Positions 1-64,000 of a stretch of DNA of 64,000 bases are shown one piece after another (position 1 is the first letter of the stretch; each line of letters starts with the position of its first letter). A program made the translations under genes and the position numbers. The DNA is taken from assembly GCA_964372345.1 (NCBI GenBank), contig CAYJQR010000001.1, positions 36,825-100,824 of the forward strand, in the 5' to 3' direction. Origin of the DNA: an uncultured Planctomycetia bacterium (lineage in GTDB: Bacteria > Omnitrophota > Gorgyraeia > JACOVV01). The notes beneath the pieces were generated by a model, which had not been told where the DNA came from, made no database searches, and saw only the letters and a program-made list of their open reading frames with translations.

Positions 1-1034
1 AGACAAAAGATCTGGTTCACTTCACCCGTCAGTTGGCTACCCTTGTTTCCGCCGGACTCCCTCTTTTAAAAGCCCTTCGCACCTTGTATGACCAGCTTGA
101 AAAAGGTTATCTCAAAGAGGCGGTCGGAGAGGTTTGTAAAGAGATCGAGGGAGGAACTCATTTTTCGGCCGCCCTCTCCAGATATCCCAAGGCGTTTCCT
201 GAACTCTTTGTCAACATGGTGCGCGCCGGGGAACAGGGGGGGATGCTGGATACTATTTTAAAGCGGCTCGCGGAATTTCTGGAAAAACAGCAGCGGCTGG
301 TTGAGAAGGTCCGCGCCAGCATGATGTATCCTTCTTTTGTCATGGGGATCGCCGTTCTCATTCTGGTTCTGTTGATGATTTTCGTCGTCCCCACCTTTAC
401 CTCCATGTTCCAGGAATTAGGAGGAGCTCTCCCCTTGCCGACCCAGATTTTAATCACACTGAGCGAATTAATCCGGCATTTCTGGTATGTTCTTTTATTT
501 CTCCCTTTCGGCGCGGGGACTCTCTATCGGTGGCTCACGGCCTCTCCCGGCCGGCGCTACTATGTTGATAAGGTTAAACTGAAACTGCCGGTCGTCGGCG
601 TCCTGATGAACCAGGTCTCGGTGGCCCGTTTTTCCAGGACGCTGGGGACTCTTCTTTCCAGCGGCGTCCCGATTTTGGGGGCGCTCGATACCGTCCGCAA
701 CGTTGTCGGCAATGAAGTCGTGGCGCGGGCGATTGGCAGGGTGCGTGAGTCCATTCGCGAAGGAGAAAGTGTGGCAGGCCCTTTGGAGAAATCGAATGTC
801 TTTCCTCCTCTGGTCATCAAGATGGTCGCTGTCGGAGAAGAGACGGGCCAACTGGATAAAATGCTGGTCCAGATCGCGGATTCCTACGAGGAAGAAGTGG
901 ACGTCGCCGTTAACGGGCTCACGGCGTTACTGGAGCCGTTCCTGATCGTCACGATGGGGCTTTTGGTCGGTTTCATCGTTGTCTCGATGTTCTTGCCGCT
1001 GTTTAGTTTGACGAGATTGGTGGGAGGGGAATAA
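1..1034 (+). CDS. Type II secretion / type IV pilus platform protein, GspF/PilC family. 5' partial: the reading frame is open to base 1.
   Basis: The translation has GspF-family motifs (FTRQLATLVSAGLPLLKAL, two polytopic membrane repeats) and the C-terminal domain is complete. The frame continues upstream of the first Met with no stop. Confidence 0.85.
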   Translation, partial: TKDLVHFTRQLATLVSAGLPLLKALRTLYDQLEKGYLKEAVGEVCKEIEGGTHFSAALSRYPKAFPELFVNMVRAGEQGGMLDTILKRLAEFLEKQQRLVEKVRASMMYPSFVMGIAVLILVLLMIFVVPTFTSMFQELGGALPLPTQILITLSELIRHFWYVLLFLPFGAGTLYRWLTASPGRRYYVDKVKLKLPVVGVLMNQVSVARFSRTLGTLLSSGVPILGALDTVRNVVGNEVVARAIGRVRESIREGESVAGPLEKSNVFPPLVIKMVAVGEETGQLDKMLVQIADSYEEEVDVAVNGLTALLEPFLIVTMGLLVGFIVVSMFLPLFSLTRLVGGE

Positions 1035-1470
<436 letters not shown>

Positions 1471-1474
<4 letters not shown>

Positions 1475-2121
1475 GTCCAAATACAGAGAATGGAAAATGG
1501 AAAATGGAAAATGGATTTAGGAATTTGTTTTTCCCATTCTCCATTCTCCATTCTCCATTCTCCGCTTTTACATTGCTGGAACTTCTGATCGCCATGACGA
1601 TTCTAGTGGTGATTCTAACCAGCACTTACACTCTTTTTCGCAGCGCCTCGGGGGCCTTCTTAAAAGGGGAAGTGCGGTCGGAACTGTATCAGCAGGTCCG
1701 GATTATCTTTGGTGTGGCGGAACGCGAGATCAGCTCGGCGCTCCCTGTGCCGGGAAAGGATCGTTATTTCCAGGGAAGCGAAGACCGGCTCTTCTTTATC
1801 TGTCCCGTTTCTGAACAGGACAAAGCGGACTTAAGAGAGGTCGGTTACTGGTTGTCGAATGAAGATCAGACGCTGATGCGCCACGTGGATACCGACCCGG
1901 ATTTTGATTTCACCACGGCTGACACGAATGAAGAACTTGGGGTCCATATCCAGCGGCTGGCGTTTTCTTATTATGACGGAGAAAAATGGGGAAACTCCTG
2001 TGATTCGCAGATCGAGCAGGGGCTCCCGAAGGCGGTTAAAATGGAAATAACCATTGGGGATAGTCGTGGGAAAGAGAAGAGTGAGTTCTCAACGATTGTG
2101 CGGATTGAGACAAACCAGTAA
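1471..2121 (+). CDS. Minor pseudopilin (GspJ-like).
   Basis: Has a prepilin-like segment AFTLLELLIAMTILVVILTSTYTLF with Glu at +5. Its leader is again encoded by the heptamer element. The -1 residue is Ala/Ser rather than Gly. There is a 4-nt overlap with the upstream gene. Confidence 0.65.
1487..1562. repeat. Heptamer inverted-repeat miniature element, copy A2.
   Basis: Sequence is agaatggaaaatggaaaatggaaaatggatttaggaatttgtttttcccattctccattctccattctccattctcc. The core is nearly identical to A1, including the ggatttaggaatttgttttt spacer. Confidence 0.85.
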
Positions 2122-5100
2122 AACGTACGACGTACGACGTACGACGTACGACGAATCTGGGATCGCTCTCATTATCGTCGTCAGTGTCCTCGCGATCGCC
2201 GGCGTGATGGCGGTCAGTTTTGCCTTCAGCCAGCGGTTGGAGCTGAAAGCGGCGGTCAACTACCAGCTCTCCGTCAAGGCGGGGTATATCGCCGAAGCCG
2301 GAATTCGCCACGCGGTGCAATTGTTAAAGGAAGACAAAGGGGTTAACGCCTACGACGCCTACTCGGAGCTGTGGGCGGCCAATTTTCAGGGCGAAGACGT
2401 TGACAACAATGGGGACGGCGCGGCCGATTCCCGATGGTTCGACTTCACGGAAGAAGGGGAGACGATAGGGCGTTACGCGGTATGGGTGGTTGACGAGGCG
2501 GGAAAGGTTAACCTGAACGCCGCTGGTTTTTACAATACTTCTCCTTTGAAGATCACGGAGGGATGGACTCCTTTCGAAGTGAGTCTTGAGAAATTATTGG
2601 ATGGTTTGACCGTGAGCAACGCTAAAGGATTGATGGAATCCATCCTTGATTATCGTTACGGAGGAGAGAGGGGACTCAAAGGAGGAATGGATAGCAGGGA
2701 TAATGATTTGGACGGATTGACGGATGAAAAAGGTTATCCCGGAAAAGATGACGATTCTTTCGACGATAATGGAAACGCGCGAGTCTTGGCTTATGACGGG
2801 ACCGATAATAACGCGGATGGAGTCCGCGATGAGCCCAATGACGGGATCAATGAACCGATGGAGTACAATCCCTGGGAACCGTACGCGGATGACCGGGTTT
2901 TCTTGACTACGGAACAGATCAAGGGGGTGGAGGGGGTCACGGAAGACGTTTTTCAAAAAATCCGGAACTTTGTAGGGACCCACTCCGCGGATAAGGAATT
3001 AAATTCTTATTCCAGGAATAGAATCTGCCTGAATCTGGCGACGGTGGATCAATTGTACAAAACCTTTCGTGAACGTGGAGTGGGACAACCGGCCCTCAAG
3101 GCGGTCCGGCTGAAGGATTGGCTGGACGCCGATTTGGAGCGGAGCAGTATCGTCAGGTTTGTCAAGGATCTGCCGGTTTCCGATCTTGGCAGCATTGGGG
3201 AGTGGAAGTGGGAAGGGGCTTATTATGCCAACAAAATTCCGGGGAGTGAACCCGGTCGGTGGCGGTGGATCGGTATCCCGGAAGGAAAATATTATGTGAC
3301 CTTGCTGGCGGATAAGCCGAACGACGTCGTTGGAGACGTCACGATCGCCGGTGAAGTGGTTCAAGAGATGAAACACGGAGACGCGTTTGTGACGGCAGAT
3401 TCCAACACGGTGTCTATCGGAGGCGATAGGAGCCTGACGGTGACGATCCAAAATAATCGGCAGGGAGAAGGGAGCGAGTGCCGTTTTCAAAAGATAGAGT
3501 TAGAACCGCAGGAAGGAATCCCCGCCGGCTTTAAGTCGGCGCCGGTTTATGGAGTGGAGGGGGTCAGGATCAACGAGCTGATGGTGAGGCCGATGGTGGA
3601 ACTGAATGTCAACCAGGGTCATGACCCTGGAGGGGACTGGAATTTCGAAGAGAATGGTTACGTCAACAGGAAACCGGCGGGGGGGACCATCGGAGAAGGG
3701 GTCTGGGAGTGGGAGGGCGTTCCTAATGGAACTTACTATGTGAATCTTTACGGGAAAGAAGACGGCAAGCCGGTCGGGGATGTGGAGATTAAGGGGAAGA
3801 AGAGTAGCCATTTTAAATCGGGAGGGAGATTCTCAGACACGGTAACGGTTTCCGGGGGATACTTAAGAATCGAAATCCAAAACAATGAAGAAAGCGAAAA
3901 CTGTGCTTTTTCCAAGGTGCGGCTCAGCCAGCAGCCGGATGATGAATACATCGAGTTAATCAACATTTCCCAGGATCCGATTTCGGTGGCGGGTTGGACC
4001 CTCGAGGGACCGGGCCCCGAAGGATGGCCGGCGACGATTCCGATTGAAACGGAACCGATTCCGTCGGGGGGGTATTTGGTTCTGGCGGTTGATTTGAATG
4101 ACAGCCAAACCGGCGTCTCAGGGAATGGGATCGCTTTCCATAAGAATAAGAACTGGGCCGAAGTTGACAACGCGGCGCAATTGCTGTTCAAGAATTCCGT
4201 CTCAGAGACAGGGGATCTCCTGAAAGACGGGCTTCAAATAGGATCGGAAACAGTCCGTCTGAAAAACACGGACGGCCAGGTGGTGGACGAAGCGGAATAT
4301 ACCTCTTATCCGGAGGCGAACAAGAGTTTAGAGCGGGCCAATCCCGCCGAAGACGCGGATTCCAACTCTAACGGCATCCAGGACGGGTTCTATACCACGA
4401 CCGGCCCCGGCGGCGGAACGCCCGGTAAAGAAAACAAGAACGTGGGATTGATTAAGGAATACAACGAATTCAACGACCCTGTTTACTACGATATCAACAA
4501 GGAGATCTGGATCAGGAATCGGCCTCTTCCTAACCTGGGGGTCCTCTCTGAACTTCCGATGCCAGGATGGACTCGTTGGAACTTGAGAGATCTGGGTTTT
4601 TTTGTGGACGATATCACTCTTCACGCGCAAAGATTGGAAGCCGAAGGACATCAACAAGAGGTCTCAGGATGGGCGGAGGTTCAACAGAGCGATCCATCGT
4701 CGAGCATTTTTCGTAGTCAACGGCTTGAAGAAGTGGGAGAATGGAGATGGGACAAGACCGATTTACTCAAGAACGGCTATTACACTCTGCGAATCTTCGG
4801 CAAGCCGGGACAGGGGGTACAGTGTTCCATCCGGTTGAAGGATGGAACATGGACGGAGTTTACCCCGGCGCTGACTCCGTCCAGCGATGGGAGTGTTGTC
4901 TATGGCGTGATTGGGATTGGCACCGGTGAGGAGACCGCCGTGGGAAAAAGGGTTCTCTCCCTGAAGCTGAAAAACGCTTCAGCGTCGGGAACAGCGACGT
5001 TTGACTACATCACGCTGGAGCCGTTCCCGGTGGTCTATGGAAAAATTAATCTCAACACGGCCCCTTCGGAGGTTCTGCAGGCGCTGCCTGGAGTGGATCA

Positions 5101-5350
5101 GACCCTGGCTGAAAAAATCATCGCGGCGCGCCCCCTTGGAGATTACCAGGGGCTAAAAAGAGGGGTTGGTGATTTAGTGACGAAAGGAGTGCTGACAACA
5201 GAAGATTCAAAAAGTTTTGAACAGTTTGGAAAGATGGCCAATTTAATCACCGTTCGTTCGGACGTCTACGAAGTCATTGCCACAGGACAATGGGTGCGTC
5301 ACGGGGTTGTCTTGGCTGAAAAGAAAATTAGAGTAGTGGTGGAGCGATGA
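2054..5350 (+). CDS. Giant GspK-like minor pseudopilin (1098 aa). It has an N-terminal pseudopilin-like transmembrane helix, a lamin-tail-like domain, three Trp-rich beta-sandwich repeats and a C-terminal helix-hairpin-helix. The start codon is uncertain.
   Basis: The hydrophobic N-terminus GIALIIVVSVLAIAGVMAVSFA and the C-terminus INLNTAPSEVLQALPGVDQTLAEKIIAARP are typical of GspK. EYIELINISQDPISVAGWTLEG matches the lamin-tail-domain signature. A motif of the form GEW-W-G...G.YYV.L.GK....GDV occurs three times. No ATG lies between the upstream stop (2121) and the transmembrane helix, so the start is either ATG 2054 (a 68-nt overlap) or non-canonical. Confidence 0.6.
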   Translation: MGIVVGKRRVSSQRLCGLRQTSKTYDVRRTTYDESGIALIIVVSVLAIAGVMAVSFAFSQRLELKAAVNYQLSVKAGYIAEAGIRHAVQLLKEDKGVNAYDAYSELWAANFQGEDVDNNGDGAADSRWFDFTEEGETIGRYAVWVVDEAGKVNLNAAGFYNTSPLKITEGWTPFEVSLEKLLDGLTVSNAKGLMESILDYRYGGERGLKGGMDSRDNDLDGLTDEKGYPGKDDDSFDDNGNARVLAYDGTDNNADGVRDEPNDGINEPMEYNPWEPYADDRVFLTTEQIKGVEGVTEDVFQKIRNFVGTHSADKELNSYSRNRICLNLATVDQLYKTFRERGVGQPALKAVRLKDWLDADLERSSIVRFVKDLPVSDLGSIGEWKWEGAYYANKIPGSEPGRWRWIGIPEGKYYVTLLADKPNDVVGDVTIAGEVVQEMKHGDAFVTADSNTVSIGGDRSLTVTIQNNRQGEGSECRFQKIELEPQEGIPAGFKSAPVYGVEGVRINELMVRPMVELNVNQGHDPGGDWNFEENGYVNRKPAGGTIGEGVWEWEGVPNGTYYVNLYGKEDGKPVGDVEIKGKKSSHFKSGGRFSDTVTVSGGYLRIEIQNNEESENCAFSKVRLSQQPDDEYIELINISQDPISVAGWTLEGPGPEGWPATIPIETEPIPSGGYLVLAVDLNDSQTGVSGNGIAFHKNKNWAEVDNAAQLLFKNSVSETGDLLKDGLQIGSETVRLKNTDGQVVDEAEYTSYPEANKSLERANPAEDADSNSNGIQDGFYTTTGPGGGTPGKENKNVGLIKEYNEFNDPVYYDINKEIWIRNRPLPNLGVLSELPMPGWTRWNLRDLGFFVDDITLHAQRLEAEGHQQEVSGWAEVQQSDPSSSIFRSQRLEEVGEWRWDKTDLLKNGYYTLRIFGKPGQGVQCSIRLKDGTWTEFTPALTPSSDGSVVYGVIGIGTGEETAVGKRVLSLKLKNASASGTATFDYITLEPFPVVYGKINLNTAPSEVLQALPGVDQTLAEKIIAARPLGDYQGLKRGVGDLVTKGVLTTEDSKSFEQFGKMANLITVRSDVYEVIATGQWVRHGVVLAEKKIRVVVER
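2123..2153. repeat. (CGTACGA) heptanucleotide tandem repeat, about 4.5 units.
   Basis: Sequence is acgtacgacgtacgacgtacgacgtacgacg, directly at the gspJ-like / gspK-like junction. It lies inside the putative N-terminal coding region of the 1098-aa ORF. Confidence 0.9.
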
Positions 5351-6945
5351 GAAAAACGGAAAATGGAAAATGGAAAGTGGAAAGTGGGAAAGACAAAAAT
5401 CCATTTTCCGGGTTTTATGTCTTGTTGATTGTTTTTGCTTTATCCATTTTCCATTCTCTATTTTCCATTTTCCCTGTTTACGCCGAGGCCAGCAAAAGTT
5501 CCAAGTTCACTCTCGATGCCGGAGGATTTGTTTCTGGAGGGGGCAGCGCTGAAAGCCCGACAATCAAATCTCAAGCCGGAAACCTGGGAGATTTCGCGGG
5601 AACAACCACCACCGCGACTTCCTCTGGAACTTCCTCATCGGGCGCGGCTTCCGCCGTGACTACGGTGAATCCGGGGCTTCTCCAGGTCATCGTGGGAGAA
5701 GGCGCTCATAGTGATTATCCTTTTGATATCAAGGAAATCATTGCTAAGGATTCTCCCATGGGAAGCGCCATCACTGCCGCCGACTGGCAGAAGGATAATG
5801 ATCCCTATTTCTACTGGACGGTTTATGGTCCGCCGGAAGGAGTCATCGGTTACAGTTTTGCTCTGAACGCGATTCCCGATGAAACAGTGGATGTGAGCGA
5901 TTCCAGTTTTTCCTATGCCGGGAAGAATATCTCCGACGGCAAGCATCTTTTCCGTGTCATTGCCCAGAGCGCCGCCGGCAAATGGGGAAGAGAAGGGGCT
6001 TTTGAAATCTGGATTGACGCGACGGCTCCATCGGTGGTTTCCTTTAATCCCGGGAACAAGGCCCTGCTGAATACGGCGACACCCCAGATCCAAGTCGCTT
6101 TAAAAGATGCTGACAGCGGCGTCAACCCGGATTCCGTTGTTTTAAAGGTGAATCGCGCCACGGTTGAGGTCCCTTTTGACGACCAACAGGGGGGCGTTAC
6201 TTACACGCCTGCTTCTCCGCTAAAAGAGGGGATTAATTCGATCACGTTCGACGCGCGGGATAAAACAAATAACGTCGCGGCGACTCTAGTCTGGAGCTTC
6301 ACCATTGATACCCAAGCGCCCGGCGGAAGCGTCGTCATCAATAACGGCGACGCGTCCACCACTTCTACCTCAGTCAAATTGACGCTCGCTGCGGAAGACG
6401 CGACGACTTCGGTTAAAGAGATGATGATCAGTAATCAACCTGATTTCGGCGGGGCGCGCTGGGAACCTTTCGTTGGTTTGAAAGATTCGTGGACACTCTC
6501 TCCGGTCAGCGGGGAACGGGCTGTCTATGTTAAATTTAAAGATGAAGCGGGCAATGAATCCGGCGCCTACAGCGACCCCATCGAATTGGTGATCATCGCT
6601 CCGGACACAACCATCACCAGCGGCCCTTCCGGGGTCACCGATCAGACAGCGGCGGCTTTCACTTATTCCGCTTCTGAGTCCGGCAGTTCTTTCAGGCGTC
6701 AAATTGACGGGGGGGATTGGTCGGAGTGGGGGACTGAAACCTGGGTGACGTTCACCGATCTTAAAAGGGGAAATCACTATTTCGGCGTCAAGGCCGGTAA
6801 AGATGTGGATGGCAATGGCACGATTGACGCCGACGAGGAAGATCCGACCCCCGCGACGCGAAGCTGGACGATCAGTGAAAGCGGCGGAACAGAAGCGATT
6901 AACTTACCACCGGAAAAGCCAGTGAAATATTGGTACAAAGAATAG
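5347..6945 (+). CDS. Secreted protein with Ig-like/Big-like beta-sandwich repeats. Possible pilus-associated adhesin or T2SS substrate.
   Basis: The N-terminal signal peptide is largely encoded by heptamer element A3 (hydrophobic core FYVLLIVFALSIFHSLFSIFPVYAEA). The sequence is Thr/Ser-rich with repeated modules reminiscent of bacterial Ig-like domains. The ATGA start overlaps the upstream gene. Confidence 0.5.
   Translation: MRKTENGKWKVESGKDKNPFSGFYVLLIVFALSIFHSLFSIFPVYAEASKSSKFTLDAGGFVSGGGSAESPTIKSQAGNLGDFAGTTTTATSSGTSSSGAASAVTTVNPGLLQVIVGEGAHSDYPFDIKEIIAKDSPMGSAITAADWQKDNDPYFYWTVYGPPEGVIGYSFALNAIPDETVDVSDSSFSYAGKNISDGKHLFRVIAQSAAGKWGREGAFEIWIDATAPSVVSFNPGNKALLNTATPQIQVALKDADSGVNPDSVVLKVNRATVEVPFDDQQGGVTYTPASPLKEGINSITFDARDKTNNVAATLVWSFTIDTQAPGGSVVINNGDASTTSTSVKLTLAAEDATTSVKEMMISNQPDFGGARWEPFVGLKDSWTLSPVSGERAVYVKFKDEAGNESGAYSDPIELVIIAPDTTITSGPSGVTDQTAAAFTYSASESGSSFRRQIDGGDWSEWGTETWVTFTDLKRGNHYFGVKAGKDVDGNGTIDADEEDPTPATRSWTISESGGTEAINLPPEKPVKYWYKE
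5358..5473. repeat. Heptamer inverted-repeat miniature element, copy A3. It is longer than A1/A2 and has exact terminal inverted repeats GGAAAATGG ... CCATTTTCC.
   Basis: Sequence runs ggaaaatggaaaatggaaagtggaaagtgggaaagacaaaaatccattttccggg ... ccattttccattctctattttccattttcc. The interior has a nested palindrome (aagacaaaa / ttttatgtctt). Confidence 0.8.
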
Positions 6946-6980
6946 CGTATAGCGGTCAGCGTTCAGAAAAGACTTTTTAA

Positions 6981-7013
6981 CTGTACCCTGAACCCTGTAC
7001 CCTGTACCCTGAG
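6981..7013. repeat. (CCCTGTA/CCCTGAA) heptanucleotide tandem repeat, intergenic.
   Basis: Sequence is ctgtaccctgaaccctgtaccctgtaccctgag. A related copy cccctgtcccctgtaccctgaaac sits at 31974-31997. Confidence 0.85.
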
Positions 7014-7019
7014 TGCTAT

Positions 7020-8672
7020 ATGTCAACCTCGATCGGTCTGGATATCGGATGGCGGGCGATTAAACTGGTGCAGCTGGAGAAGTCGCCCAAAGGGATTCGC
7101 TTATTGAAGACGGGAGCGCATCTCATTCCTTACAAGGAAAAGGAAACGGAGTCCGAGCGGTTAGAGGCGATCACGAAAGGGATCGGCCAGCTGTTGTCAG
7201 AATTAAGAATCTCACCGTCCAGTTCCTTCAATTTAGCGGTGTCGGGCCAGTCTGTTTTTATCCGGACGATTCAAGTCATCGCGGTCAGCTATGAGAAATT
7301 AAGACAGCATATCCGTTTTGAAGCCGAGCAACATATCCCGTTTGCCCTCAACGAAGTTTTATGGGATTACTGTTTAGTCAATCCTGAGAGAAAGAAACAT
7401 CCGGGCCTTCAGGAAAAGAGGTCGGGGGAATGGCGGGTGATTCTGGCCGCCATTAAAAAGAACCTGGTGGACCGTCAGCGGGAGTTTATCAGCAGAATCA
7501 GAGGAAAATGCAGGCTCATTGACGTCGGCCCGATTGCTTTTCACAGCGCGTCCTGTTTCATGGACGCTCATTTTTTAAAACAGACCATCGTGTTATTGGA
7601 TATGGGGGCGAGAGGGACGAATTTAATCATCGCCGGCAATGGAGAGGTGTGGGTTCGGAGCTTTCCCCTTGGGGCTGACCGGTTCACCCAAGCGGTGAGT
7701 GAGAAGATGAAGATCGCTTTTAACGAAGCGGAGGTTTTGAAACAGCGGGTAGGGTTAGGGCCGGCGCCGGATTCTGGGGAGAGCGCCGTTGTGGAGGCGA
7801 TAAAACCGGCCGTTACCGATCTGTTGGAAGAAATCCAGCGGTCGCTGGAATATTATCATACTCAGGTGACGACGGCAGGCGCGTCCCATCCCAAGCCGGC
7901 GAAAATGGTACTGGGAGGGGGCGGAGCGCTGTTAAAGGGGATTGTGCCTCTCTTTCAGGAAAAACTGGGAACGCCGGTTGAATTATGGTCCGGGTTTCAG
8001 AATCTTTCAAGCCGCGTTTCCCCCGCTGTCTCTCAATGGCCGCAGGTGCAGTTTGGCACGGCGATGGGACTGGCCCTGCGCGGTCTGGTGACTTCCCCGA
8101 TTGAACTCAATCTTCTGCGGGAAGAGGTGAATCGTCATGCCGAGAGAAAAACCCTGCGGTTGTACGGAGGAGGATCACTTTTTCTAATATTGGGAATGCT
8201 GGGAATCATGGCTCAGGCGACTCGCAGTGAATATCAAAAGAAGGCGGGCTATCTGGAAGAGATCAAAAAGACGATAAAGACCTACCAGAGTTACGAACCC
8301 AAAATTAAGGAGCTGGAATTAAAAAACCATCTGTTAAAAAACCAGGTGAGTTCGCTCTACGGCGTTCTGCGGCAGAGGCAGACATGGCTGGATGTTCTCC
8401 AGCGTTTGGAGAAATCACTGCCCAAAGAAGTCTGGCTGATGAGCTATGAAGGAACCTTAGATCTGACTTCCGGTTCCCAGGACGCGACAGCGGGAGTCGT
8501 CAGGATTGTGGGACGATCCCTCTCCTATCAAGGGGTGACGGAGTTTGTTTCTAACCTCAAAAACTCGGTTCAATTCACTCAGGTCAAACCGGTTTCTTCC
8601 AATATTAAGAAGTCAGAAACTGGGGATGAAATTGTCGAGTTTCAAGTGGAGATGAAAATAGCATGGCAGTGA
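7020..8672 (+). CDS. PilM-PilN fusion: a PilM-like actin-fold domain, a transmembrane segment, then a PilN-like periplasmic domain.
   Basis: The N-terminus IGLDIGWRAIKLVQLE and about 370 aa match the PilM/FtsA-like fold. A transmembrane helix (LRLYGGGSLFLILGMLGIMAQA) and a coiled coil typical of PilN/GspL-M follow. Confidence 0.7.
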   Translation: MSTSIGLDIGWRAIKLVQLEKSPKGIRLLKTGAHLIPYKEKETESERLEAITKGIGQLLSELRISPSSSFNLAVSGQSVFIRTIQVIAVSYEKLRQHIRFEAEQHIPFALNEVLWDYCLVNPERKKHPGLQEKRSGEWRVILAAIKKNLVDRQREFISRIRGKCRLIDVGPIAFHSASCFMDAHFLKQTIVLLDMGARGTNLIIAGNGEVWVRSFPLGADRFTQAVSEKMKIAFNEAEVLKQRVGLGPAPDSGESAVVEAIKPAVTDLLEEIQRSLEYYHTQVTTAGASHPKPAKMVLGGGGALLKGIVPLFQEKLGTPVELWSGFQNLSSRVSPAVSQWPQVQFGTAMGLALRGLVTSPIELNLLREEVNRHAERKTLRLYGGGSLFLILGMLGIMAQATRSEYQKKAGYLEEIKKTIKTYQSYEPKIKELELKNHLLKNQVSSLYGVLRQRQTWLDVLQRLEKSLPKEVWLMSYEGTLDLTSGSQDATAGVVRIVGRSLSYQGVTEFVSNLKNSVQFTQVKPVSSNIKKSETGDEIVEFQVEMKIAWQ

Positions 8673-9418
8673 AAAAGAGAGCCGTCTCTTTTCCGGCGCT
8701 GTTGGCGGGGGTGGTTTTTCTGGCAATAGCGGGGGCGCTGGTATGGTTTGGTTTCGCGGGAGAACATAACCCCCAGGAAGTGGAAAAAGAGTTGAGCCGC
8801 AGAGAGAGAGAGATAAGGCGTTATCAGGGAGAACAAAAGACCACGCCGACGCCGGAGGCGTACGCGGTATTGCGGAAGATTAATGAAAAACTGAACAGCG
8901 ATTTAAAACAGCTTGAACAGATGATTCAAAAAACAAATCTAACCGTTCCGGAAGGGACGGTGACCGATGGGCTCTTTTTCCGGGAACAGCTCTTTAAGAC
9001 AGGCAAGGACCTTCACCTTCTGGCGTTGGATCGTGAGACGGTCCTTCCGGAGACACTGGGATTTTCTGATGAACTGCCGGACGTTAAAAGAGTTCCGCTC
9101 CTGCTCCGCCAGCTGTTGACGATACAGGAGACTGTGACCGCGTTCATCGAATCGGGAACGGGGGCGTTATCCCTGGTGAAACCGCTCGACCCGGTCGAGC
9201 ATAAGAATCAGGACACGGGCCAGGTGACTCTGGTGGAACTTCCGGTGCAGATTGCCGCGGAGTGCGATTTCCAAACTCTGTTAGCCGTTTTGATCCATCT
9301 CAGAAACAGCTCACAGGCAATCGTCGTCCGTGAACTTCAGGTAAAGACCAAGGAAGAAGAAACTCTGCAGGTTCAGATGGTGGCCAGTGGGTTTTTTATC
9401 GCGAGTAAACAAGAATGA
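8663..9418 (+). CDS. PilO-like pilus assembly protein.
   Basis: It has an N-terminal transmembrane helix, a coiled coil and a C-terminal alpha/beta domain. It sits immediately downstream of the PilM-PilN fusion and overlaps its 3' end. Confidence 0.5.
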   Translation: MAVKKRAVSFPALLAGVVFLAIAGALVWFGFAGEHNPQEVEKELSRREREIRRYQGEQKTTPTPEAYAVLRKINEKLNSDLKQLEQMIQKTNLTVPEGTVTDGLFFREQLFKTGKDLHLLALDRETVLPETLGFSDELPDVKRVPLLLRQLLTIQETVTAFIESGTGALSLVKPLDPVEHKNQDTGQVTLVELPVQIAAECDFQTLLAVLIHLRNSSQAIVVRELQVKTKEEETLQVQMVASGFFIASKQE

Positions 9419-9987
9419 GTAAACTCAAAATCGTTTTCTGGATATTGGCGGTTCTTTTTACGGCTTTTTTTATTCATCGCGCTCTCTTTACCTCCGGGGC
9501 CAGGAACGGGAAGATGCTGGATCCGGCCAAGAAAAATGTTCAGGCGCTCCTGGACAAGGCAGAGGAGAGGCTTCCTAAAGAAGTGTCGGTGCGTCTGGAT
9601 CCGTTAACAGTTCCAATTTTAGAGGACTCCTATAAAGGGCTCAAAGGAAGGAATTTGTTTGCTCAGTATCAAGTTTCTAAAAAGACCGCAGCCCCTTCAA
9701 AATCTGACAAGAAAGGGGATGAGGCAGCGAAGTCAAAGAAGAAAGAAGAACCCCCGCCGGCCGTCTTCTTTTATAAAGGGACGATTCATCTGGGAGGAAA
9801 ACAGGTGGTGATCCTGCAGGAAGAAGGGGGACGCTCTTTCTTTGTCGGGAAAGGGGATCATCTGGTGTTAAAGGGGGGGGAATCAGAGTACGAAGTCATT
9901 GACATTACAGCAGATGAGGTGATAATATTAAATTCGAAATTACCTCAGGAAGAGAAAGTTTCAGTCTCAAAAATAAAGTCCAAATGA
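9415..9987 (+). CDS. PilP-like protein.
   Basis: It has a transmembrane/signal anchor and a Lys-rich linker. The C-terminal beta domain GTIHLGGKQVVILQEEGGRSFFVGKGDHLV...YEVIDITADEVIILN matches the PilP-fold pattern. Confidence 0.5.
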   Translation: MSKLKIVFWILAVLFTAFFIHRALFTSGARNGKMLDPAKKNVQALLDKAEERLPKEVSVRLDPLTVPILEDSYKGLKGRNLFAQYQVSKKTAAPSKSDKKGDEAAKSKKKEEPPPAVFFYKGTIHLGGKQVVILQEEGGRSFFVGKGDHLVLKGGESEYEVIDITADEVIILNSKLPQEEKVSVSKIKSK

Positions 9988-11570
9988 AGAAAATGCTACT
10001 TACTTTTATCCTAGGGTGTTTATTCATGGGGGCGCAGGGTGATTGGCCCCTCATGGCCATTGACACAAAGACCCCTGCTAGCCAGAGCTTAACCGTTGAG
10101 GACCTGCGTCAACTGGAAGCGCGAGTGAAGGCGCTGGAGCAGGAGTTTGCCGGGGAAAGAGCAAAAGAGAAAAAGAGTTGGTTTGGTCAGTATCAGGAAA
10201 GACGAAAAGAAGAAAGGGCTCGTCAAGTAGAGAAGAAACGAATTCTTAAGGAGGAACGCGAAAGCTCAAAACAGCGGGCGGATCGTCTCTACGAAGAAGC
10301 CAAACAGCTGATACGAGGAAAAAGGTTTAAGGAAGCAAAGAAAGATTTGGAAGAAGTGGACCGGCTGGATCCCAATCGTCATTGGGTGAATGTTCTCTTG
10401 ATGGAGGTAGATTCGCGGATCCAGCGGGACGTCCGGAATGAGAGGGAAGAGCGGTTGCAACGACGGACTTGGCTGGTCAAACGGGAGGCCGGAACAGAAG
10501 AGCCAGAACCAGCAAAGCAAGGACCGATTCAGAAAAAGAGGGTGGAGAAAAAAGAAGGGACGGAATGGAAGAAACAAAGAGAAATAGAAGAGAAAAGGGA
10601 GAAATCAGAAAAAGATAAAAGACTTCAGGAAATAAGGGAAGAAAAACGGCGGGCCGCGGAAGAACAGAAATCGGGAAGAAAGAGAAAACAGGAAGAAAAG
10701 CGGGTTCAGGAAGAGAAAAGGAAAGAGGAGAAGACCGCCCAACTCAAAGAGAGAGCGGAGGCAAAGGCGATCTATCAAAGGGTAGCGGCGAAACGGAAGA
10801 AGAGTGACAAGAAGCGACGGGAGGAAGAGAAAGAGCAAAAACAGGCGGAAAAGGAAAGACAGGAAGCGGAGCGAGAGGAGAGGATTCAGAAAAGCCGGGA
10901 AGAAAAGAAATTAGTTGTTCTGGCCGAAGAAGACCTGAACGCGAGAGAAAGAGAAGCGAGACAATCGCGGAGCAAAGAGGCGGTAGATCCGGAGAAAGAA
11001 CAGGGCTTGGACGAAACGGCGTCTGAACAAGAGAGATTAGCGCGCGAGCAGAAGAGATTGGGAGAAGAATTCTTGAACTGGAAGGTCGCCAAGAAAAAAC
11101 CGCAGGAAAAGCCAACCTATAGTTCATTCTTAATACAGGGTGGAGAGACTGCTCTGGAAGTGAAGCAGTATAACGCGGCGATTGCCGCCTATGAAGCCGC
11201 TTTGAAGTTGGAGCCGGAATCAAGCCAAGCGCAGCGAGGAATACGCACGGCTCAAATGGCAAAAAAAGAGGAGGCAAGAAAGGCAATCCTGGCTCAATTA
11301 GATCGCCGGCAGCGAGTTGTTTCTAAACCGATTACGATTTATTTCCATGACGCAACTTTAGCTGAAATGCTCGAACATCTTCAGAAAATAAGCGGCGCCG
11401 ATTTTGTGATTTCTGATGAAGTCAAACAAGATCAGGATCGAAGAACGATCTTCATCCAGGAAGTGCCTTTAGAGGACGCCCTCCAGCAGATTCTCGAAGG
11501 ATATAAAGAATTCGTCTATTCCGTCAAAAACCAGACCGTTTCGATCACAAAACCTGTTACCGCTCACTGA
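9984..11570 (+). CDS. Lipoprotein with a long Lys/Glu-rich coiled coil, a TPR-like segment and a C-terminal secretin-N (N0/STN)-like domain. There is no secretin beta-barrel.
   Basis: Has a lipobox (FILGC), a stretch of about 250 aa of KE repeats and the TPR-like AAIAAYEAALKLEPES. The C-terminus ITIYFHDATLAEMLEHLQKISGADFVISDEVKQ...LEDALQQIL fits the secretin/TonB N-terminal short-domain pattern. Confidence 0.5.
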   Translation: MKKMLLTFILGCLFMGAQGDWPLMAIDTKTPASQSLTVEDLRQLEARVKALEQEFAGERAKEKKSWFGQYQERRKEERARQVEKKRILKEERESSKQRADRLYEEAKQLIRGKRFKEAKKDLEEVDRLDPNRHWVNVLLMEVDSRIQRDVRNEREERLQRRTWLVKREAGTEEPEPAKQGPIQKKRVEKKEGTEWKKQREIEEKREKSEKDKRLQEIREEKRRAAEEQKSGRKRKQEEKRVQEEKRKEEKTAQLKERAEAKAIYQRVAAKRKKSDKKRREEEKEQKQAEKERQEAEREERIQKSREEKKLVVLAEEDLNAREREARQSRSKEAVDPEKEQGLDETASEQERLAREQKRLGEEFLNWKVAKKKPQEKPTYSSFLIQGGETALEVKQYNAAIAAYEAALKLEPESSQAQRGIRTAQMAKKEEARKAILAQLDRRQRVVSKPITIYFHDATLAEMLEHLQKISGADFVISDEVKQDQDRRTIFIQEVPLEDALQQILEGYKEFVYSVKNQTVSITKPVTAH

Positions 11571-11574
11571 AGGT

Positions 11575-12654
11575 TTGGCCATGGACCCTCTACTCAGGGG
11601 AAAACTTTCCCAATTAACCAATCGGCTTAACGAGCTGGCGAAGCTGTTGGAGTTGGACGAAAAGAAAAAAGAGGCCGCCGGCATAGAAACGCTGATGAGC
11701 GAGCCCGGTTTCTGGAACCGGCAGGATTCTTCCAGCAAAATTTCATCGCTCAAATCGCTCAAGAAGACCATTGACGTCCTGACTCAGGCCCAGACCCACG
11801 CGAAGGAATTGGCGGAATTAGGAGAAATCGCCGAGGCCGCGGAGATGGAACGGGAGTTAATGGCGCTGGAAAAGTCGGTGGCGGAGTTGGAGTTTGCATC
11901 CCTTCTGGGAGGAAAACAGGATATCCGCCCCGCGATCATTTCGATTCACGCGGGGGCCGGAGGGACCGAGAGCTGTGATTGGACGGCGATGCTCTATCGG
12001 ATATACTCCCGATGGGCGGATAGAAAGGGATTCAAGATCCGTGAAATTGATTTTCTCGCCGGTGAAGAAGCGGGGATTAAAAGTGTCTCCGCGATGATTA
12101 CCGGAGATTACGCCTACGGTTATTTGAAGTCGGAGAGAGGTGTTCACCGGCTTGTCCGTATTTCCCCGTTTGACGCCAATAAAAAGCGGCACACCTCCTT
12201 CGCTTCCGTGGACGTTATCCCCGAGGTTTCAGAGGATATTAAAATTGATATTAAGGAAGATGACCTTCGGATTGACACCTATCGGGCCGGAGGAAAAGGG
12301 GGACAGCACGTCAACATGACCGACTCGGCGGTCCGTATCACCCACACTCCAACGGGGATCGTCGTGCAGTGCCAGAACGAACGTTCCCAGCATCAAAATA
12401 AGGAAGTGGCCATGAAGATGCTGCGGGGTAAATTATATGAGGTGGAAGAGCAGAAGCGGGAGGCCGAAATGGCCAAACATCACGGCAGTAAAAAGAAGAT
12501 CGAGTGGGGGAGCCAGATCCGCTCCTACGTTTTGCATCCCTATAATATGGTGAAAGATCATCGAACTGACACGGAGACTTCTAATACCTCCGCGGTATTG
12601 GACGGGGAGCTTGATTTATTCACGGAAGCGTATTTGAAATGGCGCCTGAGATGA
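11575..12654 (+). CDS. prfB: Peptide chain release factor 2.
   Basis: Contains the SPF tripeptide (RISPFDAN) and the GGQ motif ([19 protein letters not shown]). It aligns end to end with RF2 as one continuous ORF with no frameshift. The start is probably the ATG at 11581. Confidence 0.9.
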
Positions 12655-12664
12655 GGGGTTTTTC

Positions 12665-15370
12665 ATGCTGAGCTGGATTCTTAAAAAAATTGTCGGTACC
12701 CAGAATGAAAGAGAATTGCGCCGGTTGATCCCCGCGGCGCAAAAGATCAACGCTTTAGAACAGGAGATTCAGAAGTTATCCGATGAAGAACTCCGGAATA
12801 AAACCGAAGAATTTAAAGAACGGTTGGTTAAGAAAGTGGGCCCTGAGAAACTCTATCTCAGGCGAAAGCACTCGCCGGTGTTGGTGGAAAAAGGAGACGC
12901 GGAGTATGAAGAATACCATGCGGCGCGCGAGGCGATTCATAGCGCTTTAAACGAACTCTTGCCGGAAGCGTTCGCGGTGGTGCGGGAGGCGGGGCGGCGC
13001 GTGCTCAAAATGCGCCATTTTGACGTCCAGTTGATCGGCGGCATTGTTCTTCACCAAGGAAAAATCGCGGAGATGGCCACCGGCGAGGGAAAAACGCTCG
13101 TGGCGACCCTGACGGTTTATCTGAACGCGCTCACCGGAAAAGGGGTGCATGTCATCACGGTCAACGATTATCTGGCGCGGCGAGACCGCGCCTGGATGGG
13201 GCCGTTGTATGAATTTCTGGGACTGACGATCGGCGTGATCCAGCATGATATGGATCCCGAGGAACGCAAAAAAGCGTACGCCTGCGATATCACCTACGGG
13301 ACGAACAACGAGTACGGTTTTGATTATCTGCGCGACAACATGGTCATTCGCAAAGAGGACAGGGTCCAGCAAAGGGGACTGCACTACGCCATCGTTGATG
13401 AAGTGGACAGCATCCTGATTGACGAGGCGAGAACGCCGCTCATCATTTCCGGGCCGGCGGAGGAATCCACGGAGAAATATTACGTGATTAACCGGATCAT
13501 CCCGCGGCTTGAGAAAGAAAAAGATTATCAGATTGACGAGAAAGCCAATACGGTCAATCTCACCGAAACAGGAATTCATCAAGTGGAAGAGATGCTGGCG
13601 GTCAAGAATCTTTATGAAGACGTGAATATGGATCTAGTTCATCATGTGAATCAGGCGCTCAAAGCGCATACTCTTTTCCAGAAGGATGTGGACTACGTGG
13701 TGAAAGACGGAGAGGTGCTTATCGTTGATGAGTTTACCGGCCGTTTAATGCCGGGGCGGCGGTACTCCGACGGCCTTCATCAGGCGCTTGAAGCGAAAGA
13801 AGGGGTCGCCATTGAACGGGAAAACCAGACGCTGGCGTCCATTACTTTCCAAAACTATTTCCGCATGTACGATAAACTGGGTGGAATGACAGGGACGGCG
13901 GCGACGGAAGCCCAAGAATTTCACGCGATTTACAAATTGGATGTGGTTGTGGTTCCGGCGAATAAACCGATGAAACGGACTAATCATCCGGACGTCATTT
14001 ACCGGACCGAGCGGGAGAAATTCAACGCCGTCATCGCTGAAATCGCCCAGCTTTACAAAGAAGGGCGGCCGGTGCTGGTCGGAACCATTTCCATTGACAA
14101 GTCCGAGAAACTGAGCGCCCTATTGACACGGAAAGGAATCCCGCACCACGTCCTCAACGCGAAATACCACGAGAAAGAAGCCGAGATCATCGCGCGGGCC
14201 GGGCAGAAATTCTCCGTTACGATCTCTACCAACATGGCGGGCCGGGGAACCGACATCATTCTGGGGGAAGGAATCGCCGGCCTTGGAGGATTGCATGTTT
14301 TAGGGACGGAGCGCCATGAAGCGCGGCGGATTGATAACCAGCTTCGAGGAAGATCAGGGCGTCAAGGAGATCCCGGATCGAGCCGGTTTTATCTTTCGTT
14401 AGAGGATGATCTGATGCGGATTTTTGGCGGTGACCGGATTTCTGGAATGATGTCAAAACTAGGAATGGAAGAGGGGCAGGACATTCAGCATCCTTTAGTC
14501 ACCCGTTCCATCGAAACCGCGCAAAAACGGGTAGAGTCGAGAAACTTTGAAATACGAAAACATCTTTTGGAATACGATAACGTAATGAATAAGCAGAGAG
14601 AAGTGATTTACCAGGAAAGAAATGAAGTGATCGAAGGAGAAGATCTACGCTCACACGTTCTTGAAATGATCGAAGAGGCGATCCGGAATACTTTCGGCCG
14701 TTATGTGAACCCGCAGGTGGCGCCGGATCAGTGGGATCTGGCCGGGTTAACCGAGTGGGCGAGAAGAGGGCTGGGACTGCGGTGGGAAACGGCGAAAGAG
14801 TCGGGTTTAGAGGCGAGGCAAATCGAAGCGTCATTACTGGAGGGGGCTTTAAAATCGTATCAGGAAAAAGAGGAACAGCTGACCGCGGAACTGATGCGCC
14901 AGTTAGAGAGAAGCGTTTTATTGCAGATCATTGATTCCAAATGGAAAGACCATCTCTACGCGATGGACAATCTTCGGGAGGGGATCGGACTCAGGGCTTA
15001 TGGTCAGCGGGATCCGCTGGTGGAGTATCAGCATGAGGCGTATATCATGTTCACCGACATGGTGGAGTCGGTCAAACAGGAATCGGTGGAGATGCTGATG
15101 AAAGTCCAGTTGATGCGACGGGAACCCAAGCCGGCGCGCGGCATATTGGAGACGATTCCTCAGAAACTGGTTCATGAGACCCCCTCCGCTCTGGCGGGAA
15201 ATCCGTTGAAATCGGTGGAAGAGGCGATACCGGGGAGCGGGGCCCCATCGGCGAAATCAATGCTCGGCGGCCCGCAGCCGGTCCACCGCCAGACTCCCAA
15301 GGTGGGGCGCAATGATCCCTGCCCCTGCGGGAGCGGGAAGAAGTACAAGAAATGCTGCGGGGCTGTTTGA
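12665..15370 (+). CDS. secA: Preprotein translocase ATPase SecA.
   Basis: The full-length 901 aa product has DEAD-motor motifs ([33 protein letters not shown]) and the C-terminal zinc-binding tail [14 protein letters not shown]. Confidence 0.95.
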
Positions 15371-15372
15371 AA

Positions 15373-16935
15373 ATGAATGTATTATCGGCGCTACTACTTG
15401 TTCTTAGTTATCCCCCCTTTAATTTCTGGTGGCTGGCGTGGCTTGGATTGATTCCGTTATTCACTTCACTCACCAAAACAAAGGATAGTAAACAATCATT
15501 TCTTCGGGGGTATCTCTTTGGTTTTCTTTTTTGGCTGGGAACTATTGGGTGGGTGGGCTACGTCACTATTTTCGGCGCCTTGATGCTGATCCTTTATTTA
15601 TCTCTTTATTCAGGTATCTTTGGATGGATTTTTTGGCGATTATGGAAGAAAAAAATTAGAGATTTTCGATTCATTCTGCTCATTTCTGGCGCGTGGACAA
15701 TCCTGGAATGGATTCGTTCTCATCTCTTCACTGGTTTTGGTTGGAATCTCTTGGCGTATTCCCAGGCGCCGAATCTACCGGTGATCCAAATCGCGGATCT
15801 CGTCGGGGCGTTTGGGGTGTCGTTTTTGGTGGTGTGGGTGAATGGGGCATTATTTTTGGCTAGGAGCTGGGAGCTAGGAGCTGGGAGCAAAGGCAAAATC
15901 AAAAGTTTTTTCTCCCAGCTCTTAGCTCCTAGCTCTCAGTTGACTTTTCTTCTGGTTATTCTCGTTTGTTCCTACGGTTTCTATCGTCTCAACGAAAAGA
16001 TACCCACAATTCCCGTCTCGATTGCTGTGATCCAAGGAAACGTCCCGCAAGACATCAAATGGGAAGATCAGTATCGTGAAGCGCTATTTCAACGGTATGA
16101 ACTCTTGACAAAAACGGCGACCTTGGATCATCCGCAGTTAGTCATCTGGCCGGAAACTTCCATCGTGGAAGATTTCAGCAATCCTGAGATTCAGAACCGA
16201 ATCGCCGGCATCGCCAGAGAGGCAAACAGTTTTCTCTTGGTCGGCGCTCCCTGGTCGAGTCAAACATCGGAAAATGGAAAATGCCCGCCGGAGGCGGGTC
16301 TGCCTCTTCAGCCGAAGGCTGATCAGCCTCAGGCTGAGGCAGAGAAAATAGAAAATAAAGAAGACATCGGCGGGCACTATTTCAACAGCGCTATTTTATT
16401 TGATCCTGAGGGGAACCTCGTTCAGAAATATGACAAACTCCATTTGGTTCCCTATGGTGAGTTTATTCCTTTTGAGAAACAATTCCCGTTTCAACGGAAC
16501 TGGATCGTCACCGGAGATTTTACTAGTGGGAAAGAACACACGGTCTTTACTACTCCCAGCTCCCTTCGACTTCGCTCAGGGCAGGCCCAGCTCCCTTCGA
16601 CTTCGCTCAGGGCAGGCCCAGCTCCTAGCCAGGTGGGTTTTTCCGTCTTGATCTGTTTCGAAGACCTCTTTCCTGATTTAGTTCGTCAATTTGTCAAGAA
16701 AGGGGCGCGGCTTCTGATCAATATTTCCAACGACGCGTGGTTTGGTGAAAGCGGCGCGGCGTTTCAGCACGCGCAGGCGTCTGTTTTTCGCGCGGTAGAG
16801 AACCGGGTCCCGGTGGTGCGGGCGACGAATACCGGTTTCAGTTGTTTCATTGATTCCCGCGGCCGTATTTATGAAAAGGCGCCGCCGTTTAAGACAGGAT
16901 ATCTCACAGCAAAGGTGGAAATCCCGAGCACTTGA
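15373..16935 (+). CDS. lnt: Apolipoprotein N-acyltransferase, carrying three in-frame repeat-element insertions.
   Basis: It has an N-terminal polytopic membrane domain plus a CN-hydrolase domain with a Glu (VIWPETS), Lys (YDKLHLVPYGEFIP) and Cys (ICFEDLFP) triad. The start was moved to ATG 15373 (MNVLSALL), which overlaps the secA stop. Confidence 0.85.
   Translation: MNVLSALLLVLSYPPFNFWWLAWLGLIPLFTSLTKTKDSKQSFLRGYLFGFLFWLGTIGWVGYVTIFGALMLILYLSLYSGIFGWIFWRLWKKKIRDFRFILLISGAWTILEWIRSHLFTGFGWNLLAYSQAPNLPVIQIADLVGAFGVSFLVVWVNGALFLARSWELGAGSKGKIKSFFSQLLAPSSQLTFLLVILVCSYGFYRLNEKIPTIPVSIAVIQGNVPQDIKWEDQYREALFQRYELLTKTATLDHPQLVIWPETSIVEDFSNPEIQNRIAGIAREANSFLLVGAPWSSQTSENGKCPPEAGLPLQPKADQPQAEAEKIENKEDIGGHYFNSAILFDPEGNLVQKYDKLHLVPYGEFIPFEKQFPFQRNWIVTGDFTSGKEHTVFTTPSSLRLRSGQAQLPSTSLRAGPAPSQVGFSVLICFEDLFPDLVRQFVKKGARLLINISNDAWFGESGAAFQHAQASVFRAVENRVPVVRATNTGFSCFIDSRGRIYEKAPPFKTGYLTAKVEIPST
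15859..15939. repeat. SWELGA-type palindromic element, copy B1, inserted in frame in lnt.
   Basis: Sequence is gctaggagctgggagctaggagctgggagc, a 24-nt interior, then ctcccagctcttagctcctagctctcag. It encodes ARSWELGAGSKGKIKSFFSQLLAPSSQL. A second copy sits in metG at 38848-38932. Confidence 0.8.
16269..16357. repeat. Composite miniature element in lnt: (GGAAAAT)2, a GC hairpin cccgccggaggcggg, a GGCTGATCAGCC-type palindrome, then (GAAAATA)2.
   Basis: Heptamers bracket two hairpins. It encodes ENGKCPPEAGLPLQPKADQPQAEAEKIENKE in frame. A sister copy sits in metG at 38472-38540. Confidence 0.8.
16555..16625. repeat. 31-bp direct tandem repeat (2.3 copies) inside lnt.
   Basis: The unit cccagctcccttcgacttcgctcagggcagg is repeated. 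It encodes SSLRLRSGQAQLPSTSLRAGPAPS in frame. Confidence 0.85.
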
Positions 16936-16974
16936 CAAATGTATATGACTATGATATACCTAAAGTAGGCAGAT

Positions 16975-17286
16975 ATGGAAGAGCTCTCCCAGTGTGTTGG
17001 TTTTGAGTGGGATAAGGGAAATAGCCAGAAGAACTGGCTAAAGCATCATGTCAGTCCGATGGAGTGTGAAGAATTATTTCTAAATCGGCCGCTGGTGCTT
17101 GCCGAGGATGTAAAACATTCCCATCAAGAAAAACGTTATTACGCTTTAGGGCAGACGGATATGAAGCGGTTTCTTTATATTGTATTTGTTCTCCGAAACC
17201 GATATGTCCGAGTGATCTCTGCCAGAGACATGAGTCGAAACGAAAGAGAGGCATATCTCAATGACGAAAAGAAAACAAATCCCTAA
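16975..17286 (+). CDS. brnT: BrnT-family toxin (DUF497 ribonuclease toxin).
   Basis: The 103 aa product has the N-terminal WDxxKxxxNxxKHxV signature (FEWDKGNSQKNWLKHHVS) and R/ISAR-like C-terminal residues (VISARDMSRNE). Confidence 0.8.
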   Translation: MEELSQCVGFEWDKGNSQKNWLKHHVSPMECEELFLNRPLVLAEDVKHSHQEKRYYALGQTDMKRFLYIVFVLRNRYVRVISARDMSRNEREAYLNDEKKTNP

Positions 17287-17542
17287 TTTTCGATCCGAAG
17301 ATGAGGAACGGCGATTCTGGGATTCCCATGATTCGACTGGTTACATTAATTGGAAAAAAGCTAAGCGAATAACGTTCCCGAACTTAAAACCATCAACCCG
17401 GACAATTTCTCTGCGGCTGCCGGAATCCATGCTGGAAGAATTGAGACTCTTGGCGAATAAGCAGGATGTCCCCTATCAGTCGCTCATGAAAGTATTCCTA
17501 GCGGAAAAGATAGGAGAAAAATTAGGAACTTACAAAGCATGA
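17261..17542 (+). CDS. brnA: BrnA-family antitoxin (CopG/RHH-like).
   Basis: The 93 aa product overlaps the brnT 3' end. Its C-terminal ribbon-helix-helix segment (SLRLPESMLEELRLLANKQDVPYQSLMKVFLAE) is typical of BrnA. Confidence 0.75.
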   Translation: MTKRKQIPNFRSEDEERRFWDSHDSTGYINWKKAKRITFPNLKPSTRTISLRLPESMLEELRLLANKQDVPYQSLMKVFLAEKIGEKLGTYKA

Positions 17543-18318
17543 TCCCACTCACGCGTCCGTTAGTGTTCCTCGATTTGGAATCCACCGGCGTCTGGCCGGA
17601 GAAAGACCGGATTGTCGAGATTGCCATGATCCGGCTCACCCCCGATGGCAAGGAAGAAATTTTCGAAACCAGAGTCAACCCAGAGATGAAAATGCCAAAA
17701 GAGGTGATCGCGATTCATGGAATTACCGACGACGCGGTGAAAGACGCCCCCATTTTTTCGCGGATCGCGCCAAAGGTTGTCGAGTGGCTGACGGGGGCCG
17801 ATGTGGGAGGTTTTTCATTGGAACGGTTCGATCTATTGATGCTGGGACAGGAATTTTCGCGGGCGGGAATCAAGTTTGATTTCAGCCCTTGTTTTTTAGT
17901 GGACGCGCAGAGAATTTTTGTTCTAAAGGAACGGCGCAATCTGGAATCGGCCTGCCGTTTGTATTTGGGCAAACCGTTAGAGAACGCGCATTCGGCCATG
18001 GCCGATACGCGGGCGACGCTTGATGTTTTCAAAGCCCAGCTGGAGCGCTATCCAGACCTCCCCAGAGAAGTAAAAGGGATCCATCTCTTTACACGCCAGG
18101 AGGAAACCACTTTCGCGGACAAAACGCGGCTCTTCCGGTGGTGGAACGAAGAACTCCATTTCAACTTCGGCAAAGGGGACGTCTATGGGAGATCCCTTCG
18201 CGAAGTGGCTCAGAACAACCGGGGCTACCTGCAATGGATGATGAGCCGTGATTTCTCCCCCGAAGTCAAGAAAATCGTAGAAGACGCTCTCAATAATAAA
18301 TTCCCTGTGCAGTCGTAG
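17539..18318 (+). CDS. DnaQ-like 3'-5' exonuclease (DEDDh family).
   Basis: Has Exo I FLDLESTG, the IHGITD motif and the C-terminal motif H-x4-D (HSAMAD). The ATGA start overlaps the brnA stop. Confidence 0.75.
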   Translation: MIPLTRPLVFLDLESTGVWPEKDRIVEIAMIRLTPDGKEEIFETRVNPEMKMPKEVIAIHGITDDAVKDAPIFSRIAPKVVEWLTGADVGGFSLERFDLLMLGQEFSRAGIKFDFSPCFLVDAQRIFVLKERRNLESACRLYLGKPLENAHSAMADTRATLDVFKAQLERYPDLPREVKGIHLFTRQEETTFADKTRLFRWWNEELHFNFGKGDVYGRSLREVAQNNRGYLQWMMSRDFSPEVKKIVEDALNNKFPVQS

Positions 18319-18337
18319 ACAGATTCACCAATTTCCA

Positions 18338-18367
18338 TTGACCTAACCTCTCAATTCCCTTTATAAT
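18338..18367 (+). promoter_or_regulatory. Sigma70-like promoter upstream of lysS.
   Basis: TTGACC (18338-18343), a 17-18 nt spacer and TATAAT (18362-18367), 20 nt before the lysS ATG. Confidence 0.5.
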
Positions 18368-18386
18368 AATAAGTTGTAGAAAACCT

Positions 18387-19760
18387 ATGGAAGAGACACT
18401 GATTGAACAGCGCCGGGCAAAGCGCCAGGCGTTGCTGGAGAAGGGGTTAGAACCGTATGGCCGCCGCTTTGAGCGGTCGCAGACGATCGCTCAAATCCGG
18501 GCTCAATTCCAAGAAGGGAAAGAAGTTCGGATTGCCGGACGCGTCATGACTCTCCGGAGCCATGGGAAAAGCGCTTTTGCCGATATTCAGGATGAAAAAG
18601 GCCGCCTACAGATTTATGTCAAGCAGGAAGAGTTAGGGCCGGAACAGTACACGCTCTTTGAAATGCTGGACATGGGAGACTGGATCGGCTGTGAGGGAAA
18701 ACTGTTCACCACCAAAAAAGGGGAACAGACGGTTCACGTCGTCAAATTCTGGCTTCTCTCCAAGAATTTAAGGCCGATGCCGGAAAAATGGCATGGGCTC
18801 AAAGACGTCGAGACCCGGTTCCGCCAGCGCTATGTGGATTTGATCGTTAATGATGAGGTCCGGGAAGTTTTTCAAAAGCGGAGCGTGATCATCCGGAAAA
18901 TCCGCGAAGAGCTGGACCGGCGGGAATTCCTCGAAGTAGAGACGCCGATGATGCAGCAGATTCCCGGAGGAGCGGCGGCCCGCCCGTTTATCACGCGCCA
19001 TAACGCCCTCGGCATGGATCTCTATTTGAGGGTGGCGCCGGAACTGTATCTCAAACGGCTTTTGGTCGGCGGGATCGAGAAAGTCTATGAGATCAACCGG
19101 AATTTCAGAAACGAGGGGCTTTCGCGCCGGCATAATCCGGAATTCACGATGCTTGAGGTGTATCAGGCGTATGCCGATTACACCGACATGATGCGGCTCT
19201 GCGAGGAATTGATCGTGGCGGCGGCCGTCTCGTGCGGGAGCCCGATCGGGACCGGCGCGACGGCGGCTCCATGGAAACGAATCCCTTATTGGGAATCGTT
19301 CCGCCATTTCGCCGGCGTTGACTTAGAGAAAGAAAAAAATCTTCAGTCAGATTTTGTCAATGGGCTTTTTGAAAAAGAGGTGGAACCGAAATTGACGGCG
19401 CCAACGTTCATTACCGATTATCCTTCTTCCCTATGCCCTCTTTCAAAAACAAAGCCGGGGAGACCGGAGATCGCAGAACGATTTGAACTCTATATCGGCG
19501 GTATTGAAATCGCCAACGCCTATTCGGAACAGAATGATCCGGTGATTCAGCGGCAGAGGTTTGAGGAACAATTGGAGGAGGCGCGCCGTGACGGGAACCA
19601 CACTCCGGTGATGGATGACGATTATATCCGCGCGTTGGAGTATGGAATGCCTCCGGCGGGGGGATTGGGGATTGGCATTGACCGGCTGGTGATGCTTCTG
19701 ACGGGACAGGAGTCCATACGGGATGTGATTTTATTCCCGCAGATGAAGCCGGAGGGATAG
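18387..19760 (+). CDS. lysS: Lysine--tRNA ligase (class II).
   Basis: Has an OB-fold N-terminus and class II motifs (FRNEGLSRRHNPEFTMLEVYQAY; GGLGIGIDRLVMLLT). Confidence 0.9.
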   Translation: MEETLIEQRRAKRQALLEKGLEPYGRRFERSQTIAQIRAQFQEGKEVRIAGRVMTLRSHGKSAFADIQDEKGRLQIYVKQEELGPEQYTLFEMLDMGDWIGCEGKLFTTKKGEQTVHVVKFWLLSKNLRPMPEKWHGLKDVETRFRQRYVDLIVNDEVREVFQKRSVIIRKIREELDRREFLEVETPMMQQIPGGAAARPFITRHNALGMDLYLRVAPELYLKRLLVGGIEKVYEINRNFRNEGLSRRHNPEFTMLEVYQAYADYTDMMRLCEELIVAAAVSCGSPIGTGATAAPWKRIPYWESFRHFAGVDLEKEKNLQSDFVNGLFEKEVEPKLTAPTFITDYPSSLCPLSKTKPGRPEIAERFELYIGGIEIANAYSEQNDPVIQRQRFEEQLEEARRDGNHTPVMDDDYIRALEYGMPPAGGLGIGIDRLVMLLTGQESIRDVILFPQMKPEG

Positions 19761-19761
19761 G

Positions 19762-20932
19762 ATGCGATACGAGTTATTAATCAGCTTGCGTTATCTATTC
19801 GGTCGCCGCAAAGAACGGTTTGTTGCGATCATCAGTTGGATTTCAGTCGCTGGAATTGCCCTGGGGGTGATGGCGCTCATCGTCGTGATCTCGGTGATGA
19901 ACGGGTTTGACCGCGAATTGCGGGACCGGATGGTGGGATTCTACGCCGATCTTTCGGTGACTCAACCAGACGGCGTCAAGAATGCCGGCGAACTTGTGAA
20001 AAAAATCTTGGCTCATCCGGACGTGACGGCGGCGTCTCCCTTCATTCAGGGGCAGGCACTGGTGACTCAGCCGGGGCAAGTCATGGGAATCGTGATTCGA
20101 GGGGTGGATCCTTCCGGTGAGAAAAGGGTCACACAGTTAGACGAGTTTCTGAAGCAGGAGAACGGACTTCCAGACGACGGCATCTGGCTGGGCTGTGAAT
20201 TGGCGGCCCGGCTCGGTCTCTGGATGGGGGACAAAATCAGTTTGATCTCTCCGTCGGACCGGAAATCGTACTTATATCAGGTGACCGGAATTTTCACGTC
20301 GCAGATGTATGAGTATGACGCCAACGTCGCGGTTCTTTCTCTGCCGGCGGCAGGACAGCTTTTGGGAACGGGTGATTCGGTTACCGGCGTCGGGGTGAAA
20401 ACGAGAACGCTCGCCCTGGCTCCGCAGGTGACGCGCCAGCTTCGGCAGCAGCTGGGGCCCGGCTGTGTCGTTCGTTCCTGGATGGATTTAAACCAGGCGC
20501 TCTTTAAAGCGCTGAAACTGGAAAAGACGGTCATGTTCTTGATTCTCGCGATGATTGTGCTGGTGGCCTGTTTTAATATTTCGAGCACTTTGATTATGAT
20601 GGTGATGGAGAAAACAAAAGATATCGGAATTTTAAAAGCAATCGGCGTCGGCGCCGCCGGCGTCCAGCGGATCTTCGTCAATATGGGACTCTGGATTGGT
20701 TTGGTGGGGACGTTCGCTGGAGGAGCGGCCGGGTTGGGAGTCTGCTTTCTCCTGGAGAAATACCCGATCATTCATCTGCCGCCCGATATTTATTACATTG
20801 ACCGGCTTCCGGTGGACGTCGGATGGAGCGATATCACATGGATCACGGCGGGAGCGGTTCTGTTGACCTTAGTGTCAACGCTCTATCCCGCCGCTAAAGC
20901 GGCGAGTTTGGATCCAGTGGAAGCGCTGCGGT

Positions 20933-20940
<8 letters not shown>
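19762..20940 (+). CDS. Lipoprotein-releasing system permease, LolC/LolE (FtsX/MacB family).
   Basis: A four-transmembrane FtsX-like topology with a large periplasmic loop. It is adjacent to the LolD-like ATPase. Confidence 0.75.
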
Positions 20941-21649
<709 letters not shown>

Positions 21650-21662
21650 AAGAGGTGGTGGG

Positions 21663-22529
21663 ATGAAGATCTATTTGAACGGCCAGTGGGTGGAAAAAGA
21701 AGAAGCGAAGATCTCGATCTTTGACCATGGGCTTCTGTACGGCGACGGTGTTTTCGAAGGAATCCGTTCCTACAACGGTCTCATTTTCAAATTGAGAGAG
21801 CATATAGACCGGCTCTTTGAATCGGCCCACACGATCATGCTCAAAATTCCTCTCACCAAAGAAGGACTGACCGAGGCGGTGAAGCAGACTCTTCGCGCCA
21901 ACCAGTTGAAAGAAGCATATATCCGGCTGGTGGTGACTCGCGGAGAGGGAGATTTGGGGCTGGACCCGCGCAAATGCAAAAAGGCGACGATCTTCATCAT
22001 CGCGGACAAAATTGTTCTTTACCCGAAAGAACTCTATGAAACCGGGTTGTCAATCATCACGGTTCCGACCCGGAGAAATGTCCCGGAGGCGCTCAACCCG
22101 CAGATCAAGTCGCTCAATTACTTGAATAACATTCTGGCCAAAATCGAGGCCACTAACGCCGGTAGTGAAGAAGCGATCATGCTTAACGCGCAGGGGTACG
22201 TCGCCGAGTGCACCGGGGATAATATTTTTAGCGTCGCTAAAGGAAAATTGTTGACTCCGGCTCCTTACGTCGGCGCTTTAAAGGGAATTACCCGGGATAC
22301 GGTGATCGCTCTGGCGCAAAAAGGCCGGATGATCGTTCATGAGACTGTTCTCACAAGGCATGATTTGTTCAACTCCGATGAGTTGTTCCTGACCGGCACC
22401 GCCGCTGAGATTATTCCTGTGGTCAAAGTGGACGGCAGGGTGATCGGAACAGGAAAACCGGGGCCGGTGACGCTGCGGCTGATGAAGGAATTTCGTAAAC
22501 TAACTGAGATAGATGGAGAAAAGTACTAA
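21663..22529 (+). CDS. ilvE: Branched-chain amino acid aminotransferase (class IV PLP enzyme).
   Basis: MKIYLNGQWV...FDHGLLYGDGVFEGIR with a catalytic Lys region. About 289 aa. The start was set to ATG 21663 with the SD-like gaggtggtg. Confidence 0.8.
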   Translation: MKIYLNGQWVEKEEAKISIFDHGLLYGDGVFEGIRSYNGLIFKLREHIDRLFESAHTIMLKIPLTKEGLTEAVKQTLRANQLKEAYIRLVVTRGEGDLGLDPRKCKKATIFIIADKIVLYPKELYETGLSIITVPTRRNVPEALNPQIKSLNYLNNILAKIEATNAGSEEAIMLNAQGYVAECTGDNIFSVAKGKLLTPAPYVGALKGITRDTVIALAQKGRMIVHETVLTRHDLFNSDELFLTGTAAEIIPVVKVDGRVIGTGKPGPVTLRLMKEFRKLTEIDGEKY

Positions 22530-23020
22530 TGGTCTGCGATCTCTGCAATAAAAACGTGGCGACAGTCCACTTGACAGAAATCATCAATGATCAGATGAGA
22601 GAGCTTCATCTCTGTGAGGGGTGCGCCAGAGAAAAAGGGGCCGAGATGGAACAGCATTTCGGATTGCAGGATATGCTGGCCGGGTTGGCCGATATGGGAG
22701 AGGAGTTGGGGGAAGAGACCGGAGACCAGTTAACCTGCGGCGTCTGTGGGATGACCTACCTTGATTTCCGCAAAATAGGGCGGCTTGGCTGTCCCGCCTG
22801 TTACGACGCTTTCAAAAAGAAATTGACGAGTGTCCTGCGCCGGATTCACGGTTCGACGCGGCACGTCGGGAAAATTCCGGCCAGGACTAATCAGGATGTG
22901 TCGGATAAATTAAGAATCCAGGAGTTAAAACGAAAACTTCAGCGGTCGGTCGAAATGGAGGAATTTGAAGAAGCGGCAAGGATCCGGGATGAGATTCGGA
23001 GACTGGAGAGGAAAGCTTAG
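22529..23020 (+). CDS. mcsA: McsA-like protein arginine kinase activator (zinc-finger plus UVR domain).
   Basis: Has two CxxC pairs (CDLCNK, CEGCARE, CGVCGM, CPACY) and a C-terminal UVR-like segment (EFEEAARIRDEIRRLE). It lies upstream of mcsB and clpC. Confidence 0.8.
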   Translation: MVCDLCNKNVATVHLTEIINDQMRELHLCEGCAREKGAEMEQHFGLQDMLAGLADMGEELGEETGDQLTCGVCGMTYLDFRKIGRLGCPACYDAFKKKLTSVLRRIHGSTRHVGKIPARTNQDVSDKLRIQELKRKLQRSVEMEEFEEAARIRDEIRRLERKA

Positions 23021-23021
23021 T

Positions 23022-23124
23022 GTCATTCCGACCGAAGTCCGCCAGAGGCGGACGAAGTGGAGGAATCTAATGTCGAGGTGAGATTCCTCGACTCGCCCTT
23101 CGGGCTCGCTCGGAATGACAGTTA
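23022..23124. repeat. Nested-hairpin miniature element between mcsA and mcsB.
   Basis: An 11-bp terminal inverted repeat (tgtcattccga / tcggaatgaca) encloses inner stems (gaggaatct/agattcctc; gcccttcgggc). Confidence 0.7.
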
Positions 23125-23175
23125 TGATAACCTAAGGGACAATAGATTTGAGATAACAGGGGAAGAATTTAAACG

Positions 23176-24225
23176 ATGAAAATCAACGATCTACTCAACC
23201 AAACCAGCGAATGGCTGAAAGGAACGGGGCCGAACGCGGAGATTATCCTCTCGACGCGAATCCGCTTGGCGCGCAACATCGAGAAGAAACCGTTCTCGAA
23301 TTGGGCGACGAAAGCGCAAGCCGCGGAAATTTTTGAAGAGGCGATTCTGGGATTAAACGACGTGAAAACGCTGAAGACCGGAATGGCGCTGGCGCTCAAG
23401 GACGTCCCCTCAGTGGACCGCCAGTTTCTGGTCGAGCGGCATCTGATGAGCAAAGAACAGGCGTCGCGTCCCGAGAATAAAGGATTGGCGCTCAGTAAGG
23501 ACGAGGTTTGCAGCGTCATGGTTAATGAAGAGGATCACCTGCGGGCGCAAATCCTGGGATCGGGGTTCAACCTTCGCAAGTGCTGGGAGATGGCCGATAA
23601 GCTCGACGACCAAATCAGCGAGAAGATCACTTACGCTTTTTCATTGGAGCTCGGTTATCTGACCGCGTGTCCCACCAACACGGGAACCGCCATGAGGGCT
23701 TCGGTGATGGCTCATCTCCCCGCGCTGGTCATGACAAAACGGATCGGCAAACTTTTGGAAGCGATCACCAAATTCGGCCTGACCACCCGCGGACTTTACG
23801 GCGAGGGGACGGAAGCGAGCGGCAACATTTTTCAGGTTTCCAATTCCGTGACACTGGGACAGTCTGAAGACGACACCGTTGAATATCTGGAGCGGTTTGT
23901 GAAACAGCTCATCGGGCACGAAGAGAACGCCCGGAGAACTCTCCTGACACAGCAGAGGGCGGAATTAGAGGACCGTGTCTGGAGGGCTTACGGGGTGTTA
24001 AGAGCGGCGCACATTATCACCAGCAATGAAACGATTGATCTTTTATCGACCGTTCGCTTGGGGGTTGATTTGGGGATTATCAAAGAGATCGACCGCCGGG
24101 CGGTCAATGAACTTTTCATCGCGACGCAGCCGGCTCATCTGCAAAAAATGGAAGGGAAAGAGCTGACTCCTCCCGAGCGGGACGTCAAACGGGCGGCGAT
24201 TATTCGAACGAGGTTGGGAGAGTAA
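23176..24225 (+). CDS. mcsB: Protein arginine kinase McsB (ATP:guanido phosphotransferase family).
   Basis: Has phosphagen-kinase motifs (CPTNTGTAMRASVMAHLPAL) and is about 350 aa. Confidence 0.9.
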   Translation: MKINDLLNQTSEWLKGTGPNAEIILSTRIRLARNIEKKPFSNWATKAQAAEIFEEAILGLNDVKTLKTGMALALKDVPSVDRQFLVERHLMSKEQASRPENKGLALSKDEVCSVMVNEEDHLRAQILGSGFNLRKCWEMADKLDDQISEKITYAFSLELGYLTACPTNTGTAMRASVMAHLPALVMTKRIGKLLEAITKFGLTTRGLYGEGTEASGNIFQVSNSVTLGQSEDDTVEYLERFVKQLIGHEENARRTLLTQQRAELEDRVWRAYGVLRAAHIITSNETIDLLSTVRLGVDLGIIKEIDRRAVNELFIATQPAHLQKMEGKELTPPERDVKRAAIIRTRLGE

Positions 24226-24252
24226 GAGTTATTTTAATAAAGGGAGGCAACG

Positions 24253-26700
24253 ATGTTTAATCGTTTTACGGAGCGGGCAAGGAAAGTGGTGTTGTTGGCG
24301 AAGGAAGAAGCGAAACGGTTCAATCACGACTACATCGGGACAGAACACGTTCTGCTGGGACTTATCCGGGAAGGAGAAGGGGTGGCCGCGGCGGTTCTGC
24401 AGAAACTTGGATTGAGCCCGGACAATATTCGTTTAGAGGTGGAGAAGCTGGTCCAGCCGGGTCCAGCGACGATGGTTTCCGGCGATATCCCGTTTACTCC
24501 AAAAGCTAAAAAAGTGATCGAGCTTGCCATGGATGAAGCGCGGGCGCTGGGGCATAACTATATCGGCACTGAGCACCTCCTGCTGGGGCTTATCCGCGAG
24601 GGAGAAGGGGTTGCTTCGCAGGTTCTGCTGAACATGGGGCTGGATCTCAACAAAGTCCGCAACGAGGTGATGAATCTGCTCGGTTCCGGAATGCCGGGGC
24701 CGGCCCAGCAGCAGGGAAGCGGAGGGGGAAGCGGCGCCGCGCAGGGGCAGAGGACTAAGACGCCCGCTTTGGACGCGTTCGGCCGGGATCTCACGGCGCT
24801 GGCCCGCGAAGGAAAACTCGATCCCGTCGTGAACCGAAAAGATGAAATCGAACGGGTGATTCAAATTTTAGGACGGCGCACCAAGAATAATCCTGTCCTG
24901 CTGGGGGAAGCGGGCGTCGGCAAGACGGCCATCGTCGAAGGGTTGGCTCAGTTGATTGTTCGATCGGAAATCCCAGAGATTCTCAAAGACAAGAGAGTGG
25001 TCATCCTCGATCTGGCTTTAATGGTCGCCGGCACAAAATACCGGGGACAATTTGAAGAGCGGATCAAGGCGGTGATGGATGAACTGCGGCGTTCCGAAAA
25101 CGTCATCATCTTCATTGACGAACTGCATACCCTCGTCGGGGCCGGCGCGGCTGAAGGGGCCATTGACGCGTCGAACATCTTGAAACCGGCGCTGGCGCGG
25201 GGCGAAATTCAATGTATCGGCGCCACGACGCTGGATGAATACCGCAAGTATATTGAAAAAGACGCCGCCTTGGAACGGCGGTTTCAGACAATCATGGTGG
25301 AGCCGCCGTCGGTGGAAGAAACCGTCGAAATCCTAAAAGGGCTTCGGGATAAATATGAAGCGCATCATAAAGTAAAATTTACCGACGCCTCTTTGGAGGC
25401 GGCCGCCAAACTCTCTGACCGGTATATCAGCGGACGGTTCCTTCCGGACAAAGCGATTGACCTCATTGACGAGGCCGGATCACGGGCCCGCCTCTCGATG
25501 ATGACCGCGCCGGAAAGCTTGAAGGAATTAGAATCAAAACTGGAAACGATTCGCAAGGAAAAGGAGTCGGCCGTCAAGGGGCAGGATTTTGAGAAAGCGG
25601 CGAAGTTTCGCGATCAGGAGCGCGAGGCGAAAGAGGCGATGGACAAAGGGCGCAAAGACTGGTCTTTGGCGAAGCAAGCGACGGAACCGGAGATCTCCGT
25701 TGAGGAGATCGCTTACGTTGTCTCCAAGTGGACCGGTATCCCTCTGGCGCGTCTTGAAGAGAAAGAGACGGAACGTTTGCTCCGGATGGAAGAAGTGATT
25801 CACAAGAGAGTCGTCGGCCAGGAAGAAGCCATTCAGGCGATCGCGCGGTCCGTCCGCCGGTCTCGCTCCGGCATAAAAGACCCCAAACGCCCGATTGGTT
25901 CTTTTATCTTTTTGGGTCCGACCGGCGTCGGCAAGACGCTGTTAGCCAAGGCGCTCGCCGAATTTATCTTCGGCAGCGAAGACGCCATGATTCAAGTGGA
26001 TATGTCGGAGTACATGGAAAAATTTAACGTCTCCCGCCTGGTCGGCGCCCCTCCGGGGTATGTCGGTTATGAAGAGGGGGGGCAGTTGACCGAGAGAATC
26101 CGGAGAAAACCCTACTCGGTGGTTCTGCTGGATGAGATCGAGAAAGCGCATCCGGACGTGTTCAATATCTTGCTGCAGGTTCTTGAGGAGGGACGGCTGA
26201 CCGATAATTTGGGAAGAAAGGTCGATTTTAGAAACGCGATCTTGATCATGACTTCAAACGTGGGCGCTGAGTTATTAAAGAAGCACGGTTCTCTTGGTTT
26301 CACGCCGCAGAGCAAGGAATACAATTATGAGCAGATGAAGAAACAGTTAATGGACGAAGTCCGGAAAACTTTCAAGCCGGAATTCCTGAACCGTCTCGAT
26401 GACATTATCGTCTTCCGGGCGTTGACCAAAGACGACCTTTACAAAATCCTGGAGATCGAGCTTTCTTATTTCAGCAATCGCCTGAAAGACCAGGAGATCA
26501 AAGTCGATCTGACCCAGAAAGCGAAGGATTTTCTCATTGAAAAAGGATTCGACGAGATCTACGGCGCCAGGCCGATCAAAAGGACGTTGCAGAGATATTT
26601 GGAAGACCGTGTTTCCGAGGAGATCATCAGCGGGAAGATCGCCAAAGGGGCGGCGATTAAAGTGAGCGTCAAAGACGACTCGTTAATTTTTGAGGTGTGA
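24253..26700 (+). CDS. clpC: ATP-dependent Clp protease ATP-binding subunit ClpC.
   Basis: Has N-terminal double Clp-N repeats, two AAA+ modules (GEAGVGKTAIVEGLA; GPTGVGKTLLAKALA) and a UVR linker. 815 aa. Confidence 0.95.
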   Translation: MFNRFTERARKVVLLAKEEAKRFNHDYIGTEHVLLGLIREGEGVAAAVLQKLGLSPDNIRLEVEKLVQPGPATMVSGDIPFTPKAKKVIELAMDEARALGHNYIGTEHLLLGLIREGEGVASQVLLNMGLDLNKVRNEVMNLLGSGMPGPAQQQGSGGGSGAAQGQRTKTPALDAFGRDLTALAREGKLDPVVNRKDEIERVIQILGRRTKNNPVLLGEAGVGKTAIVEGLAQLIVRSEIPEILKDKRVVILDLALMVAGTKYRGQFEERIKAVMDELRRSENVIIFIDELHTLVGAGAAEGAIDASNILKPALARGEIQCIGATTLDEYRKYIEKDAALERRFQTIMVEPPSVEETVEILKGLRDKYEAHHKVKFTDASLEAAAKLSDRYISGRFLPDKAIDLIDEAGSRARLSMMTAPESLKELESKLETIRKEKESAVKGQDFEKAAKFRDQEREAKEAMDKGRKDWSLAKQATEPEISVEEIAYVVSKWTGIPLARLEEKETERLLRMEEVIHKRVVGQEEAIQAIARSVRRSRSGIKDPKRPIGSFIFLGPTGVGKTLLAKALAEFIFGSEDAMIQVDMSEYMEKFNVSRLVGAPPGYVGYEEGGQLTERIRRKPYSVVLLDEIEKAHPDVFNILLQVLEEGRLTDNLGRKVDFRNAILIMTSNVGAELLKKHGSLGFTPQSKEYNYEQMKKQLMDEVRKTFKPEFLNRLDDIIVFRALTKDDLYKILEIELSYFSNRLKDQEIKVDLTQKAKDFLIEKGFDEIYGARPIKRTLQRYLEDRVSEEIISGKIAKGAAIKVSVKDDSLIFEV

Positions 26701-27795
26701 ATGGGAGGAATTCGGAGAATCCGAAAGCGGATCGGGGTGGCGGGTTTTTGCCTGGCAGGATTTTTTGCCGTCAGCCACGGAGGGTTTTTAGTTTCTGTGC
26801 CCCGGCCTGTCGTGGAGAACTTAAAACCCGAATCCGTTTCGGAAACCATGCAGGGGGGATTTGATCTGGTGGATGGAGAGATGGTTCTTCATCTTGGGGG
26901 AATTGTTTTCAAAATGGGTTTGAAACCCCCCTATGCGGGACGACTCAGCATTGACCACGTCCCATTCATGGGATGGATGATCGTGGCCTCTGTGTCGTTT
27001 CAGGGAGAAAGAAGCCCCTTTAAAGGGACGTTTCAGTCAACTCAGATACTAGTGAATTACGCCCCGGCGATGTTATTTCACGGGCGGTATGAGATCGTTG
27101 ACGGGAAACTTTTGCTGTCGGATTGCGAGGTTGGAGATCTCTATCAATTGGACGGCAGTGTCGGCTTAAGCGTCCCCTATCCAGTCGCCTTGACCCTTCG
27201 GCTGAAAACATGCCAGGCCGGCGAGGTCTTCTTTGTCTCTGAACTGGCGCGGTCAGGAGCGCTGGCCGGAACCGCGAAGGGAGAGTGGCGGCTGGAGGGC
27301 CCGCTTTCGGCCTTGCGGTTCTCCGGAACGTTTGAATTAACGGATGGCCGGCTGGGAAAGAATAACCCGATTTTCTTTTCATCCTCTTTCTTCCCGGTGG
27401 CGGGGACATTGCCCGTTCTAACGATGACGGACGCGCGCGTGAATGGCGATCAAGGGGTTCTGTTGGCAAAAGGAGAGATCGACCTGCGCCAGGGCAATCC
27501 GATGGAAAAGATTAAATTCTATTCGGACACGAAAACGATGCGTTGGAAGGGATGGGATATTCAAACGGCCGATGAGGAAACTAGAGAAGGAGAGGTGAAG
27601 GTCGGCAAGAATATCAGCAAGGATATGCGCGTCAGCTTCAAGGGGTTCATGAATGACGAGCTTGAAATGCAGAGGGCGGGAAGCGGCAAGAAAGAGTTCG
27701 AGTTGGAGTACCGCTTCCAGAAAAATAAAAGGATCAAAATGCAGGTAAAGGGGCACGAAGAGTTCCTGGGGATGGAAAATCGGGTGAAATTCTAA
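26701..27795 (+). CDS. Membrane-anchored hypothetical protein. Possibly an AsmA/TamB-like fragment.
   Basis: Has an N-terminal signal anchor and a beta-rich periplasmic region. It directly precedes mlaEFD. No diagnostic motif was recognised. Confidence 0.4.
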   Translation: MGGIRRIRKRIGVAGFCLAGFFAVSHGGFLVSVPRPVVENLKPESVSETMQGGFDLVDGEMVLHLGGIVFKMGLKPPYAGRLSIDHVPFMGWMIVASVSFQGERSPFKGTFQSTQILVNYAPAMLFHGRYEIVDGKLLLSDCEVGDLYQLDGSVGLSVPYPVALTLRLKTCQAGEVFFVSELARSGALAGTAKGEWRLEGPLSALRFSGTFELTDGRLGKNNPIFFSSSFFPVAGTLPVLTMTDARVNGDQGVLLAKGEIDLRQGNPMEKIKFYSDTKTMRWKGWDIQTADEETREGEVKVGKNISKDMRVSFKGFMNDELEMQRAGSGKKEFELEYRFQKNKRIKMQVKGHEEFLGMENRVKF

Positions 27796-27796
27796 A

Positions 27797-28582
27797 ATGA
27801 ACTTCGCGCTTTGGTTTGCCAGGCTGGGGGAGAGATTTCTGGATTTGGCGGTCTACGTGGGGGGCGTAGCCATCCTTTTCGTTCGGACGATTCATTTTGC
27901 CGTCGTGGGGCCCCTCGATCGCTTTCAAGTGTTTGACCAGATGAAGAAGATCGGCATCAACAGCCTTCCCATTGTTACGTTAATCTCTCTTTTTACCGGC
28001 GTGGTGCTGGCGCTTCAGAGCGCTTATCAAATGCAGAAAATCTCCGCCCAGCTTTACATCGCCAGCCTTGTCTCTCTCTCAATGATGCGGGAGTTGGGCC
28101 CCGTTTTGACGGCCCTCATCGTCGCCGGAAGAGTGGGGGCGGCGATCACGGCGGAGTTGGGGACCATGAAGGTGACCGAACAGATTGACGCTTTAGAAAC
28201 GCTGTCGACCCATCCGGTTCGCTATCTGTCCGTTCCCCGTTTTTTAGCCCTGATGACGATGCTTCCCATTTTGACTGTCTACGCCGATCTGATAGGAGTG
28301 ATCGGGGGATACCTGGTCGGGGTCTATAAGCTGGGAATCGGCTCGGGGATTTACATCAAAATGACTTTTGAACCGCTCATGTTGAAAGATCTTTTCACCG
28401 GGCTCTCCAAATCGATCGTTTTTGGCATGGTCATCTGCATCGTCGCCTGTTATGAGGGATTTCGGACGCAGGGAGGGGCTGAAGGAGTTGGAAGGGCGAC
28501 GACTTTCTCGGTAGTGACGTCTTTTATTCTAATCATAGCGTCGGATTGCTTGTTCACGGCGCTGTTTTACTTTGCGTTTTGA
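27797..28582 (+). CDS. mlaE: Phospholipid ABC transporter permease MlaE.
   Basis: A 261 aa polytopic MlaE/YrbE-family protein (TMKVTEQIDALETL). Confidence 0.85.
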   Translation: MNFALWFARLGERFLDLAVYVGGVAILFVRTIHFAVVGPLDRFQVFDQMKKIGINSLPIVTLISLFTGVVLALQSAYQMQKISAQLYIASLVSLSMMRELGPVLTALIVAGRVGAAITAELGTMKVTEQIDALETLSTHPVRYLSVPRFLALMTMLPILTVYADLIGVIGGYLVGVYKLGIGSGIYIKMTFEPLMLKDLFTGLSKSIVFGMVICIVACYEGFRTQGGAEGVGRATTFSVVTSFILIIASDCLFTALFYFAF

Positions 28583-29346
28583 TGATTGAAATTATCAATC
28601 TTTGTAAATCATTCGGCCCGCGGCGGGTTTTTCACAACCTGAACCTGACGATTGAAACGGGAGAGACGCGGGTCATTATCGGCCGGTCCGGCGCCGGCAA
28701 GAGTGTTTTGCTGAAACATATCGTTGGATTGATTCGTCCTGATTCGGGACAGGTGCTCATTGACGGAGTGGATGTCTGCTCCATTAGAGAGAGCGCGGCA
28801 TTGGACAAAATCCGCATGAAGTTCGGAATGTTGTTTCAAGGAGCGGCTCTTTTTGATTCTCTCTCTATCTGGGAAAACGTCGGGTTCGCCCTCATCCAGC
28901 ACACCTCGATGGGGGAGGAAGAAATCCGCCACAGGGTGAGGGAGTGTTTGTCGCTGGTGGGCTTGAAAGGGATCGAGGAGATGAAGCCGGCGGAATTGAG
29001 CGGCGGAATGCGCAAACGAGTGGGGTTGGCGCGGGCCATCTGCATGAACCCGGAGACTCTTTTTTACGACGAGCCGACGACGGGAATTGATCCGATCATG
29101 GCGGACGCGATCACCGATTTGATTATTGATCTGCATGACAAACTGCGGGTCACTTCCATCGTGGTGACCCATGACATGATCAGCGCGTACAAAGTAGCGA
29201 GCAGGATCGCCATGTTGTATGCCGGCAAGATTATCGAGGTAGGAACGCCGGATCAGATTCGGAACACAAAAAACCCGATCGTGCGGCAATTTATCACGGG
29301 CGCCGCTGTGGGGCCGATTACGGAAGCAGAGGGGTTGGCGATATGA
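28582..29346 (+). CDS. mlaF: Phospholipid ABC transporter ATPase MlaF.
   Basis: Has Walker A (GRSGAGKSVL), the signature LSGGMRKRVGLARA and Walker B (FYDEPTTGIDP). The start was set to ATG 28582, overlapping the mlaE stop (TGATG). Confidence 0.85.
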   Translation: MIEIINLCKSFGPRRVFHNLNLTIETGETRVIIGRSGAGKSVLLKHIVGLIRPDSGQVLIDGVDVCSIRESAALDKIRMKFGMLFQGAALFDSLSIWENVGFALIQHTSMGEEEIRHRVRECLSLVGLKGIEEMKPAELSGGMRKRVGLARAICMNPETLFYDEPTTGIDPIMADAITDLIIDLHDKLRVTSIVVTHDMISAYKVASRIAMLYAGKIIEVGTPDQIRNTKNPIVRQFITGAAVGPITEAEGLAI

Positions 29347-29377
29347 CGCAAAAATTGGGAAGGGAGGAGAAGACTAG

Positions 29378-30094
29378 GTGATTCAACGAGAGAACGTCGA
29401 GGTCAAAGTGGGGATCTTTGTTTTTATCGGGATGCTGATTCTTTTTGTCATCGTGTTTTCAATCGGTGATTTCTATCTCTGGAATCCCGGATATTCCGTC
29501 AGGGCCGGTTTTAGGTTTATCAACGGAATCGAAGAATCCGCTCCGGTCCGTTTCGCCGGCGTCAATGCCGGCGAAGTAAAGGATATCCAGATCGTCACTG
29601 ATCCGCAGACAGGACAGACATGGGTCGAACTTGTTCTCTGGCTGAGGCAGAATGTCATGGTGAGCGAAGATTCGGTCGTGACGATCAATACGCTCGGTTT
29701 ATTAGGAGAAAAATATGTGGAAATTGCTCCCGGCACTCCCAGTGCGAAGCTTTTAAAAGAGGGGGACAGGGTCCGCGGCAAGGATCCTTTAGCGACTGAA
29801 GCCATCGCGGAGAAGGCTTACGCGGTGGCGACGAAGCTGGATCAAGTCATGACTCATGTGAATGAAGTTGTCCAGGATGCTGAATTTAAGAGTTCTTTAA
29901 AGCGGACAGTCGTCAATACAGCGGAAGCAGCCGACTCAGCCAAGTCGGTCCTGTCTCAAATCCAAAGCGGCCAGGGGACCCTCGGGAAACTCATTTATGA
30001 GGAGGCGGTTCACAAGAATCTGGAGGATCTCACCGGCGATTTAAAGGCGAATCCCTGGAAACTGCTCCAGAAGCCGAAGGAAAAAAAGAAATAG
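29378..30094 (+). CDS. mlaD: MCE-domain protein MlaD.
   Basis: Has an N-terminal transmembrane helix and an MCE domain (GAPVRFAGVNAGEV). Confidence 0.8.
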   Translation: MIQRENVEVKVGIFVFIGMLILFVIVFSIGDFYLWNPGYSVRAGFRFINGIEESAPVRFAGVNAGEVKDIQIVTDPQTGQTWVELVLWLRQNVMVSEDSVVTINTLGLLGEKYVEIAPGTPSAKLLKEGDRVRGKDPLATEAIAEKAYAVATKLDQVMTHVNEVVQDAEFKSSLKRTVVNTAEAADSAKSVLSQIQSGQGTLGKLIYEEAVHKNLEDLTGDLKANPWKLLQKPKEKKK

Positions 30095-30105
30095 GGGGTT
30101 TTATT

Positions 30106-31143
30106 ATGACATTTATTTTCATTCGTTTATTTTTTGTCGCGATGAGCGGAGTCGTCGGATACCAGCTGGGATTTTCCGTTTCTAATCTAGACGCGCAAAC
30201 CGCGTGGACATGGGCGGCGCTGGGATTGGGCAGCGGCGGAATCGTCGTGGCGTTGGAATTGCTGTTGCGCCCCATTTATGTCCGCGGCCTTTCAGCGGCG
30301 GTCTTTGGACTGCTATTCGGATTGATCCTGTCGAAGTTAATCACCAGCGCGTTTTTGCTCGTCCCGATGTCGCCGATGTTAGGGCAATCCGTGCAATTAG
30401 CGTTCACTCTTGTGTTCTGTTATCTGGGAATGATCATGGCCCTTCGGAGCAAGGACGAATTCAGCGTCATCATTCCCTATATCAAGTTTGAACAAGAGGG
30501 AAAAATCGAAGATCTTGTGTTGCTGGACACCAGCGTCATCATTGACGGCAGGATCGCCGATATCACGAAGACACGGTTCATTGACGGCAAGTTCGTTATT
30601 CCGCGGTTTGTGCTGAAGGAACTCCAGCAGATCGCCGATTCTCAGGATTCCCTGAAGCGAAACAGGGGTCGCCGGGGGCTAGACGTTCTTAATAAAATTC
30701 AAAAGAGCGCTAATATCAATGTCGTGATCCATGAAGAGGATTTTCCGGAGATTCACGAAGTGGACGCGAAACTAGTGAAGCTGGCGAAAAAGATTCAGGC
30801 GAAAGTTTTCACTAATGATTACAACCTGAACAAAGTCGCCGAACTGCAGGGAGTGACTGTCTTGAACATCAACGAATTGGCGAACGCCCTCAAACCGGTC
30901 GTCCTGCCGGGTGAAGTCATGGAAGTGCGGCTGGTCAAGGAGGGGAAGGAATATAATCAAGCGGTCGCCTATCTGGACGACGGGACCATGGTGGTCGTGG
31001 AAGGATCCAGGCGTCTCATTGGACAGCGCATCGAAGCGGAGGTCACCAGTGTCATTCAGACGGCCGCCGGCCGGATGATTTTCGCCAAGCTGACTTCTCA
31101 ACAACAGCAGATGGCTGAAAGAAATCAGTCAAAATCGGAATGA
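30106..31143 (+). CDS. YacL-like membrane protein with PIN and TRAM domains.
   Basis: Has an N-terminal transmembrane region and a PIN domain (LLDTSVIIDGRI...TND). The C-terminal TRAM domain is GEVMEVRLVKEGKEYNQAVAYLDDGTMVVVEGS. Confidence 0.75.
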   Translation: MTFIFIRLFFVAMSGVVGYQLGFSVSNLDAQTAWTWAALGLGSGGIVVALELLLRPIYVRGLSAAVFGLLFGLILSKLITSAFLLVPMSPMLGQSVQLAFTLVFCYLGMIMALRSKDEFSVIIPYIKFEQEGKIEDLVLLDTSVIIDGRIADITKTRFIDGKFVIPRFVLKELQQIADSQDSLKRNRGRRGLDVLNKIQKSANINVVIHEEDFPEIHEVDAKLVKLAKKIQAKVFTNDYNLNKVAELQGVTVLNINELANALKPVVLPGEVMEVRLVKEGKEYNQAVAYLDDGTMVVVEGSRRLIGQRIEAEVTSVIQTAAGRMIFAKLTSQQQQMAERNQSKSE

Positions 31144-31187
31144 TTGATGATCCCACCACCTGTTTTCGACTCTTTGAGCCGATGATC

Positions 31188-31248
31188 CGCCTCAGCCAAA
31201 GGCTGATCAGCCTCTTCAGCCAAAGGCTGATCAGCCTCTGGCTGAGGC
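31188..31248. repeat. GGCTGATCAGCC-type palindromic/tandem element, copy C2, intergenic.
   Basis: Sequence is gcctcagccaaaggctgatcagcctcttcagccaaaggctgatcagcctctggctgaggc. The unit is duplicated inside terminal inverted repeats. It is related to the element inside lnt at 16290-16345. Confidence 0.8.
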
Positions 31249-31272
31249 ATGATGCTACGGGGAGGATTCATT

Positions 31273-31995
31273 ATGGTTCAAGCGATTGTTCCAGCGGCCG
31301 GAAAAGGAGAGCGGCTCGGAGCTAATGTCGAAAAGCCGTATGTTTTACTGGCGGGGATACCGCTGATTGTCCACACGCTGAAGGGGCTGGAGTCGGTCAA
31401 GGAGATTGATTCGATTGTTCTCGTCGTCAGCCGTGAGTGGCTCCGGAGAGTCCGCGAAGAAATCCTGGAGCGTTATCGTCTGAAACGAATCGCGGCGGTG
31501 GTTGAGGGAGGAGCTACCCGCATGGAATCGGTCTACGCGGGGTTGTCTTCTTTGAATCAAAAAACTCGATGGGCGCTTGTCCATGACGCGGCAAGGCCGT
31601 TGGTCAGGAAGGATGAAGTTTCAAAACTCATCCAGTCGGCGTGGCGAACCGGGGCGGTTTGTCCCGGCGTCACGCCTAAGGATACGACAAAGAGAGTGAG
31701 TGAAAAGGGCTGGGTTAAAGAAACCTTGGATCGGCGCCGGCTCCGCGCCGTTCTGACTCCGCAGGTGTTCCGCAGAGATATTCTGGTGAAGGCGTATGAA
31801 CTGGCGTTTGCCAAAGGATACAGCGGCACGGATGACGCCTCATTAGTCGAGCGGATGGGGGTTAAGGTTAAGGTTGTTGAAGGAGATCTGGAAAATATTA
31901 AAATTACCACGCCGGAAGATTTATTGCTGGCGGAAGCAATTTTAAAGCGGAGAGATAAGGGCAGGGTTCAGCGTCCCCTGTCCCCTGTACCCTGA
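31273..31995 (+). CDS. ispD: 2-C-methyl-D-erythritol 4-phosphate cytidylyltransferase.
   Basis: AIVPAAGKGERLG is the IspD signature. About 240 aa. Confidence 0.9.
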   Translation: MVQAIVPAAGKGERLGANVEKPYVLLAGIPLIVHTLKGLESVKEIDSIVLVVSREWLRRVREEILERYRLKRIAAVVEGGATRMESVYAGLSSLNQKTRWALVHDAARPLVRKDEVSKLIQSAWRTGAVCPGVTPKDTTKRVSEKGWVKETLDRRRLRAVLTPQVFRRDILVKAYELAFAKGYSGTDDASLVERMGVKVKVVEGDLENIKITTPEDLLLAEAILKRRDKGRVQRPLSPVP

Positions 31996-32001
31996 AACGC
32001 G

Positions 32002-32490
32002 ATGTCCATCCGTATTGGCATTGGGTATGATATTCATCGTCTCAAAAAAGGCAAGGGTGTTCGTTTGGGCGGAGTGCTTATCCCCTGCGATCAGGAATTA
32101 ATCGGGCATTCCGACGCCGACGTCTTGATCCACGCCGTCTGCGACGCTCTTTTGGGGGCGGTCGGCGCGGGAGATATGGGAACGCATTTCCCCGATACAG
32201 AGGAGAAATTCGGAGGAAAAGAGAGCTCTTGGTTTTTGAAAGAGGTGGTTAAGAAGGTTCAAAAGAAGGGGTTTAAAATATCGCAGATTGATTCGGTCGT
32301 CATCGCGGAGAAGCCAAAACTTTCGGAGTGCCGTTCCCGGATACAAAAAAGAGTGGCCAGTTTGTTGAGAATTTCTATCGGGCAGGTGAGCGTTAAAGCG
32401 AAAACCAACGAGGGGCTCGATTCCATCGGCGGCAAGAAAGCGATCGCGGCGTGGGCTGTCTCGCTGGTAGAGAAAGTGAAAACAAAATGA
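32002..32490 (+). CDS. ispF: 2-C-methyl-D-erythritol 2,4-cyclodiphosphate synthase.
   Basis: [11 protein letters not shown]...[11 protein letters not shown] has the IspF Zn-binding D-H-H motifs. 162 aa. Confidence 0.9.
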
Positions 32491-33203
32491 CTCTATTGGC
32501 GATTCTTCTTTTCATCGGTTGTTTAGCGGCTTTGGCGCATTATTTCAGACCGGAGATTGACGCCTGCTTTGAACGGGACCCGGCGGCGGCCAATACGATA
32601 GAAGTCCTCTTAAGCTATTCCGGTCTCCACGCCTTGATAGGGCACCGCCTGGCTCATTGTCTGTATCAATGGAAAATTCCCATTCTGCCGCGGCTCATTT
32701 CCCAGTGGACCCGGTTTTTCACCGGGATAGAGATCCATCCCGGCGCCGTCATCGGGGAAGGGTGCTTTATTGATCATGGAATGGGAGTTGTCATTGGCGA
32801 AACGGCCGTCCTCGGCAAGAATGTCACCTTGTATCAGGGAGTCACGCTGGGAGGGACCGGGAAGGAAAAAGGGAAACGCCACCCGACGCTGGGGGACAAT
32901 GTTCTGGTCGGGGCCGGAGCAAAGGTGTTAGGCAGCATTCGTATCGGCAATAACGGGGTGGTCGGCGCCAACGCGGTGGTGATTCGGGATATCCCCGCTA
33001 ACTCGACCGTCGTCGGGGTTCCGGGAAGAGTCACCCAGCGCCATGGGAGACGATTCCCGGGAATCAATCTGGACCACACCACGCTTCCGGACCCTCTTGC
33101 CCAGTCTTTGGAACAGCTCCAGCACCATATTGATCATCTCGAGGAAGAACTGGAAAGATGGCGTCAGAAGGCAGGGGAGGGGAAGGAATTAGAGGAAGAG
33201 TAA
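32487..33203 (+). CDS. cysE: Serine O-acetyltransferase.
   Basis: Has a left-handed beta-helix of hexapeptide repeats with the CysE signature [21 protein letters not shown]. The start was set to ATG 32487 (ATGA overlap with the ispF stop). Confidence 0.75.
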
Positions 33204-34784
33204 ATGGGACTTAAGATTTACAATACGCTTACCGGAGAGAAAGAAGAATTTAAACCACTCCATCCTCCTCATGTCCGCATGTATGTCTGCGGCCCCACCG
33301 TTTACGATGATCCTCATATCGGGCATATCCGCGGGGCGTTTGTTTTTGACGTCATCCGCAAATATCTACAATACCGCGGCCACTCCGTAAAGTTTATCCG
33401 CAATATTACCGACGTGGATGACAAGATTATTGAGAAAGCACGGCAAGAGAGTAGGGGCGGGGTAACCCCGCCCCTACAACAGGCATGCGAACAGGTTGCC
33501 TTAAGGTACACAAATGCTTATCACGAGGCGCTAGAAAAACTCGAGATTGCTCCACCGGATGAAGAGCCAAGGGCCACTCAGTACATTCCAAAAATGATCG
33601 AGATGATTCAACATCTGATTGAGAAGGGGATAGCTTACGCGGAGGAAGGGAGTGTTTATTTTTCGGTCAACAGTTTCAAGGAATACGGAAAATTGTCCCA
33701 TCAGAGTCCGGAACAATTGTTGAAAGGGTATCGGATGGAGCCGGAGGCCGATAAAAGGGACCCGCTCGATTTTGCCCTCTGGAAAAACGCGAAACCTGAA
33801 GAACCGCAATGGCCCAGCCCCTGGGGGCCGGGGCGTCCCGGCTGGCACATTGAGTGTTCGGTGATGAGCCAGCGCCAGTTTGGCGAAACTCTCGACATCC
33901 ATGGCGGCGGAGTGGATCTGGTTTTCCCTCATCATGAGAACGAAATCGCCCAATCCGAAGCTTGCTGGGAGAAACCGTTCGCCAACTACTGGCTCCACAA
34001 CGGACTCCTCACCATCGAGGGAGAAAAGATGTCGAAGTCGGTGGGGAATGTGGTGGGGGTAAAAGACATCTTAGAGAATCCAGATGAGCGATATATAGCA
34101 GACGATCTGAAGTTATTCTTTCTGCAAAGCCATTACCGCAGTCCTGTGGATTTTAGCTGGGAGAAGATGAAAGGCATAAAAAGCAGCCGTCTAAGTTTTG
34201 ACAGATTTTTTATCAAATGTGAAGGAATTAAGAAGAAGGAAAAAGATATTATCGAAATAAATGACCTAATGGTAAAGGAAGCAAGGAAAAATTTTAAAGA
34301 AGCCATGGACGACGATTTCAACACGCCTAAGGTCCTGGCTATTTTATTTGAGCTGCTCAAGAGAGGAAATATTTGTTTAGATAGAGGGGAAGATACTCAC
34401 CTTGTGCTTGGTATTGAGCATGAACTAAAAGAAATAGGTCGCATCTTAGGGCTTTTTAAATGGGAACACTTGAAACTTTATGCAAAAGCAATCGAACGCA
34501 CTAGTAATTTCGATTATCGAGAAAGAGACTCAGAAGATCCACTTTCTTTCACGGGGATAAAAACTAGGAATGTCGCGATTGAACTTTTGTTTATGGAATT
34601 GGAATCAGAGGAAGGAAACAAGGACAAAAGAAAAGAAATAATAGATGAAATTTTAGCCATTCGTGACAACGCGCGCCGTGAAAAGGATTTTAAAAAAGCA
34701 GATGAAATTAGAGTTAGACTCGAGCAAATGGGCACCATAATCGAAGATGGAAAAGAGGGGACAACGTGGAGGCCAAAGGAATGA
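33204..34784 (+). CDS. cysS: Cysteine--tRNA ligase, carrying an in-frame palindromic insertion.
   Basis: Has HIGH (PHIGHIRG), KMSKS and a Zn-binding Cys region. The product is 526 aa. Confidence 0.9.
   Translation: MGLKIYNTLTGEKEEFKPLHPPHVRMYVCGPTVYDDPHIGHIRGAFVFDVIRKYLQYRGHSVKFIRNITDVDDKIIEKARQESRGGVTPPLQQACEQVALRYTNAYHEALEKLEIAPPDEEPRATQYIPKMIEMIQHLIEKGIAYAEEGSVYFSVNSFKEYGKLSHQSPEQLLKGYRMEPEADKRDPLDFALWKNAKPEEPQWPSPWGPGRPGWHIECSVMSQRQFGETLDIHGGGVDLVFPHHENEIAQSEACWEKPFANYWLHNGLLTIEGEKMSKSVGNVVGVKDILENPDERYIADDLKLFFLQSHYRSPVDFSWEKMKGIKSSRLSFDRFFIKCEGIKKKEKDIIEINDLMVKEARKNFKEAMDDDFNTPKVLAILFELLKRGNICLDRGEDTHLVLGIEHELKEIGRILGLFKWEHLKLYAKAIERTSNFDYRERDSEDPLSFTGIKTRNVAIELLFMELESEEGNKDKRKEIIDEILAIRDNARREKDFKKADEIRVRLEQMGTIIEDGKEGTTWRPKE
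33451..33477. repeat. Perfect palindrome with 12-bp arms (gtaggggcgggg taa ccccgcccctac), inserted in frame in cysS.
   Basis: It encodes RGGVTPPL within a segment that has no counterpart in E. coli CysRS. Confidence 0.85.
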
Positions 34785-34796
34785 CCTTTACGTTGC

Positions 34797-34830
34797 ACCG
34801 TGTTCCAACGCTCTCTCTAGGAACACGGTG
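34797..34830 (+). terminator. Hairpin downstream of cysS. A possible terminator, though it lacks a U-tract.
   Basis: accgtgttcc, a 14-nt loop, then ggaacacggt: a 10-bp stem. Confidence 0.3.
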
Positions 34831-34999
34831 GTCGTATAAAAAGCATCCCATAGTGGGAAATCATGACGATATTAAGCGGTGCCTGAAGAATCTAGGGTAG
34901 TATAGGCTTGTTCTACTACCCCTGCTGGTGAAAGCGGTCATCTTACTTATTATGATCAGCGGGCATTTCATATATTACCGATAGTAAGAAGAAAATTAT

Positions 35000-35028
35000 T
35001 TGACTTACTATTTGTGATATGGTATACT
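35000..35028 (+). promoter_or_regulatory. Near-consensus sigma70 promoter for vapBC.
   Basis: TTGACT (35000-35005), a 17-nt spacer and TATACT (35023-35028). An RBS gaggagga follows, with the ATG at 35055. Confidence 0.65.
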
Positions 35029-35054
35029 TTTCATATAAGAGAGGAGGATGTAAG

Positions 35055-35285
35055 ATGGACACTTCAGTGGTTACATCCAAAGGGCAAATTGTGATCCCAA
35101 GTAGGATCCGAGAGTATTTTCATATCCAACAGGGGACGATGGTTTGTTTTGAGCCTCGAGGCAGTGAGATCGTGTTGAAACCTCTCACTCCAGGATATTT
35201 TGACAAAATGGCAGGTATTCTTGGGACGAGCGGCAAAGTACTCAAGAGATTTCTGGATGAGAAGAAAAAGGAAAGAAGGCAATGA
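35055..35285 (+). CDS. vapB: VapB/MazE-type antitoxin (AbrB/SpoVT swapped-hairpin fold).
   Basis: MDTSVVTSKGQIVIPSRIRE is a typical AbrB/MazE N-terminus. The 4-nt overlap with the PIN gene is the usual TA arrangement. Confidence 0.75.
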   Translation: MDTSVVTSKGQIVIPSRIREYFHIQQGTMVCFEPRGSEIVLKPLTPGYFDKMAGILGTSGKVLKRFLDEKKKERRQ

Positions 35286-35689
35286 GTGGTTTGGTTCTGG
35301 ATGCCTATAGTGTTATTGCATATCTGGAGCGAGAATTCGCATATGAGAAGGTAAAGGTTCATTTAGAACAAGCAGTACAGAGTGGCCAGTATTTATTTTT
35401 ATGTACCGTAAACTGGGGAGAGGTTTATTACAGTGTCATGAAGGAAACAAATCACGCTAAGGCTGAAGAGGCTAGGCATGTTATTGCCACATTACCGATT
35501 GAATTAGTGCCGGCTGATCTGGGGTTGACTCATCAAGCGGCTCTGTATAAAGCAATCCACAAAATGTCCTACGCCGACTGTTTCGCTGCTGCTCTTGCCA
35601 AGATACGGAAAGCTACCCTCCTTACGGGTGACCGAGATTTTAAACAGCTCGATGGAGAAATCAAGGTAGAGTGGTTGCCAGAAAAATAA
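35282..35689 (+). CDS. vapC: PIN-domain VapC toxin.
   Basis: LVLDAYSVIAYL...; 135 aa with conserved acidic residues (D6, E, D, D). Translationally coupled to vapB. Confidence 0.75.
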   Translation: MSGLVLDAYSVIAYLEREFAYEKVKVHLEQAVQSGQYLFLCTVNWGEVYYSVMKETNHAKAEEARHVIATLPIELVPADLGLTHQAALYKAIHKMSYADCFAAALAKIRKATLLTGDRDFKQLDGEIKVEWLPEK

Positions 35690-35706
35690 TGTCTACTCAC
35701 TAAAAT

Positions 35707-36261
35707 TTAAGGTCGGTGTTGTAGACATCGGCTTGAAAGAGAATAGTTTTCTTGTATTTCTAGTGTAAGCGTCTGTGTTACATCTTCTTTTGACAGATAT
35801 CTTCCCTCTGACCAACCGACAACTTCCCCTATGACATTAAAATTTACTTTAAAGACTGTTATGGAAAGATGATCCGAGTGGGACGTGATACTAACCATTT
35901 CTCCTTCTTTAGGTTGGCCAGTGCCCCAGGAAGGTGAGTTGGGTGTGGTTCTTATTTGAGTGATATTTCCATTTATTTCATTAAGATCCGTAGGTGGACT
36001 ATTGATCAATTCTGGAGGTAAATTCATGCGATTCTCATTATTCACAACTTCATAGGCATTGGTAAAAATTGTTCGCGATGTAGTTACCCGAGTCCCCGAT
36101 TTATCGATGATCGTTTGTGTTTCTTGTATACCATCCCAATCGACCGTTACTACTTTATCTCCTGATGTGAGAGGCTTTAGACTATTTTTTAAAGGAGAGT
36201 ACCTTTTGAGAAAATTATCCCGATCCTGCTCATTTCGTAGGTCCGAAACATCAATGTTCAC
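35707..36261 (-). CDS. Hypothetical protein encoded in an AT-rich (foreign-looking) segment.
   Basis: A 184 aa ORF with no recognisable motifs. It is convergent with vapC and uses a GTG start. Confidence 0.35.
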   Translation of the reverse strand: MNIDVSDLRNEQDRDNFLKRYSPLKNSLKPLTSGDKVVTVDWDGIQETQTIIDKSGTRVTTSRTIFTNAYEVVNNENRMNLPPELINSPPTDLNEINGNITQIRTTPNSPSWGTGQPKEGEMVSITSHSDHLSITVFKVNFNVIGEVVGWSEGRYLSKEDVTQTLTLEIQENYSLSSRCLQHRP

Positions 36262-36452
36262 TTGAACGTGGGGTTCTTTCGCGGATGGCTTTGTTGTTTT
36301 ATTTGTAGGATTCGAGGTGAAATATTTTTAATTCTTTAATTTACAGAGTATTATGGTAAAAACTGCAAGCAACGAAACCCTTCATTGCACCCTCCTTTGG
36401 TTATGAGGGGGAGGAAGTGATACAATATGTGGAAAGGATGTGGAGGCGAGAG

Positions 36453-37082
36453 TTGATGTCCAAAGGTAAATTCATCACGTTCGAGGGCTCGGAAGGATGC
36501 GGGAAGTCTACGCAGATCAAACTGCTCTCTGAGGCGTTAATCAAGCAGGGGCGGGCCGTTTTGACGACCCGTGAGCCGGGCGGCACCGACGTCGGGGAGG
36601 AGATTCGTAAAATCCTGATGAATCCCGAACATGTCGAGCTGACCGACTTGACCGAAGTCTTTCTCTATGAGGCCGCGCGCGCCCAGCTCGTCAACGAAGT
36701 CATCATCCCGGCGCTCGATTCAGGACACATCATTCTCTGCGACCGGTTCAGCGAGTCCACCCTCGCTTATCAAGGATACGGCGGGAAAATCAGCGTGGAA
36801 TGGATCCAGAAAATAGACCAGATGGCCCGCGGGGGATTAAGTCCCGATCTAACCCTGTTCATTGACGTGGATCCCGAGGTAGGGTTGAAGCGGGCAAGAG
36901 CGAGCGAGAAAGAAATTGACCGCCTTGAGGAGAAGGATTTGGAGTATCACAAAAGAGTCTATCAGGGGTATTTGGAGTTAGCGAAAAAGAGTCCGGATCG
37001 AATCAAGATAGTGGATGGCAGGAAGGGCGTTCAAGAAGTGCATCAGGAAATATTGAAACTATGTCTTTCTCCAACATACTAG
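36453..37082 (+). CDS. tmk: Thymidylate kinase.
   Basis: FITFEGSEGCGKST P-loop, a DRF motif and an LID region. The start was set to ATG 36453. Confidence 0.9.
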   Translation: MMSKGKFITFEGSEGCGKSTQIKLLSEALIKQGRAVLTTREPGGTDVGEEIRKILMNPEHVELTDLTEVFLYEAARAQLVNEVIIPALDSGHIILCDRFSESTLAYQGYGGKISVEWIQKIDQMARGGLSPDLTLFIDVDPEVGLKRARASEKEIDRLEEKDLEYHKRVYQGYLELAKKSPDRIKIVDGRKGVQEVHQEILKLCLSPTY

Positions 37083-38059
37083 GCCAACAAACGGCGGTTT
37101 GGCTTTTTAAGAGAGCTCTCCGGGAGGAAAAGCTAGCCCACGCTTATCTTTTGACCGGGCCCGACGGCGTCGGTAAGAGAACTCTCGCTCAAGAGGCTGC
37201 GAAGGGACTGAACTGCCGGCTGGTTCATACCCAACTCGAGACTCGAGACTCGAGACTCGAGACTGAAGAAAATTGGCCCTGCGATTCCTGTCGCGAGTGC
37301 CGGCTGATCGAATCGGGACAGTACGCGGACGTCACTTTATTGACTCCTGAAAATAAAACTCTTAAGATCGAAGCCATTCGCCGCCTCCAACAGGCGGTGG
37401 CGCTGAAACCGTACGAAAGCCGTTTCCGTGTCGCGATTATTCAGGATGTGGACCAATTAACCCCCGACGCCGCCAACGCTTTCCTAAAAACGCTGGAAGA
37501 ACCGCCGCAGGGCGTTTTCTTTTTTCTAACGACCCAATACCGGGAGAGAGTTTTCGCGACGATTCAATCCCGTTGCCAGGTTGTCTCTCTGAAAGCCATT
37601 TCTAAAGAGATATTGGAGCGGAAGATGATCCCTCGTTCGGTGATTTCCTTGGCCCAGGGAAGTTTCGGCAGGGCAGACTATTGGATGGATCCCGAAGTGG
37701 GAGAGAGAAGAAAAAAAATCTTATCGGCGTTTTTCTTAAACCATTCTCTCGACGATATCAACGAAAAGGTATCCAGCAAAGAGGAGGAACGCCTGCTGAT
37801 GGAGGAAAAACTCCTTCTTCTGCAGAGCGGGCTTCGGGATTTAATCGTCTGGAAGAAAACAAAAGACGAGGCATTGCTCATTCATCGGGATTACCGGGAG
37901 CAAATCAGTCATTTTGCCTCCCGATTTGAGATGGACACTCTAGAAGATAAAATTATTTCTTTGGAACAGTTGACTCAAGGATTAGACCGCAGCGCTAACC
38001 TAAAACTAACCCGGGCGGTTCTGGAACTTGAGCTGGCGGACCTGACAAAGGCAGAATGA
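37061..38059 (+). CDS. holB: DNA polymerase III delta-prime subunit, with an in-frame heptamer tract.
   Basis: HAYLLTGPDGVGKRTLA, a Zn module (CDSCRECRL) and an SRC motif. 332 aa. It follows tmk as in Bacillus. Confidence 0.85.
   Translation: MSFSNILGQQTAVWLFKRALREEKLAHAYLLTGPDGVGKRTLAQEAAKGLNCRLVHTQLETRDSRLETEENWPCDSCRECRLIESGQYADVTLLTPENKTLKIEAIRRLQQAVALKPYESRFRVAIIQDVDQLTPDAANAFLKTLEEPPQGVFFFLTTQYRERVFATIQSRCQVVSLKAISKEILERKMIPRSVISLAQGSFGRADYWMDPEVGERRKKILSAFFLNHSLDDINEKVSSKEEERLLMEEKLLLLQSGLRDLIVWKKTKDEALLIHRDYREQISHFASRFEMDTLEDKIISLEQLTQGLDRSANLKLTRAVLELELADLTKAE
37235..37266. repeat. (CTCGAGA)4 heptanucleotide tandem repeat inside holB.
   Basis: Sequence is ctcgagactcgagactcgagactcgagactga. 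It encodes LETRDSRLETE in frame. Confidence 0.9.
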
Positions 38060-39774
38060 ATCGATACTACGTTACCACTCCTCTTTATTACGTCAACGAC
38101 AAACCCCATATCGGCCACGCCTATACCGAGATTGCGGCGGACACAATCGCTCGTTACCGTCGGTTCAGAGGGGATGAAGTTTTCTTTTTGACCGGGACCG
38201 ATGAGCATGGACAAAAAATCGAGCAGGCGGCTAAAAAAGCGGGGATGCCGGCGAAGGATTTCGCGGATCAGGTGGCTCCGCGTTTTTCGGAAGTATGGAA
38301 ACTTCTGGGGATCAGCTACGATTATTTTTTAAGGACGACGGAGCCAAGACATATTCAAACAGTGCAGAAGGTATTATCGCTCCTTTTTGAAAAAGGAGAT
38401 ATCTACATTTCTGAATACGAAGGATGGTATTGTACTCCCTGCGAGACGTTCTGGACGGAGACGCAGCTTGAAGAACAGAAAATGGAAAATGGAAAATGCC
38501 CACCGGAGGCGGGTTCGCCTCTGGCGAAGAAAATGGAAACGCCTGTTTGCATTGACTGCAAAAGACCGATTGAAAAAATCACGGAGAGTAATTACTTCTT
38601 TCGGTTATCGAAATATCAAGAGTGGCTGATGGACTACATCAATAGCCACCCTAAGTTTATCCAACCGGCAACGCGGCGGGAAGAAATCTTGAGTTTTTTG
38701 AAACAGCCGTTGAATGATCTCTGCATCTCACGTCCCAAACAGAGACTTGCATGGGGAATTCCGATTCCGTTCAGTCAAGATCATGTCACGTATGTGTGGT
38801 TTGACGCATTGATTAATTATATTAGTGGAATCGATTATCTTGAATGGGCTAAGAGCTGGGAGCTAGGAGCTAGGAGTGAAAACTCGGATTCTACCTCGCC
38901 AGCTTCCAGCTTCCAACTTCTAGCTTCTAGCCGTTTTTCAAAATTCTGGCCGGCCGATATGCACTTAATCGGCAAAGACATCCTTCGCCCTCACGCCGTC
39001 TACTGGCCCATCATGCTGCGCGCTCTCGGAATAGAACCCCCTAAACAGGTTTTTGCTCACGGCTGGTGGACGATGCAAGAGGAAAAAATGTCGAAATCCA
39101 AAGGAAATATCGTTGATCCGGTGGACGTCTGCGCCCGCTATGGCGTGGACGTTTTTCGTTATTTCCTTCTAAGAGAGGTGACCTTTGGGCTGGATGGCGC
39201 TTACTCGGAGGGGGCGTTGACTTTGAGGTTTAACAGTGATTTAGCCAACGATCTTGGTAATTTGTTTCATCGAACCCTGACGATGGTGGAGAAATACTAT
39301 GGGGGGAAAGTACCCCAGGTAGAACAGAAGGACGAGGGACGAAGGACGAGGGACGAAAGGAAATATATCCCAGAAGACTTAATCGTTCTTCTTCGATCTC
39401 TTCCGGATCGTTTGGATCAAGCGATGGAGGATCTTGATTTCGCGCGCGCTCTTTCCGCCATCTGGGAGTGCGTCAACCGGGCCAATAAATTGATTGAAGA
39501 AGTGAAACCGTGGGTTTTAGACAGGGAAAACGACCGGGAAGGGTTAAATCAAGTCATCTATTTTTTGGTGGATCTATTACGGATCATTACTCTGGCGGTG
39601 GCCCCCTTCATGCCGCGCGCGGCGGAAAAGATGTGGAAACAATTGAACCTTCCCTCGAAGTTAGAAGCGATGGGTTTTGAGGATTTGGCTCCTGGAAAAA
39701 CCGTCGGCGGTTTCCATGTGAACAAGGAAGAACCGCTCTTTCCCCGATTAGACACTAAGAAAGGAGACCGTTAA
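38056..39774 (+). CDS. metG: Methionine--tRNA ligase, carrying three in-frame repeat insertions.
   Basis: Has HIGH (PHIGHAY), KMSKS and Zn-knuckle cysteines (CTPCE...CIDCKRP). The product is 572 aa. Confidence 0.9.
   Translation: MNRYYVTTPLYYVNDKPHIGHAYTEIAADTIARYRRFRGDEVFFLTGTDEHGQKIEQAAKKAGMPAKDFADQVAPRFSEVWKLLGISYDYFLRTTEPRHIQTVQKVLSLLFEKGDIYISEYEGWYCTPCETFWTETQLEEQKMENGKCPPEAGSPLAKKMETPVCIDCKRPIEKITESNYFFRLSKYQEWLMDYINSHPKFIQPATRREEILSFLKQPLNDLCISRPKQRLAWGIPIPFSQDHVTYVWFDALINYISGIDYLEWAKSWELGARSENSDSTSPASSFQLLASSRFSKFWPADMHLIGKDILRPHAVYWPIMLRALGIEPPKQVFAHGWWTMQEEKMSKSKGNIVDPVDVCARYGVDVFRYFLLREVTFGLDGAYSEGALTLRFNSDLANDLGNLFHRTLTMVEKYYGGKVPQVEQKDEGRRTRDERKYIPEDLIVLLRSLPDRLDQAMEDLDFARALSAIWECVNRANKLIEEVKPWVLDRENDREGLNQVIYFLVDLLRIITLAVAPFMPRAAEKMWKQLNLPSKLEAMGFEDLAPGKTVGGFHVNKEEPLFPRLDTKKGDR
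38472..38540. repeat. Composite miniature element in metG: AGAACAG, (AAAATGG)3, hairpin cccaccggaggcggg, hairpin ttcgcctctggcgaa, then GAAAATGGAAAC.
   Basis: It encodes ENGKCPPEAGSPLAKKME, inserted between the two CxxC pairs of the MetRS zinc knuckle. It is a sister of the lnt copy at 16269-16357. Confidence 0.8.
38848..38932. repeat. SWELGA-type palindromic element, copy B2, inserted in frame in metG.
   Basis: Sequence is gctaagagctgggagctaggagctaggag ... ccagcttccagcttccaacttctagcttctagcc. It encodes AKSWELGARSENSDSTSPASSFQLLASS. Confidence 0.8.
39321..39360. repeat. (GAAGGAC/GAGGGAC) heptamer tandem repeat with an AGAACAGAA left terminus, inside metG.
   Basis: Sequence is agaacagaaggacgagggacgaaggacgagggacgaaagg. 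It encodes KDEGRRTRDERK in frame. Confidence 0.85.
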
Positions 39775-39782
39775 AATTTCTC

Positions 39783-39810
39783 TTGACGACTCCAGAAATA
39801 TATGTAAAAT
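39783..39810 (+). promoter_or_regulatory. Sigma70-like promoter for the DUF4143 ATPase gene.
   Basis: TTGACG (39783-39788), a 16-nt spacer and TAAAAT (39805-39810), 6 nt before the ATG at 39817. Confidence 0.45.
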
Positions 39811-39816
39811 GGAAGT

Positions 39817-40950
39817 ATGTACTCCAGATTAATTGCCCCCCCAAAGGGGAAGAGCTTCTTTCTATTCGGGCCGCGGGGGACTGGAAAAACAACGTGGGTT
39901 AAAGCGGTCTTTCCTAACGCCCTCTATCTTGATCTTCTAGAAGCGGAACTTTTTAATGACCTTTTGGCTAATCCACAACGGCTGGAGAACTTAATCCCCC
40001 AATCGTTCAGCGACTGGATTATCATTGATGAAGTGCAAAAGGTCCCTGAGCTCCTAAATGAAGTCCACCGGTTGATCGAAAAATATAAATATCAGTTCAT
40101 CTTGACTGGTTCCAGCGCTAGGAAATTAAAGAAAAAGGGGCCAAACTTATTGGCAGGCCGCGCGTTAACCTACTCGATGCATCCTCTGACAGCGATGGAA
40201 CTGGGGCGAGATTTTAACTTAGATCACTCTCTAAAATATGGACAACTTCCCTGTGTCTATAGCGAGGCAAACCCCAAAGGTTATCTGGAGAGTTATGTAA
40301 AGACTTACCTAGAGCAAGAAATCCAGCAGGAAGGACTCACAAGAAACTTGGGGGCTTTTTCGCGTTTTTTAGAATCGGCTAGTTTCTCACAGGCGGCCGT
40401 ACTCAATATTTCAGCGGTAGCGCGTGAGTGCGCTATCGAGAGAAAAGTAGTTGAGAATTATTTCACTATCTTAGAGGATTTATTAATTGCGTATCGAATT
40501 CCTGTTTTTACAAAAAAAGCTAAAAGGCGATTGGTCACCCACTCAAAGTTTTATTTTTTTGATGTTGGGGTTTATCGTGTTTTAAGACCGATGGGACCTT
40601 TGGATATGCCTGAATCCGCCGAAGGGGCGGCATTGGAGGGGCTTTTGTTTCAGGAATTGAATGCGATCAATGCCTATTTTGATCTGGGCTACAAGATCTA
40701 TTTCTGGAGGACCTCCAATCAAGTGGAGGTTGATTTTGTGTTGTATGGGAATAAGGGATTGAGAGCGTTTGAGGTGAAACGGACCCGGAAAATCTCAAAC
40801 TCTATGCTAAAAGGACTCAAGGCGTTTTTAGAAAACTATCCACTAGCTAAAGCCTATTTCCTTTATGGTGGAGAACGCCGTATGCGGGAAGGGAAAATTG
40901 AGATTATTCCAATGGATTCCGCGCTCAAAAATTTACCCTCACTTCTCTAG
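39817..40950 (+). CDS. AAA+ ATPase with a C-terminal DUF4143-like domain.
   Basis: Walker A FLFGPRGTGKTT and Walker B IIIDEVQK. The 377 aa architecture is typical of the ATPase (AAA+ superfamily)/DUF4143 family common in defense islands. Confidence 0.75.
   Translation: MYSRLIAPPKGKSFFLFGPRGTGKTTWVKAVFPNALYLDLLEAELFNDLLANPQRLENLIPQSFSDWIIIDEVQKVPELLNEVHRLIEKYKYQFILTGSSARKLKKKGPNLLAGRALTYSMHPLTAMELGRDFNLDHSLKYGQLPCVYSEANPKGYLESYVKTYLEQEIQQEGLTRNLGAFSRFLESASFSQAAVLNISAVARECAIERKVVENYFTILEDLLIAYRIPVFTKKAKRRLVTHSKFYFFDVGVYRVLRPMGPLDMPESAEGAALEGLLFQELNAINAYFDLGYKIYFWRTSNQVEVDFVLYGNKGLRAFEVKRTRKISNSMLKGLKAFLENYPLAKAYFLYGGERRMREGKIEIIPMDSALKNLPSLL
40833..40950. repeat. 118-bp direct repeat, copy 1. 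This is the 3' end of the ATPase gene.
   Basis: About 97% identical to 42527-42654. Confidence 0.9.
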
Positions 40951-40974
40951 TCTAAAAACTGAAGGAACCGTGGA

Positions 40975-42276
40975 ATGTCTGGGGCGTGGGCAAATAAAAA
41001 ATTCGCCGAAGATATCCAGTCAGTAAACCAAGACCTGAAAAATTTGAACCATGATAAACCCTTGAGGAAAGGTCTTGAAGGGAGTGATATGGCGCAAGAT
41101 TCTATAAAATGTCCTAAATGCGGGGAGGCAATCCCTCTTTCTGAGGCGTTGTCGCAGGATATTGAAGAACGCGCCCGCCGGAAATACGAGGCGCAATTAT
41201 CTGAAAAAGAAACCGAATACCAAGCTCTGCTGAGAAAACAGCGCGAAGAACTTGCGATAAAACTTAAAAAACAGGCAGAAGAAGCTGTCAGCGCTGAAAT
41301 GACCGATCTGAAAGAGCAAGCGGAAGAGACGAAACGCAAGCTGAAACAAGCCAATGAGAATGAGTTGGCGTTGCGCAAAAAACAGCGCGAATTGGAAGAG
41401 AGGGAAAAAACGCTTGAGTTGGAAACCGCCAGAAAGATAGACGAAGAACGGCGAAAGATCGAGACGGATGTTTTCACGCGACTTGAAGAACAGCATAAGC
41501 TGAAAGACGCGGAAAAAGATAAGAAACTTTCGGATGCCTTCAAGCAGGTTGAAGAATTAAAGCGAAAGATGGAGCAAGGTTCCCAGCAGATGCAGGGAGA
41601 AGTGCTTGAATTGGAACTAGAAGAATTATTTAAGCGAGAGTTTCCTTTTGATGTCATCGAACCAGTTTCCAAAGGGGTGCGGGGCGCTGATATTGTCCAA
41701 ACTGTCAAAACGCAATCCGGGCGCACGTGCGGGAAAATCCTCTGGGAAACAAAGAGAGTAAAAAACTGGAGCGACTCCTGGGTTCAAAAGTTGAAAGACG
41801 ATCAGCAAGACGCGAAAGCGGATATTGCAGTCCTCGTTTCCGAGGCGCTTCCCGCGGGGTTTCATCACTTTCGGCAGATTCACAGTGTGTGGGTAACGGA
41901 TATTCCATCGGCCGTTAGCCTGGCTTTAGCCCTGAGAGTGGTGTTGATTCAAGTGGCCAGTGCCAAGGAAATGGAGAGTGGCAAAGATGATAAAAAGGAT
42001 CTCATTTATCGTTATATAACTGGTACTGACTTCCGTAATCGGGTCACTGCGATCATCGAAGGATTTCGGACAATGAAAGAAGACCTTGAAGCGGAGAAGC
42101 GAGCCATGCAGAGGATTTGGGGAAACCGGGAAAAGCAGATCGAAAGGATCATTTTCAACACGGCCGGGATGTACGGGGATTTAGAGGGGTTGGCTGGGGC
42201 GGCCTTGCCGCAGATTAAGATTCTGGAGTTGCCAGTAGGGGAAAATATAGAAAAGAAGACAAGGGAGACAGAGTAA
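40975..42276 (+). CDS. DUF2130-like protein: an N-terminal zinc ribbon, a long coiled coil and a C-terminal PD-(D/E)xK-like motif.
   Basis: CPKCGE zinc ribbon, an EK-rich coiled coil and GADIVQTV...GKILWETKR (a D...E-x-K pattern). The start may be the ATG at 41089. Confidence 0.55.
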   Translation: MSGAWANKKFAEDIQSVNQDLKNLNHDKPLRKGLEGSDMAQDSIKCPKCGEAIPLSEALSQDIEERARRKYEAQLSEKETEYQALLRKQREELAIKLKKQAEEAVSAEMTDLKEQAEETKRKLKQANENELALRKKQRELEEREKTLELETARKIDEERRKIETDVFTRLEEQHKLKDAEKDKKLSDAFKQVEELKRKMEQGSQQMQGEVLELELEELFKREFPFDVIEPVSKGVRGADIVQTVKTQSGRTCGKILWETKRVKNWSDSWVQKLKDDQQDAKADIAVLVSEALPAGFHHFRQIHSVWVTDIPSAVSLALALRVVLIQVASAKEMESGKDDKKDLIYRYITGTDFRNRVTAIIEGFRTMKEDLEAEKRAMQRIWGNREKQIERIIFNTAGMYGDLEGLAGAALPQIKILELPVGENIEKKTRETE

Positions 42277-42432
42277 ATGCTGAAGCGAATAAAAAGGAAA
42301 AGCTCAAGCTCATGGGGAAAATAAAAGGAGGCATTTCCTCGGGACGGAACCCTTTGGATAGCCCCCCATCGTGATTCTACTATGAGTATAGCATACGAAT
42401 AACAATATCGTTGAAGATTGTTTTGAAGGTAT

Positions 42433-42654
42433 TTGTTCCTCTCCCCACCTGCCTACCCGATAAAACCTTCTGGCAAACTCCATGGGTTTGGGGGTAAAAT
42501 GAGGGGAAAAGAGAACCGGTCTCATTTCCTATTAGAAAACTATCCACTGGCTAAAGCCTATTTCCTTTACGGTGGAGAACGCCGTATGCGGGAAGGGAAA
42601 ATTGAGATTATTCCAATGGATTCCGCGCTTAAAAATTTACCTTCACTTCTCTAG
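42433..42654 (+). pseudogene. 3'-terminal remnant of a DUF4143 ATPase gene. This is the second copy of the direct repeat.
   Basis: The last 37 codons (YPLAKAYFLYGGERRMREGKIEIIPMDSALKNLPSLL) are identical to the C-terminus of the 39817-40950 gene. There is no upstream ATPase body. Confidence 0.7.
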
Positions 42655-42674
42655 GGCCTATGAGGTAACAACGA

Positions 42675-45056
42675 ATGTCAAACGAAGCAGACACTTGCAG
42701 GCGATATGTTTTACCCAAGCTCTATGCGGCTGGTTGGACAGACGATCAGATATCAGAGCAAAAATATTTTACGGATGGCCGAATAATAATAATTGGTAGC
42801 GCCTGCAAGCGAAGAAAACAAAAAAGAGCAGATTATCTTCTGCGGTATCGCCGCGACTTCCCCATAGCTATTATCGAGACCAAAGCAGATTATAAAAGCG
42901 CCGGCGACGGCATGCAGCAAGCAAAAGAGTATGCGGAAATTCTTGGGTTGAAGTTCGCGTATTCGACCAACGGAGAGAGGTTTATAGAACATGATTACAC
43001 AACTGGGATTGAGCGCGAACTTTTGGAATTGCCGTCGCCGGATGATCTGTGGCAAAGATATAGAAAGTCAGAGAGCATAACGGAAGAAACCGTTGCCGGC
43101 AAGCTTTTAACTCCGTATTATTACAATCCCGATAAAGAACCTCGTTATTATCAGCAGATAGCGATCAATAGAACCGTACAATATGTTTTAAAGGGGAAAA
43201 GACGTATTTTGATCACCCTGGCGACAGGAACAGGCAAAACAGAAGTGGCTTTTCAAATTGCCTGGAAATTGTGGAACGCGAAATGGAACAAGACGGACGA
43301 TGGAAGAAAACCAAGAATCTTATTTTTGTCAGATCGGTCTATCCTGGTTGACGATCCCAAGGATAAAACATTTATTCCGTTTGGAGACGCGCGCCATAAA
43401 ATTGACGGGGAAGCGATAAAAAGCAGGGAAGTGTATTTTTCGCTATATCAATCCATCGCTAAGGACGAAAGGCGACCGGGGCTGTATAGAGAATATTCCC
43501 CTGATTTCTTCGATCTTATCATTATTGATGAGTGCCATCGCGGGAGCGCTGCCGACGAAAGTAACTGGAGGGAGATCTTAGAATATTTTGAACCCGCGTA
43601 TCAAATCGGCATGACCGCAACTCCATTAAGGGAAGACAACAAGGACACCTATAAGTACTTTGGCAATCCAATTTATACTTACACGTTAAAACAAGGAATA
43701 GACGACGGTTTTCTCGCGCCTTACAAAGTGCACCGCGTTGTTACGGAAGTGGACGCGACCGGGTGGAGGCCCGAACAAGAACAAAAGGACCGGTATGGCA
43801 GAGAGATTCCCGATGGTGAATACAGCACAAAAGATTTTGGCCGTATTTTAGCCTTACGGCCGAGAACCGAAGCGGTTGCTCAGCATTTAACAGATTTCCT
43901 CAAAAAAAAGGACCGATTCGCCAAAACTATAGTGTTCTGTGAAGACCAGGAAGAGGCCGAAGAAATGCGCAGGATATTAAACAACCTGAATTCCGACTTA
44001 GCGCAACAATATCCTGATTTTGTAGTGAGGATTGTCTCGGAAGAAGGGTCTGTTGGACGCGGCCATTTGAGTAAATTTCAGGAGTTGGAGACATTAACCC
44101 CAGTCATTGTCACGACAAGCAAGTTATTAACGACGGGTGTTGATATTCAAATGTGCAAGAATATCGTCCTGTATAAAGTCATAAACTCGATGACTGATTT
44201 TAAGCAGATTATCGGCCGTGGAACACGAGTACGCAGCGATTACGGCAAGCTCTATTTTAACATTATTGATTATACTGGCAGCGCGACGCGCCTGTTCGCA
44301 GACCCCTCTTTTGACGGCGAACCCGCACTCTTGACACAGGAAGAAATCGACACGCTCGGTAAAGTAAAAGAAGGGAGCCAAGTGATTCTAGCTCCTGAAG
44401 AAGCCAAAGAATATAAAAAGGCCGATGAAGAAGTAACAATAGACGATCTCGTTGTCTGTGACCTCCCCGATGGACAGCGCGAAAGAAGAAAATTCTACGT
44501 GGATGACGGTAAGAGGATCAAAATTATTTACGATTATGAACAGCATTTAGACGCCAACGGCAATAAACTGCGAGTCGTAAAATACACAGAGTATACGGCT
44601 GAAAAAGTGCGTTCAATGTTCACTTCCGCGGCGGCGCTTCTTTCAAAATGGCAAGTGGCCGAAGAGCGAACGGCAATTATCGAGTTCCTACAAGATAAAG
44701 GGATTACTTTTGAAGAACTTGTCAAAGCGACAGACCAAGAAGACGCGGATCATTTCGATCTTCTCTGCCATGTAGCTTTTAATGCCCCTTTGCGCTCGCG
44801 CAGGGAGCGGGCTGAACGTTTAAGAAAAGGGAAAGTGGATTTCTTTGAATACTTTTCTCCAGAGGCCCGGCAGATCCTAAATGAAATACTGGATAAATAT
44901 GTCGAGTTCGGTACAGAACAGTTTAAAGTCCCGGATATTCTTAAAGTAGATCCAATTGCCCGCCACGGAAACGTTATTGAAATTGCATCTTTGTTTAGCG
45001 GGCCGGAAAAGCTCAGAGAGGTCTTTGAAAAGCTTCAAACACTTTTGTATAGCTAG
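42675..45056 (+). CDS. hsdR: Type I restriction enzyme R subunit.
   Basis: The N-terminal Mrr-like nuclease region (CRRYVLPKLYAAGW, IIETKADY), SF2 helicase motif I (LATGTGKT) and the DEAD-box motif IIIDECHRGS. Confidence 0.85.
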   Translation: MSNEADTCRRYVLPKLYAAGWTDDQISEQKYFTDGRIIIIGSACKRRKQKRADYLLRYRRDFPIAIIETKADYKSAGDGMQQAKEYAEILGLKFAYSTNGERFIEHDYTTGIERELLELPSPDDLWQRYRKSESITEETVAGKLLTPYYYNPDKEPRYYQQIAINRTVQYVLKGKRRILITLATGTGKTEVAFQIAWKLWNAKWNKTDDGRKPRILFLSDRSILVDDPKDKTFIPFGDARHKIDGEAIKSREVYFSLYQSIAKDERRPGLYREYSPDFFDLIIIDECHRGSAADESNWREILEYFEPAYQIGMTATPLREDNKDTYKYFGNPIYTYTLKQGIDDGFLAPYKVHRVVTEVDATGWRPEQEQKDRYGREIPDGEYSTKDFGRILALRPRTEAVAQHLTDFLKKKDRFAKTIVFCEDQEEAEEMRRILNNLNSDLAQQYPDFVVRIVSEEGSVGRGHLSKFQELETLTPVIVTTSKLLTTGVDIQMCKNIVLYKVINSMTDFKQIIGRGTRVRSDYGKLYFNIIDYTGSATRLFADPSFDGEPALLTQEEIDTLGKVKEGSQVILAPEEAKEYKKADEEVTIDDLVVCDLPDGQRERRKFYVDDGKRIKIIYDYEQHLDANGNKLRVVKYTEYTAEKVRSMFTSAAALLSKWQVAEERTAIIEFLQDKGITFEELVKATDQEDADHFDLLCHVAFNAPLRSRRERAERLRKGKVDFFEYFSPEARQILNEILDKYVEFGTEQFKVPDILKVDPIARHGNVIEIASLFSGPEKLREVFEKLQTLLYS

Positions 45057-45089
45057 AGCATAATTGTTACATTTTATGTAATAATTATG

Positions 45090-45118
45090 TTGACAAACAG
45101 CTTCTTATATGGCATATT
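45090..45118 (+). promoter_or_regulatory. Candidate promoter for abiEi-abiEii.
   Basis: TTGACA (45090-45095), a 17-nt spacer and CATATT. It overlaps the palindromic operator. Confidence 0.4.
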
Positions 45119-45147
45119 TGTTACAGAGAACGTAACAAATATGCCAT
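45109..45147. promoter_or_regulatory. Perfect 16-bp inverted-repeat operator overlapping the abiEi start codon.
   Basis: ATGGCATATTTGTTAC agagaac GTAACAAATATGCCAT. The right arm ends in the ATG at 45146. Confidence 0.7.
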
Positions 45148-45760
45148 GAGTACTCTATACGATAGAAGACAAAATCTTTATAACGTTGCCTCAACCCAAC
45201 AGGGGTATTTCTCTGCCAAGCAAGCCCTTTCTTGCGGTTATTCCCACCGTCTCCAGCATTATCATAAGGAAAAGGGCCAATGGGTTGAAATAGAGCGGGG
45301 TTTCTTCCGCCTTTCCAATTTCCCATCCTCGCCCAATGAGGATCTTGCTCGTTGGTCCTTTTGGAGCCGTAATCGTGAAGATATTCCTCAAGCTGTTGTT
45401 TCTCACGAATCGGCCCTTGCTATTCATGAACTCAGCGATGTGATTCCTTCAAAAGTTCACCTTACGATTCCACCCTTTTTCCGTAAGAAAAGCGCCGGAG
45501 GGTGCGTCCTTCATAAAAATATCCTCCTCCCGGAGGTTATAGAAAAACGAGAGGGGTTCTTTGTGACAACTCCTATGCAAACAATTATTGATGTGGCTGA
45601 TAGCGCTCTTAGCCTTGAACAGCTTGAACAAGCAGTTCGGGACGCTCTGGCCAAGGGGCTTATGGTCCCGGCCAATATCGCAAAAGCAAAGATGTCAGCC
45701 GCCGCTCGTGAAAAGATAGGTCTGATTATGGAGAACATTAAAAGAAAGCCGGTTTTATGA
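45146..45760 (+). CDS. abiEi: AbiEi-type antitoxin / transcriptional regulator (type IV TA system).
   Basis: A 204 aa product with an N-terminal winged-helix region. It is translationally coupled to the downstream nucleotidyltransferase and sits behind a palindromic operator. Confidence 0.65.
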   Translation: MSTLYDRRQNLYNVASTQQGYFSAKQALSCGYSHRLQHYHKEKGQWVEIERGFFRLSNFPSSPNEDLARWSFWSRNREDIPQAVVSHESALAIHELSDVIPSKVHLTIPPFFRKKSAGGCVLHKNILLPEVIEKREGFFVTTPMQTIIDVADSALSLEQLEQAVRDALAKGLMVPANIAKAKMSAAAREKIGLIMENIKRKPVL

Positions 45761-46632
45761 AAAACGAGAGAACGTATATGTCCGCTGCTTCTTTTCGCCA
45801 AGCCCTTGAAGAGCGCCTGCACAATATTTCCAAGGAACAGAAAGTTCCATTGGAAAGGTTGCGTAAGCGCATTGCGTTTGATCGTCTTCTGGCCCGATTG
45901 TTCGATAGAAAAGCGCATCCCGATCCTCAATGGTTGCTTAAAGGAGGTTATGCTTTAGAAATTAGGTATCTCAATATTGCCCGGGCGACTAAAGATATTG
46001 ATATGGCTATTCCCAGCATGGTCGGGCCTTCTCCTGGAACAGTAAGAGGTATTTTACAAAGGTCGGCTGAGATAAATCTCGGAGATTGGTTTGCGTTTCT
46101 TATAGGAGAACATTCTCAAGAATTAAGCCAGGCAGTTTACGGCGGTTGGCGCTATCCGGTAGAGGCGAGGTTGGCAAATAGAGAATTCACAAAATTTCAT
46201 GTTGACGTTGCCATCGGAGACGTCGTCGTTTCAGAGGCCGAGTGGTTCAAAAGCACAGAGTTATTAAGTTTCGCGGGGATTCCTCCCGCAGAGGTGGCGC
46301 TTTTCCCGAGGGATCAACAGTTCGCTGAGAAAGTTCATAGTTATACTTTCCCGCGAGACCCAAAAGAGATGTCGCGGGTTAAAGACCTTGTTGATATGGT
46401 TTTGTTGATTGAGAACGGCATGCCAAGTTCTGCGCATGTAGTAAAAGCGGTTAAGGCAACGTTTAAAAGAAGAAAAACGCATACTGTGCCTGACGCGCTC
46501 GTTTCTCCACCTGCTTCATGGGAAGCAAGTTATCGGGAAATGGCGTTAGACTGCGGAGTAAAATGCAAGACCGTTGAAGAAGCGTTTAAGTCAGTTTCTT
46601 CCTATTGGGGAAATTTATTTAAGAAGGAGTAA
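45757..46632 (+). CDS. abiEii: AbiEii/AbiGii-family nucleotidyltransferase toxin (DUF1814).
   Basis: A 291 aa product with a nucleotidyltransferase-fold GG...D.D region (LLKGGYALEIRY...TKDIDMAI). The ATGA overlap with abiEi is typical. Confidence 0.7.
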   Translation: MKNERTYMSAASFRQALEERLHNISKEQKVPLERLRKRIAFDRLLARLFDRKAHPDPQWLLKGGYALEIRYLNIARATKDIDMAIPSMVGPSPGTVRGILQRSAEINLGDWFAFLIGEHSQELSQAVYGGWRYPVEARLANREFTKFHVDVAIGDVVVSEAEWFKSTELLSFAGIPPAEVALFPRDQQFAEKVHSYTFPRDPKEMSRVKDLVDMVLLIENGMPSSAHVVKAVKATFKRRKTHTVPDALVSPPASWEASYREMALDCGVKCKTVEEAFKSVSSYWGNLFKKE

Positions 46633-46635
46633 ATA

Positions 46636-48210
46636 ATGATGACCAAAAAATCAAAAATTAAAATACCGCAAACAACGTCGGCGCAATTGAGTTCTATTAT
46701 AAAATCATGCCGCGATATCATGCGTAAAGATAAAGGATTAAACGGCGACGCGGATCGCCTTCCTATGCTTACCTGGATTATGTTCCTAAAGTTCCTCGAT
46801 GATATGGAAATGATGCGGGAAACCGAAAGCAAAATGGAAGGTAAAAAATATGTTCCGGCAGTTCACGCGCCTTATCGCTGGCGTGATTGGGCATCCAAAG
46901 AAGACGGCATTACCGGAGAAGAGCTGATTTCCTTCATCAATCATCAGGAATGCGTGCGGCCGGATGGCAGTCGCGGGCCGGGTCTGTTCACCTATTTACG
47001 GGCGCTTGAAGGCACCGGTCAAAAAAGAGATCGCCGTAACGTTGTTTCAACGGTTTTCCGCGGCACAGCAAACCGGATGCTTAATGGCTACCTTCTGCGG
47101 GATGTCATCAATAAGATCAATCAGATTCATTTTACCTCAACGGAAGAAATTCATACTCTATCCCATCTTTACGAAAGTCTTCTTAAAGAAATGCGGGACG
47201 CATCCGGAGACGCAGGCGAGTTCTATACTCCACGGGCAGTGGTCAAGTTGATGGTAGCGGTGGTCAATCCTCGGCTTGGCGAAACTGTGTTGGACCCGGC
47301 GTGCGGAACAGGCGGATTCCTTGTTGAGTCATTTGAGCATATCAAAAAACAGTGTAAAACAATTGCGGATCATAAAAAACTTCAAGAGGAGACGATCTTC
47401 GGAGGAGAGGCAAAGTCTTTACCGTATTTACTGTGTCAGATGAGTCTCCTTCTGCACGGGCTTGACTCTCCGAATATCGATCCGGGAAATTCCCTGCGGG
47501 TTCCCTTAAAAGAAATCGGTGATAAAGACCGCGTAGAGGTGATTCTGACCAATCCTCCTTTCGGAGGCGAGGAAGAAAAAGGCATTCAAGGTAATTTCCC
47601 TCAAGATAAACAGACGGCGGAAACCGCGCAACTTTTCTTACAACTGATTATGCGTAAATTGAAACGTCCCGGGCAGGGAAATAAAGGAGGCGGCCGCGCG
47701 GGCGTGATTGTTCCCAACGGCACGCTTTTTGGCGACGGCGTCTGCGCGCGGATAAAAGAAGAATTACTCAAGGAATTCAATCTTCATACGATCGTACGGC
47801 TGCCGAACGGTGTTTTCTCGCCATACACTTCCATACCGACGAATATACTCTTTTTTGACCGCGCCGGGCCGACAAAAGAAATCTGGTTTTATGAACATTT
47901 GCTTCCGGAGGGAAGAAAAAACTACACGAAAACAAAACCGATACAATTTGAAGAATTCCAATCATGCCTGGAATGGTGGGAGAAACGGGAAGAGAACGAA
48001 CGTGCCTGGAAGATCAAAGTCGAAGATGTTTTAAGATATGCCCAAGATGGTAATCTTATTTCAACCAACCTGGATATCAAAAACCCCAATACAGAGGACG
48101 CTTTTGAACATATGCCGCCGGAGAAGCTGATAGAGGATATTTTGGAGAAAGAAGAAAAAATTATGGTAATTTTGAGAGAAGTCAGTCAAATTCTAAAGGA
48201 AAAAATATGA
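46636..48210 (+). CDS. hsdM: Type I restriction-modification N6-adenine DNA methyltransferase subunit.
   Basis: An N-terminal HsdM_N helical domain, an AdoMet motif (DPACGTGGFLV) and the catalytic NPPFG. Confidence 0.9.
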   Translation: MMTKKSKIKIPQTTSAQLSSIIKSCRDIMRKDKGLNGDADRLPMLTWIMFLKFLDDMEMMRETESKMEGKKYVPAVHAPYRWRDWASKEDGITGEELISFINHQECVRPDGSRGPGLFTYLRALEGTGQKRDRRNVVSTVFRGTANRMLNGYLLRDVINKINQIHFTSTEEIHTLSHLYESLLKEMRDASGDAGEFYTPRAVVKLMVAVVNPRLGETVLDPACGTGGFLVESFEHIKKQCKTIADHKKLQEETIFGGEAKSLPYLLCQMSLLLHGLDSPNIDPGNSLRVPLKEIGDKDRVEVILTNPPFGGEEEKGIQGNFPQDKQTAETAQLFLQLIMRKLKRPGQGNKGGGRAGVIVPNGTLFGDGVCARIKEELLKEFNLHTIVRLPNGVFSPYTSIPTNILFFDRAGPTKEIWFYEHLLPEGRKNYTKTKPIQFEEFQSCLEWWEKREENERAWKIKVEDVLRYAQDGNLISTNLDIKNPNTEDAFEHMPPEKLIEDILEKEEKIMVILREVSQILKEKI

Positions 48211-49406
48211 AAAAGTGGGATAGATATAGCTTGGGAGAATTAATAACCTTAGAAAGAAGGCCTGTAGATGTTGAATTGGATAAAAGATATCAAGAAATCG
48301 GTATTTATTGTTTTGGTAGAGGAGTTTTTCATAAGCAACCGCGTACAGGATATGAAATAGGAAACAAAGCTCTCTTTTTAGTAAAAGAGAGAGATCTTAT
48401 ATTCCAAATAACATTTGCATGGGAGGGAGCCATTGCACTAATGAGTGATTCGGAAAATTGGATGTATGCGTCTACGCGTTTCCCGACTTTTCGTGCTAAT
48501 GAAAGAAAGTGCGATCCTAAATTTTTACTTTACTATTTCCGTACCCAGGAAGGGAGAGATCAGCTAGTAAAAATATCCCCTGGCTCAGCAGGAAGAAACA
48601 GAGTTCTAAGTCTCAAAAGAATGCCAGAGGTATTTATTCCACTCCCATCGCTTCCCGAGCAACACCGTCTCGTAGAATGTATCGAGGCAATCGTAGGTAA
48701 AATTGACGAGGCGAAAAGATTACGAGAAGAAGCACAGAAAGCAATAGATGCATTAATAGATGCGAAGCTACGGGGCCTAATTAATGAAAGCAACAAAAGA
48801 TACGAATGGGATTTCGGTCCTATTTCTAAATACGCAGAAGTCAATCCTTCTAGGCAAGGTCAGATCAAGTTGGCTGATAAAGATGTGGTCTCTTTTGTTC
48901 CTATGTCCGCTGTTGATGACATTACAGGTACCATCAAAGAGCGATTTATTAAACCCTACTATGAAGTTTCAAGAGGATATACATGGTTTAGAGAGGGGGA
49001 TGTTATATTCGCTAGAATTACGCCATGCATGGAGAATGGGAAATCGGCAGTTGCTGTTAATTTAGAAAACGGCCATGGATTTGGTTCCACCGAATTCCAT
49101 GTGTTAAGACCGGGGACTAAAATCTTAGCTGACTGGTTACATTTATTAATTCGCAGTAAAGATTTCAGAAGGGATGCGGAATCTTATTTCAAAGGGACAG
49201 CAGGTCAACAAAGGATCCCTCAAAGTTTTCTTGAAAAAAAAGAAATCCCCGCTCCACCGATACCAAAACAGAGGGAGTTAATAAATTATTTTAAGAAATT
49301 TACTGTGTGTCTTGCTGAAGAACACAAGATTGATGAAGAACGTCACGCCGAATTGAACGCTTTATTCCCTTCCGTATTAGACAAAGCCTTTAAAGGTGAG
49401 ACATGA
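48207..49406 (+). CDS. hsdS: Type I restriction-modification specificity subunit.
   Basis: A 399 aa product with two target-recognition domains separated by the conserved central helix (LPSLPEQHRLVECIEAIVGKIDEAKRL) and a C-terminal conserved helix. It is AT-rich, as is usual for hsdS. Confidence 0.8.
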   Translation: MKKWDRYSLGELITLERRPVDVELDKRYQEIGIYCFGRGVFHKQPRTGYEIGNKALFLVKERDLIFQITFAWEGAIALMSDSENWMYASTRFPTFRANERKCDPKFLLYYFRTQEGRDQLVKISPGSAGRNRVLSLKRMPEVFIPLPSLPEQHRLVECIEAIVGKIDEAKRLREEAQKAIDALIDAKLRGLINESNKRYEWDFGPISKYAEVNPSRQGQIKLADKDVVSFVPMSAVDDITGTIKERFIKPYYEVSRGYTWFREGDVIFARITPCMENGKSAVAVNLENGHGFGSTEFHVLRPGTKILADWLHLLIRSKDFRRDAESYFKGTAGQQRIPQSFLEKKEIPAPPIPKQRELINYFKKFTVCLAEEHKIDEERHAELNALFPSVLDKAFKGET

Positions 49407-52400
49407 TCCCTGTCTTTTTTTGCCATATCTGTGATGAGAAAGATAATTGTAGATTTGCGATTAGAATAGCTGAGAAGTTGCGAAAAGATATCACGGGAGT
49501 AGAACCATTTATTGCTTGCCAGGATGATAATTGGAACAATGCCAAAGAATTAAATACGGCATTAAATCACTGCTATCTTTTTATCGCAATAGTAAGCTCG
49601 GGGTTTCTGCAAAAGAATAATTGTGTTTCTGAATTGGAACAGGCAAGAGAAAGGAACCAAAAAAATGGGAAATTTCCTATTATTTTCCCGATACAATATC
49701 AATGCGACTCAAAAGTCATGGCCGATCTAGAGTTTTCTATAGATCAAGGTAAACAGACGGGAGAGAGATGGGTTGATTTCTCTAATGATAGCGAATATGA
49801 CGTCAAGTATGAAGAATTTTATAAAAGAATATATTCTACAATTCTTGATAGCAATCTGATAACCAACGAGGATTTTCACAAGGATTGTAAAGTTCTCGAT
49901 GTTGTTTTAAGAGAAGATGAGCCAACCTCGGGTTTCGTAAAGACAGCGATAGATTATTGCCGAAGGGGTGAAGAATATGGTTTTTATTTTTTTAAAAATC
50001 TTTCGAATCCAAAATGGCTAAGCCATTTATATGCGGCGGGATTTTTTAACAATAATCCCTCTCCTGTAGAATCTGAGAAAAATGCCGGCTACTATAATAT
50101 CAATATCCCTTTTTGGACGGTATTACCTTATCTAGAGAAAGTAGCAGAAAATCTTCGGGGTAGACCGACTTTTGTAATAATTGATATTATACGTAAGGTT
50201 ACAAGGCCGGTTGCTCCAGTAAAAAAACAAGACAACTATCACACCTGGTATTCCTTCATCAAGATCATGGCGAACCTGCCGCCTGATGTTATTCAATTGG
50301 AGGACATTGATCTCGTCGCTGACTGGCTGGAGAGTAGATTTGATGTTTCTCTTGTGATGCACGAAGTCGGCAGGACATTTTTGCCGAAACTGCTTTCCAC
50401 GCAAGGAGAAGACTTGCGGAAAGTTACGCGTCTTATCGAAATTGTTATAAATTCGATTAAGGTTGAAAAAAGACATAGCGTCGAAGTCCGTGGGCTTCAA
50501 GAGATGTTTGAACTGAATGCTTCACAATTGGGCGAGAAATGCGGCAAGGAGATTGTGGAAGTTCTTAAAAGGAAAATAGAGACAGTGATCGCCGCGGAAG
50601 ACGATACATACAGCTATATATGGCGGCCCGCTATTGAGGACCATGAGCAGAATGTTGGCGACGGCGAATACCGGCACATCTTGATTGCGGGCTTGCGGGA
50701 TGTGCTTTTAGGATTCGCCTCTAAACAAGATGCTTCAGGGATGATCCAGACGTTTTTCCAATCAGAAAAATACATTATCAGACGTATCGGATTATATGTT
50801 TTAGATAAGCTGTTTGAAAAGTTTAGGTATAAAGAATTGGCCGAACAGGCCATTCAAGATGAGATGAGAGAACTATTACTCAAGAGCAATTATCACCACG
50901 AATGGTATCTGTTTATAAAAACTCACTTTAATACTCTTTCAAAGGAGGTTCAAAAGAAGCTTATCGAGTATATCAGCACCCTAAAGGGAGATTGGCGGGA
51001 TGCCGCGGATAAGGAGAGATTTAATATAGAGCTTCGGCGCCAGTGGTTTGGCGCGATTCAATCCTCCGGATATCAACTGCCTGCCGAAATAAAACAACGA
51101 TATCGTGAAGGGATTAATGCTGAATCCGAACACCCAGAGTTTTTAGGTTATATGGGCCCTGTTTCGTGGGGGGATGAAAATGTCTTTTCCGTGAGTGAAT
51201 TATTGGCTCAAGGAAGCGCCGAAAACATTATTTCATTTCTTAATGGCTATCGGGGGAAGAACCGGTTTGGTAAACCGGCTATCCGTGAATCAGGGCAGTC
51301 TTTGAAAGCGGCCGTTAAGGCAAAACAGGATTTTTTTGAAGGAAATCTTGATAAATTTAAAGAGGTAAAATGGGAGTATTGGTACTACCTGTTGGACGCT
51401 TTTGAAGAGCTATGGGATGATAAAAAACAGATTGACTGGAATAAAGTACTAGCGTTTTGTTCGTCAATAGTCCATCAGGATTTCTTGTACCAAGAAGAGG
51501 AAAAGAAAGATAACCACCCGCTTTACCCTAAGGAAAGTTGGGTCATTTCTGTCATCGCAGACCTGATTAAGAAAGGGGTTCAGAATGATGAACGGACGAT
51601 GCCGGATGATTGTTTAGATAATGCCGAACAGATTATCAGGATCATGCTAGGGAAACAGAAAGCAGAGGCAACCGGGAAAGAAGATAGCGCTTTGAACGAA
51701 GCGATGAACACAACCAAAGGGCGCGTCTTAACGTGTTTCATCAGTTATGCCTTGCGGCGGTACAGAACTTATGAAAGGCTGCCTGAGAAAGGCATTAAAG
51801 AAAAGGAATCGTTCTGGGGAAAAATAGAACCTCTCTTCGACGAGGAGATCAAAAAAACAAAAGAAGGAAATTTTGAGTTTTCAAGCATTGCGGGGGCGTA
51901 TCTTCCCAACCTTTTTTATTTGAATAACGATTGGGCCGAGAGAAATATCAATCATATATTTTCACAAGAGGAAAAGCACTGGCGCTGCGCTATGGCGGGA
52001 TATGCGTATGTCAGTACTGTCTATTCAGTTATTTATGGCTTGTTGAAGAAGAACGGCAACCTTAAACGCGCTCTTGATACGGAATTTACCAATGACAATG
52101 TAAAAGAGCGGATCGTCGAAAATATCGCGGTCTCCTACTTAAGGGGGCAGGAGTCTTTAGACGGCGAAGGGAGTTTATTTAAGTACCTGCTTGAGAAATG
52201 GCAGGTAAAAAACATTGAAGATACTATTGATCTTTTTTGGGCTCATCGGGATGTCGAGTTAAATCGTGAACAGAGAGATCGAATATATGGCTTTTTGCGG
52301 TATTGTTTTAACCGCGTCAAAGGGCATGAAGAGGAAAACAAAGGGATCCTTTCCGATTTAAACCTGTTGGCCGTATTCTTGTGCGAAATCAACAATGAGC

Positions 52401-52702
52401 AAAAAGATTGGCTCATGCAATCTGTTCAACATGTAGAGGAACGCTATCACAGTTCATTCTTTCTGGAATACTTGGATAAATTAGCCGCTATTAACCCGAG
52501 AGAGGCGGGCGAAGTTTTCCTTGAAATGTTGAATAAAACTGTACCCCCATACAAGGAAGAAAATGTAACATCAATCGTTGAAAAAATCTACAAAGCCGGA
52601 TTCAAAGAGATAGCTAATCTAATCTGCGATAAATATAAGCGAAATGGGCATGACTTCTTAGATGACCTTTATAATCGGTATAATTCAGCTAACATTAAAT
52701 AG
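49403..52702 (+). CDS. Large (1099 aa) protein with an N-terminal TIR-like domain and a long helical repeat region of unknown function. Translationally coupled to hsdS.
   Basis: Residues 1-140 follow the TIR motif order: VFFCHICDEKD (betaA) ... VEPFIACQDD ... YLFIAIVSSGFLQKNNCVSELEQA ... KFPIIFPIQYQCDSKV. There is no P-loop or nuclease motif. GC content is about 40%. The ATGA start overlaps the hsdS stop. Confidence 0.55.
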   Translation: MIPVFFCHICDEKDNCRFAIRIAEKLRKDITGVEPFIACQDDNWNNAKELNTALNHCYLFIAIVSSGFLQKNNCVSELEQARERNQKNGKFPIIFPIQYQCDSKVMADLEFSIDQGKQTGERWVDFSNDSEYDVKYEEFYKRIYSTILDSNLITNEDFHKDCKVLDVVLREDEPTSGFVKTAIDYCRRGEEYGFYFFKNLSNPKWLSHLYAAGFFNNNPSPVESEKNAGYYNINIPFWTVLPYLEKVAENLRGRPTFVIIDIIRKVTRPVAPVKKQDNYHTWYSFIKIMANLPPDVIQLEDIDLVADWLESRFDVSLVMHEVGRTFLPKLLSTQGEDLRKVTRLIEIVINSIKVEKRHSVEVRGLQEMFELNASQLGEKCGKEIVEVLKRKIETVIAAEDDTYSYIWRPAIEDHEQNVGDGEYRHILIAGLRDVLLGFASKQDASGMIQTFFQSEKYIIRRIGLYVLDKLFEKFRYKELAEQAIQDEMRELLLKSNYHHEWYLFIKTHFNTLSKEVQKKLIEYISTLKGDWRDAADKERFNIELRRQWFGAIQSSGYQLPAEIKQRYREGINAESEHPEFLGYMGPVSWGDENVFSVSELLAQGSAENIISFLNGYRGKNRFGKPAIRESGQSLKAAVKAKQDFFEGNLDKFKEVKWEYWYYLLDAFEELWDDKKQIDWNKVLAFCSSIVHQDFLYQEEEKKDNHPLYPKESWVISVIADLIKKGVQNDERTMPDDCLDNAEQIIRIMLGKQKAEATGKEDSALNEAMNTTKGRVLTCFISYALRRYRTYERLPEKGIKEKESFWGKIEPLFDEEIKKTKEGNFEFSSIAGAYLPNLFYLNNDWAERNINHIFSQEEKHWRCAMAGYAYVSTVYSVIYGLLKKNGNLKRALDTEFTNDNVKERIVENIAVSYLRGQESLDGEGSLFKYLLEKWQVKNIEDTIDLFWAHRDVELNREQRDRIYGFLRYCFNRVKGHEEENKGILSDLNLLAVFLCEINNEQKDWLMQSVQHVEERYHSSFFLEYLDKLAAINPREAGEVFLEMLNKTVPPYKEENVTSIVEKIYKAGFKEIANLICDKYKRNGHDFLDDLYNRYNSANIK

Positions 52703-52756
52703 ACCACCGGACGTAGTTCGCAGGGGACACTATTTAAAAAAACTGAGGATTTTGGG

Positions 52757-53089
52757 ATGATCCCACCACCTCTTTGGGCTGGCGCCGTTGGAGAAATAAA
52801 ATTGCACTATGTATATTTACTTCGCAGTGTAGAGAGCGGACAACTCTATCTTGGTTGGACGACAGATCTCCAACGGCGCCTGAACGAACATAACAATGGG
52901 GATTCACTAGCGACTCGTAATAGAGGTCCTTATGAATTGATTTATTTTGAGGCATATCGGTTCAGAGAAGAAGCCGTGGCGAGGGAACAGTCGCTTAAAA
53001 AACATCCCAATGTGATAAAGCAATTAAAGGCACGATTATATCGGAGTCTCGCCACGGCTTCTTCTGTCCCCAAAGAGGTGGTGGGATGA
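52757..53089 (+). CDS. GIY-YIG nuclease superfamily small protein.
   Basis: HYVYLLRSVESGQLYLGWTTDLQRRLNEHN is the GIY-YIG signature. An alternative TTG start lies at 52802. The gene is bracketed by inverted ATCCCACCACCT motifs. Confidence 0.75.
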   Translation: MIPPPLWAGAVGEIKLHYVYLLRSVESGQLYLGWTTDLQRRLNEHNNGDSLATRNRGPYELIYFEAYRFREEAVAREQSLKKHPNVIKQLKARLYRSLATASSVPKEVVG

Positions 53090-53865
53090 TTGATACCCAC
53101 TGCCATCTTCATTTTTCCGAATACGACCAGGATCGTGAAACAGTCTTGCAAAGAAGCCGGGAGAGCGGAATTGACGCTTTGATTTTGGTGGGCTGTGATG
53201 CCGAAGATTCCACCCAGGCAATGAAGCTGTCCCAAAACTTCGATGGGGCTTTCTTTAGCGCCGGTTTTCATCCCCATGAAGCGAGCCGGTGGGATCTCCA
53301 CAAAAAGAAAAAACTGGAAGAACTCTCTCAAGAACCAAAGTGTGTCGCGATCGGAGAAGTTGGGTTAGATTATTACCGCAATCTCTCTTCAAAGGAAGAC
53401 CAGCAAAAAGTTTTTATCGAGATGTTAACCTTGGCTAAAACCAGAGAACTTCCGCTGATCATTCATTCCCGTCAAGCGGTGGAGGAGATGGTTTCGTTGT
53501 TAAAAGAACAGGGGCCTTTTCCATCGTCGGGAGTGATGCACTGTTTCTCGGGAGATTCAAAATACCTGCGGGACTGTTTAAAATTGGGATTTTACATTTC
53601 GTTCGCGGGAAATCTCACCTTTACCAATGCCCAAGAGTTGCGAGAGCGCGCGGCGGAAGTTCCGATGGAACGATTGCTGGCAGAAACGGATTCTCCTTAT
53701 CTGACGCCGGTCCCGTTTAGGGGGACCCGCAATGAACCTTGCCGTCTCACGCGCACGATCGCGAAACTGGCCGAGATCCAAAAGAAATCGCCGGAAGAAA
53801 TGGCAGAGGCGACCGCTGAAAACGCCCGGCGGCTTTTTAAATTGGATCCCAATGAAAAGCATTGA
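53086..53865 (+). CDS. tatD: TatD-family metal-dependent DNase/hydrolase.
   Basis: MIDTHCHLHF...; 259 aa with His/Glu/Asp metal ligands. Confidence 0.9.
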   Translation: MIDTHCHLHFSEYDQDRETVLQRSRESGIDALILVGCDAEDSTQAMKLSQNFDGAFFSAGFHPHEASRWDLHKKKKLEELSQEPKCVAIGEVGLDYYRNLSSKEDQQKVFIEMLTLAKTRELPLIIHSRQAVEEMVSLLKEQGPFPSSGVMHCFSGDSKYLRDCLKLGFYISFAGNLTFTNAQELRERAAEVPMERLLAETDSPYLTPVPFRGTRNEPCRLTRTIAKLAEIQKKSPEEMAEATAENARRLFKLDPNEKH

Positions 53866-54880
53866 TATTTCAGCCCTGTTTCAATGGATATGGCGCCGGA
53901 AGATTTATTGGGTCATGCTCCTGTTTATTTTCTTAATTCATGCCTTCTTTGCCCCGCCAAAGGGGGGAGAGGAACAGACCCATGAATTCTCAAAAGTCTA
54001 CCAGCAGTTCAATGAGACGATCAAGGAAGAGTTGAAAAACCCGCGAAAGATCGTTTTACTGGGCGGCCTCACATTGCTGGGATTGGGAGCGCTGGGAGTG
54101 GGGAGCGTCCTTTTCTTTACGTGGGGGTTAGGATTTATCAGACACGCCAGGGCGGACCATCTTCCTGCTCCGTGGAGATTCTGGGATCTGTTTCGCGTGG
54201 TCATCCTTTCTTTCTTTTGGGGGGAATTCGGTTTTCTGATTGTTTTAGCGGGATGCCGGCGGCTTGGCGTGGGAGTCAAGGATATCAACGAGCATTTCCT
54301 GATGTTATCGGGAACATTATGGATGGACCTCCTGATTTTTTTCTTTATTCTATCTATCGTGATCGGCCAGGCGGGGGGGACGTGTCTGCATTTAGGGTTG
54401 ACCTGCCGGCGGTTTTTCAGGAACGTGGCGACGGGGATTTTAGGATACGTTTCCGCGCTCCCCATTTTGTTGATGACTCTTTTGACGGCGCTGGCCGTGG
54501 TCCAAATTTTAAAATACGAACCTCCGCCTCAGCCAATCCAAGAGATTTTCTTTATGGAAAAGGGGGGTACTCTCCTTATCGCTTCGATCTTAGCGGCGCT
54601 GGTGGGTCCCTTCTTTGAAGAACTCTTTTTCCGCGGTTTTCTGTATAATACTCTCAAGAAACGAGTGAGTCCCATGACGGCGTTGTGGACAACCAGCGCT
54701 TTCTTCGCGGGAGTCCACGGGAACCTCTTTGGTTTCTTCCCGATCATGGTGTTGAGCGCGCTGTTGACTCTTTTATATGAAAAAACCGGCTCGCTGGTCG
54801 CATCCATTACGGTGCATGTCTTGCATAATTCTTTGATGATCGGGTTTCTTTTTTTGGCAAAGGAATTGGGAGGTTTATGA
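53852..54880 (+). CDS. CPBP-family (CAAX-type) intramembrane metalloprotease.
   Basis: A polytopic membrane protein with EELFFRGFL and H..NS...G motifs. The start was set to ATG 53852. Confidence 0.7.
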   Translation: MKSIDISALFQWIWRRKIYWVMLLFIFLIHAFFAPPKGGEEQTHEFSKVYQQFNETIKEELKNPRKIVLLGGLTLLGLGALGVGSVLFFTWGLGFIRHARADHLPAPWRFWDLFRVVILSFFWGEFGFLIVLAGCRRLGVGVKDINEHFLMLSGTLWMDLLIFFFILSIVIGQAGGTCLHLGLTCRRFFRNVATGILGYVSALPILLMTLLTALAVVQILKYEPPPQPIQEIFFMEKGGTLLIASILAALVGPFFEELFFRGFLYNTLKKRVSPMTALWTTSAFFAGVHGNLFGFFPIMVLSALLTLLYEKTGSLVASITVHVLHNSLMIGFLFLAKELGGL

Positions 54881-55920
54881 CGACTCAGTCCGCGTACTAT
54901 CAAACTGTCAGTTGGCAAAACGGGAAGGTTCGTTTAATTGACCAAACGCTTTTGCCGGCTCAATTAGTCTATATCGAATGTGACACGGTGGAATCGCTCT
55001 GGGAAGCGATTCGCTCTCTGCGGGTTCGCGGGGCTCCCGCCATCGGGATCGCGTCCGCTTTTGGCGTGGCCATAGCGGCGATTCGGGCGGCCGCTAGTGA
55101 CGCTAAAAATTTTAAGGGAGAGGTTTTGAAAGCGATCGAATACCTCCGAAGCGCCCGGCCGACGGCGGTGAATCTTTTTTGGGCGACGGAGAGAATGAAA
55201 GAAACATTACAAGCGCGCGAGCGTCAAGAACCCAAACGGCTTGCCCAAATATTGCTGGAGGAAGCTCAAGGGATTTTGGAAGAGGACAAAAATACCTGCC
55301 GCAAGATGGCCGAGTTTGGAGCTGTCCTCATTGCTCCGGGGAGTCGGGTGATGACTCATTGCAACGCCGGGGGGTTAGCGACGGCGGAATATGGAACCGC
55401 GCTGGGGGTGATCTATCGGGCGCATGAACAGGGAAAAATTAAGGAAGTTTTTGCCGGTGAGACACGGCCGTTATTGCAGGGGGCGCGGTTGACCTGCTGG
55501 GAGCTGAAACAGGCCGGAGTCCCGGTGACCCTTGTCTGCGATACCATGGCCGGTTCGGTCCTGAAACAAAAAGGGATTGATCTGGTGATTGTGGGAGCTG
55601 ACAGAATTGCCTCTAACGGCGATACTGCCAACAAGATCGGAACCTATAACCTCGCTGTCTTAGCGAAACATCACAAGATTCCGTTTTATGTCGCCGCCCC
55701 ATGGTCAACGATTGATGTGTCAATCAGTGACGGCAGTCAGATTCCGATCGAAGAACGGGATCCAAGAGAAATCACCCATTGGGGCGGAAAACAATGGGCT
55801 CCCGAAGGAATTGGAGTTTGGAATCCGGCTTTTGATGTCACGCCAGCCGAGCTGATCACCGCTTTTATCACGGAAAAAGGAATTTTGAATCCCCCGTTTA
55901 AAAACGAAGGGCTTACATGA
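54877..55920 (+). CDS. mtnA: S-methyl-5-thioribose-1-phosphate isomerase (eIF-2B alpha/beta/delta family).
   Basis: A 347 aa product with GAPAIGIASAFG and THCNAGGLAT...GADRIA motifs. Confidence 0.8.
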   Translation: MTTQSAYYQTVSWQNGKVRLIDQTLLPAQLVYIECDTVESLWEAIRSLRVRGAPAIGIASAFGVAIAAIRAAASDAKNFKGEVLKAIEYLRSARPTAVNLFWATERMKETLQARERQEPKRLAQILLEEAQGILEEDKNTCRKMAEFGAVLIAPGSRVMTHCNAGGLATAEYGTALGVIYRAHEQGKIKEVFAGETRPLLQGARLTCWELKQAGVPVTLVCDTMAGSVLKQKGIDLVIVGADRIASNGDTANKIGTYNLAVLAKHHKIPFYVAAPWSTIDVSISDGSQIPIEERDPREITHWGGKQWAPEGIGVWNPAFDVTPAELITAFITEKGILNPPFKNEGLT

Positions 55921-56825
55921 ATGAGTTCAGTTTCATCAAAAGACTTTCCCAATCCATCAAGACAAATCGCTCAGTCATCGTCGGGATTGGGGATGACGCG
56001 GCGGTTCTTCAATATAAGAAAGACCGCTATCTTCTTTTTACGACTGACATGATCGTGGAAGGAACGCATTTCCTTTTAAAGAGCGCGGCTCCTTATCAAA
56101 TCGGCTGGAAGGCGATGGCGGTGAACCTGAGTGATATTGCGGCCATGGGAGGATTGCCTCGATGGGCGGTGGTGTCGCTGGGGGGGCCGTTTCAAAGACG
56201 GAAAATGGAAAATGGAAAATGGAAAATAGAAGAATTTGTCTGGGAAATTTACCGAGGGATGAGCGCGGTGGGCAAGAAATTCGGCGTTCAGATTGTGGGA
56301 GGGGATACCGATAAGGCGGACCGGTGGACGATCAACATCGCGCTATTGGGAGAAGTAGAAAAAAAATATCTAAAACTTCGCTCAGGAGCGAAAGTGGGTG
56401 ATCGGGTCTTTGTCACGGGTTCACTCGGCGGCTCGATTCATGGGAAACACCTGACTTTCATTCCTCGAGTCAAAGAGGCCCGCTATTTAGTCACTCATTA
56501 TCCGGTGACCAGCATGATGGATCTCTCGGACGGCCTGGCGAGCGACCTTTGCCGGATCATGGAGCAGAGCAAGGTTGGAGTCCTGATTGATGAAGAAAGA
56601 ATCCCTCTTTCAAAAGAGGCAAAGGACTCGCGAAGCGCTTTCTGCGATGGGGAAGATTTTGAATTATTATTTACGGTGCCAAAATCCGCGGGCGAAAGAT
56701 TAGAGAGGAACGTCCCCTGGGCGCGTCTGATTGGAGAAGTGACGCCTGCTTCGCGAGGACTACGGATGAGAGATCGAACTGGGCAGGTGCGGACGGTCGC
56801 ATGGAAAGGGTTCGAGCACTTCTAA
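55917..56825 (+). CDS. thiL: Thiamine-monophosphate kinase, carrying an in-frame heptamer insertion.
   Basis: An AIRS-family N-terminus (FSFIKRLSQ...GIGDDAAVL). The insert RRKMENGKWKIEEF sits at 56200-56232. Confidence 0.75.
   Translation: MNEFSFIKRLSQSIKTNRSVIVGIGDDAAVLQYKKDRYLLFTTDMIVEGTHFLLKSAAPYQIGWKAMAVNLSDIAAMGGLPRWAVVSLGGPFQRRKMENGKWKIEEFVWEIYRGMSAVGKKFGVQIVGGDTDKADRWTINIALLGEVEKKYLKLRSGAKVGDRVFVTGSLGGSIHGKHLTFIPRVKEARYLVTHYPVTSMMDLSDGLASDLCRIMEQSKVGVLIDEERIPLSKEAKDSRSAFCDGEDFELLFTVPKSAGERLERNVPWARLIGEVTPASRGLRMRDRTGQVRTVAWKGFEHF
56200..56232. repeat. (GGAAAAT)3.5 heptamer array, copy A5, inside thiL.
   Basis: ggaaaatggaaaatggaaaatggaaaatagaag. Confidence 0.85.
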
Positions 56826-56836
56826 ATGAATAAAAT

Positions 56837-57265
56837 ATGAGACCCCAAACGGTTATTTCGAACAGCCCTGAAGAGACGATTCAATTTGCTTCGCGGTGGT
56901 CTGCGAAACTGCCGGCGGGGAGTGTCGTTGTCTTACGCGGCAACTTAGGAAGCGGGAAAACTGTTTTCGTCAAAGGGGTCGCCAAAGGGATTGGGGTGAA
57001 AGAGCCGGTCACAAGCCCCACGTTTGTTTTTGTCAATGTTTACCAGGGGAGAACTCCCGTCTATCATCTTGATTTATATCGTGTCGAATCGCCGGACCAA
57101 GCGGATTCAATCGGATATGAAGAATATTTTGACTCCGACGGCATCACTTTAATCGAGTGGGGCGAAAGGGTCAAACCGTTTCTTCCCAAAAAAGCGGTAT
57201 GGATTGAGTTTGAGGTATTAGGAGAGAAGAAACGAAAAATTCGCGTTCATGGAGCTGGGCGATGA
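56837..57265 (+). CDS. tsaE: tRNA threonylcarbamoyladenosine biosynthesis ATPase TsaE.
   Basis: LRGNLGSGKTVFVKG P-loop. 142 aa. Confidence 0.85.
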   Translation: MRPQTVISNSPEETIQFASRWSAKLPAGSVVVLRGNLGSGKTVFVKGVAKGIGVKEPVTSPTFVFVNVYQGRTPVYHLDLYRVESPDQADSIGYEEYFDSDGITLIEWGERVKPFLPKKAVWIEFEVLGEKKRKIRVHGAGR

Positions 57266-57957
57266 AGATACTGGCAGTGGAAACCTCTTCATTAATGGGA
57301 AGCGTCGCTCTCCTGGAAGAAGATCGGGTCTTGATCGAGATCTCGATGCGATTGGAGAGACAGCATTCCACGAATCTGGTTCCGTTGATTGAACGGCTTC
57401 TTCAAACGGCCGGGATTGGGCTTGCCGGCATTGACGGCTACGCGGTGGGGGCGGGGCCGGGGTCTTTTACCGGGATTCGGGTCGGCGTCACGACCGTGAA
57501 GGGGCTCGCCCTGGTAACCCGGAAACCGGTCGTCGCCGTTTCATCTCTCTTGGCTTTGGCGGCTTTGGCTTGCGACGGCATGAGCGGCCCCTATCCGGTA
57601 GCGCCACTGGTGGACGCCAAAAGAAATTTAATCTACTTCACCTGGTACCGTTCCGGTAAAAACGGAAAGCCGGTCCAGTTGATCGCGCCGGGCCTGGGGA
57701 CATTAAAGGAAGCTCTTGCTAAGATCAATCGGCCGACACTCTTCATCGGCGACGGCGCCCACTGTTACCGGAAACAGATCCAACGCCTTCAAGGGAAGAA
57801 AGCCTTTTTCACGGGATCGAATGATTATTTTCCAAGGGCCTCGGCAATTGGTAAAATGGCGGTAGAAAAGTTCCGTCTCGGCAAGTTCGATGATCCCGAG
57901 ACAGTGACGCCGTCGTATCTTTATTCACGATACTGTTCGATTCAAGGGAACCGATAA
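57262..57957 (+). CDS. tsaB: tRNA threonylcarbamoyladenosine biosynthesis protein TsaB.
   Basis: MKILAVETSS...; an inactive Kae1/YeaZ-family paralog, 231 aa. Coupled to tsaE. Confidence 0.8.
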   Translation: MKILAVETSSLMGSVALLEEDRVLIEISMRLERQHSTNLVPLIERLLQTAGIGLAGIDGYAVGAGPGSFTGIRVGVTTVKGLALVTRKPVVAVSSLLALAALACDGMSGPYPVAPLVDAKRNLIYFTWYRSGKNGKPVQLIAPGLGTLKEALAKINRPTLFIGDGAHCYRKQIQRLQGKKAFFTGSNDYFPRASAIGKMAVEKFRLGKFDDPETVTPSYLYSRYCSIQGNR

Positions 57958-57959
57958 TA

Positions 57960-59144
57960 ATGATGACCCTAAGACCTACTTGGGCTGAAATAAATCTGGA
58001 GGCAGTTCAAAAGAATTTTCTCTGGGTTAAAAGCATGGTTTCCAGCGATACCGCCGTAATGGGGGTGATCAAGGCGGATGGTTATGGGCATGGAGCCGTG
58101 GAAGTGGCGAAAGCGCTCGAACAGATAGAGGCCCCTTACCTGGGAGTCTCTTCGCTGGATGAGGCGGTTGAATTGCATCAGGCAGGAATCCAAACTCCAA
58201 CCTTGATTCTCGGTTCCGTTCTTCCGGATCTTAATGCCATTTCTGGAGATCCTCTGCTTCCGACCTTCACGTTCACGGTCTGCACTCTTGACGTGGCCAA
58301 AGTCCTTCAAGAGGAAGCCCGCAAACAGCAATGTCCCATCAAGATTCACGTCAAGGTTGACACAGGAATGGGGAGGTTGGGCGTTTGGTATGAACAAGCG
58401 GCGAAATGGATCAAAGAACTCGCGCAATTTGACGCTTTGCGGTTAGAGGGAATTTACACTCATTTCGCCAATATGGACGAGAGAGATCTGAATGACACGC
58501 TGGAGCAGATCGGCCGGTTCTCCTGGCTTCTTGAGATGCTGGAAGTGCAGGAGATGCCCGCGCGATACCGTCACGCCGCCAACAGTCTGGCGGTAACTCG
58601 CCTGCCGGCGTCGCATTTTAACATGGTCCGCCCCGGGATCATTCTTTACGGCGTTTGGCCGGCGTCGGAGAATCTGCCCGATTCGGAACGGGTGCCGTTG
58701 TCTCCGGTTTTTTCTTTAAAGACGCGCGTTGTTTTCCTCAAACACACTCCCGAAGGGCGGCGCCTCGGCTACAGCGGGACTTATACCACCCAACGCCCTA
58801 CGCGGATCGCGACTCTCCCGATCGGCTATGGCGACGGCTATCCGGTGGCGCTCTCCAATAAGGCGAAAGTTTTGGTAAAAGGAATCCACGCCCCTGTCGT
58901 TGGAAAAGTTTCCATGGATCAAACGTTAATTGATGTGGGGCATATTTCGGGAATTGAAGTCGGCGACGAAGTCGTTTTAATCGGTTCCCAGGGGGAGCGG
59001 CAAATCTCGGTCGAAGAAGTCAGCCGCTGGGCCGGCAGGATTCCGTATGAATTTCTCTGCGGCATTACTCAACGAGTCCCCCGCGTGTACTACAATACGG
59101 CAGTTCTGAGTAGGGGCGCAATTAATCGCGCCCCTACCAGTTGA
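57960..59144 (+). CDS. alr: Alanine racemase.
   Basis: VIKADGYGHG PLP-Lys motif. 394 aa. Confidence 0.9.
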   Translation: MMTLRPTWAEINLEAVQKNFLWVKSMVSSDTAVMGVIKADGYGHGAVEVAKALEQIEAPYLGVSSLDEAVELHQAGIQTPTLILGSVLPDLNAISGDPLLPTFTFTVCTLDVAKVLQEEARKQQCPIKIHVKVDTGMGRLGVWYEQAAKWIKELAQFDALRLEGIYTHFANMDERDLNDTLEQIGRFSWLLEMLEVQEMPARYRHAANSLAVTRLPASHFNMVRPGIILYGVWPASENLPDSERVPLSPVFSLKTRVVFLKHTPEGRRLGYSGTYTTQRPTRIATLPIGYGDGYPVALSNKAKVLVKGIHAPVVGKVSMDQTLIDVGHISGIEVGDEVVLIGSQGERQISVEEVSRWAGRIPYEFLCGITQRVPRVYYNTAVLSRGAINRAPTS

Positions 59145-59178
59145 CCCCTATAAGCGATTATGTTATGTTATTTTTTCT

Positions 59179-59907
59179 ATGGATGCCTTAATCCTTGCAG
59201 CGGGATACGCGACTCGATTGTATCCATTGACGCGGAATTTTCCGAAACCTCTCCTTCCGATAGGATCCAAGCCGATCATTGACTACATCATAGGGGGTTT
59301 GCGTAAAATTTCGGAGCTGAAAAATATTTGGGTAGTGACTAATTACGCTTTTTTCAGGCATTTCCAATGCTGGAGTAAATCTCATCCGGATAAAACAAAG
59401 GTTAAAATCGTTGACGACGGAACCCAAACGCCCGAAGGGCGATTGGGGGCGGTCAGGGACATGGAGTTTGTCATAGAGAAGGAAAAAATCAAGAGCGATT
59501 TACTGATTGTCGGCGGAGACAACCTCTTTGAGTTCGACCTGAGAAATTTCGCCGTGCAGGGACAAAGTCATAAGCCGTATCCTACCATGGGGGTCTACGA
59601 TATCGGATCCAAGGGTCTCGCCAAACGATTCGGCGTGGTGACGCTGGATTCGAAAGGAAGAGTCGCTCATTTTGTCGAGAAACCGGTCCGTCCTCATTCC
59701 ACGCTGGTGGCGATGTGTTTATACTATTTTCCCAAAGAATCGCTTCCCTGGATCCGCCGTTATCTGGATTCTGGAAAAAACGCGGATGCCCCTGGGCATT
59801 ATCTAAGCTGGCTGGCGCGTGAACAATCGGTTTATGGGTATCTCTTTGAAGGGGAGTGGGTGGATATTGGGGATTTAAAAACGTACGAAAAGATCCAGAG
59901 CAGGTAG
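59179..59907 (+). CDS. Sugar-phosphate nucleotidyltransferase (GlmU/RmlA-like fold).
   Basis: MDALILAAGYATRLYPLT...KPLLPIG. Substrate cannot be assigned. Confidence 0.65.
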   Translation: MDALILAAGYATRLYPLTRNFPKPLLPIGSKPIIDYIIGGLRKISELKNIWVVTNYAFFRHFQCWSKSHPDKTKVKIVDDGTQTPEGRLGAVRDMEFVIEKEKIKSDLLIVGGDNLFEFDLRNFAVQGQSHKPYPTMGVYDIGSKGLAKRFGVVTLDSKGRVAHFVEKPVRPHSTLVAMCLYYFPKESLPWIRRYLDSGKNADAPGHYLSWLAREQSVYGYLFEGEWVDIGDLKTYEKIQSR

Positions 59908-59942
59908 GGTAAGAAGAAGTCCAAAAAAAGGAGTTAAAGACA

Positions 59943-61085
59943 ATGGCCAAAGGAAAACATCTCTTTACGTCAGAATCAGTCACTGAAGGACATCCCGACA
60001 AAGTTTCCGATCAAATTTCAGACGCGATCGTAGACGCCATCTACCGCAAAGATCCCAGCGGCCGCGTCGCCTGTGAAGCCCTGGTCACGACAGGGCTCGC
60101 GATCGTCGCCGGCGAAGTGACGACTTCCTGCTACGTCGACATTCCTAAAATCATCCGGAAAACAATTCATGACATTGGCTATACCGACGCCGCGTACGGT
60201 TTTGACTATTTAACCTGCGGCGTCGTGACTTCAATTCAGGGACAGTCTCCTGATATCGCGTTAGGGGTTGATGTCGGCGGCGCGGGGGATCAGGGAATGA
60301 TGTTCGGCTACGCCTGCAACGAGACCTCTGAATTGATGCCGATGCCCATCATGATGGCGCATAAATTGTGCCGGCGCCTGGCTCATGCTCGCAAGGAGGG
60401 AATCATCAATTACCTGCGCCCCGATGGGAAATCACAGGTAACGGTGGAATATCATGACGGAAAACCGACCCGCATTGACACGGTTGTCGTCAGCGCCCAC
60501 CACAGCAGCAAAGTGAAGATCGAAGACGTCCGTCATGACATCAAAAAACTGGTGATTGACGAAGTGGTTCCAAAACACCTGATGGACAAGAAGACAAAAT
60601 TCTACATCAATCCGACCGGCAGGTTCGAAGTTGGAGGCCCTCAGGGGGATACCGGCGTCACCGGAAGAAAGATCATTATTGATACCTACGGCGGCGTCGG
60701 GAGCCATGGCGGAGGGGCTTTTTCGGGTAAAGACCCTTCAAAGGTGGACCGCTCAGCCAGTTATATGGCGCGCTACATCGCCAAGAACATTATCGCGGCG
60801 AAGCTCGCGGAGAAATGCGAGATTCAGCTGGCTTACGCTATCGGAGTGGCGGAACCGGTCTCCGTGATGGTGAATACCAACGGAACTGGGAAGGTTTCCG
60901 ACGAGAAATTGATCAAATTAATCCGCGAGAATTTCGATCTGACTCCCAACGGGATCATCAAGGATTTGAAACTTCGCCGGCCGATCTACTTGAAGACCGC
61001 CTGCTATGGGCATTTCGGCCGCGAGGAAGAAGGTTTCAGCTGGGAGGAAGTGGATAAGGCAAGAATATTGGCAAAACATGTTTAG
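59943..61085 (+). CDS. metK: S-adenosylmethionine synthetase.
   Basis: [22 protein letters not shown] and [16 protein letters not shown]. 380 aa. Confidence 0.95.
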
Positions 61086-61107
61086 ATAACCTGAAAGGTG
61101 GAAAAGA

Positions 61108-62373
61108 ATGAAACGCGATATTCAAAGTCTGGCTCTAGCGGATAAGGGAAAAGACCGTATCGAGTGGGCGGGACAAAGTATGCCGGTTGTTCTTTCGATC
61201 CGCAAGGATTTCTCCAGCGCCAAACCGCTCAAGGGAGTGAGGATCGGCGCTTGTCTTCACGTGACTTCCGAAACAGCCAATCTGATGATCACTTTGAAAG
61301 AAGGGGGAGCCCATGTTTCTCTCTGCGCGTCGAATCCGCTGAGCACTCAGGACGACGTGGCCGCTTCGCTGGTGAAACATTACGGCATCCCGGTCTTCGC
61401 CGTCAATGGAGAAAATTCAAAACGGTATTACCGTCATATTCAGGCGGTTCTGGCCGCCAATCCACAGGTCACTATGGACGATGGAGCCGATTTAATCTCA
61501 ACCCTCCACCGAACTCAAAACTCGAAACTCGAAACTCAAGACTCAATCTGGGGTTCTACTGAGGAAACAACAACAGGAGTCATTCGTCTCAAGAGTTTGG
61601 AAAAAGCAGGGAAACTTCGGTTCCCGGTCATCGCGGTCAATGAAGCACAAACCAAACATCTTTTCGACAATCGCTACGGCACAGGCCAGTCAACGCTCGA
61701 TGGCATTATCCGGGCGACGAATCACCTGATCGCCGGGCAAATATTCGTCGTGGCCGGCTATGGCTGGTGCGGCAAAGGGGTGGCGATGCGCGCCAAGGGA
61801 TTAGGGGCGCAGGTGGTCGTTACTGAGATAGAACCGCTCCGGGCATTGGAAGCGGTCATGGACGGCTTTTCCGTCAAGACGATGGCCGAGGCGGCTCGAA
61901 TTGGCGATATCTTTGTAACGCTGACCGGAGACCGCGACGTGATCAGAAAAGAACATTTCCTAAAGATGAAAGACGGAGCAATTCTTGCCAACTCAGGGCA
62001 TTTCGACATTGAAATTGATATTGCGGCCCTGAAAAAACTGAGCCGGAGAACCCGCAGAATCCGTTCGTTTGTGGATGAGTATGTTTTACGGGGTGGAAGG
62101 AAGATTTACGTTCTTGGGGAAGGCCGCCTCGTCAACCTAGCGGCGGCAGAGGGGCATCCTGCCAGTGTCATGGATTTAAGTTTTGCCAATCAATCGCTGT
62201 CAGTAGAATATGTGGTTTCTCACCACGAGGAATTAAGAAATAAAGTCTATGCGGTTCCTGAAGAGATTGATCGTAGTATCGCTCAATTAAAGTTACGGGC
62301 AATGAAAATTTCCATTGACGCTTTGACGCGGGAACAAAGAGATTATCTGAAGTCGTGGCAGCTTGGGACGTAA
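61108..62373 (+). CDS. ahcY: Adenosylhomocysteinase, carrying an in-frame heptamer tract.
   Basis: An NAD-binding GYGWCGKG. The 421 aa product has the insert [11 protein letters not shown]. Confidence 0.9.
61512..61549. repeat. (AACTCGA/AACTCAA) heptamer tandem repeat inside ahcY.
   Basis: aactcaaaactcgaaactcgaaactcaagactcaatc. Same ACTCGAR family as the holB tract. Confidence 0.85.
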
Positions 62374-62377
62374 GTTC

Positions 62378-63280
62378 ATGGACAATTCCAAAGACGCCGG
62401 GGCAACTCTTTTCAATTACCTCAACCTCATACGTATTCATCAGTGGATAAAAAACCTCTTTGTATTCACGCCCCTATTCTTTTCTGGCCAGGTACTTGAC
62501 AACCGTAAATTAATTTTAACTTTTTTTGCTTTCATCCTATTTTGCTTATTAACGAGCTGCGCTTATATTTTCAATGATTACGTGGATATCGAGCTGGATA
62601 AAAAGCATCCCCAGAAGAAAAATCGTCCTCTTGCCAGCGCTCAAATAAGCGTTAGAAACGCTCTTGTGCTGGGTGTTATTCTATTTCTATCCGCCGCGGC
62701 TGTCTGTTTTTATTTAAACAATCTAAAATTGACGATGATCTCAGCATCCTACCTGGCGCTTAACGCGGCATACTCACTGAAATTGAAACAGATCGCTTTA
62801 ATTGATATTTCCAGTATCGCTTTCGGATTCATTTTACGCGTGGAGGCCGGTGGAGCGGTCATCAGTATTTCCATTTCTCACTGGTTGTACATCATGACGT
62901 TTTTATTATCTCTGTTTTTAGCCCTTGCAAAACGCAGAGACGATTTGATCATCGAGGCAAGAACGGGACAGAGATTACGCCGCTCGATGGGCGGTTACAA
63001 TTTAAACTTTATATCAAACGCCATCAGTGTTCTGCTGGCGAGTTTAATCGTCGCTTATCTTTTATATATTACTTCGCCGGCGATAACGGAAAGATTTATC
63101 GGCAGACCCATGTTCCTATCGGCCTTCTTTGTTATCGTGGGAGCGTTGCGATACCTGCAAATTACATTAGTGGATGAGGAGAGCGGTTCCCCAACGAGAA
63201 TTTTGCTGAAAGACCTTTTTATACAGTTGTTGGTTGTTATGTGGCTCCTTTATTTCATGGTCAATATTTATTTCAGCTGA
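62378..63280 (+). CDS. UbiA-family prenyltransferase (decaprenyl-phosphate phosphoribosyltransferase-like).
   Basis: A polytopic protein with NDYVDIELD, the Asp-rich UbiA motif. The start was set to ATG 62378. Confidence 0.65.
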   Translation: MDNSKDAGATLFNYLNLIRIHQWIKNLFVFTPLFFSGQVLDNRKLILTFFAFILFCLLTSCAYIFNDYVDIELDKKHPQKKNRPLASAQISVRNALVLGVILFLSAAAVCFYLNNLKLTMISASYLALNAAYSLKLKQIALIDISSIAFGFILRVEAGGAVISISISHWLYIMTFLLSLFLALAKRRDDLIIEARTGQRLRRSMGGYNLNFISNAISVLLASLIVAYLLYITSPAITERFIGRPMFLSAFFVIVGALRYLQITLVDEESGSPTRILLKDLFIQLLVVMWLLYFMVNIYFS

Positions 63281-64000
63281 CCTCTTAAAAAAAAGACCCC
63301 CAGGACAGAAAAAATAAAATTGGCTCCCCACGCTCCAATAAAGGAAGGAAGAATCCCCGCCTTCCCTAAAGAAAACATCACTGAATTCAGCAGGTAGAAA
63401 AGGATTCCAATAAAAACGCACAATCCGATACCGCTGAAAATCCATCCCTGTCGCTTTGGCGGCGAAATAGCCAGTGGGATTGCTGCAAGGATCAGCGCGA
63501 AATTTGCGAAGGGGAACGCGACCCGGCTGTACAATTCGACCAAAAGCCGCCGCGTCACGTTCTTCCCAGAGACGGCGATCCGGTCAATATAATTTTCAAG
63601 CTGTTCGTACCTCATGAAAAGTACCTGCGACTCCATTTTGAGAAAACTTTGCGGGGTTTCATCCAGATCCATGGTCCGTTCTTCGTAATAAGTCGGCTTA
63701 TCAATAATTTCCCCATCAGGCCCCAGCTGATAGGAAACGCACGAATAAAGCTTCCATTTATCATTGACGATCCATTCCGCTTTCTCAGCGGCAATTTTCG
63801 CGGCCGGTCTGTGGGAGGCGTCGTCAATAAAAACAATTAAATCATACAGGGTCTTTTCATTCGGGTCGTAGCGCTTGGCATAGAACATCCGGTTTTTAGT
63901 CCCGTAAAGAGCGACATTTTCTATAACGGCTGTATGAACTTCTTGCGATTCTCTTTCCAAATGGGCTTCCTTAATGGCATGGGTGACCATCATTGCCTGT
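63268..64000 (-). CDS. LptF/LptG (YjgP/YjgQ) family permease. The N-terminus lies beyond the window end.
   Basis: The C-terminal periplasmic beta-jellyroll plus transmembrane helices (ILPSFIGAWGANFIFSVLGVFFL) match the LptF/G architecture. The ORF is open at 64000. Confidence 0.5.
   Translation of the reverse strand, partial: QAMMVTHAIKEAHLERESQEVHTAVIENVALYGTKNRMFYAKRYDPNEKTLYDLIVFIDDASHRPAAKIAAEKAEWIVNDKWKLYSCVSYQLGPDGEIIDKPTYYEERTMDLDETPQSFLKMESQVLFMRYEQLENYIDRIAVSGKNVTRRLLVELYSRVAFPFANFALILAAIPLAISPPKRQGWIFSGIGLCVFIGILFYLLNSVMFSLGKAGILPSFIGAWGANFIFSVLGVFFLRGQLK

Follow-up and report, generated by a model that had tools for sequence, protein, structure and literature searches.

A DUF2130 gene between direct repeats of an ATPase gene 3' end, best read as a recombination scar in a defence island

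In a 64-kb stretch of bacterial DNA (the window, on whose numbering all coordinates are given), a DUF2130 gene was bracketed by two copies of the 3' end of the ATPase gene upstream of it. The most plausible reading is that the locus bears an ordinary scar of recombination within an island of defence genes and is not a new mobile element. We see about an even chance that the downstream copy stems from a second ATPase allele, approximately 97% identical to the present one, whose 3' end was displaced and is not translated, and that it marks the site of a past recombination.

A repeat search and pairwise alignment matched positions 40828-40950 (copy A) to 42532-42654 (copy B) over 123 nt without a gap. 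The copies were identical at 119 of 123 positions (96.7%), shared a mismatch-free block of up to 59 nt and lay 1704 nt apart, start to start; a match of this length at 97% cannot be due to chance. The initial annotation had reported a repeat of the ATPase 3' end at about 97% identity, which was borne out, while its starting coordinates (40833 and 42527) were each off by 5. The pair was the longest direct repeat in the window and had exactly two copies there, with no occurrence at an unrelated locus within the 64 kb. Both copies stopped exactly at a TAG codon and their flanks were unrelated from the next base on. Copy A comprised the last 40 codons and the stop of an intact gene for an AAA_14 + DUF4143 ATPase of 377 aa (39817-40950; this and all features below are on the + strand). 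The protein matched PF13173 (AAA_14, E=1.8e-24, 86.6 bits against a cutoff of 27), PF13635 (DUF4143, E=6e-31, 107.8 bits against 28.1) and the PADLOC candidate defence family PDC-S01 (E=8.6e-55), and it was full length, with 100% coverage against 377-378-aa proteins in a set of 120 homologues. All four mismatches between the copies were synonymous third-position transitions, leaving the translations identical (40/40 residues); they fell at repeat positions 18, 39, 99 and 111, with A, T, C and C in copy A and G, C, T and T in copy B. The C-terminal 40 residues were the least conserved part of the family (37-50% amino acid identity among 28 homologues), indicating that copies A and B came from very close alleles.

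Copy B consisted of 40 codons and a TAG from a 5'-truncated ATPase gene, an orphan 3' fragment with no start codon downstream of its intact homologue. When a profile of the 120 ATPase homologues was run against the six-frame translation of 42277-42660, only profile positions 336-377 were matched, in agreement with the earlier statement that no ATPase body lies upstream of copy B; the non-coding spacer before it (42277-42531) held no ATPase remnant by this search. The 5' edge of copy B fell at a mid-gene position, and this edge, the lack of a remnant before it and the common end of both copies at the TAG fit a join made inside a resident ATPase gene. A 73-aa ORF at 42433-42654 was rejected as a translated mini-protein, as it had no family match and nothing else supported it. 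A silent cassette that would switch the ATPase C-terminus was likewise rejected, since copy B encodes the same residues as copy A.

The repeats enclosed the DUF2130 gene and additional sequence, as first described: the bracketed segment (40951-42531, 1581 bp) was made up of a 138-bp leader from the ATPase stop to the DUF2130 start (40951-41088), a 1188-bp gene of 395 aa (41089-42276) and the 255-bp spacer. These lengths follow from a start at ATG 41089 rather than 40975, which was set by alignment with 393-aa homologues and was preceded by the ribosome-binding site GGGAG. The protein matched PF09903 with E=6e-70 (235.9 bits against a cutoff of 26.7) and had a CPKC motif at the N-terminus, a coiled coil and a C-terminal DUF2130 domain, a member of the PD-(D/E)XK superfamily (PMC3424549). 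The GC content of the gene was 0.46-0.49, and that of both the ATPase gene and the downstream hsdR 0.43-0.45. Its nearest homologue (P0001) was 92% identical in amino acids and 89% in nucleotides, and the homology of the nearest DUF2130 locus (L062) to the window started only at 41075. Plasmid searches with the protein returned distant matches under 41% identity.

The spacer had no Rfam match and no significant fold, its ORFs had no protein-family match, and no remnant of the usual DUF2130 partner genes was detected in it; a simple scan found no promoter or terminator. A 60-nt element within the spacer (E60, 42460-42519) had an 80% identical counterpart in L062, where it lay upstream of DUF2130. 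The motif TGGCAA-N18-TAAAAT was present in both, so that E60, judged by eye from the sequence, may be a promoter. The position of E60 relative to DUF2130 was permuted between the window and L062, which counts against the displacement model, as that model leaves the permutation unexplained.

The surrounding locus was a defence island extending from metG to tatD. The PDC-S01-type ATPase was its first gene after metG, followed by DUF2130, a type I restriction-modification (R-M) operon with an embedded AbiE system and a TIR/Dsr1-like gene. Copy B was separated from the start of hsdR by 20 nt (42655-42674) containing the ribosome-binding site GAGG. The hsdR gene (42675-45056) was the first of an HsdR-AbiEi-AbiEii-HsdM-HsdS(-TIR) module that was conserved across loci. 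Homology to the window broke at gene boundaries, at 41075 for DUF2130 and within 6 nt of the hsdR ATG in three related loci (at 42675 in L070 and L075, at 42681 in L072). DUF2130 and the R-M module were each found elsewhere beside other neighbours, and these breaks and changing neighbours together indicate that the island is a mosaic of gene-sized modules. At other loci DUF2130 was usually followed by an AAA_15, AAA_21 or AAA_23 ATPase, which was missing here.

The pattern of divergence between the copies bears on their origin. If copy A had been under selection and copy B had drifted neutrally, the probability of finding four of four differences synonymous would be 0.02 (all substitutions) to 0.07 (transitions only); this argument rests on few differences, namely four. 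The initial annotation had offered two options, a cassette insertion that duplicated its target or the deletion of a second ATPase gene, and the evidence leans toward an origin from a second ATPase. The same pattern was seen at two further loci, with nine of nine coding differences synonymous in L032 and 14 of 17 in L067, which together with the four of four in the window argues that copy B came from a second, allelic ATPase gene and not from a fresh duplication in place. Divergence of this synonymous-only kind could also arise if, after an in-place duplication, another allele took the place of the intact gene by ordinary homologous recombination.

From this anatomy we infer the following donor structure and order of events, completed in a single homology-anchored step. 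At the start, the ATPase gene would have stood directly before the type I R-M operon, 20 nt from it. DNA from a close relative, in which a DUF2130 gene stood behind that relative's ATPase 3' end, would then have recombined in, anchored on the left side by homology within the ATPase gene and joined on the right side illegitimately at 42531/42532, which corresponds to codon 337/338 in the resident gene. The present ATPase would be completed by the 3' end that came in, and the resident 3' end would have been shifted 1.7 kb downstream, still joined to hsdR. In experiments, homology-facilitated illegitimate recombination usually deletes recipient DNA past the anchor and does not duplicate part of it, which counts against this model. 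Once formed, the arrangement could plausibly be reversed, and excision by homologous recombination, as put forward in the initial annotation, is a fair inference: RecA-type recombination between copies A and B would delete DUF2130 cleanly, restoring an ATPase gene with an unchanged protein sequence directly before hsdR.

C-terminal-only downstream copies of gene ends were found at seven loci in approximately 770 kb scanned: the window, L032, L067, L039, L006, L011 and L021, of which the first four were examined. In L032, two DUF4143 ATPase genes were bracketed by a repeat of approximately 190 nt that took in the 3' terminus of an ABC-2 permease gene and extended about 45 nt beyond the stop codon. 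In L067, a Bro-N gene was bracketed by DUF2130 3' ends that were 73% identical in nucleotides but 88% in amino acids, with 14 synonymous and three non-synonymous codon differences; recent in-place duplication cannot explain L067. Copy divergence was thus synonymous only or mostly so in all three cases with a bracketed insert, and the inserted genes mostly encoded PD-(D/E)XK-family proteins. L039 resembled the window in that its duplication had one edge 123 nt upstream of the stop codon in a DUF4143 ATPase gene. However, in L039 a whole 837-bp unit (the ATPase 3' end and the downstream gene for a small membrane protein) was repeated head to tail, whereas in the window only the 3' end was repeated and the downstream sequences were unrelated.

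Relatives of the locus were sought in genomes and metagenomes. Exact-protein look-ups of the ATPase, hsdR and metG returned no match in the genome collections searched, and that of DUF2130 returned only a 1.3-kb Logan contig. This contig, from the assembly of run ERR4904391, matched 40973-42295 at 100% and covered neither repeat junction; the junctions are therefore those of the present assembly. A scan with the ATPase yielded 60 loci, the nearest 75-80% identical in amino acids, and none of the 60 had DUF2130 or hsd genes beside the ATPase. Among five DUF2130, approximately 58 ATPase and four hsdR contexts, neither the empty site (ATPase-hsdR) nor the donor arrangement (ATPase-DUF2130) was found, an observation that counts against displacement; no excised form was found either. 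The nearest hsdR relative (L069, 95% nucleotide identity) began inside hsdR, so that the upstream junction lay outside it; other relatives had RadC, DoxX or unrelated sequence upstream of hsdR.

The first alternative is that the DUF2130 segment (40951-42531) was inserted into a lone ATPase-hsdR junction, that the upstream 123 nt were duplicated at repair, for example through fill-in of widely staggered breaks, and that the copies diverged later. It requires only one ancestral arrangement and no mobility genes, which are indeed absent, and the repeat of L032, passing the stop codon by about 45 nt, looks like a duplicated target. The size and identity of the window repeat also fall within the published range of such duplications (PMC2853133), which likewise overlap gene 3' ends. 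However, the synonymous excess at the window, L032 and L067 would be unexpected for a neutral relic unless the intact gene was later swapped for another allele, and the right edge exactly at the stop codon would be a coincidence. We regard this reading as unlikely. A tandem of modules, the second option of the initial annotation, is also rather unlikely. In that case an ATPase-DUF2130 module and an ATPase-R-M module would have stood side by side between metG and tatD, and a deletion would have taken the tail of the first module together with codons 1-337 of the second ATPase gene. The allelic synonymous divergence is explained equally well, the loss of the usual AAA_15/AAA_21/AAA_23 ATPase after DUF2130 could be accounted for, and DUF4143 paralogues in tandem and 5'-truncated remnants do occur at other loci. 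Those tandem paralogues are only about 25% identical, however; two independent gains of near-identical ATPases at one site would be needed in addition to the deletion, and the spacer retained no detectable partner-gene remnant.

It is very improbable that DUF2130 is a mobile cassette that integrated as a circle at the ATPase 3' end, whether by a recombinase acting in trans or by Campbell-type RecA recombination through a carried ATPase 3' end. A restored gene with direct repeats at its 3' end is the hallmark of an integrative element, E60 is found on one side of DUF2130 in the window and on the other in L062, as expected from circular permutation, and the Logan contig stops about 20 nt beyond the DUF2130 gene on either side. 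However, when all genes were typed by Pfam and PADLOC, no recombinase, integrase or transposase gene was found in the segment, the island or its flanks, and there was no tRNA in or beside the segment. No DNA site was conserved at the ATPase 3' end among 28 homologues, where the fraction of identical codons was 0.33-0.47 compared with 0.31-0.48 elsewhere in the gene. Approximately 45 other ATPase genes had no such repeat, except for the plain tandem duplication in L039; other DUF2130 genes did not adjoin ATPase fragments, and viral contigs contained neither a DUF2130 relative nor a match to E60. No terminal inverted repeats joined 40951-41088 with 42277-42531, and no attC-like structure was present, the spacer having no inverted repeat and the spacer with copy B folding at z=+0.45. 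These results give no support to a self-mobile 'cassette', and the comparison with related loci, as proposed in the initial annotation, found the window arrangement in none of five DUF2130 and none of approximately 58 ATPase contexts.

Three specific kinds of element were rejected as well: an integron gene cassette (no folding attC downstream of the ORF and no integrase nearby), a transposon, IS or MITE (no terminal inverted repeats, and a duplication of 123 bp where under about 15 bp is expected) and a site-specific integrative element at the gene 3' end (no tyrosine or serine recombinase gene and no attachment site conserved as DNA among the ATPases). An assembly artefact, in which ATPase-DUF2130 and ATPase-hsdR strain variants were stitched through the shared 123 nt, is hardly credible: the organism is apparently uncultivated, with proteins absent from the genome collections searched, and such repeats are where assemblers err, but the unique spacer/copy B junction could not be created by a shared k-mer, the copies were kept apart at four positions instead of being merged, N runs are absent, and the same architecture was present in independent assemblies of other organisms (L032/L004 and L067/L068).

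On its own the scar is small, recording how the metG-tatD defence island was pieced together and marking DUF2130 as a late addition that could be lost again without damage. Its wider interest lies in the recurrence, as inserted defence genes are enclosed by long direct repeats of the upstream gene's 3' end in at least three uncultivated lineages that are unrelated, with copies that differ almost only synonymously. It is improbable that the repeat is one instance of a general, recombinase-free movement of single defence genes, each carrying the 3' end of the donor's preceding gene as a 'handle'; if true, such a gene could insert itself after the corresponding gene of a related genome and be lost again, with the anchor gene kept intact.

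Among known systems, 3'-end-targeting integrative elements (attL/attR) share with the window the direct repeats, the intact target and the slightly diverged far copy. The window differs from them in having no integrase, no core site conserved across the ATPase family and an insert of a single gene in 1.6 kb. [quoted passage not shown] 2017, PMC5361080; Jackson et al. 2009, cited in PMC5361080). There, as in the window, an intact upstream gene is followed by a new module and by an orphan fragment, the 3' end of the earlier allele lacking a start codon, and the homology that orphan and intact gene share can give rise to further recombination. However, the ends displaced in those loci code for toxin tips that differ and come with their immunity genes, in arrays that function in immunity, whereas copy B encodes the same 40 residues, brings nothing of its own and is followed by hsdR 20 nt later.

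The other comparison is with insertion with long target duplication, described first in Helicobacter pylori (Nobusato et al. 2000, ref. 37 in PMC2853133) and surveyed by Furuta, Abe and Kobayashi 2010 (PMC2853133). Its cases had repeats of 46-423 bp that were 93-100% identical and often overlapped the 3' end of the upstream gene, and its authors described the mechanism as unknown. They selected repeats above 30 bp that were not dispersed in the genome, with an insert below 20 kb that had R and M homologues but no mobility gene, and a relative with a single repeat and both flanks aligned. In the same way, the window had a gene-sized insert (1581 bp, one gene) without a mobility gene between 123-nt repeats that are far longer than transposon target duplications and overlap the upstream gene 3' end, and the inserted gene was a nuclease-related defence gene. 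It differed in that the published inserts carry R-M genes, while the window insert was DUF2130 alone, with hsdR, hsdM and hsdS outside, downstream of copy B, and in that the published cases rest on an empty-site genome, while none was found for the window locus in the genome and metagenome collections searched. Copy divergence that is purely synonymous (the window and L032) or mostly so (L067) was not described in the portion of the survey drawn on here; at these loci it argues for a donor-borne copy. The pattern, found in at least three lineages, suggests that R-M 'long target duplications' may often be donor-borne homologous ends and not true target duplications, an idea open to test in species of which many strains have been sequenced. 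Should the nuclease itself promote the event, this would offer a lead on how insertions with long target duplication come about.

Across the full 64-kb window, the longest direct repeat lay at 40828-40950 (copy A) and 42532-42654 (copy B), and only these two copies were found. They aligned ungapped over 123 nt, 119 of which were identical, and their starts lay 1704 nt apart. The repeat reported in the initial annotation was thereby confirmed, but its coordinates were each 5 nt off. Copy A comprised the final 40 codons and TAG stop of the ATPase gene (39817-40950, + strand), whose 377-aa product carries AAA_14 and DUF4143 domains and was full length when compared with 120 homologues. The TAG was the shared end point of both copies; hsdR started at 42675, 20 nt past copy B, with a GAGG ribosome-binding site in between. 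When the region around copy B (42277-42660) was translated, it matched a profile of the 120 homologues at positions 336-377 only, and the same profile detected no ATPase remnant in the 255-bp spacer 5' of copy B, indicating that copy B is a clean 5'-truncated ATPase fragment. The remaining description, that no ATPase body precedes copy B and that the copies bracket a DUF2130 gene, was correct.

The bracketed segment (1581 bp) consisted of a 138-bp leader between the ATPase stop and the DUF2130 start (40951-41088), the DUF2130 gene (41089-42276; Pfam E=6e-70) and the spacer (42277-42531). The DUF2130 reading frame as listed from 40975 was too long; the real start was ATG 41089, behind a GGGAG site, because close homologues are all ~393 aa and align from that ATG. 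The spacer had no Rfam match, no significant fold (z=+0.45), no reading frame matching a protein family and no remnant of the genes found 3' of DUF2130 in other loci. No inverted repeats linking both ends of the segment were found. Both DUF4143 and DUF2130 are listed as members of the PD-(D/E)XK nuclease superfamily (Steczkiewicz et al. 2012; PMC3424549). A 60-nt non-coding element within the spacer (42460-42519) was 80% identical to positions 308-367 of comparison locus L062, being 3' of DUF2130 in the window and 5' of it in L062. It was single copy wherever examined and contained TGGCAA-N18-TAAAAT; it may be a promoter.

The segment belongs to a defence island between the end of metG (39774) and the start of tatD (53086), flanked 5' by cysS, tmk, holB and metG and 3' by the TatD-type gene and further housekeeping genes. 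Island genes were co-oriented and lower in G+C than the flanks: the ATPase (PADLOC candidate defence family PDC-S01, E=8.6e-55), DUF2130, hsdR, AbiEi, AbiEii, hsdM, hsdS and a gene for a 1099-aa protein (49403-52702) that combines a TIR domain at its N terminus with a Dsr1-like body. The last protein matched PADLOC Dsr1 over residues 180-1094 (E=7e-153), with TIR in the place of SIR2 in Dsr1; at the same site 3' of hsdS, locus L075 (13887-16896) had a split pair of a 492-aa TIR protein and a 515-aa protein. No mobility machinery was observed, there being no recombinase gene in the island or flanks and no tRNA gene at the island. No terminator-like site was found on the + strand from the ATPase to hsdR and all genes are co-oriented, so read-through between them is possible.

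Heptanucleotide tandem arrays were unusually common elsewhere in the window, accounting for 23 of 40 Tandem Repeats Finder rows. They lay, among other places, at 1034-1118, 1489-1563, 5353-5473, 15859-15935, 21137-21169, 37234-37264, 38478-38498, 38848-38931, 39327-39357, 56200-56231 and 61512-61546, with units including AAAATGG, CCATTCT, GCTAGGA/GCTGGGA, ACGTACG, ACTCGAG and AACTCAA; (GGAAAAT)n had 17 matches against 0.05 expected. Several were inverted pairs folding into long hairpins (15850-15945, z=-4.9; 5345-5485, z=-4.2), and three lay within metG, apparently in frame. The arrays resemble the cyanobacterial heptamer STRR repeats and the in-frame palindromic elements of Rickettsia.

Exact-protein look-ups for the ATPase, hsdR and metG returned no record. 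The ATPase family was very large: over 100 members shared 75-80% aa identity with the window's protein and were labelled Omnitrophota, Nitrospira, Actinobacteria and candidate phyla (candidate phyla radiation), a spread suggesting that the gene has often and recently moved from one phylum to another. Many homologues (L002-L061) were on 1-3-kb contigs, often in tandem with 25%-identical paralogues. None of ~58 fetched loci had DUF2130 or hsd genes beside the ATPase homologue, and the ATPase is no regular partner of either DUF2130 or the restriction-modification (R-M) module. The closest DUF2130 relatives were Omnitrophota-type (up to 92% aa and 89% nt identity). Nucleotide homology to L062 was limited to 41075-42234, and DUF2130 neighbours were an AAA_15 ATPase followed by a different type I system (L062), an AAA_23 protein (L073), Bro-N (L067) or unrelated genes (L066). 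An ABC/OLD-type ATPase usually lay 3' of close DUF2130 relatives (L062 2062-3885, L073 7111-8604, L067 12448-14196), of the AAA_15/AAA_21, AAA_23 or AAA_15 plus OLD-like TOPRIM kind, hinting at a two-gene module of which the window lacks the second member. The HsdR-AbiE-HsdM-HsdS(-TIR) module was also present in L070 and L075; in L072 the shared part was hsdR and the beginning of the gene after it. Nucleotide homology with the window began at ATG 42675 in L070 and L075 and at 42681 in L072 (≤6 nt from the ATG); upstream were RadC, DoxX and unrelated sequence, respectively. In the window (42675-49406), L070 (1211-9603) and L075 (6738-13469), the AbiEi/AbiEii toxin-antitoxin pair lay between hsdR and hsdM, and type I R-M plus AbiE forms a conserved composite module. 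Variable neighbours and homology edges at genes indicate that the island is a mosaic of gene-sized modules.

All four differences between copies A and B (repeat positions 18, 39, 99 and 111) were observed to be third-position synonymous transitions, leaving the 40 encoded residues identical. With copy B neutral and copy A selected, the chance of a synonymous-only pattern was 0.02, or 0.07 counting transitions only. Conservation within the ATPase family is lowest in this C-terminal stretch (37-50% aa identity), showing that the copies came from very close alleles. Synonymous sites at the ATPase 3' end were not conserved beyond those elsewhere in the gene among 28 homologues, which is evidence against an attachment site conserved at this position.

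Of 45 other ATPase genes, one (L039) had its own 3' end duplicated, and lone 5'-truncated ATPase remnants occurred in L023 and L054. The architecture was observed to recur: when fetched loci totalling ~770 kb were scanned for copies of only the C-terminal end of a gene lying 3' of the intact gene, two further bracketed inserts (L032, L067) and the L039 duplication were recovered. Three more candidates were open reading frames in L006 (380-1948 in reverse-strand coordinates), L011 (3-1520 in forward coordinates) and L021 (285-764 in reverse-strand coordinates); closer examination covered L032, L067 and L039. In L032, a candidate-phylum contig whose ATPase and permease sequences also occur in L004, a ~190-nt repeat (3678-3868 and 7010-7207) covered 147 nt at the end of an ABC-2 permease gene and ~45 nt past its stop, bracketed 3.3 kb with two DUF4143 ATPase genes, and differed in coding sequence by 9 of 9 third-position synonymous changes. 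In L067 (the same sequence as L068), Bro-N was flanked on one side by a complete DUF2130 gene and on the other by a further DUF2130 3' end (repeat at 11069-11200 and 12097-12235; 73% nt and 88% protein identity; 14 synonymous and 3 non-synonymous codon differences), with similarity extending as far as the ribosome-binding region of the gene that follows. L039 was a plain 837-bp tandem duplication (11057-11893 and 11894-12730) including a downstream small membrane-protein gene. In the window, L032 and L067 alike, the downstream copy has the look of a fragment from a different functional allele rather than of a fresh duplicate in decay.

We favour, at about an even chance for the whole route, that copy B stems from a resident ATPase allele whose 3' end was displaced. 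Donor DNA from a close relative, for which we infer an ATPase 3' end followed by DUF2130, would have recombined on the left through homology in the ATPase and joined illegitimately on the right at 42531/42532. The incoming end would then complete the ATPase gene, and the old end would remain 5' of hsdR; the event would have been a single step, with DUF2130 presumably arriving after the R-M module. In-place target duplication at the ATPase-hsdR junction needs fewer ancestral states, but would fit the synonymous differences only on the assumption that a different allele has since taken the place of the intact gene, and is rather unlikely. Slightly less probable still is a tandem of two complete ATPase-led modules that later suffered a deletion; this history would fit these data too and could explain why the DUF2130 partner gene is missing, but needs more steps and left no other trace. 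A circular cassette, site-specific or Campbell-type, is improbable: it is favoured only by the permuted 60-nt element and the ends of a 1323-nt Logan contig, the one record of the exact DUF2130 protein (identical to window 40973-42295), and against it stands the lack of a recombinase, of a conserved site and of another example. Misassembly is more improbable again, because the spacer/copy B junction is unique and the copies differ.

Given the mismatch positions, the longest perfect block between the copies was 59 nt, which is longer than the ~25-30 nt of homology required by RecA. Were the two copies to recombine, DUF2130 would be lost and the ATPase, its sequence unaltered, would end 20 nt from hsdR; this supports, as a possibility, the earlier description of the segment as primed for excision. 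Neither a deleted nor a circular form was observed.

The repeat is real and was correctly observed, and is best filed as a new case of a recombination scar of a known kind, within a defence island. Its modest interest lies in the synonymous-only signature, which three unrelated loci share and which bears on the origin of 'long target duplications'. [quoted passage not shown] At a descriptive level, the repeat also resembles the 'insertion with long target duplication' of R-M systems, reported in many bacteria with repeats that are 46-423 bp long, 93-100% identical, often overlapping gene 3' ends and mechanistically unexplained (PMC2853133).

Follow-up and report, generated by a model that had tools for sequence, protein, structure and literature searches.

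AbiE is a toxin-antitoxin and abortive-infection system of type IV, recently proposed to be of type VII, and Rv2827c-Rv2826c of Mycobacterium tuberculosis is an AbiE homologue of the MenA4/MenT4 type. In S. agalactiae, AbiEi represses PabiE via inverted repeats over the -35, the -10 and +1, and the DUF1814 nucleotidyltransferases carry motifs I (hGG/S), II (DxD), III (K) and IV (+DxxD) (PMC3985639); Rv2827c binds two inverted-repeat pairs within -1 to -131, one monomer per repeat (PMC7319586). The locus described here was found in a window of 64 kb (the whole stretch of DNA analysed, 64,000 nucleotides). It resembles the S. agalactiae system in its bicistronic, overlapping abiEi and abiEii genes, in a DUF1814 AbiEii with motifs I-IV and in inverted repeats over the predicted promoter (PMC3985639). 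However, its AbiEi has only ~16% identity to 6Y8Q, the single 23-3-23 repeat of the S. agalactiae operator is replaced by two 12-N7-12 palindromes (IR1 and IR2), of which IR2, downstream, extends to the start codon, and the module is embedded in a type I R-M operon, hsdM starting 3 nt past abiEii. With Rv2827c it shares two promoter-overlapping inverted-repeat pairs, there occupied by four monomers (PMC7319586), a four-site logic that corresponds to IR1 plus IR2. Rv2827c differs in its larger size (293 aa; TM-score 0.45 when normalised to its length), in having repeats of 23 bp that stand 13 bp apart within a pair, and in having no R-M linkage.

The transcriptional regulation of type I R-M systems is poorly understood, and their known control is mostly post-translational (ClpXP, subunit assembly). 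PrrC and RloC guardians combine an ABC-ATPase-like N-domain with an anticodon nuclease domain. As in PrrC/EcoprrI and tvrAT (Phd-Doc)/tvr, a non-R-M gene is inserted here co-oriented among hsd genes (PMC12707154, PMC6265443); the protein families differ, and Pfam and PADLOC detected no PrrC/RloC-type domain in either embedded protein, matching them to AbiEi and AbiEii only. Moreover, PrrC is controlled after translation, through its contact with the R-M enzyme, whereas the module inserted here would supply a promoter and a repressor before hsdMS. EcoKI offers another parallel, having a promoter between hsdR and hsdM-hsdS that makes the modification genes independent of hsdR (PMC12707154). In contrast to EcoKI, the AbiE-less ancestral state of the present R-M family has hsdR and hsdM ~11 nt apart, and the predicted internal promoter comes in with the AbiE module and would be regulated by AbiEi.

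Genes of the hsd-abiE locus

The first gene, hsdR (42675-45056, + strand), encodes a type I restriction subunit of 793 aa with an EcoEI/type IB-like C-terminus; it matches ResIII (1.3e-37), EcoEI_R_C (7e-29), Helicase_C and HSDR_N in Pfam and REase_I (1.6e-218) in PADLOC. Behind it, adjacent and co-oriented, come abiEi (45146-45760, +) and then abiEii (45757-46632, +; 291 aa), in an order shared with relatives and with a 4-nt overlap (ATGA) of the abiEi stop and the abiEii start. The methyltransferase subunit gene hsdM (46636-48210, +; Pfam N6_Mtase, 7.5e-64, and HsdM_N) starts 3 nt past the abiEii stop, with AAGGAG preceding it in the junction sequence. It overlaps by 4 nt the ORF of hsdS (48207-49406, +), whose product is a specificity subunit with two target-recognition domains (Pfam Methylase_S in two stretches). 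All three hsd ORFs are intact and give the full subunit set of a type I R-M system, with HsdR combining an SF2 helicase and a nuclease and HsdM being an N6-adenine methyltransferase. An EcoEI/type IB-like assignment has as its lead the EcoEI_R_C domain and an HsdR length of 793 aa. A further gene (49403-52702, +) overlaps the hsdS stop by 4 nt and encodes a TIR-domain protein of 1099 aa with a Dsr1-like body (Pfam TIR_2, residues 12-135; PADLOC Dsr1, 6.8e-153 over residues 180-1094). It is probably co-transcribed; at most related loci it is missing, and it stands outside the AbiE/R-M unit there.

AbiEi matches Pfam AbiEi_4 (27.1 bits; cutoff 25 bits) and PADLOC AbiEi (6e-62). When its single sequence was compared with PDB sequences, nothing better than E~0.8 was obtained, so a family profile and structure prediction were needed. 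The family profile matched 6Y8Q at E 1.2e-5, and a Foldseek search with the AlphaFold model (pLDDT 93) returned full-length matches, with 6Y8Q best (2e-8, TM 0.60) and 1ZEL/Rv2827c behind it (5e-5); the four PDB matches at E<=1e-3 were all chains of these two entries. AbiEii matches Pfam AbiEii (6.6e-26) and PADLOC AbiEii (1e-84), and aligns over its full length with MenT3/Rv1045 (E 6e-8). The motif residues G63-G64, T78, D80, D82, K192 and K209-D210-L-V-D213 (+DxxD) are present, and T78, D80 and D82 are in register with S78, D80 and D82 of MenT3, T78 being the phospho-acceptor equivalent. By sequence and predicted structure, abiEi-abiEii is a complete, ordinary AbiE toxin-antitoxin/abortive-infection module. 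AbiEii is predicted to be a MenT3-like nucleotidyltransferase toxin that AbiEi presumably neutralises via induced auto-phosphorylation of T78, and the pair would act in phage defence. Annotated plasmids also carry AbiEii relatives, the best two of which (Simkania, Deinococcus) are free-standing pairs outside R-M.

Palindromes and predicted promoter in the hsdR-abiEi gap

Two putative operator palindromes lie between hsdR and abiEi. A repeat search identified the downstream one, IR2 (45109-45147), which reads ATGGCATATTTGTTAC-AGAGAAC-GTAACAAATATGCCAT and consists of perfect 16-nt arms (45109-45124 and 45132-45147) around a 7-nt spacer, with the core CATATTTGTTAC-N7-GTAACAAATATG; its last two positions coincide with the first two of the abiEi ATG (45146-45148). 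No perfect short-range inverted repeat elsewhere in the window is as long as IR2. By chance one would expect about 3e-4 repeats of this kind, and the longest perfect arm over 20 shuffles was 12 nt. The upstream palindrome, IR1 (45059-45089), emerged from repeat and half-site searches; it begins 3 nt past the hsdR stop, ends against the -35 and has 14-nt arms (45059-45072 and 45076-45089) with 13 of the 14 positions paired (93% complementary). Written as 12-N7-12, it is CATAATTGTTAC-ATTTTAT-GTAATAATTATG. Both palindromes fit CATAWTTGTTAC-N7-GTAACAAWTATG and thus have a common half-site, present four times in all, and the two 12-N7-12 units lie 54 bp apart, start to start. Allowing one mismatch at most, there are 5 copies of CATAWTTGTTAC in the window, compared with an expected 0.30, and 4 of these fall in the 89-nt gap; none of 100 shuffles reached a count of 5. 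At two mismatches the window holds 29 matches, against 22.3 +/- 4.6 expected, and no further AbiEi boxes were found elsewhere in the window, for example 5' of hsdR.

A promoter scan placed a -35 hexamer, TTGACA, at 45090-45095 (+) and a -10 hexamer, CATATT, preceded by TG, at 45113-45118 (+), within the left arm of IR2. This candidate promoter, P_abiE, has a 17-nt spacer and an imperfect -10, scores 10/12 against an E. coli-type consensus that may not be the host's, and would be a sigma-70 promoter. With the same consensus it is the sole + strand promoter-like match in 44167-48989; in 45118-48989 no other + strand promoter-like site was found and terminator-like matches were at chance level, although promoters within the abiEii coding sequence may exist despite the scan. 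From the spacing we infer a transcription start near 45125. IR1 and IR2 flank the -35, and IR2 spans the -10, this start and the 5' UTR as well as the A and T of the abiEi ATG. An earlier note on this DNA had described a perfect 16-bp palindrome ending on the abiEi ATG, which the arms and the chance statistics bear out. It had taken this palindrome for the operator and had it overlap both TTGACA and the -10: the element at the start codon stands and does contain the -10, but it is one of two 12-N7-12 palindromes with four half-sites, and TTGACA lies 13 nt upstream of IR2, between the two.

For the operator region we compared 79 related loci drawn from many phyla. A strict inverted repeat at -50 to +6 is present in 44 of these relatives, compared with 31 of 1580 shuffles (2%), and in 42 of the 44 an end of the repeat falls within -7 to +4 of the start codon. 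At dyad position d=4 the two arms are complementary (C:G, A:T or T:A) in 90% of sites, against 35% in shuffles, a percentage that is somewhat inflated by picking the symmetry centre to maximise symmetry; compensatory changes that keep the symmetry occur at d=4, 5, 6, 8 and 13. The centre-anchored consensus of 66 loci, ttg..tGcA.AAT.cTTa.A.t.a.T.taAggaTT.TGCA, keeps 'ttg' at -35 distance, and a -10-like hexamer in the left arm with a -35 16-18 nt upstream was found at 52 of 80 loci. IR1 is retained in close relatives; in the closest one, L085, both palindromes persist, and their changes are paired between the arms (GGC..GCC to AGC..GCT). Most relatives carry an AAGGA Shine-Dalgarno in the right arm; the window and L085 have lost it, so the translation signals of abiEi are weak.

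Position, covariation and precedent support IR1 and IR2 as candidate operators for AbiEi autorepression, and by analogy the start-codon palindrome is an instance of the known AbiEi/Rv2827c style of control. Each half-site would be bound by one AbiEi monomer through its winged helix-turn-helix, as in S. agalactiae AbiEi and Rv2827c. AbiEi bound to IR1, which abuts the -35, and to IR2, which spans the -10 and the inferred transcription start as well as the start codon, would exclude RNA polymerase and thereby repress its own transcription.

Probable coupling of abiE to hsdM-hsdS

The order hsdR-abiEi-abiEii-hsdM-hsdS was found in at least 20 loci, spread over Omnitrophota, Elusimicrobia, Anaerolineae, Nitrospirota, Planctomycetota and Eisenbacteria. 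Where both genes were called, the distance between abiEii and hsdM ranges from -4 to +25 nt in 8 of 9 relatives (3 nt in the window); the exception, L031, has a frameshifted or truncated abiEii, and one further locus, in which the hsdM start could not be placed, has no gap value. AbiE-less relatives have a median hsdR-to-hsdM gap of 11 nt (n=38). In two loci, L087 and L124, abiEii is deleted to a 16-codon stub while abiEi, both palindromes and the promoter are retained immediately before hsdM. That the AbiE pair sits between hsdR and hsdM, as the earlier note had it, is confirmed by the Pfam gene calls, and the architecture is conserved and no one-off; its further proposal, that R-M and Abi expression would be physically coupled, gains support from the short abiEii-hsdM gaps, the lone predicted promoter and the toxin-less loci.

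Given the tight abiEii-hsdM gaps, the 11-nt gap of AbiE-less relatives and the toxin-less loci, the AbiE promoter is probably the dedicated hsdMS promoter, and the AbiEi repressor probably also controls hsdM-hsdS. Since hsdM begins 3 nt past abiEii, and hsdR and hsdM have no intergenic space between them in AbiE-less loci, P_abiE would be the sole dedicated promoter before abiEi-abiEii-hsdM-hsdS, which would be co-transcribed. AbiEi would then set HsdM and HsdS levels independently of hsdR, with a burst of hsdMS expression upon entering a naive cell and a repressed steady state afterwards. We consider it likely that the AbiE module lies, with its own repressed promoter, inside a type IB-like operon and that AbiEi sets hsdMS expression.

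Alternatively, AbiE could be an independent passenger that regulates only itself, the hsdR-hsdM junction being a permissive slot for mobile defence cargo and hsdMS being expressed mainly from hsdR read-through or from a cryptic promoter in abiEii, which would leave the coupling without regulatory meaning. We regard this as unlikely, though several observations are in its favour. The same junction also holds Mrr_cat, an HTH_66/DUF433 plus PIN_10 pair, IS200 and an unknown 504-aa ORF, and in the AbiEi tree the R-M-embedded modules are scattered over at least 6 separate clades, between free-standing ones, a pattern that is as compatible with a permissive cargo slot as with functional integration. 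Because hsdR is co-oriented and no terminator lies 3' of it, read-through from its promoter could supply hsdMS without P_abiE, and AbiE-less relatives apparently express hsdRMS as a single operon across the 11-nt gap. However, the abiEii-to-hsdM distance stays within -4 to +25 nt wherever abiEii is intact, the toxin-less derivatives have kept abiEi and the promoter where a passenger might have lost the whole insert, and AbiEi on four sites right behind hsdR would obstruct read-through polymerases. We rejected the idea that AbiE entered the R-M operon in one ancestral insertion, which does not fit the occurrence of embedded AbiEi in several clades of the tree.

It seems quite improbable that the palindromes serve mainly as hairpins in hsdR read-through transcripts, terminating or attenuating them, or, in a variant, that a hairpin buries the abiEi start so that only P_abiE mRNAs, which are without the left arm, are translated. 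RNA 45050-45165 does fold into two hairpins (-38.7 kcal/mol, z = -7.2), RNA that begins at the inferred transcription start lacks structure (z = -0.56), and mismatches in the arms are about twice as often G:T as A:C. The G:T excess, however, falls at positions where the left arm must spell the extended -10 TGTAWAAT; an IR2-type palindrome is also kept at free-standing abiE loci; Rfam gave no match to known RNA families in 44800-46900 at E<=1; and AbiEi homologues are proven to bind such repeats as DNA (PMC3985639, PMC7319586). Neither hairpin is followed by a U-tract or was called a terminator in the scan, and on these grounds we also rejected an intrinsic hsdR terminator as the main role of the palindromes.

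We give little credence to the idea that AbiE is kept as a guardian or addiction module, a back-up firing on R-M loss or inhibition, whether through PrrC-like anti-restriction sensing or through post-segregational killing that stabilises the hsd locus; here the shared promoter would tie toxin release to the shut-off of R-M transcription. There is precedent in the EcoprrI-embedded PrrC, which activates when restriction is inhibited (PMC12707154), and in the Phd-Doc pair of the pneumococcal tvr type I locus (PMC6265443). The catalytic residues of abiEii are also intact, and the genes stay tightly linked across relatives. Nothing, however, points to protein contact between AbiE and Hsd subunits, L087, L124 and L031 have lost or broken abiEii with their R-M genes intact, and the majority of AbiE relatives lie outside R-M. 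Type II controller (C) proteins are small Xre-type HTH proteins that bind C-boxes 5' of their own gene and of the restriction gene; a C-protein-regulated R-M system is ruled out, the putative regulator here having the AbiEi fold and preceding the modification genes, not the restriction gene, so that AbiEi would resemble C proteins in function only and not in ancestry.

AbiEi as a candidate regulator of type I R-M

With AbiEi as the probable regulator of hsdMS expression from an internal promoter, the locus joins a known module and a known kind of operator in a conserved and apparently undescribed regulatory arrangement; a search of the literature on AbiE, DUF1814 or COG2253 together with hsd or type I R-M, covering few subscription journals, did not find it. 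A more ambitious reading, which we offer tentatively and think rather unlikely to hold in all its parts, is that AbiEi has been co-opted as a transcriptional controller of hsdM-hsdS in a widespread, horizontally mobile type IB-like R-M clade. The AbiE insertion would have made one hsdRMS operon a two-promoter system, whose second promoter would fire in a naive cell, providing methylation before restriction, and then be shut off by AbiEi. AbiEii would be freed as an abortive-infection back-up once transcription from the shared promoter stops, and the toxin-less loci with abiEi and the operators before hsdM would be the end point of domestication.

These proposals can be tested through the 89-nt region with its four half-sites, the natural toxin-less variants and a panel of at least 20 orthologous loci whose operators co-vary. 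Should the coupling prove incidental, this would be another defence-island AbiE module whose autorepression operator is of the textbook kind. If the AbiE promoter and AbiEi do gate hsdMS, it would represent a natural toxin-antitoxin regulator wired into an R-M operon, a type I functional analogue of the type II C proteins, and would place two defence layers under one control point.

The abiE module and its surroundings

In the window, hsdR (42675-45056), abiEi (45146-45760), abiEii (45757-46632), hsdM (46636-48210) and hsdS (48207-49406) follow one another on the forward strand. Pfam assigned ResIII, Helicase_C, EcoEI_R_C and HSDR_N domains to HsdR, AbiEi_4 to AbiEi (the antitoxin and putative repressor) and AbiEii to the toxin, and also identified HsdM and, with two Methylase_S stretches, HsdS; the PADLOC matches were far stronger (6e-62 for AbiEi, 1e-84 for AbiEii and 1.6e-218 for REase_I). 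Both abiEi/abiEii and hsdM/hsdS overlap by 4 nt, and 3 nt separate the abiEii stop from the start of hsdM, in front of which stands AAGGAG. Along its entire length AbiEii aligns with MenT3 of M. tuberculosis (Rv1045; E 6e-8), and the catalytic residues, following the AbiEii motif definitions (PMC3985639), are in register: G63-G64, T78, D80, D82, K192 and K209-D210-x-x-D213 (motif IV), with T78 opposite the MenT3 phospho-acceptor S78 (PMC11375011). A profile of the AbiEi family (49 relatives) matched the sequence of the S. agalactiae AbiEi crystal structure (E 1.2e-5). When the AlphaFold model of AbiEi (pLDDT 93) was searched against the PDB with Foldseek (E<=1e-3), there were just four matches, all of them chains of 6Y8Q (S. 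agalactiae AbiEi; 2e-8, TM 0.60) and 1ZEL (Rv2827c; 5e-5). As judged from sequence, the module has every AbiE hallmark that can be assessed in this way.

The region around the locus looks like a defence island. Upstream of hsdR are a DUF4143/AAA_14 ATPase (39817-40950; PADLOC candidate PDC-S01, E 9e-55), a 433-aa DUF2130 protein (40975-42276) and, just ahead of hsdR (42480-42655), what by eye resembles the C-terminal remnant of a second DUF4143/AAA_14-type ATPase. Downstream, a 1099-aa ORF (49403-52702, forward strand) overlaps the hsdS stop by 4 nt; it has an N-terminal TIR domain (residues 12-135), and residues 180-1094 match positions 310-1225 of the 1227 in the PADLOC Dsr1 profile (E 7e-153), which makes it a Dsr1-like body with TIR in place of the SIR2 of Dsr1. 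Two related loci, L089 and L139, have a stretch 40% identical to this protein downstream of their own hsdS. A stand-alone GIY-YIG protein of 110 aa (52757-53089) comes next.

The hsdR-hsdM junction

Gene calls bore out the claim of an earlier note that the abiE pair lies between hsdR and hsdM, and when the window's proteins were compared by tblastn with 80 AbiEi-anchored loci, the order hsdR-abiEi-abiEii-hsdM(-hsdS) recurred in 11, from Omnitrophota, Planctomycetota, Anaerolineae, Elusimicrobia, Nitrospirota and Eisenbacteria. A second, HsdR-anchored scan of metagenomes gave 58 evaluable loci; hsdM directly follows hsdR in 41, AbiEi lies between them in nine and other cargo in eight. The nine consist of one distant locus and all evaluable loci in which HsdR shares 70% or more identity with that of the window. 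The other cargo (L098/L099, L110-L112, L117 and L129/L156) comprises an Mrr_cat endonuclease, a pair of HTH_66/DUF433 and PIN_10 genes, an IS200 Y1 transposase and a 504-aa ORF (L117, 8374-9888) with no Pfam or PADLOC family match. In the window's HsdR family, the hsdR-hsdM junction is repeatedly used as a slot for cargo.

Where hsdM follows hsdR directly, the spacing ranges from -11 to 58 nt (median 11, n=38), leaving no intergenic room for a promoter; the hsdR-to-abiEi gap of AbiE-bearing loci is 72-249 nt, with a promoter and operators. The abiEii-to-hsdM gap is -4 to +25 nt in eight of nine relatives with both starts called (the script put the hsdM start of L003 inside abiEii, and this gap was left out of the nine); in the ninth, L031, a frameshift cuts abiEii short (6617-7450; a remnant runs on to 7615). 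At L087 (8421-9160) and L124 (8402-9150) abiEii has been deleted to a 16-codon stub, MAPLSQRYKTAAAFRHR*, and abiEi, both palindromes and the promoter are kept immediately before hsdM.

Neighbour-joining of AbiEi sequences distributed the R-M-embedded modules over six or more clades, with free-standing modules in between, so the junction has been colonised, or the module exchanged, repeatedly. This polyphyly, the use of the slot by other cargo and the lack of a terminator after hsdR all favour an independent passenger in a merely permissive slot, with hsdM and hsdS expressed by read-through from hsdR. We regard this as possible but rather unlikely, and favour a promoter within the module that also serves hsdM and hsdS.

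Palindromes and predicted promoter at the abiEi start

The perfect 16-bp palindrome that had been reported over the abiEi start codon was confirmed. This repeat, IR2 (45109-45147), reads ATGGCATATTTGTTAC-AGAGAAC-GTAACAAATATGCCAT, two fully complementary 16-nt arms around a 7-nt spacer; its final two bases form the A and T of the start codon (ATG) of the 204-codon abiEi ORF. No other perfect short-range inverted repeat in the 64-kb window is as long; base composition predicts about 3e-4 such repeats by chance, and in 20 shuffles no perfect arm exceeded 12 nt. The next-longest perfect repeats are at 31200 (AGGCTGATCAGCCT, 10-nt spacer) and 33451 (GTAGGGGCGGGGT, 1-nt spacer). A predicted promoter, P_abiE, consists of TTGACA (45090-45095), 17 nt and CATATT (45113-45118) preceded by TG; it scores 10/12 and is the sole match on the forward strand of 44167-48989 in a scan that presupposes an E. 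coli-like sigma-70 consensus, which may not be that of the host. The promoter overlap proposed earlier holds for the -10, which lies within the left arm of IR2, and not for TTGACA, which lies 13 nt upstream of the repeat.

The 89-nt hsdR-abiEi gap contains a second palindrome, IR1 (45059-45072/45076-45089; 13 of 14 pairs), which had gone unnoticed; it runs from 3 nt past the hsdR stop up to the -35. Both palindromes have the anatomy CATAWTTGTTAC, 7 nt, GTAACAAWTATG, with half-site starts 19 nt apart, and their own starts are 54 bp apart, or about five helical turns. Allowing at most one mismatch, four half-sites occur in the gap and five in the whole window (0.30 expected), a count reached in 0 of 100 shuffles; two-mismatch half-sites elsewhere in the window are at chance level, with none upstream of hsdR.

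A genome-collection scan with the AbiEi family yielded 80 loci from many phyla (42-59% identity), 79 with usable upstream sequence. With script-assigned gene starts, a strict inverted repeat (arm length 10 nt or more, no more than one mismatch) was present at -50 to +6 of abiEi in 44 of 79 loci, versus 31 of 1580 shuffles, and ended at -7 to +4 of the start codon in 42 of the 44. The dyad-anchored consensus is ttg (a -35), then tGcA.AAT.cTTa.A.t.a.T.taAggaTT.TGCA, and the ATG follows 17-20 nt away from the centre. In 52 of 80 loci the left arm contains a -10-like hexamer with a -35 16-18 nt upstream of it, and in 59 the right arm contains a Shine-Dalgarno-like tetramer. Most relatives have the Shine-Dalgarno AAGGA in the right arm of IR2, but in the window (45125-45145) and in L085 this arm is without it. 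The Elusimicrobia loci L031, L034 and L036 must have very short leaders, as their ATG is placed within the right arm itself, just 13 nt away from the centre of the dyad.

Across lineages the outer positions of the site are conserved, and the inner core varies from one lineage to another, symmetrically (TTACA, TTATA, TCCAA, TTCAA, GTCCAAA). Four positions from the dyad centre, the two arms are complementary in 90% of 67 distinct loci (C:G 18, A:T 26, T:A 16) versus 35% in column shuffles, values somewhat inflated, by less than this margin, by picking the centre for maximal symmetry; positions 5, 6, 8 and 13 covary likewise. Both palindromes persist in L085, the closest relative (85% identity in AbiEi), where changes in the arms are paired (GGC...GCC to AGC...GCT). 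The closer relatives have IR1 as well, and a strict repeat at -110 to -54 was seen in 13 of 79 loci.

The palindromes could instead act as RNA hairpins that silence abiEi translation on read-through mRNAs: the read-through transcript is predicted to fold into two hairpins (-38.7 kcal/mol, z = -7.2) and the predicted P_abiE transcript to be unstructured. Against this, the hairpins have neither a U-tract nor an Rfam match, the palindrome is kept in free-standing abiE loci, and the G:T bias of arm mismatches falls at left-arm positions needed to form an extended -10. PabiE of S. agalactiae is repressed by AbiEi, which binds inverted repeats spanning the -35, -10 and +1 of this promoter (PMC3985639), and for Rv2827c the binding sites are two pairs of inverted repeats within -1 to -131, each repeat taking one monomer (PMC7319586), a layout of the type matched by the window's four half-sites. 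The window operator is of this known AbiEi/Rv2827c type; from the comparative evidence and these precedents, we infer that AbiEi binds IR1 and IR2, which are very probably its operators.

A model for hsdM-hsdS expression

AbiEi monomers would fill the four half-sites, with bound IR1 adjoining the -35 and bound IR2 covering the -10, the start codon and, near 45125, the likely transcription start; with RNA polymerase shut out, P_abiE would be autorepressed. By homology, AbiEii would be a MenT3-like nucleotidyltransferase toxin neutralised via AbiEi-induced auto-phosphorylation (bioRxiv 10.64898/2026.01.19.700257; PMC11375011). A guardian or addiction role, as for PrrC or as proposed for tvrAT (PMC12707154, PMC6265443), gained no support from this analysis and seems improbable, abiEii being dispensable in some loci.

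Accessory genes embedded in type I loci are already known. In the literature, our coverage of which is incomplete, we found no account in which AbiE lies between hsdR and hsdM or in which an antitoxin promoter serves as the hsdMS promoter. The elements of the locus are ordinary; the part of interest is their conserved wiring and the toxin-less derivatives. From anatomy and conservation we infer that P_abiE is the only dedicated promoter ahead of abiEi-abiEii-hsdM-hsdS. The proposed outcome is the same as in EcoKI, which has its own promoter between hsdR and hsdM (PMC12707154): AbiE insertion would give the window's R-M family a second promoter for the modification and specificity genes, one that is autoregulated and independent of hsdR.

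Follow-up and report, generated by a model that had tools for sequence, protein, structure and literature searches.

Within the window, that is, the whole stretch of 64,000 nt that was analysed, a co-oriented block of genes in the order hsdR-abiEi-abiEii-hsdM-hsdS was closed by a gene for a large protein, here designated TIR-DSR1. The features are as follows:

42675..45056, plus strand: hsdR, type I restriction subunit of the EcoEI_R_C type (Pfam ResIII, EcoEI_R_C and Helicase_C; PADLOC REase_I, E=1.6e-218 over 3-776).
45059..45147, plus strand: putative internal promoter and two inverted repeats (candidate AbiEi operator) 5′ of abiEi-abiEii-hsdM-hsdS-TIR-DSR1, read from the sequence.
45146..46632, plus strand: abiEi-abiEii, type IV toxin-antitoxin/abortive-infection pair between hsdR and hsdM (Pfam AbiEi_4 and AbiEii; PADLOC AbiEi, E=6e-62, and AbiEii, E=1e-84).
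46636..48210, plus strand: hsdM, type I N6-adenine methyltransferase (Pfam N6_Mtase, E=7.5e-64, and HsdM_N; PADLOC MTase_I, E=8.9e-195).
48207..49406, plus strand: hsdS, type I specificity subunit with two target-recognition domains (Pfam Methylase_S in two stretches; PADLOC Specificity_I, E=4.6e-76).
49403..49406, plus strand: ATGA start/stop overlap of hsdS and TIR-DSR1 (translational coupling), read from the sequence.
49403..52702, plus strand: TIR-DSR1 gene, 1099 aa (reading frame and translation; Pfam TIR_2/TIR; PADLOC Dsr1, E=6.8e-153; AlphaFold2 model).
49403..49831, plus strand: TIR domain, aa 1-∼143 (Pfam), with the codon for E77 at 49631-49633.
49832..52702, plus strand: linker and Dsr1-type sensor, aa 144-1099, an all-helical solenoid (PADLOC PDLC04166, DSSP and PDB search).

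The reading frame of TIR-DSR1 and its translation agreed with the initial annotation, as did its place as the last, translationally coupled cistron of the block: its ATG at 49403 overlaps the hsdS stop codon (TGA, 49404-49406) and is preceded by a Shine-Dalgarno-like AAGGTGA. The start codon is supported by the homologues, which align from an invariant M1. Overlaps of 4 nt occur at three junctions, abiEi/abiEii (abiEi at 45146-45760, abiEii at 45757-46632, by Pfam and PADLOC), hsdM/hsdS, and hsdS/TIR-DSR1. Inverted repeats accompany the putative promoter (TTGACA-17-CATATT with a TG, 45090-45118), one at 45059-45089 and one at 45109-45147 (perfect arms of 16 nt), and similar TTACA...TGTAA repeats were found in three syntenic loci (L053, L054, and L061); in L053, an IS lies inside hsdR. 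TIR-DSR1 is presumably co-transcribed with the restriction-modification (R-M) operon and, being its last and translationally coupled cistron, would therefore be produced along with the first-line restriction system. Its GC content is 40.5%, close to the ∼40% estimated earlier, but that of the flanks is 50-51% instead of the ∼56% given there; the whole 13-kb island (39817-53089) has 43.5%. In the same island, a direct repeat of 123 nt surrounds DUF2130.

The first ∼143 residues form a genuine TIR domain, in which the predicted catalytic glutamate is in place. The N terminus scored above the gathering thresholds of Pfam TIR_2/TIR, a profile search of the PDB with it returned NADase TIRs, and the top 50 Foldseek matches, which include the TIR of SPARTA, were all TIR domains. 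E77, which aligns to the catalytic glutamate, is invariant in 18/18 homologues and is part of an equally invariant N73-C74-x-x-E77 motif. In the AlphaFold2 model of the 1099-aa protein (mean pLDDT 84.3), strands were assigned to residues 2-7 (VFFC), 33-37 (EPFIA), 59-64 (LFIAIV), and 93-98 (IIFPIQ) and a helix to residues 72-88 (NNCVSELEQA...), which fits the TIR blocks that the initial annotation had read from the letters. The domain thus placed is likely to have NADase activity.

The region C-terminal to the TIR domain is all-helical (DSSP on the model), and Pfam found no P-loop, nuclease, or protease domain in it, as had been described before; a PDB search with the sensor region returned only generic HEAT/ARM solenoid matches. 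The PADLOC Dsr1 profile (PDLC04166), however, matched aa 180-1094 at profile positions 310-1225 of 1227 (E=6.8e-153), that is, the C-terminal 915 residues. Sister proteins 45-46% identical to TIR-DSR1 carry SIR2_2 at the N terminus and span the Dsr1 profile end to end (positions 5-1225 in the case of P0018), and the split SIR2 gene of locus L009 matched positions 9-285. As the SIR2-fused sisters match the profile throughout, the TIR domain stands exactly in place of the SIR2 segment; in TIR-DSR1, there is no Pfam match to SIR2 and the Dsr1 match begins only at position 310. Judged from these sequence matches, the protein is a DSR1-family variant with a TIR head instead of SIR2 and a sensor of the Avs7/Dsr1 type. 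It is, thus, not the orphan it had been taken for (92 homologues at E≤1e-5; 2774 clusters of the sensor family, at 50% identity, at E≤1e-3), and what had been called an undescribed architecture is better seen as a member of a known family with a swapped effector. On the same sensor, TIR-fused, SIR2-fused, and split SIR2 forms were found, plus a 220-275-aa effector of no named type, either split or fused. Sensors diverge fast, to 43-56% identity even inside the TIR clade.

The likeness to DSR1 (defence-associated sirtuin 1; Gao et al. 2020; Garb et al. 2022) extends to a sensor homologous over the whole ∼915 residues and to the layout of one large polypeptide with an N-terminal effector that cleaves NAD+, an activity predicted for the TIR domain here. 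DSR1, in contrast, has SIR2 as the effector and is described as a stand-alone gene, whereas TIR-DSR1 is operonic with type I R-M. The latter scores only 36.6 bits against the NCBIfam Dsr1 equivalog cutoff of 1400 and is thus far removed from the Dsr1 of E. coli. Dsr1 and Avs7 are reported to share a TPR-type sensor that recognises the phage major capsid protein and is combined with effectors that are NADases, nucleases, or kinases; the ZL19 major capsid protein was the unique trigger of EcDsr1 (PMC12803255, bioRxiv January 2026). Via Dsr1, TIR-DSR1 belongs to the same sensor superfamily and shares the all-helical repeats and the interchangeable N-terminal effectors, but it has no STAND NTPase module (Pfam). 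A capsid trigger for TIR-DSR1 is an extrapolation, since the protein is only distant kin of the E. coli Dsr1 that was studied. Neither TIR fusions nor linkage to R-M are mentioned in the main text of that report.

The type I R-M linkage of the sensor family is real, recurrent, polar, and specific. In a neighbourhood survey seeded on the sensor family, co-oriented hsd genes lay upstream in 16/81 non-redundant loci and downstream in 1/69 (Fisher p=4e-4); in the TIR clade, upstream linkage was seen in half of the loci (5/10). That homologues might never be linked to R-M, a prospect raised with the initial annotation, is thus not what was observed. An HsdS cluster occurred near the sensor gene in 21/99 loci, compared with three or fewer for each non-hsd neighbour family, and the density of hsdM in the 5 kb upstream was 11-fold that of other flanks (Poisson P=2e-9). 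On the sensor tree, linkage must have been gained or lost no fewer than 11 times, and linked loci span two unrelated hsdR families. Junctions of -4, -1, 0, or +1 nt prevail in most R-M-linked homologous loci, the gene before the DSR1-family module being hsdS, hsdR, or hsdM, and a single R-M lineage bears TIR-fused, SIR2-fused, and split-SIR2 modules behind hsdS. Around them, an EcoEI-type chassis is conserved that has two variable slots, one between hsdR and hsdM (AbiE, RhuM, or an AAA_16 ATPase) and one behind hsdS (various DSR1 forms). Loci with hsdR/hsdM 71-81% identical have TIR-DSR1 only 43-47% identical, and the closest relatives of TIR-DSR1 (54-56%) belong to a different R-M family. Among the closest relatives are also loci that adjoin Fic, a STAND NTPase, or type III R-M.

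TIR-DSR1 is probably a single-polypeptide anti-phage protein of the DSR1 family that uses a TIR NADase for SIR2 and acts as an independent second layer beside restriction. In the resting state, the C-terminal α-solenoid of ∼950 aa would hold the TIR domain monomeric and inactive. Upon infection, the sensor may directly bind a conserved phage protein, and the ensuing conformational change and oligomerisation would bring TIR domains together; the assembled site, with E77 as the catalytic residue, could then hydrolyse NAD+, so that the phage and perhaps also the cell would be deprived of it. In B. subtilis, DSR1 on its own brings about NAD+ depletion and gives protection (10.1101/2021.12.14.472415). 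A parallel is offered by the short Argonautes SPARTA and SPARSA (TIR-APAZ vs SIR2-APAZ), where one sensor scaffold also alternates between TIR, SIR2, or nuclease effectors and the TIR NADase is activated by oligomerisation, as presumed for TIR-DSR1; their sensor is, however, a nucleic-acid-guided Argonaute rather than a helical-repeat protein sensor, and homology is confined to the TIR domain. Because 65/81 informative loci have no upstream hsd gene, the sensor would not need Hsd. What speaks against this reading is that the very specific, polar, and repeated linkage exceeds ordinary clustering in defence islands, which hints at a functional tie that an autonomous protein does not need, and that some TIR domains produce signalling nucleotides instead of depleting NAD+.

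A tie of this kind was at the centre of the initial annotation, which proposed a PrrC-like guard of R-M. In this view, the Hsd complex would keep TIR-DSR1 latent or be monitored by it, and TIR-DSR1 would fire once type I restriction is blocked by an anti-restriction protein of a phage, as PrrC does with EcoprrI or RonA with HsdMS. The upstream bias, the frequency of HsdS and density of hsdM, the repeated gains or losses across two hsdR families, the tight junctions (-4 to +1 nt), and the three DSR1 forms behind hsdS in one lineage are all in its favour, and PrrC, PARIS, Ronin, and EcoR22I are precedents. As in PrrC/EcoprrI and Ronin (RonA-HsdMS), the gene of an abortive-type effector lies inside a set of type I hsd genes or next to it and would be expressed together with them. 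TIR-DSR1 has, however, no sequence or domain similarity to PrrC, RloC, or RonA (Pfam, PADLOC), and PrrC is almost exclusively embedded in R-M, whereas ∼80% of the non-redundant family loci have no hsd nearby and close relatives adjoin other systems instead. As the preceding gene and the R-M family vary, one specific Hsd contact is argued against. PrrC and RonA need to be masked by Hsd in order not to be toxic; the DSR1s that have been characterised, in contrast, show no toxicity on their own, stay silent until infection, and are triggered by phage or capsid protein in heterologous hosts lacking a cognate R-M. Because most relatives are unlinked and characterised DSR1s act alone, a PrrC-like guard, which found no direct support, is not the best reading; it is a possible minority hypothesis that we consider unlikely.

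Linkage could also result from genome mechanics alone: type I hsd operons might have a hot spot for recombination or insertion (a cargo slot) at their 3′ end, or might be an addictive module that stabilises linked genes, with the protein autonomous and in no synergy with restriction. The two variable slots, the incongruent identities of hsdR/hsdM and TIR-DSR1, and signs of cassette traffic (the direct repeat around DUF2130, the IS in hsdR of L053) suggest as much, and unrelated defence genes are commonly embedded in type I R-M. AbiE in the window is such a pair, of the "guilt-by-embedding" kind (Payne et al. 2024); accessory modules likewise share the operon with hsd in the case of TgvAB (V. 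cholerae VPI-2), which acts independently of HsdR and yet protects better within the full cluster. TIR-DSR1, in contrast, follows the last hsd gene instead of being enclosed by hsd genes and would therefore go unnoticed in embedding screens; Payne et al. 2024 make no mention of DSR1 or SIR2. A pure hot spot should hold many kinds of cargo at the 3′ slot, an expectation to be read against a sensor-seeded survey, and the repeated independent gains of linkage suggest selection over chance; we consider a mere by-product unlikely. Far less probable is a signal generator that, like ThsB of Thoeris, turns phage sensing into a cyclic ADPR-type nucleotide for a separate effector. Signalling nucleotides are indeed made by the TIR domains in Thoeris and in plant NLRs, but neither the operon nor the island was found to contain a gene for a nucleotide receptor (ThsA-like, SLOG, Macro, SAVED, or other), and TIR-DSR1 was not matched by the Thoeris models of PADLOC. 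In sister proteins, either SIR2 (a depleting NADase) or a putative nuclease-like effector stands at the position of the TIR domain, which implies a terminal effector role.

Under the favoured reading of an autonomous second layer, TIR-DSR1 would most likely act against phages that escape restriction, and the recurrent 3′-terminal attachment of its module family to type I R-M operons would most likely be due to selection for joint inheritance and regulation. A conserved R-M chassis that offers cargo slots would be in keeping with such selection, and no obligatory physical coupling would be needed.

The open reading frame at window positions 49403-52702 encodes a protein of 1099 aa, here termed TIR-DSR1, and is the last of six co-oriented genes:

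42675-45056, forward strand: hsdR (PADLOC REase_I, E = 1.6e-218)
45146-45760, forward strand: abiEi, co-oriented upstream gene
45757-46632, forward strand: abiEii, co-oriented upstream gene
46636-48210, forward strand: hsdM (PADLOC MTase_I, E = 8.9e-195)
48207-49406, forward strand: hsdS (PADLOC Specificity_I, E = 4.6e-76)
49403-52702, forward strand: TIR-DSR1, ORF encoding 1099 aa

With hsdR, hsdM and hsdS each full length according to PADLOC, the type I restriction-modification (R-M) set is complete. Overlaps of 4 nt join abiEi to abiEii, hsdM to hsdS, and hsdS to TIR-DSR1; hsdM is preceded by a gap of 3 nt, and hsdR is followed by one of 89 nt. The overlap of the TIR-DSR1 start codon with the hsdS stop codon, as read in the initial annotation, was indeed observed (ATGA), is preceded by the ribosome-binding motif AAGGTGA, and coincides with an invariant Met1 at which the alignment of homologues begins. 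The six genes lie in an island (39817-53089; GC content 43.5%) bordered by the housekeeping genes tmk-holB-metG on one side and tatD on the other. The GC content of the TIR-DSR1 ORF (40.5%) agrees with the ∼40% previously estimated, but that of the flanks is 50-51% and not 56%. No tRNA gene marking an integration site was found in the window. Essentially all long ORFs of the 64-kb window are on the forward strand, and the cumulative GC skew rises steadily over its profiled part.

Upstream of hsdR, a 123-nt direct repeat (97% identical) occupies positions 40828-40950, where it forms the 3′ end of an AAA_14/DUF4143 ATPase gene (39817-40950) including the stop codon, and positions 42532-42654, ending 20 nt before the hsdR ATG. 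As the two copies bracket a DUF2130 gene (40975-42276), this gene gives the impression of a 1.7-kb cassette that went in between the ATPase gene and hsdR, duplicating its target. AAA_14/DUF4143 ATPase genes are also found near the TIR-DSR1 homologue of a Planctomycetales locus (L003/L006, 8144-8809 and 15072-end). At the other border, a gene for a 110-aa GIY-YIG protein (52757-53089) is coupled to tatD (53086-53865) via ATGA and may, thus, lie on its core side. A 112-aa GIY-YIG gene is located immediately upstream of TIR-DSR1 in locus L005; that these small genes are homologous partners of TIR-DSR1 was dismissed, as no similarity between the two GIY-YIG genes was detected at E ≤ 1e-4 and the window copy is coupled to tatD.

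The N-terminus of TIR-DSR1 had been proposed to be TIR-like from the order of its sequence blocks, and Pfam, PDB profile search, AlphaFold2 and Foldseek bear this out, block assignment included. It scored 35.2 bits against Pfam TIR_2 (GA 28) and 26.0 bits against Pfam TIR (GA 21.3). A PDB search with the single sequence yielded no match; a profile built from 13 TIR-form N-termini retrieved the TIR NADases of the plant NLRs L6 (E = 2.8e-6), RPS4 (E = 1.2e-5), RPP1, Roq1 and RUN1, as well as bacterial Cat1. The AlphaFold2 model of the domain (pLDDT 83.9, pTM 0.79) adopts a flavodoxin-like TIR fold, and all of its best 50 Foldseek matches in the PDB were TIR domains. In the profile search, E77 aligned with the glutamate of the "WCxxEL" motif ("WCVRELEKI" in RPS4, "WCLMELAEI" in L6), which we take, from what is established for plant TIRs, to be the catalytic residue at the start of helix αC. 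N73, C74 and E77 are invariant in 18/18 full-length TIR-form homologues, with asparagine preceding the cysteine at the position where tryptophan is usual. TIR-DSR1 is predicted to be an NAD+ hydrolase acting via E77.

The remainder of the protein, initially described as orphan, has a large family. The PADLOC sub-model PDLC04166 for defence-associated sirtuin 1 (DSR1) matches residues 180-1094 (509 bits, E = 6.8e-153; profile positions 310-1225 of 1227), and the TIR-form homologues P0005 and P0013 match it in the same way. Relatives form 2774 clusters of 50% identity at E ≤ 1e-3 and 809 at E ≤ 1e-30, and about a dozen such 50%-identity clusters carry the Dsr1-type sensor with a TIR head, constituting a distinct clade. 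TIR-DSR1 has no Pfam match to SIR2 or SIR2_2, and profile positions 1-309 remain unmatched. Proteins of ∼1230 aa fused to SIR2_2 are 45-46% identical to TIR-DSR1 over the sensor, but align with it only from residue ∼144 on; for one such sister, P0018, which carries SIR2_2, the profile match spans positions 5-1225. These alignments show that the TIR took the place of precisely the segment that SIR2 occupies in a DSR1. Against the NCBIfam Dsr1 equivalog NF041818 (E. coli type), TIR-DSR1 scored 36.6 bits for a partial match (357-883), well below the cutoff of 1400, and the SIR2-fused sisters reached only 41-79 bits. The subfamily is thus only remotely related to the E. coli Dsr1 on which experiments have been done. 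In the full-length AlphaFold2 model (pLDDT 84.3), the sensor is an all-helical solenoid, for which Foldseek returned only generic HEAT/ARM solenoids (TM ≤ 0.3) and no specific solved relative. Across Pfam, PADLOC and NCBIfam, matches were confined to the TIR and the Dsr1 sensor, and no P-loop domain was detected. A scan of viral contigs found no relatives and, hence, no evidence for a phage-borne module. TIR-DSR1 would be expected to work in the manner of DSR1. As its sensor is of the DSR1 family, but both SIR2 and a score above the NF041818 cutoff are lacking, it is best classified as a DSR1 variant with a TIR effector.

Among 131 surveyed loci from genomes and metagenomes, the sensor occurs fused to TIR, fused to SIR2, with a separate overlapping SIR2_2 gene upstream, with a domain designated "cluster A", or fused to other N-termini. 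The commonest partner is cluster A (220-275 aa; L016:9349-10011, L024:9285-9986, L037:6229-6972 and ∼20 other loci), either split upstream of the sensor or fused to it, with R53, W85 and H171 invariant (alignment A3). Its Pfam search gave only a sub-threshold hit to pP_pnuc_1 (pPIWI-associated nuclease), and no PDB profile match was obtained. On the sensor tree, loci with different effectors are intermingled, which indicates that effectors are frequently exchanged, as is the case in SPARTA/SPARSA.

Whether homologues are also linked to R-M genes had been set as a test of the initial annotation, and the linkage holds. After de-duplication at 80% identity, 81 loci extended far enough upstream to be counted. 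In 16 of them, co-oriented hsdR, hsdM or hsdS lies within 3 kb upstream of the effector-plus-sensor module, and in 11 of the 16 the hsd genes directly abut it; the junctions are nearly always between −4 and +1 nt. Downstream linkage was seen in only 1/69 loci (Fisher p = 4e-4), and the TIR-fused clade is linked in 5/10 (p = 0.022 vs the rest). Recurrent families among 371 neighbouring proteins were HsdS (21 loci, 20 of them upstream), HsdM (9), HsdR (4 + 3) and AbiEii (3), and no other family recurred in more than three loci. Within 5 kb upstream, hsdM reached a density of 3.47 per 100 kb, compared with 0.31 elsewhere in the flanks (Poisson P = 2e-9). On the sensor tree, parsimony cannot explain the 14 linked tips with fewer than 11 gains or losses.

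The same six genes in the same arrangement are found in three further loci, L053 (47% identity for TIR-DSR1, 74% for hsdR, 81% for hsdM), L054/L060 (TIR-DSR1 43%) and L061 (42%). In the same R-M lineage, hsdS is followed in L137 by a SIR2-fused DSR1, with RhuM replacing AbiE, and in L009 by a split SIR2 plus sensor, with an AAA_16 ATPase gene between hsdR and hsdM. The closest relatives of TIR-DSR1 (54-56% identity; L004, L051, L058, L059) follow hsdR of an unrelated type I family. Other homologues have a type III R-M system nearby (L005), or a Fic gene (L006) or a STAND NTPase (L062) beside them. The DSR1-family module is found attached to type I R-M operons as a terminal, translationally coupled cistron, often with AbiE alongside, and no report of this specific, polar association was found in the literature searched. 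Taken together, the loci resemble a conserved type I chassis with slots for cargo, to which DSR1-family modules have repeatedly and independently been attached.

Within the one EcoEI_R_C-type lineage (L053, L054/L060, L061, L137, L009), the hsdR-hsdM interval is a second variable slot, holding AbiEi/AbiEii, RhuM or the AAA_16 ATPase. RadC is encoded upstream of hsdR in L054 and L137, and a DDE transposase splits hsdR in L053. A 180-aa ORF overlapping hsdS by 4 nt lies between hsdS and TIR-DSR1 in L054:7449-7991 (L060:8016-8558); it has no Pfam or NCBIfam match. Genes of the Fic/DOC family just upstream of the module in two unrelated loci (TIR-fused in L006:893-2023, split-SIR2 in L068:3-800) may represent a second, rarer recurrent neighbour.

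The gap between hsdR and abiEi (45059-45147) contains two inverted repeats, one with perfect arms of 16 nt, which flank a promoter-like TTGACA-17-CATATT and overlap the abiEi start; similar repeats of the form ATAAT-TTACA/TGTAA-ATTAT are present in three syntenic loci (L053:3658-3751, L054:3147-3181, L061:4645-4677). Consensus scans for promoters (25 vs 22.2 in shuffles) and terminators (20 vs 14.5) showed no enrichment and say little about transcript boundaries; only the site in this gap was retained from the promoter scan, because conserved inverted repeats flank it. The repeats are a candidate AbiEi operator, in which case hsdM, hsdS and TIR-DSR1 would come under AbiEi control.

DSR1 is a listed defence system that was still called poorly characterised in 2026. 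For DSR1 proteins other than TIR-DSR1, single-gene phage resistance and NAD+ depletion have been demonstrated, DSR1 alone depleting NAD+ and protecting B. subtilis against phi29 (10.1101/2021.12.14.472415). According to a preprint of January 2026, the Dsr1 sensor is homologous to that of Avs7 and is found combined with effectors that are NADases, nucleases or kinases, and EcDsr1 is triggered uniquely by the major capsid protein of ZL19 (PMC12803255). By homology, we infer that the solenoid of TIR-DSR1 would directly recognise a phage protein, that oligomerisation would follow, and that the TIR would then hydrolyse NAD+ through E77; this course of events, with regard to activity, trigger and oligomerisation alike, we consider rather likely. 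TIR-DSR1 shares sensor homology with DSR1 over the full length of that region and differs from it in the absence of the name-giving SIR2. Avs and other STAND NTPase receptors are built around a central NACHT/NB-ARC module; TIR-DSR1 has no NTPase match in Pfam or NCBIfam, and its model consists of TIR plus helical repeats.

Guardians of the PrrC/RloC type are encoded within or at type I (or III) R-M loci; the R-M complex imposes latency on them, and anti-restriction factors activate them. TIR-DSR1 likewise resides at a type I R-M locus as the last cistron after hsdS, and the specificity of the linkage lends some support to a guard function as for PrrC or Ronin. However, ∼80% of its relatives are not linked to R-M, the R-M partner and the adjoining gene vary, and other DSR1 proteins act autonomously, so that we regard this model as unlikely. 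PrrC, moreover, is almost exclusively embedded in R-M loci, compared with 16/81 for the DSR1 family and 5/10 for the TIR clade, and neither the ABC-ATPase-like N-domain nor the anticodon nuclease domain of PrrC/RloC is present in TIR-DSR1. It is similarly doubtful, in our estimate, that DSR1-family sensor modules in general, irrespective of whether the effector is TIR, SIR2 or cluster A, are coupled in their function to type I R-M complexes, either by sensing inhibited or stalled Hsd or by using HsdMS as a scaffold, for which the use of EF-Tu by Avs7 would be a model. Were such coupling real, it would have been overlooked because DSR1 has been studied only as an isolated gene, and TIR-DSR1 would stand for a new and widespread class of restriction-guarding NADases. 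That the linkage reflects purely a hot spot or hitch-hiking is also improbable. In Thoeris, the TIR protein ThsB is paired with a ThsA-type effector sensing the TIR product; neither TIR-DSR1 nor its neighbours match ThsA or ThsB in PADLOC and the island contains no SLOG, Macro or SAVED gene, and we consider a Thoeris-like signalling role very unlikely. Autonomous sensing of a phage protein by TIR-DSR1 is, thus, the reading we prefer.

Earlier, the architecture had been considered undescribed. This does not hold, as TIR-DSR1 is a variant of DSR1 and effector swapping on its sensor has already been described in a general way (PMC12803255); accessory defence genes within type I operons are well known, too. 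What the locus adds is a Dsr1 sensor with a TIR head, and the specific, repeated attachment of this family to the end of type I R-M operons, a linkage that merits an experiment. If it is only co-inheritance, the operon would be a clean natural example of defence in three layers, namely restriction, an Abi of the toxin-antitoxin type and an NADase Abi that senses capsid; a functional linkage would add NAD+-depleting effectors to the short list of R-M guardians (PrrC, PARIS, Ronin).
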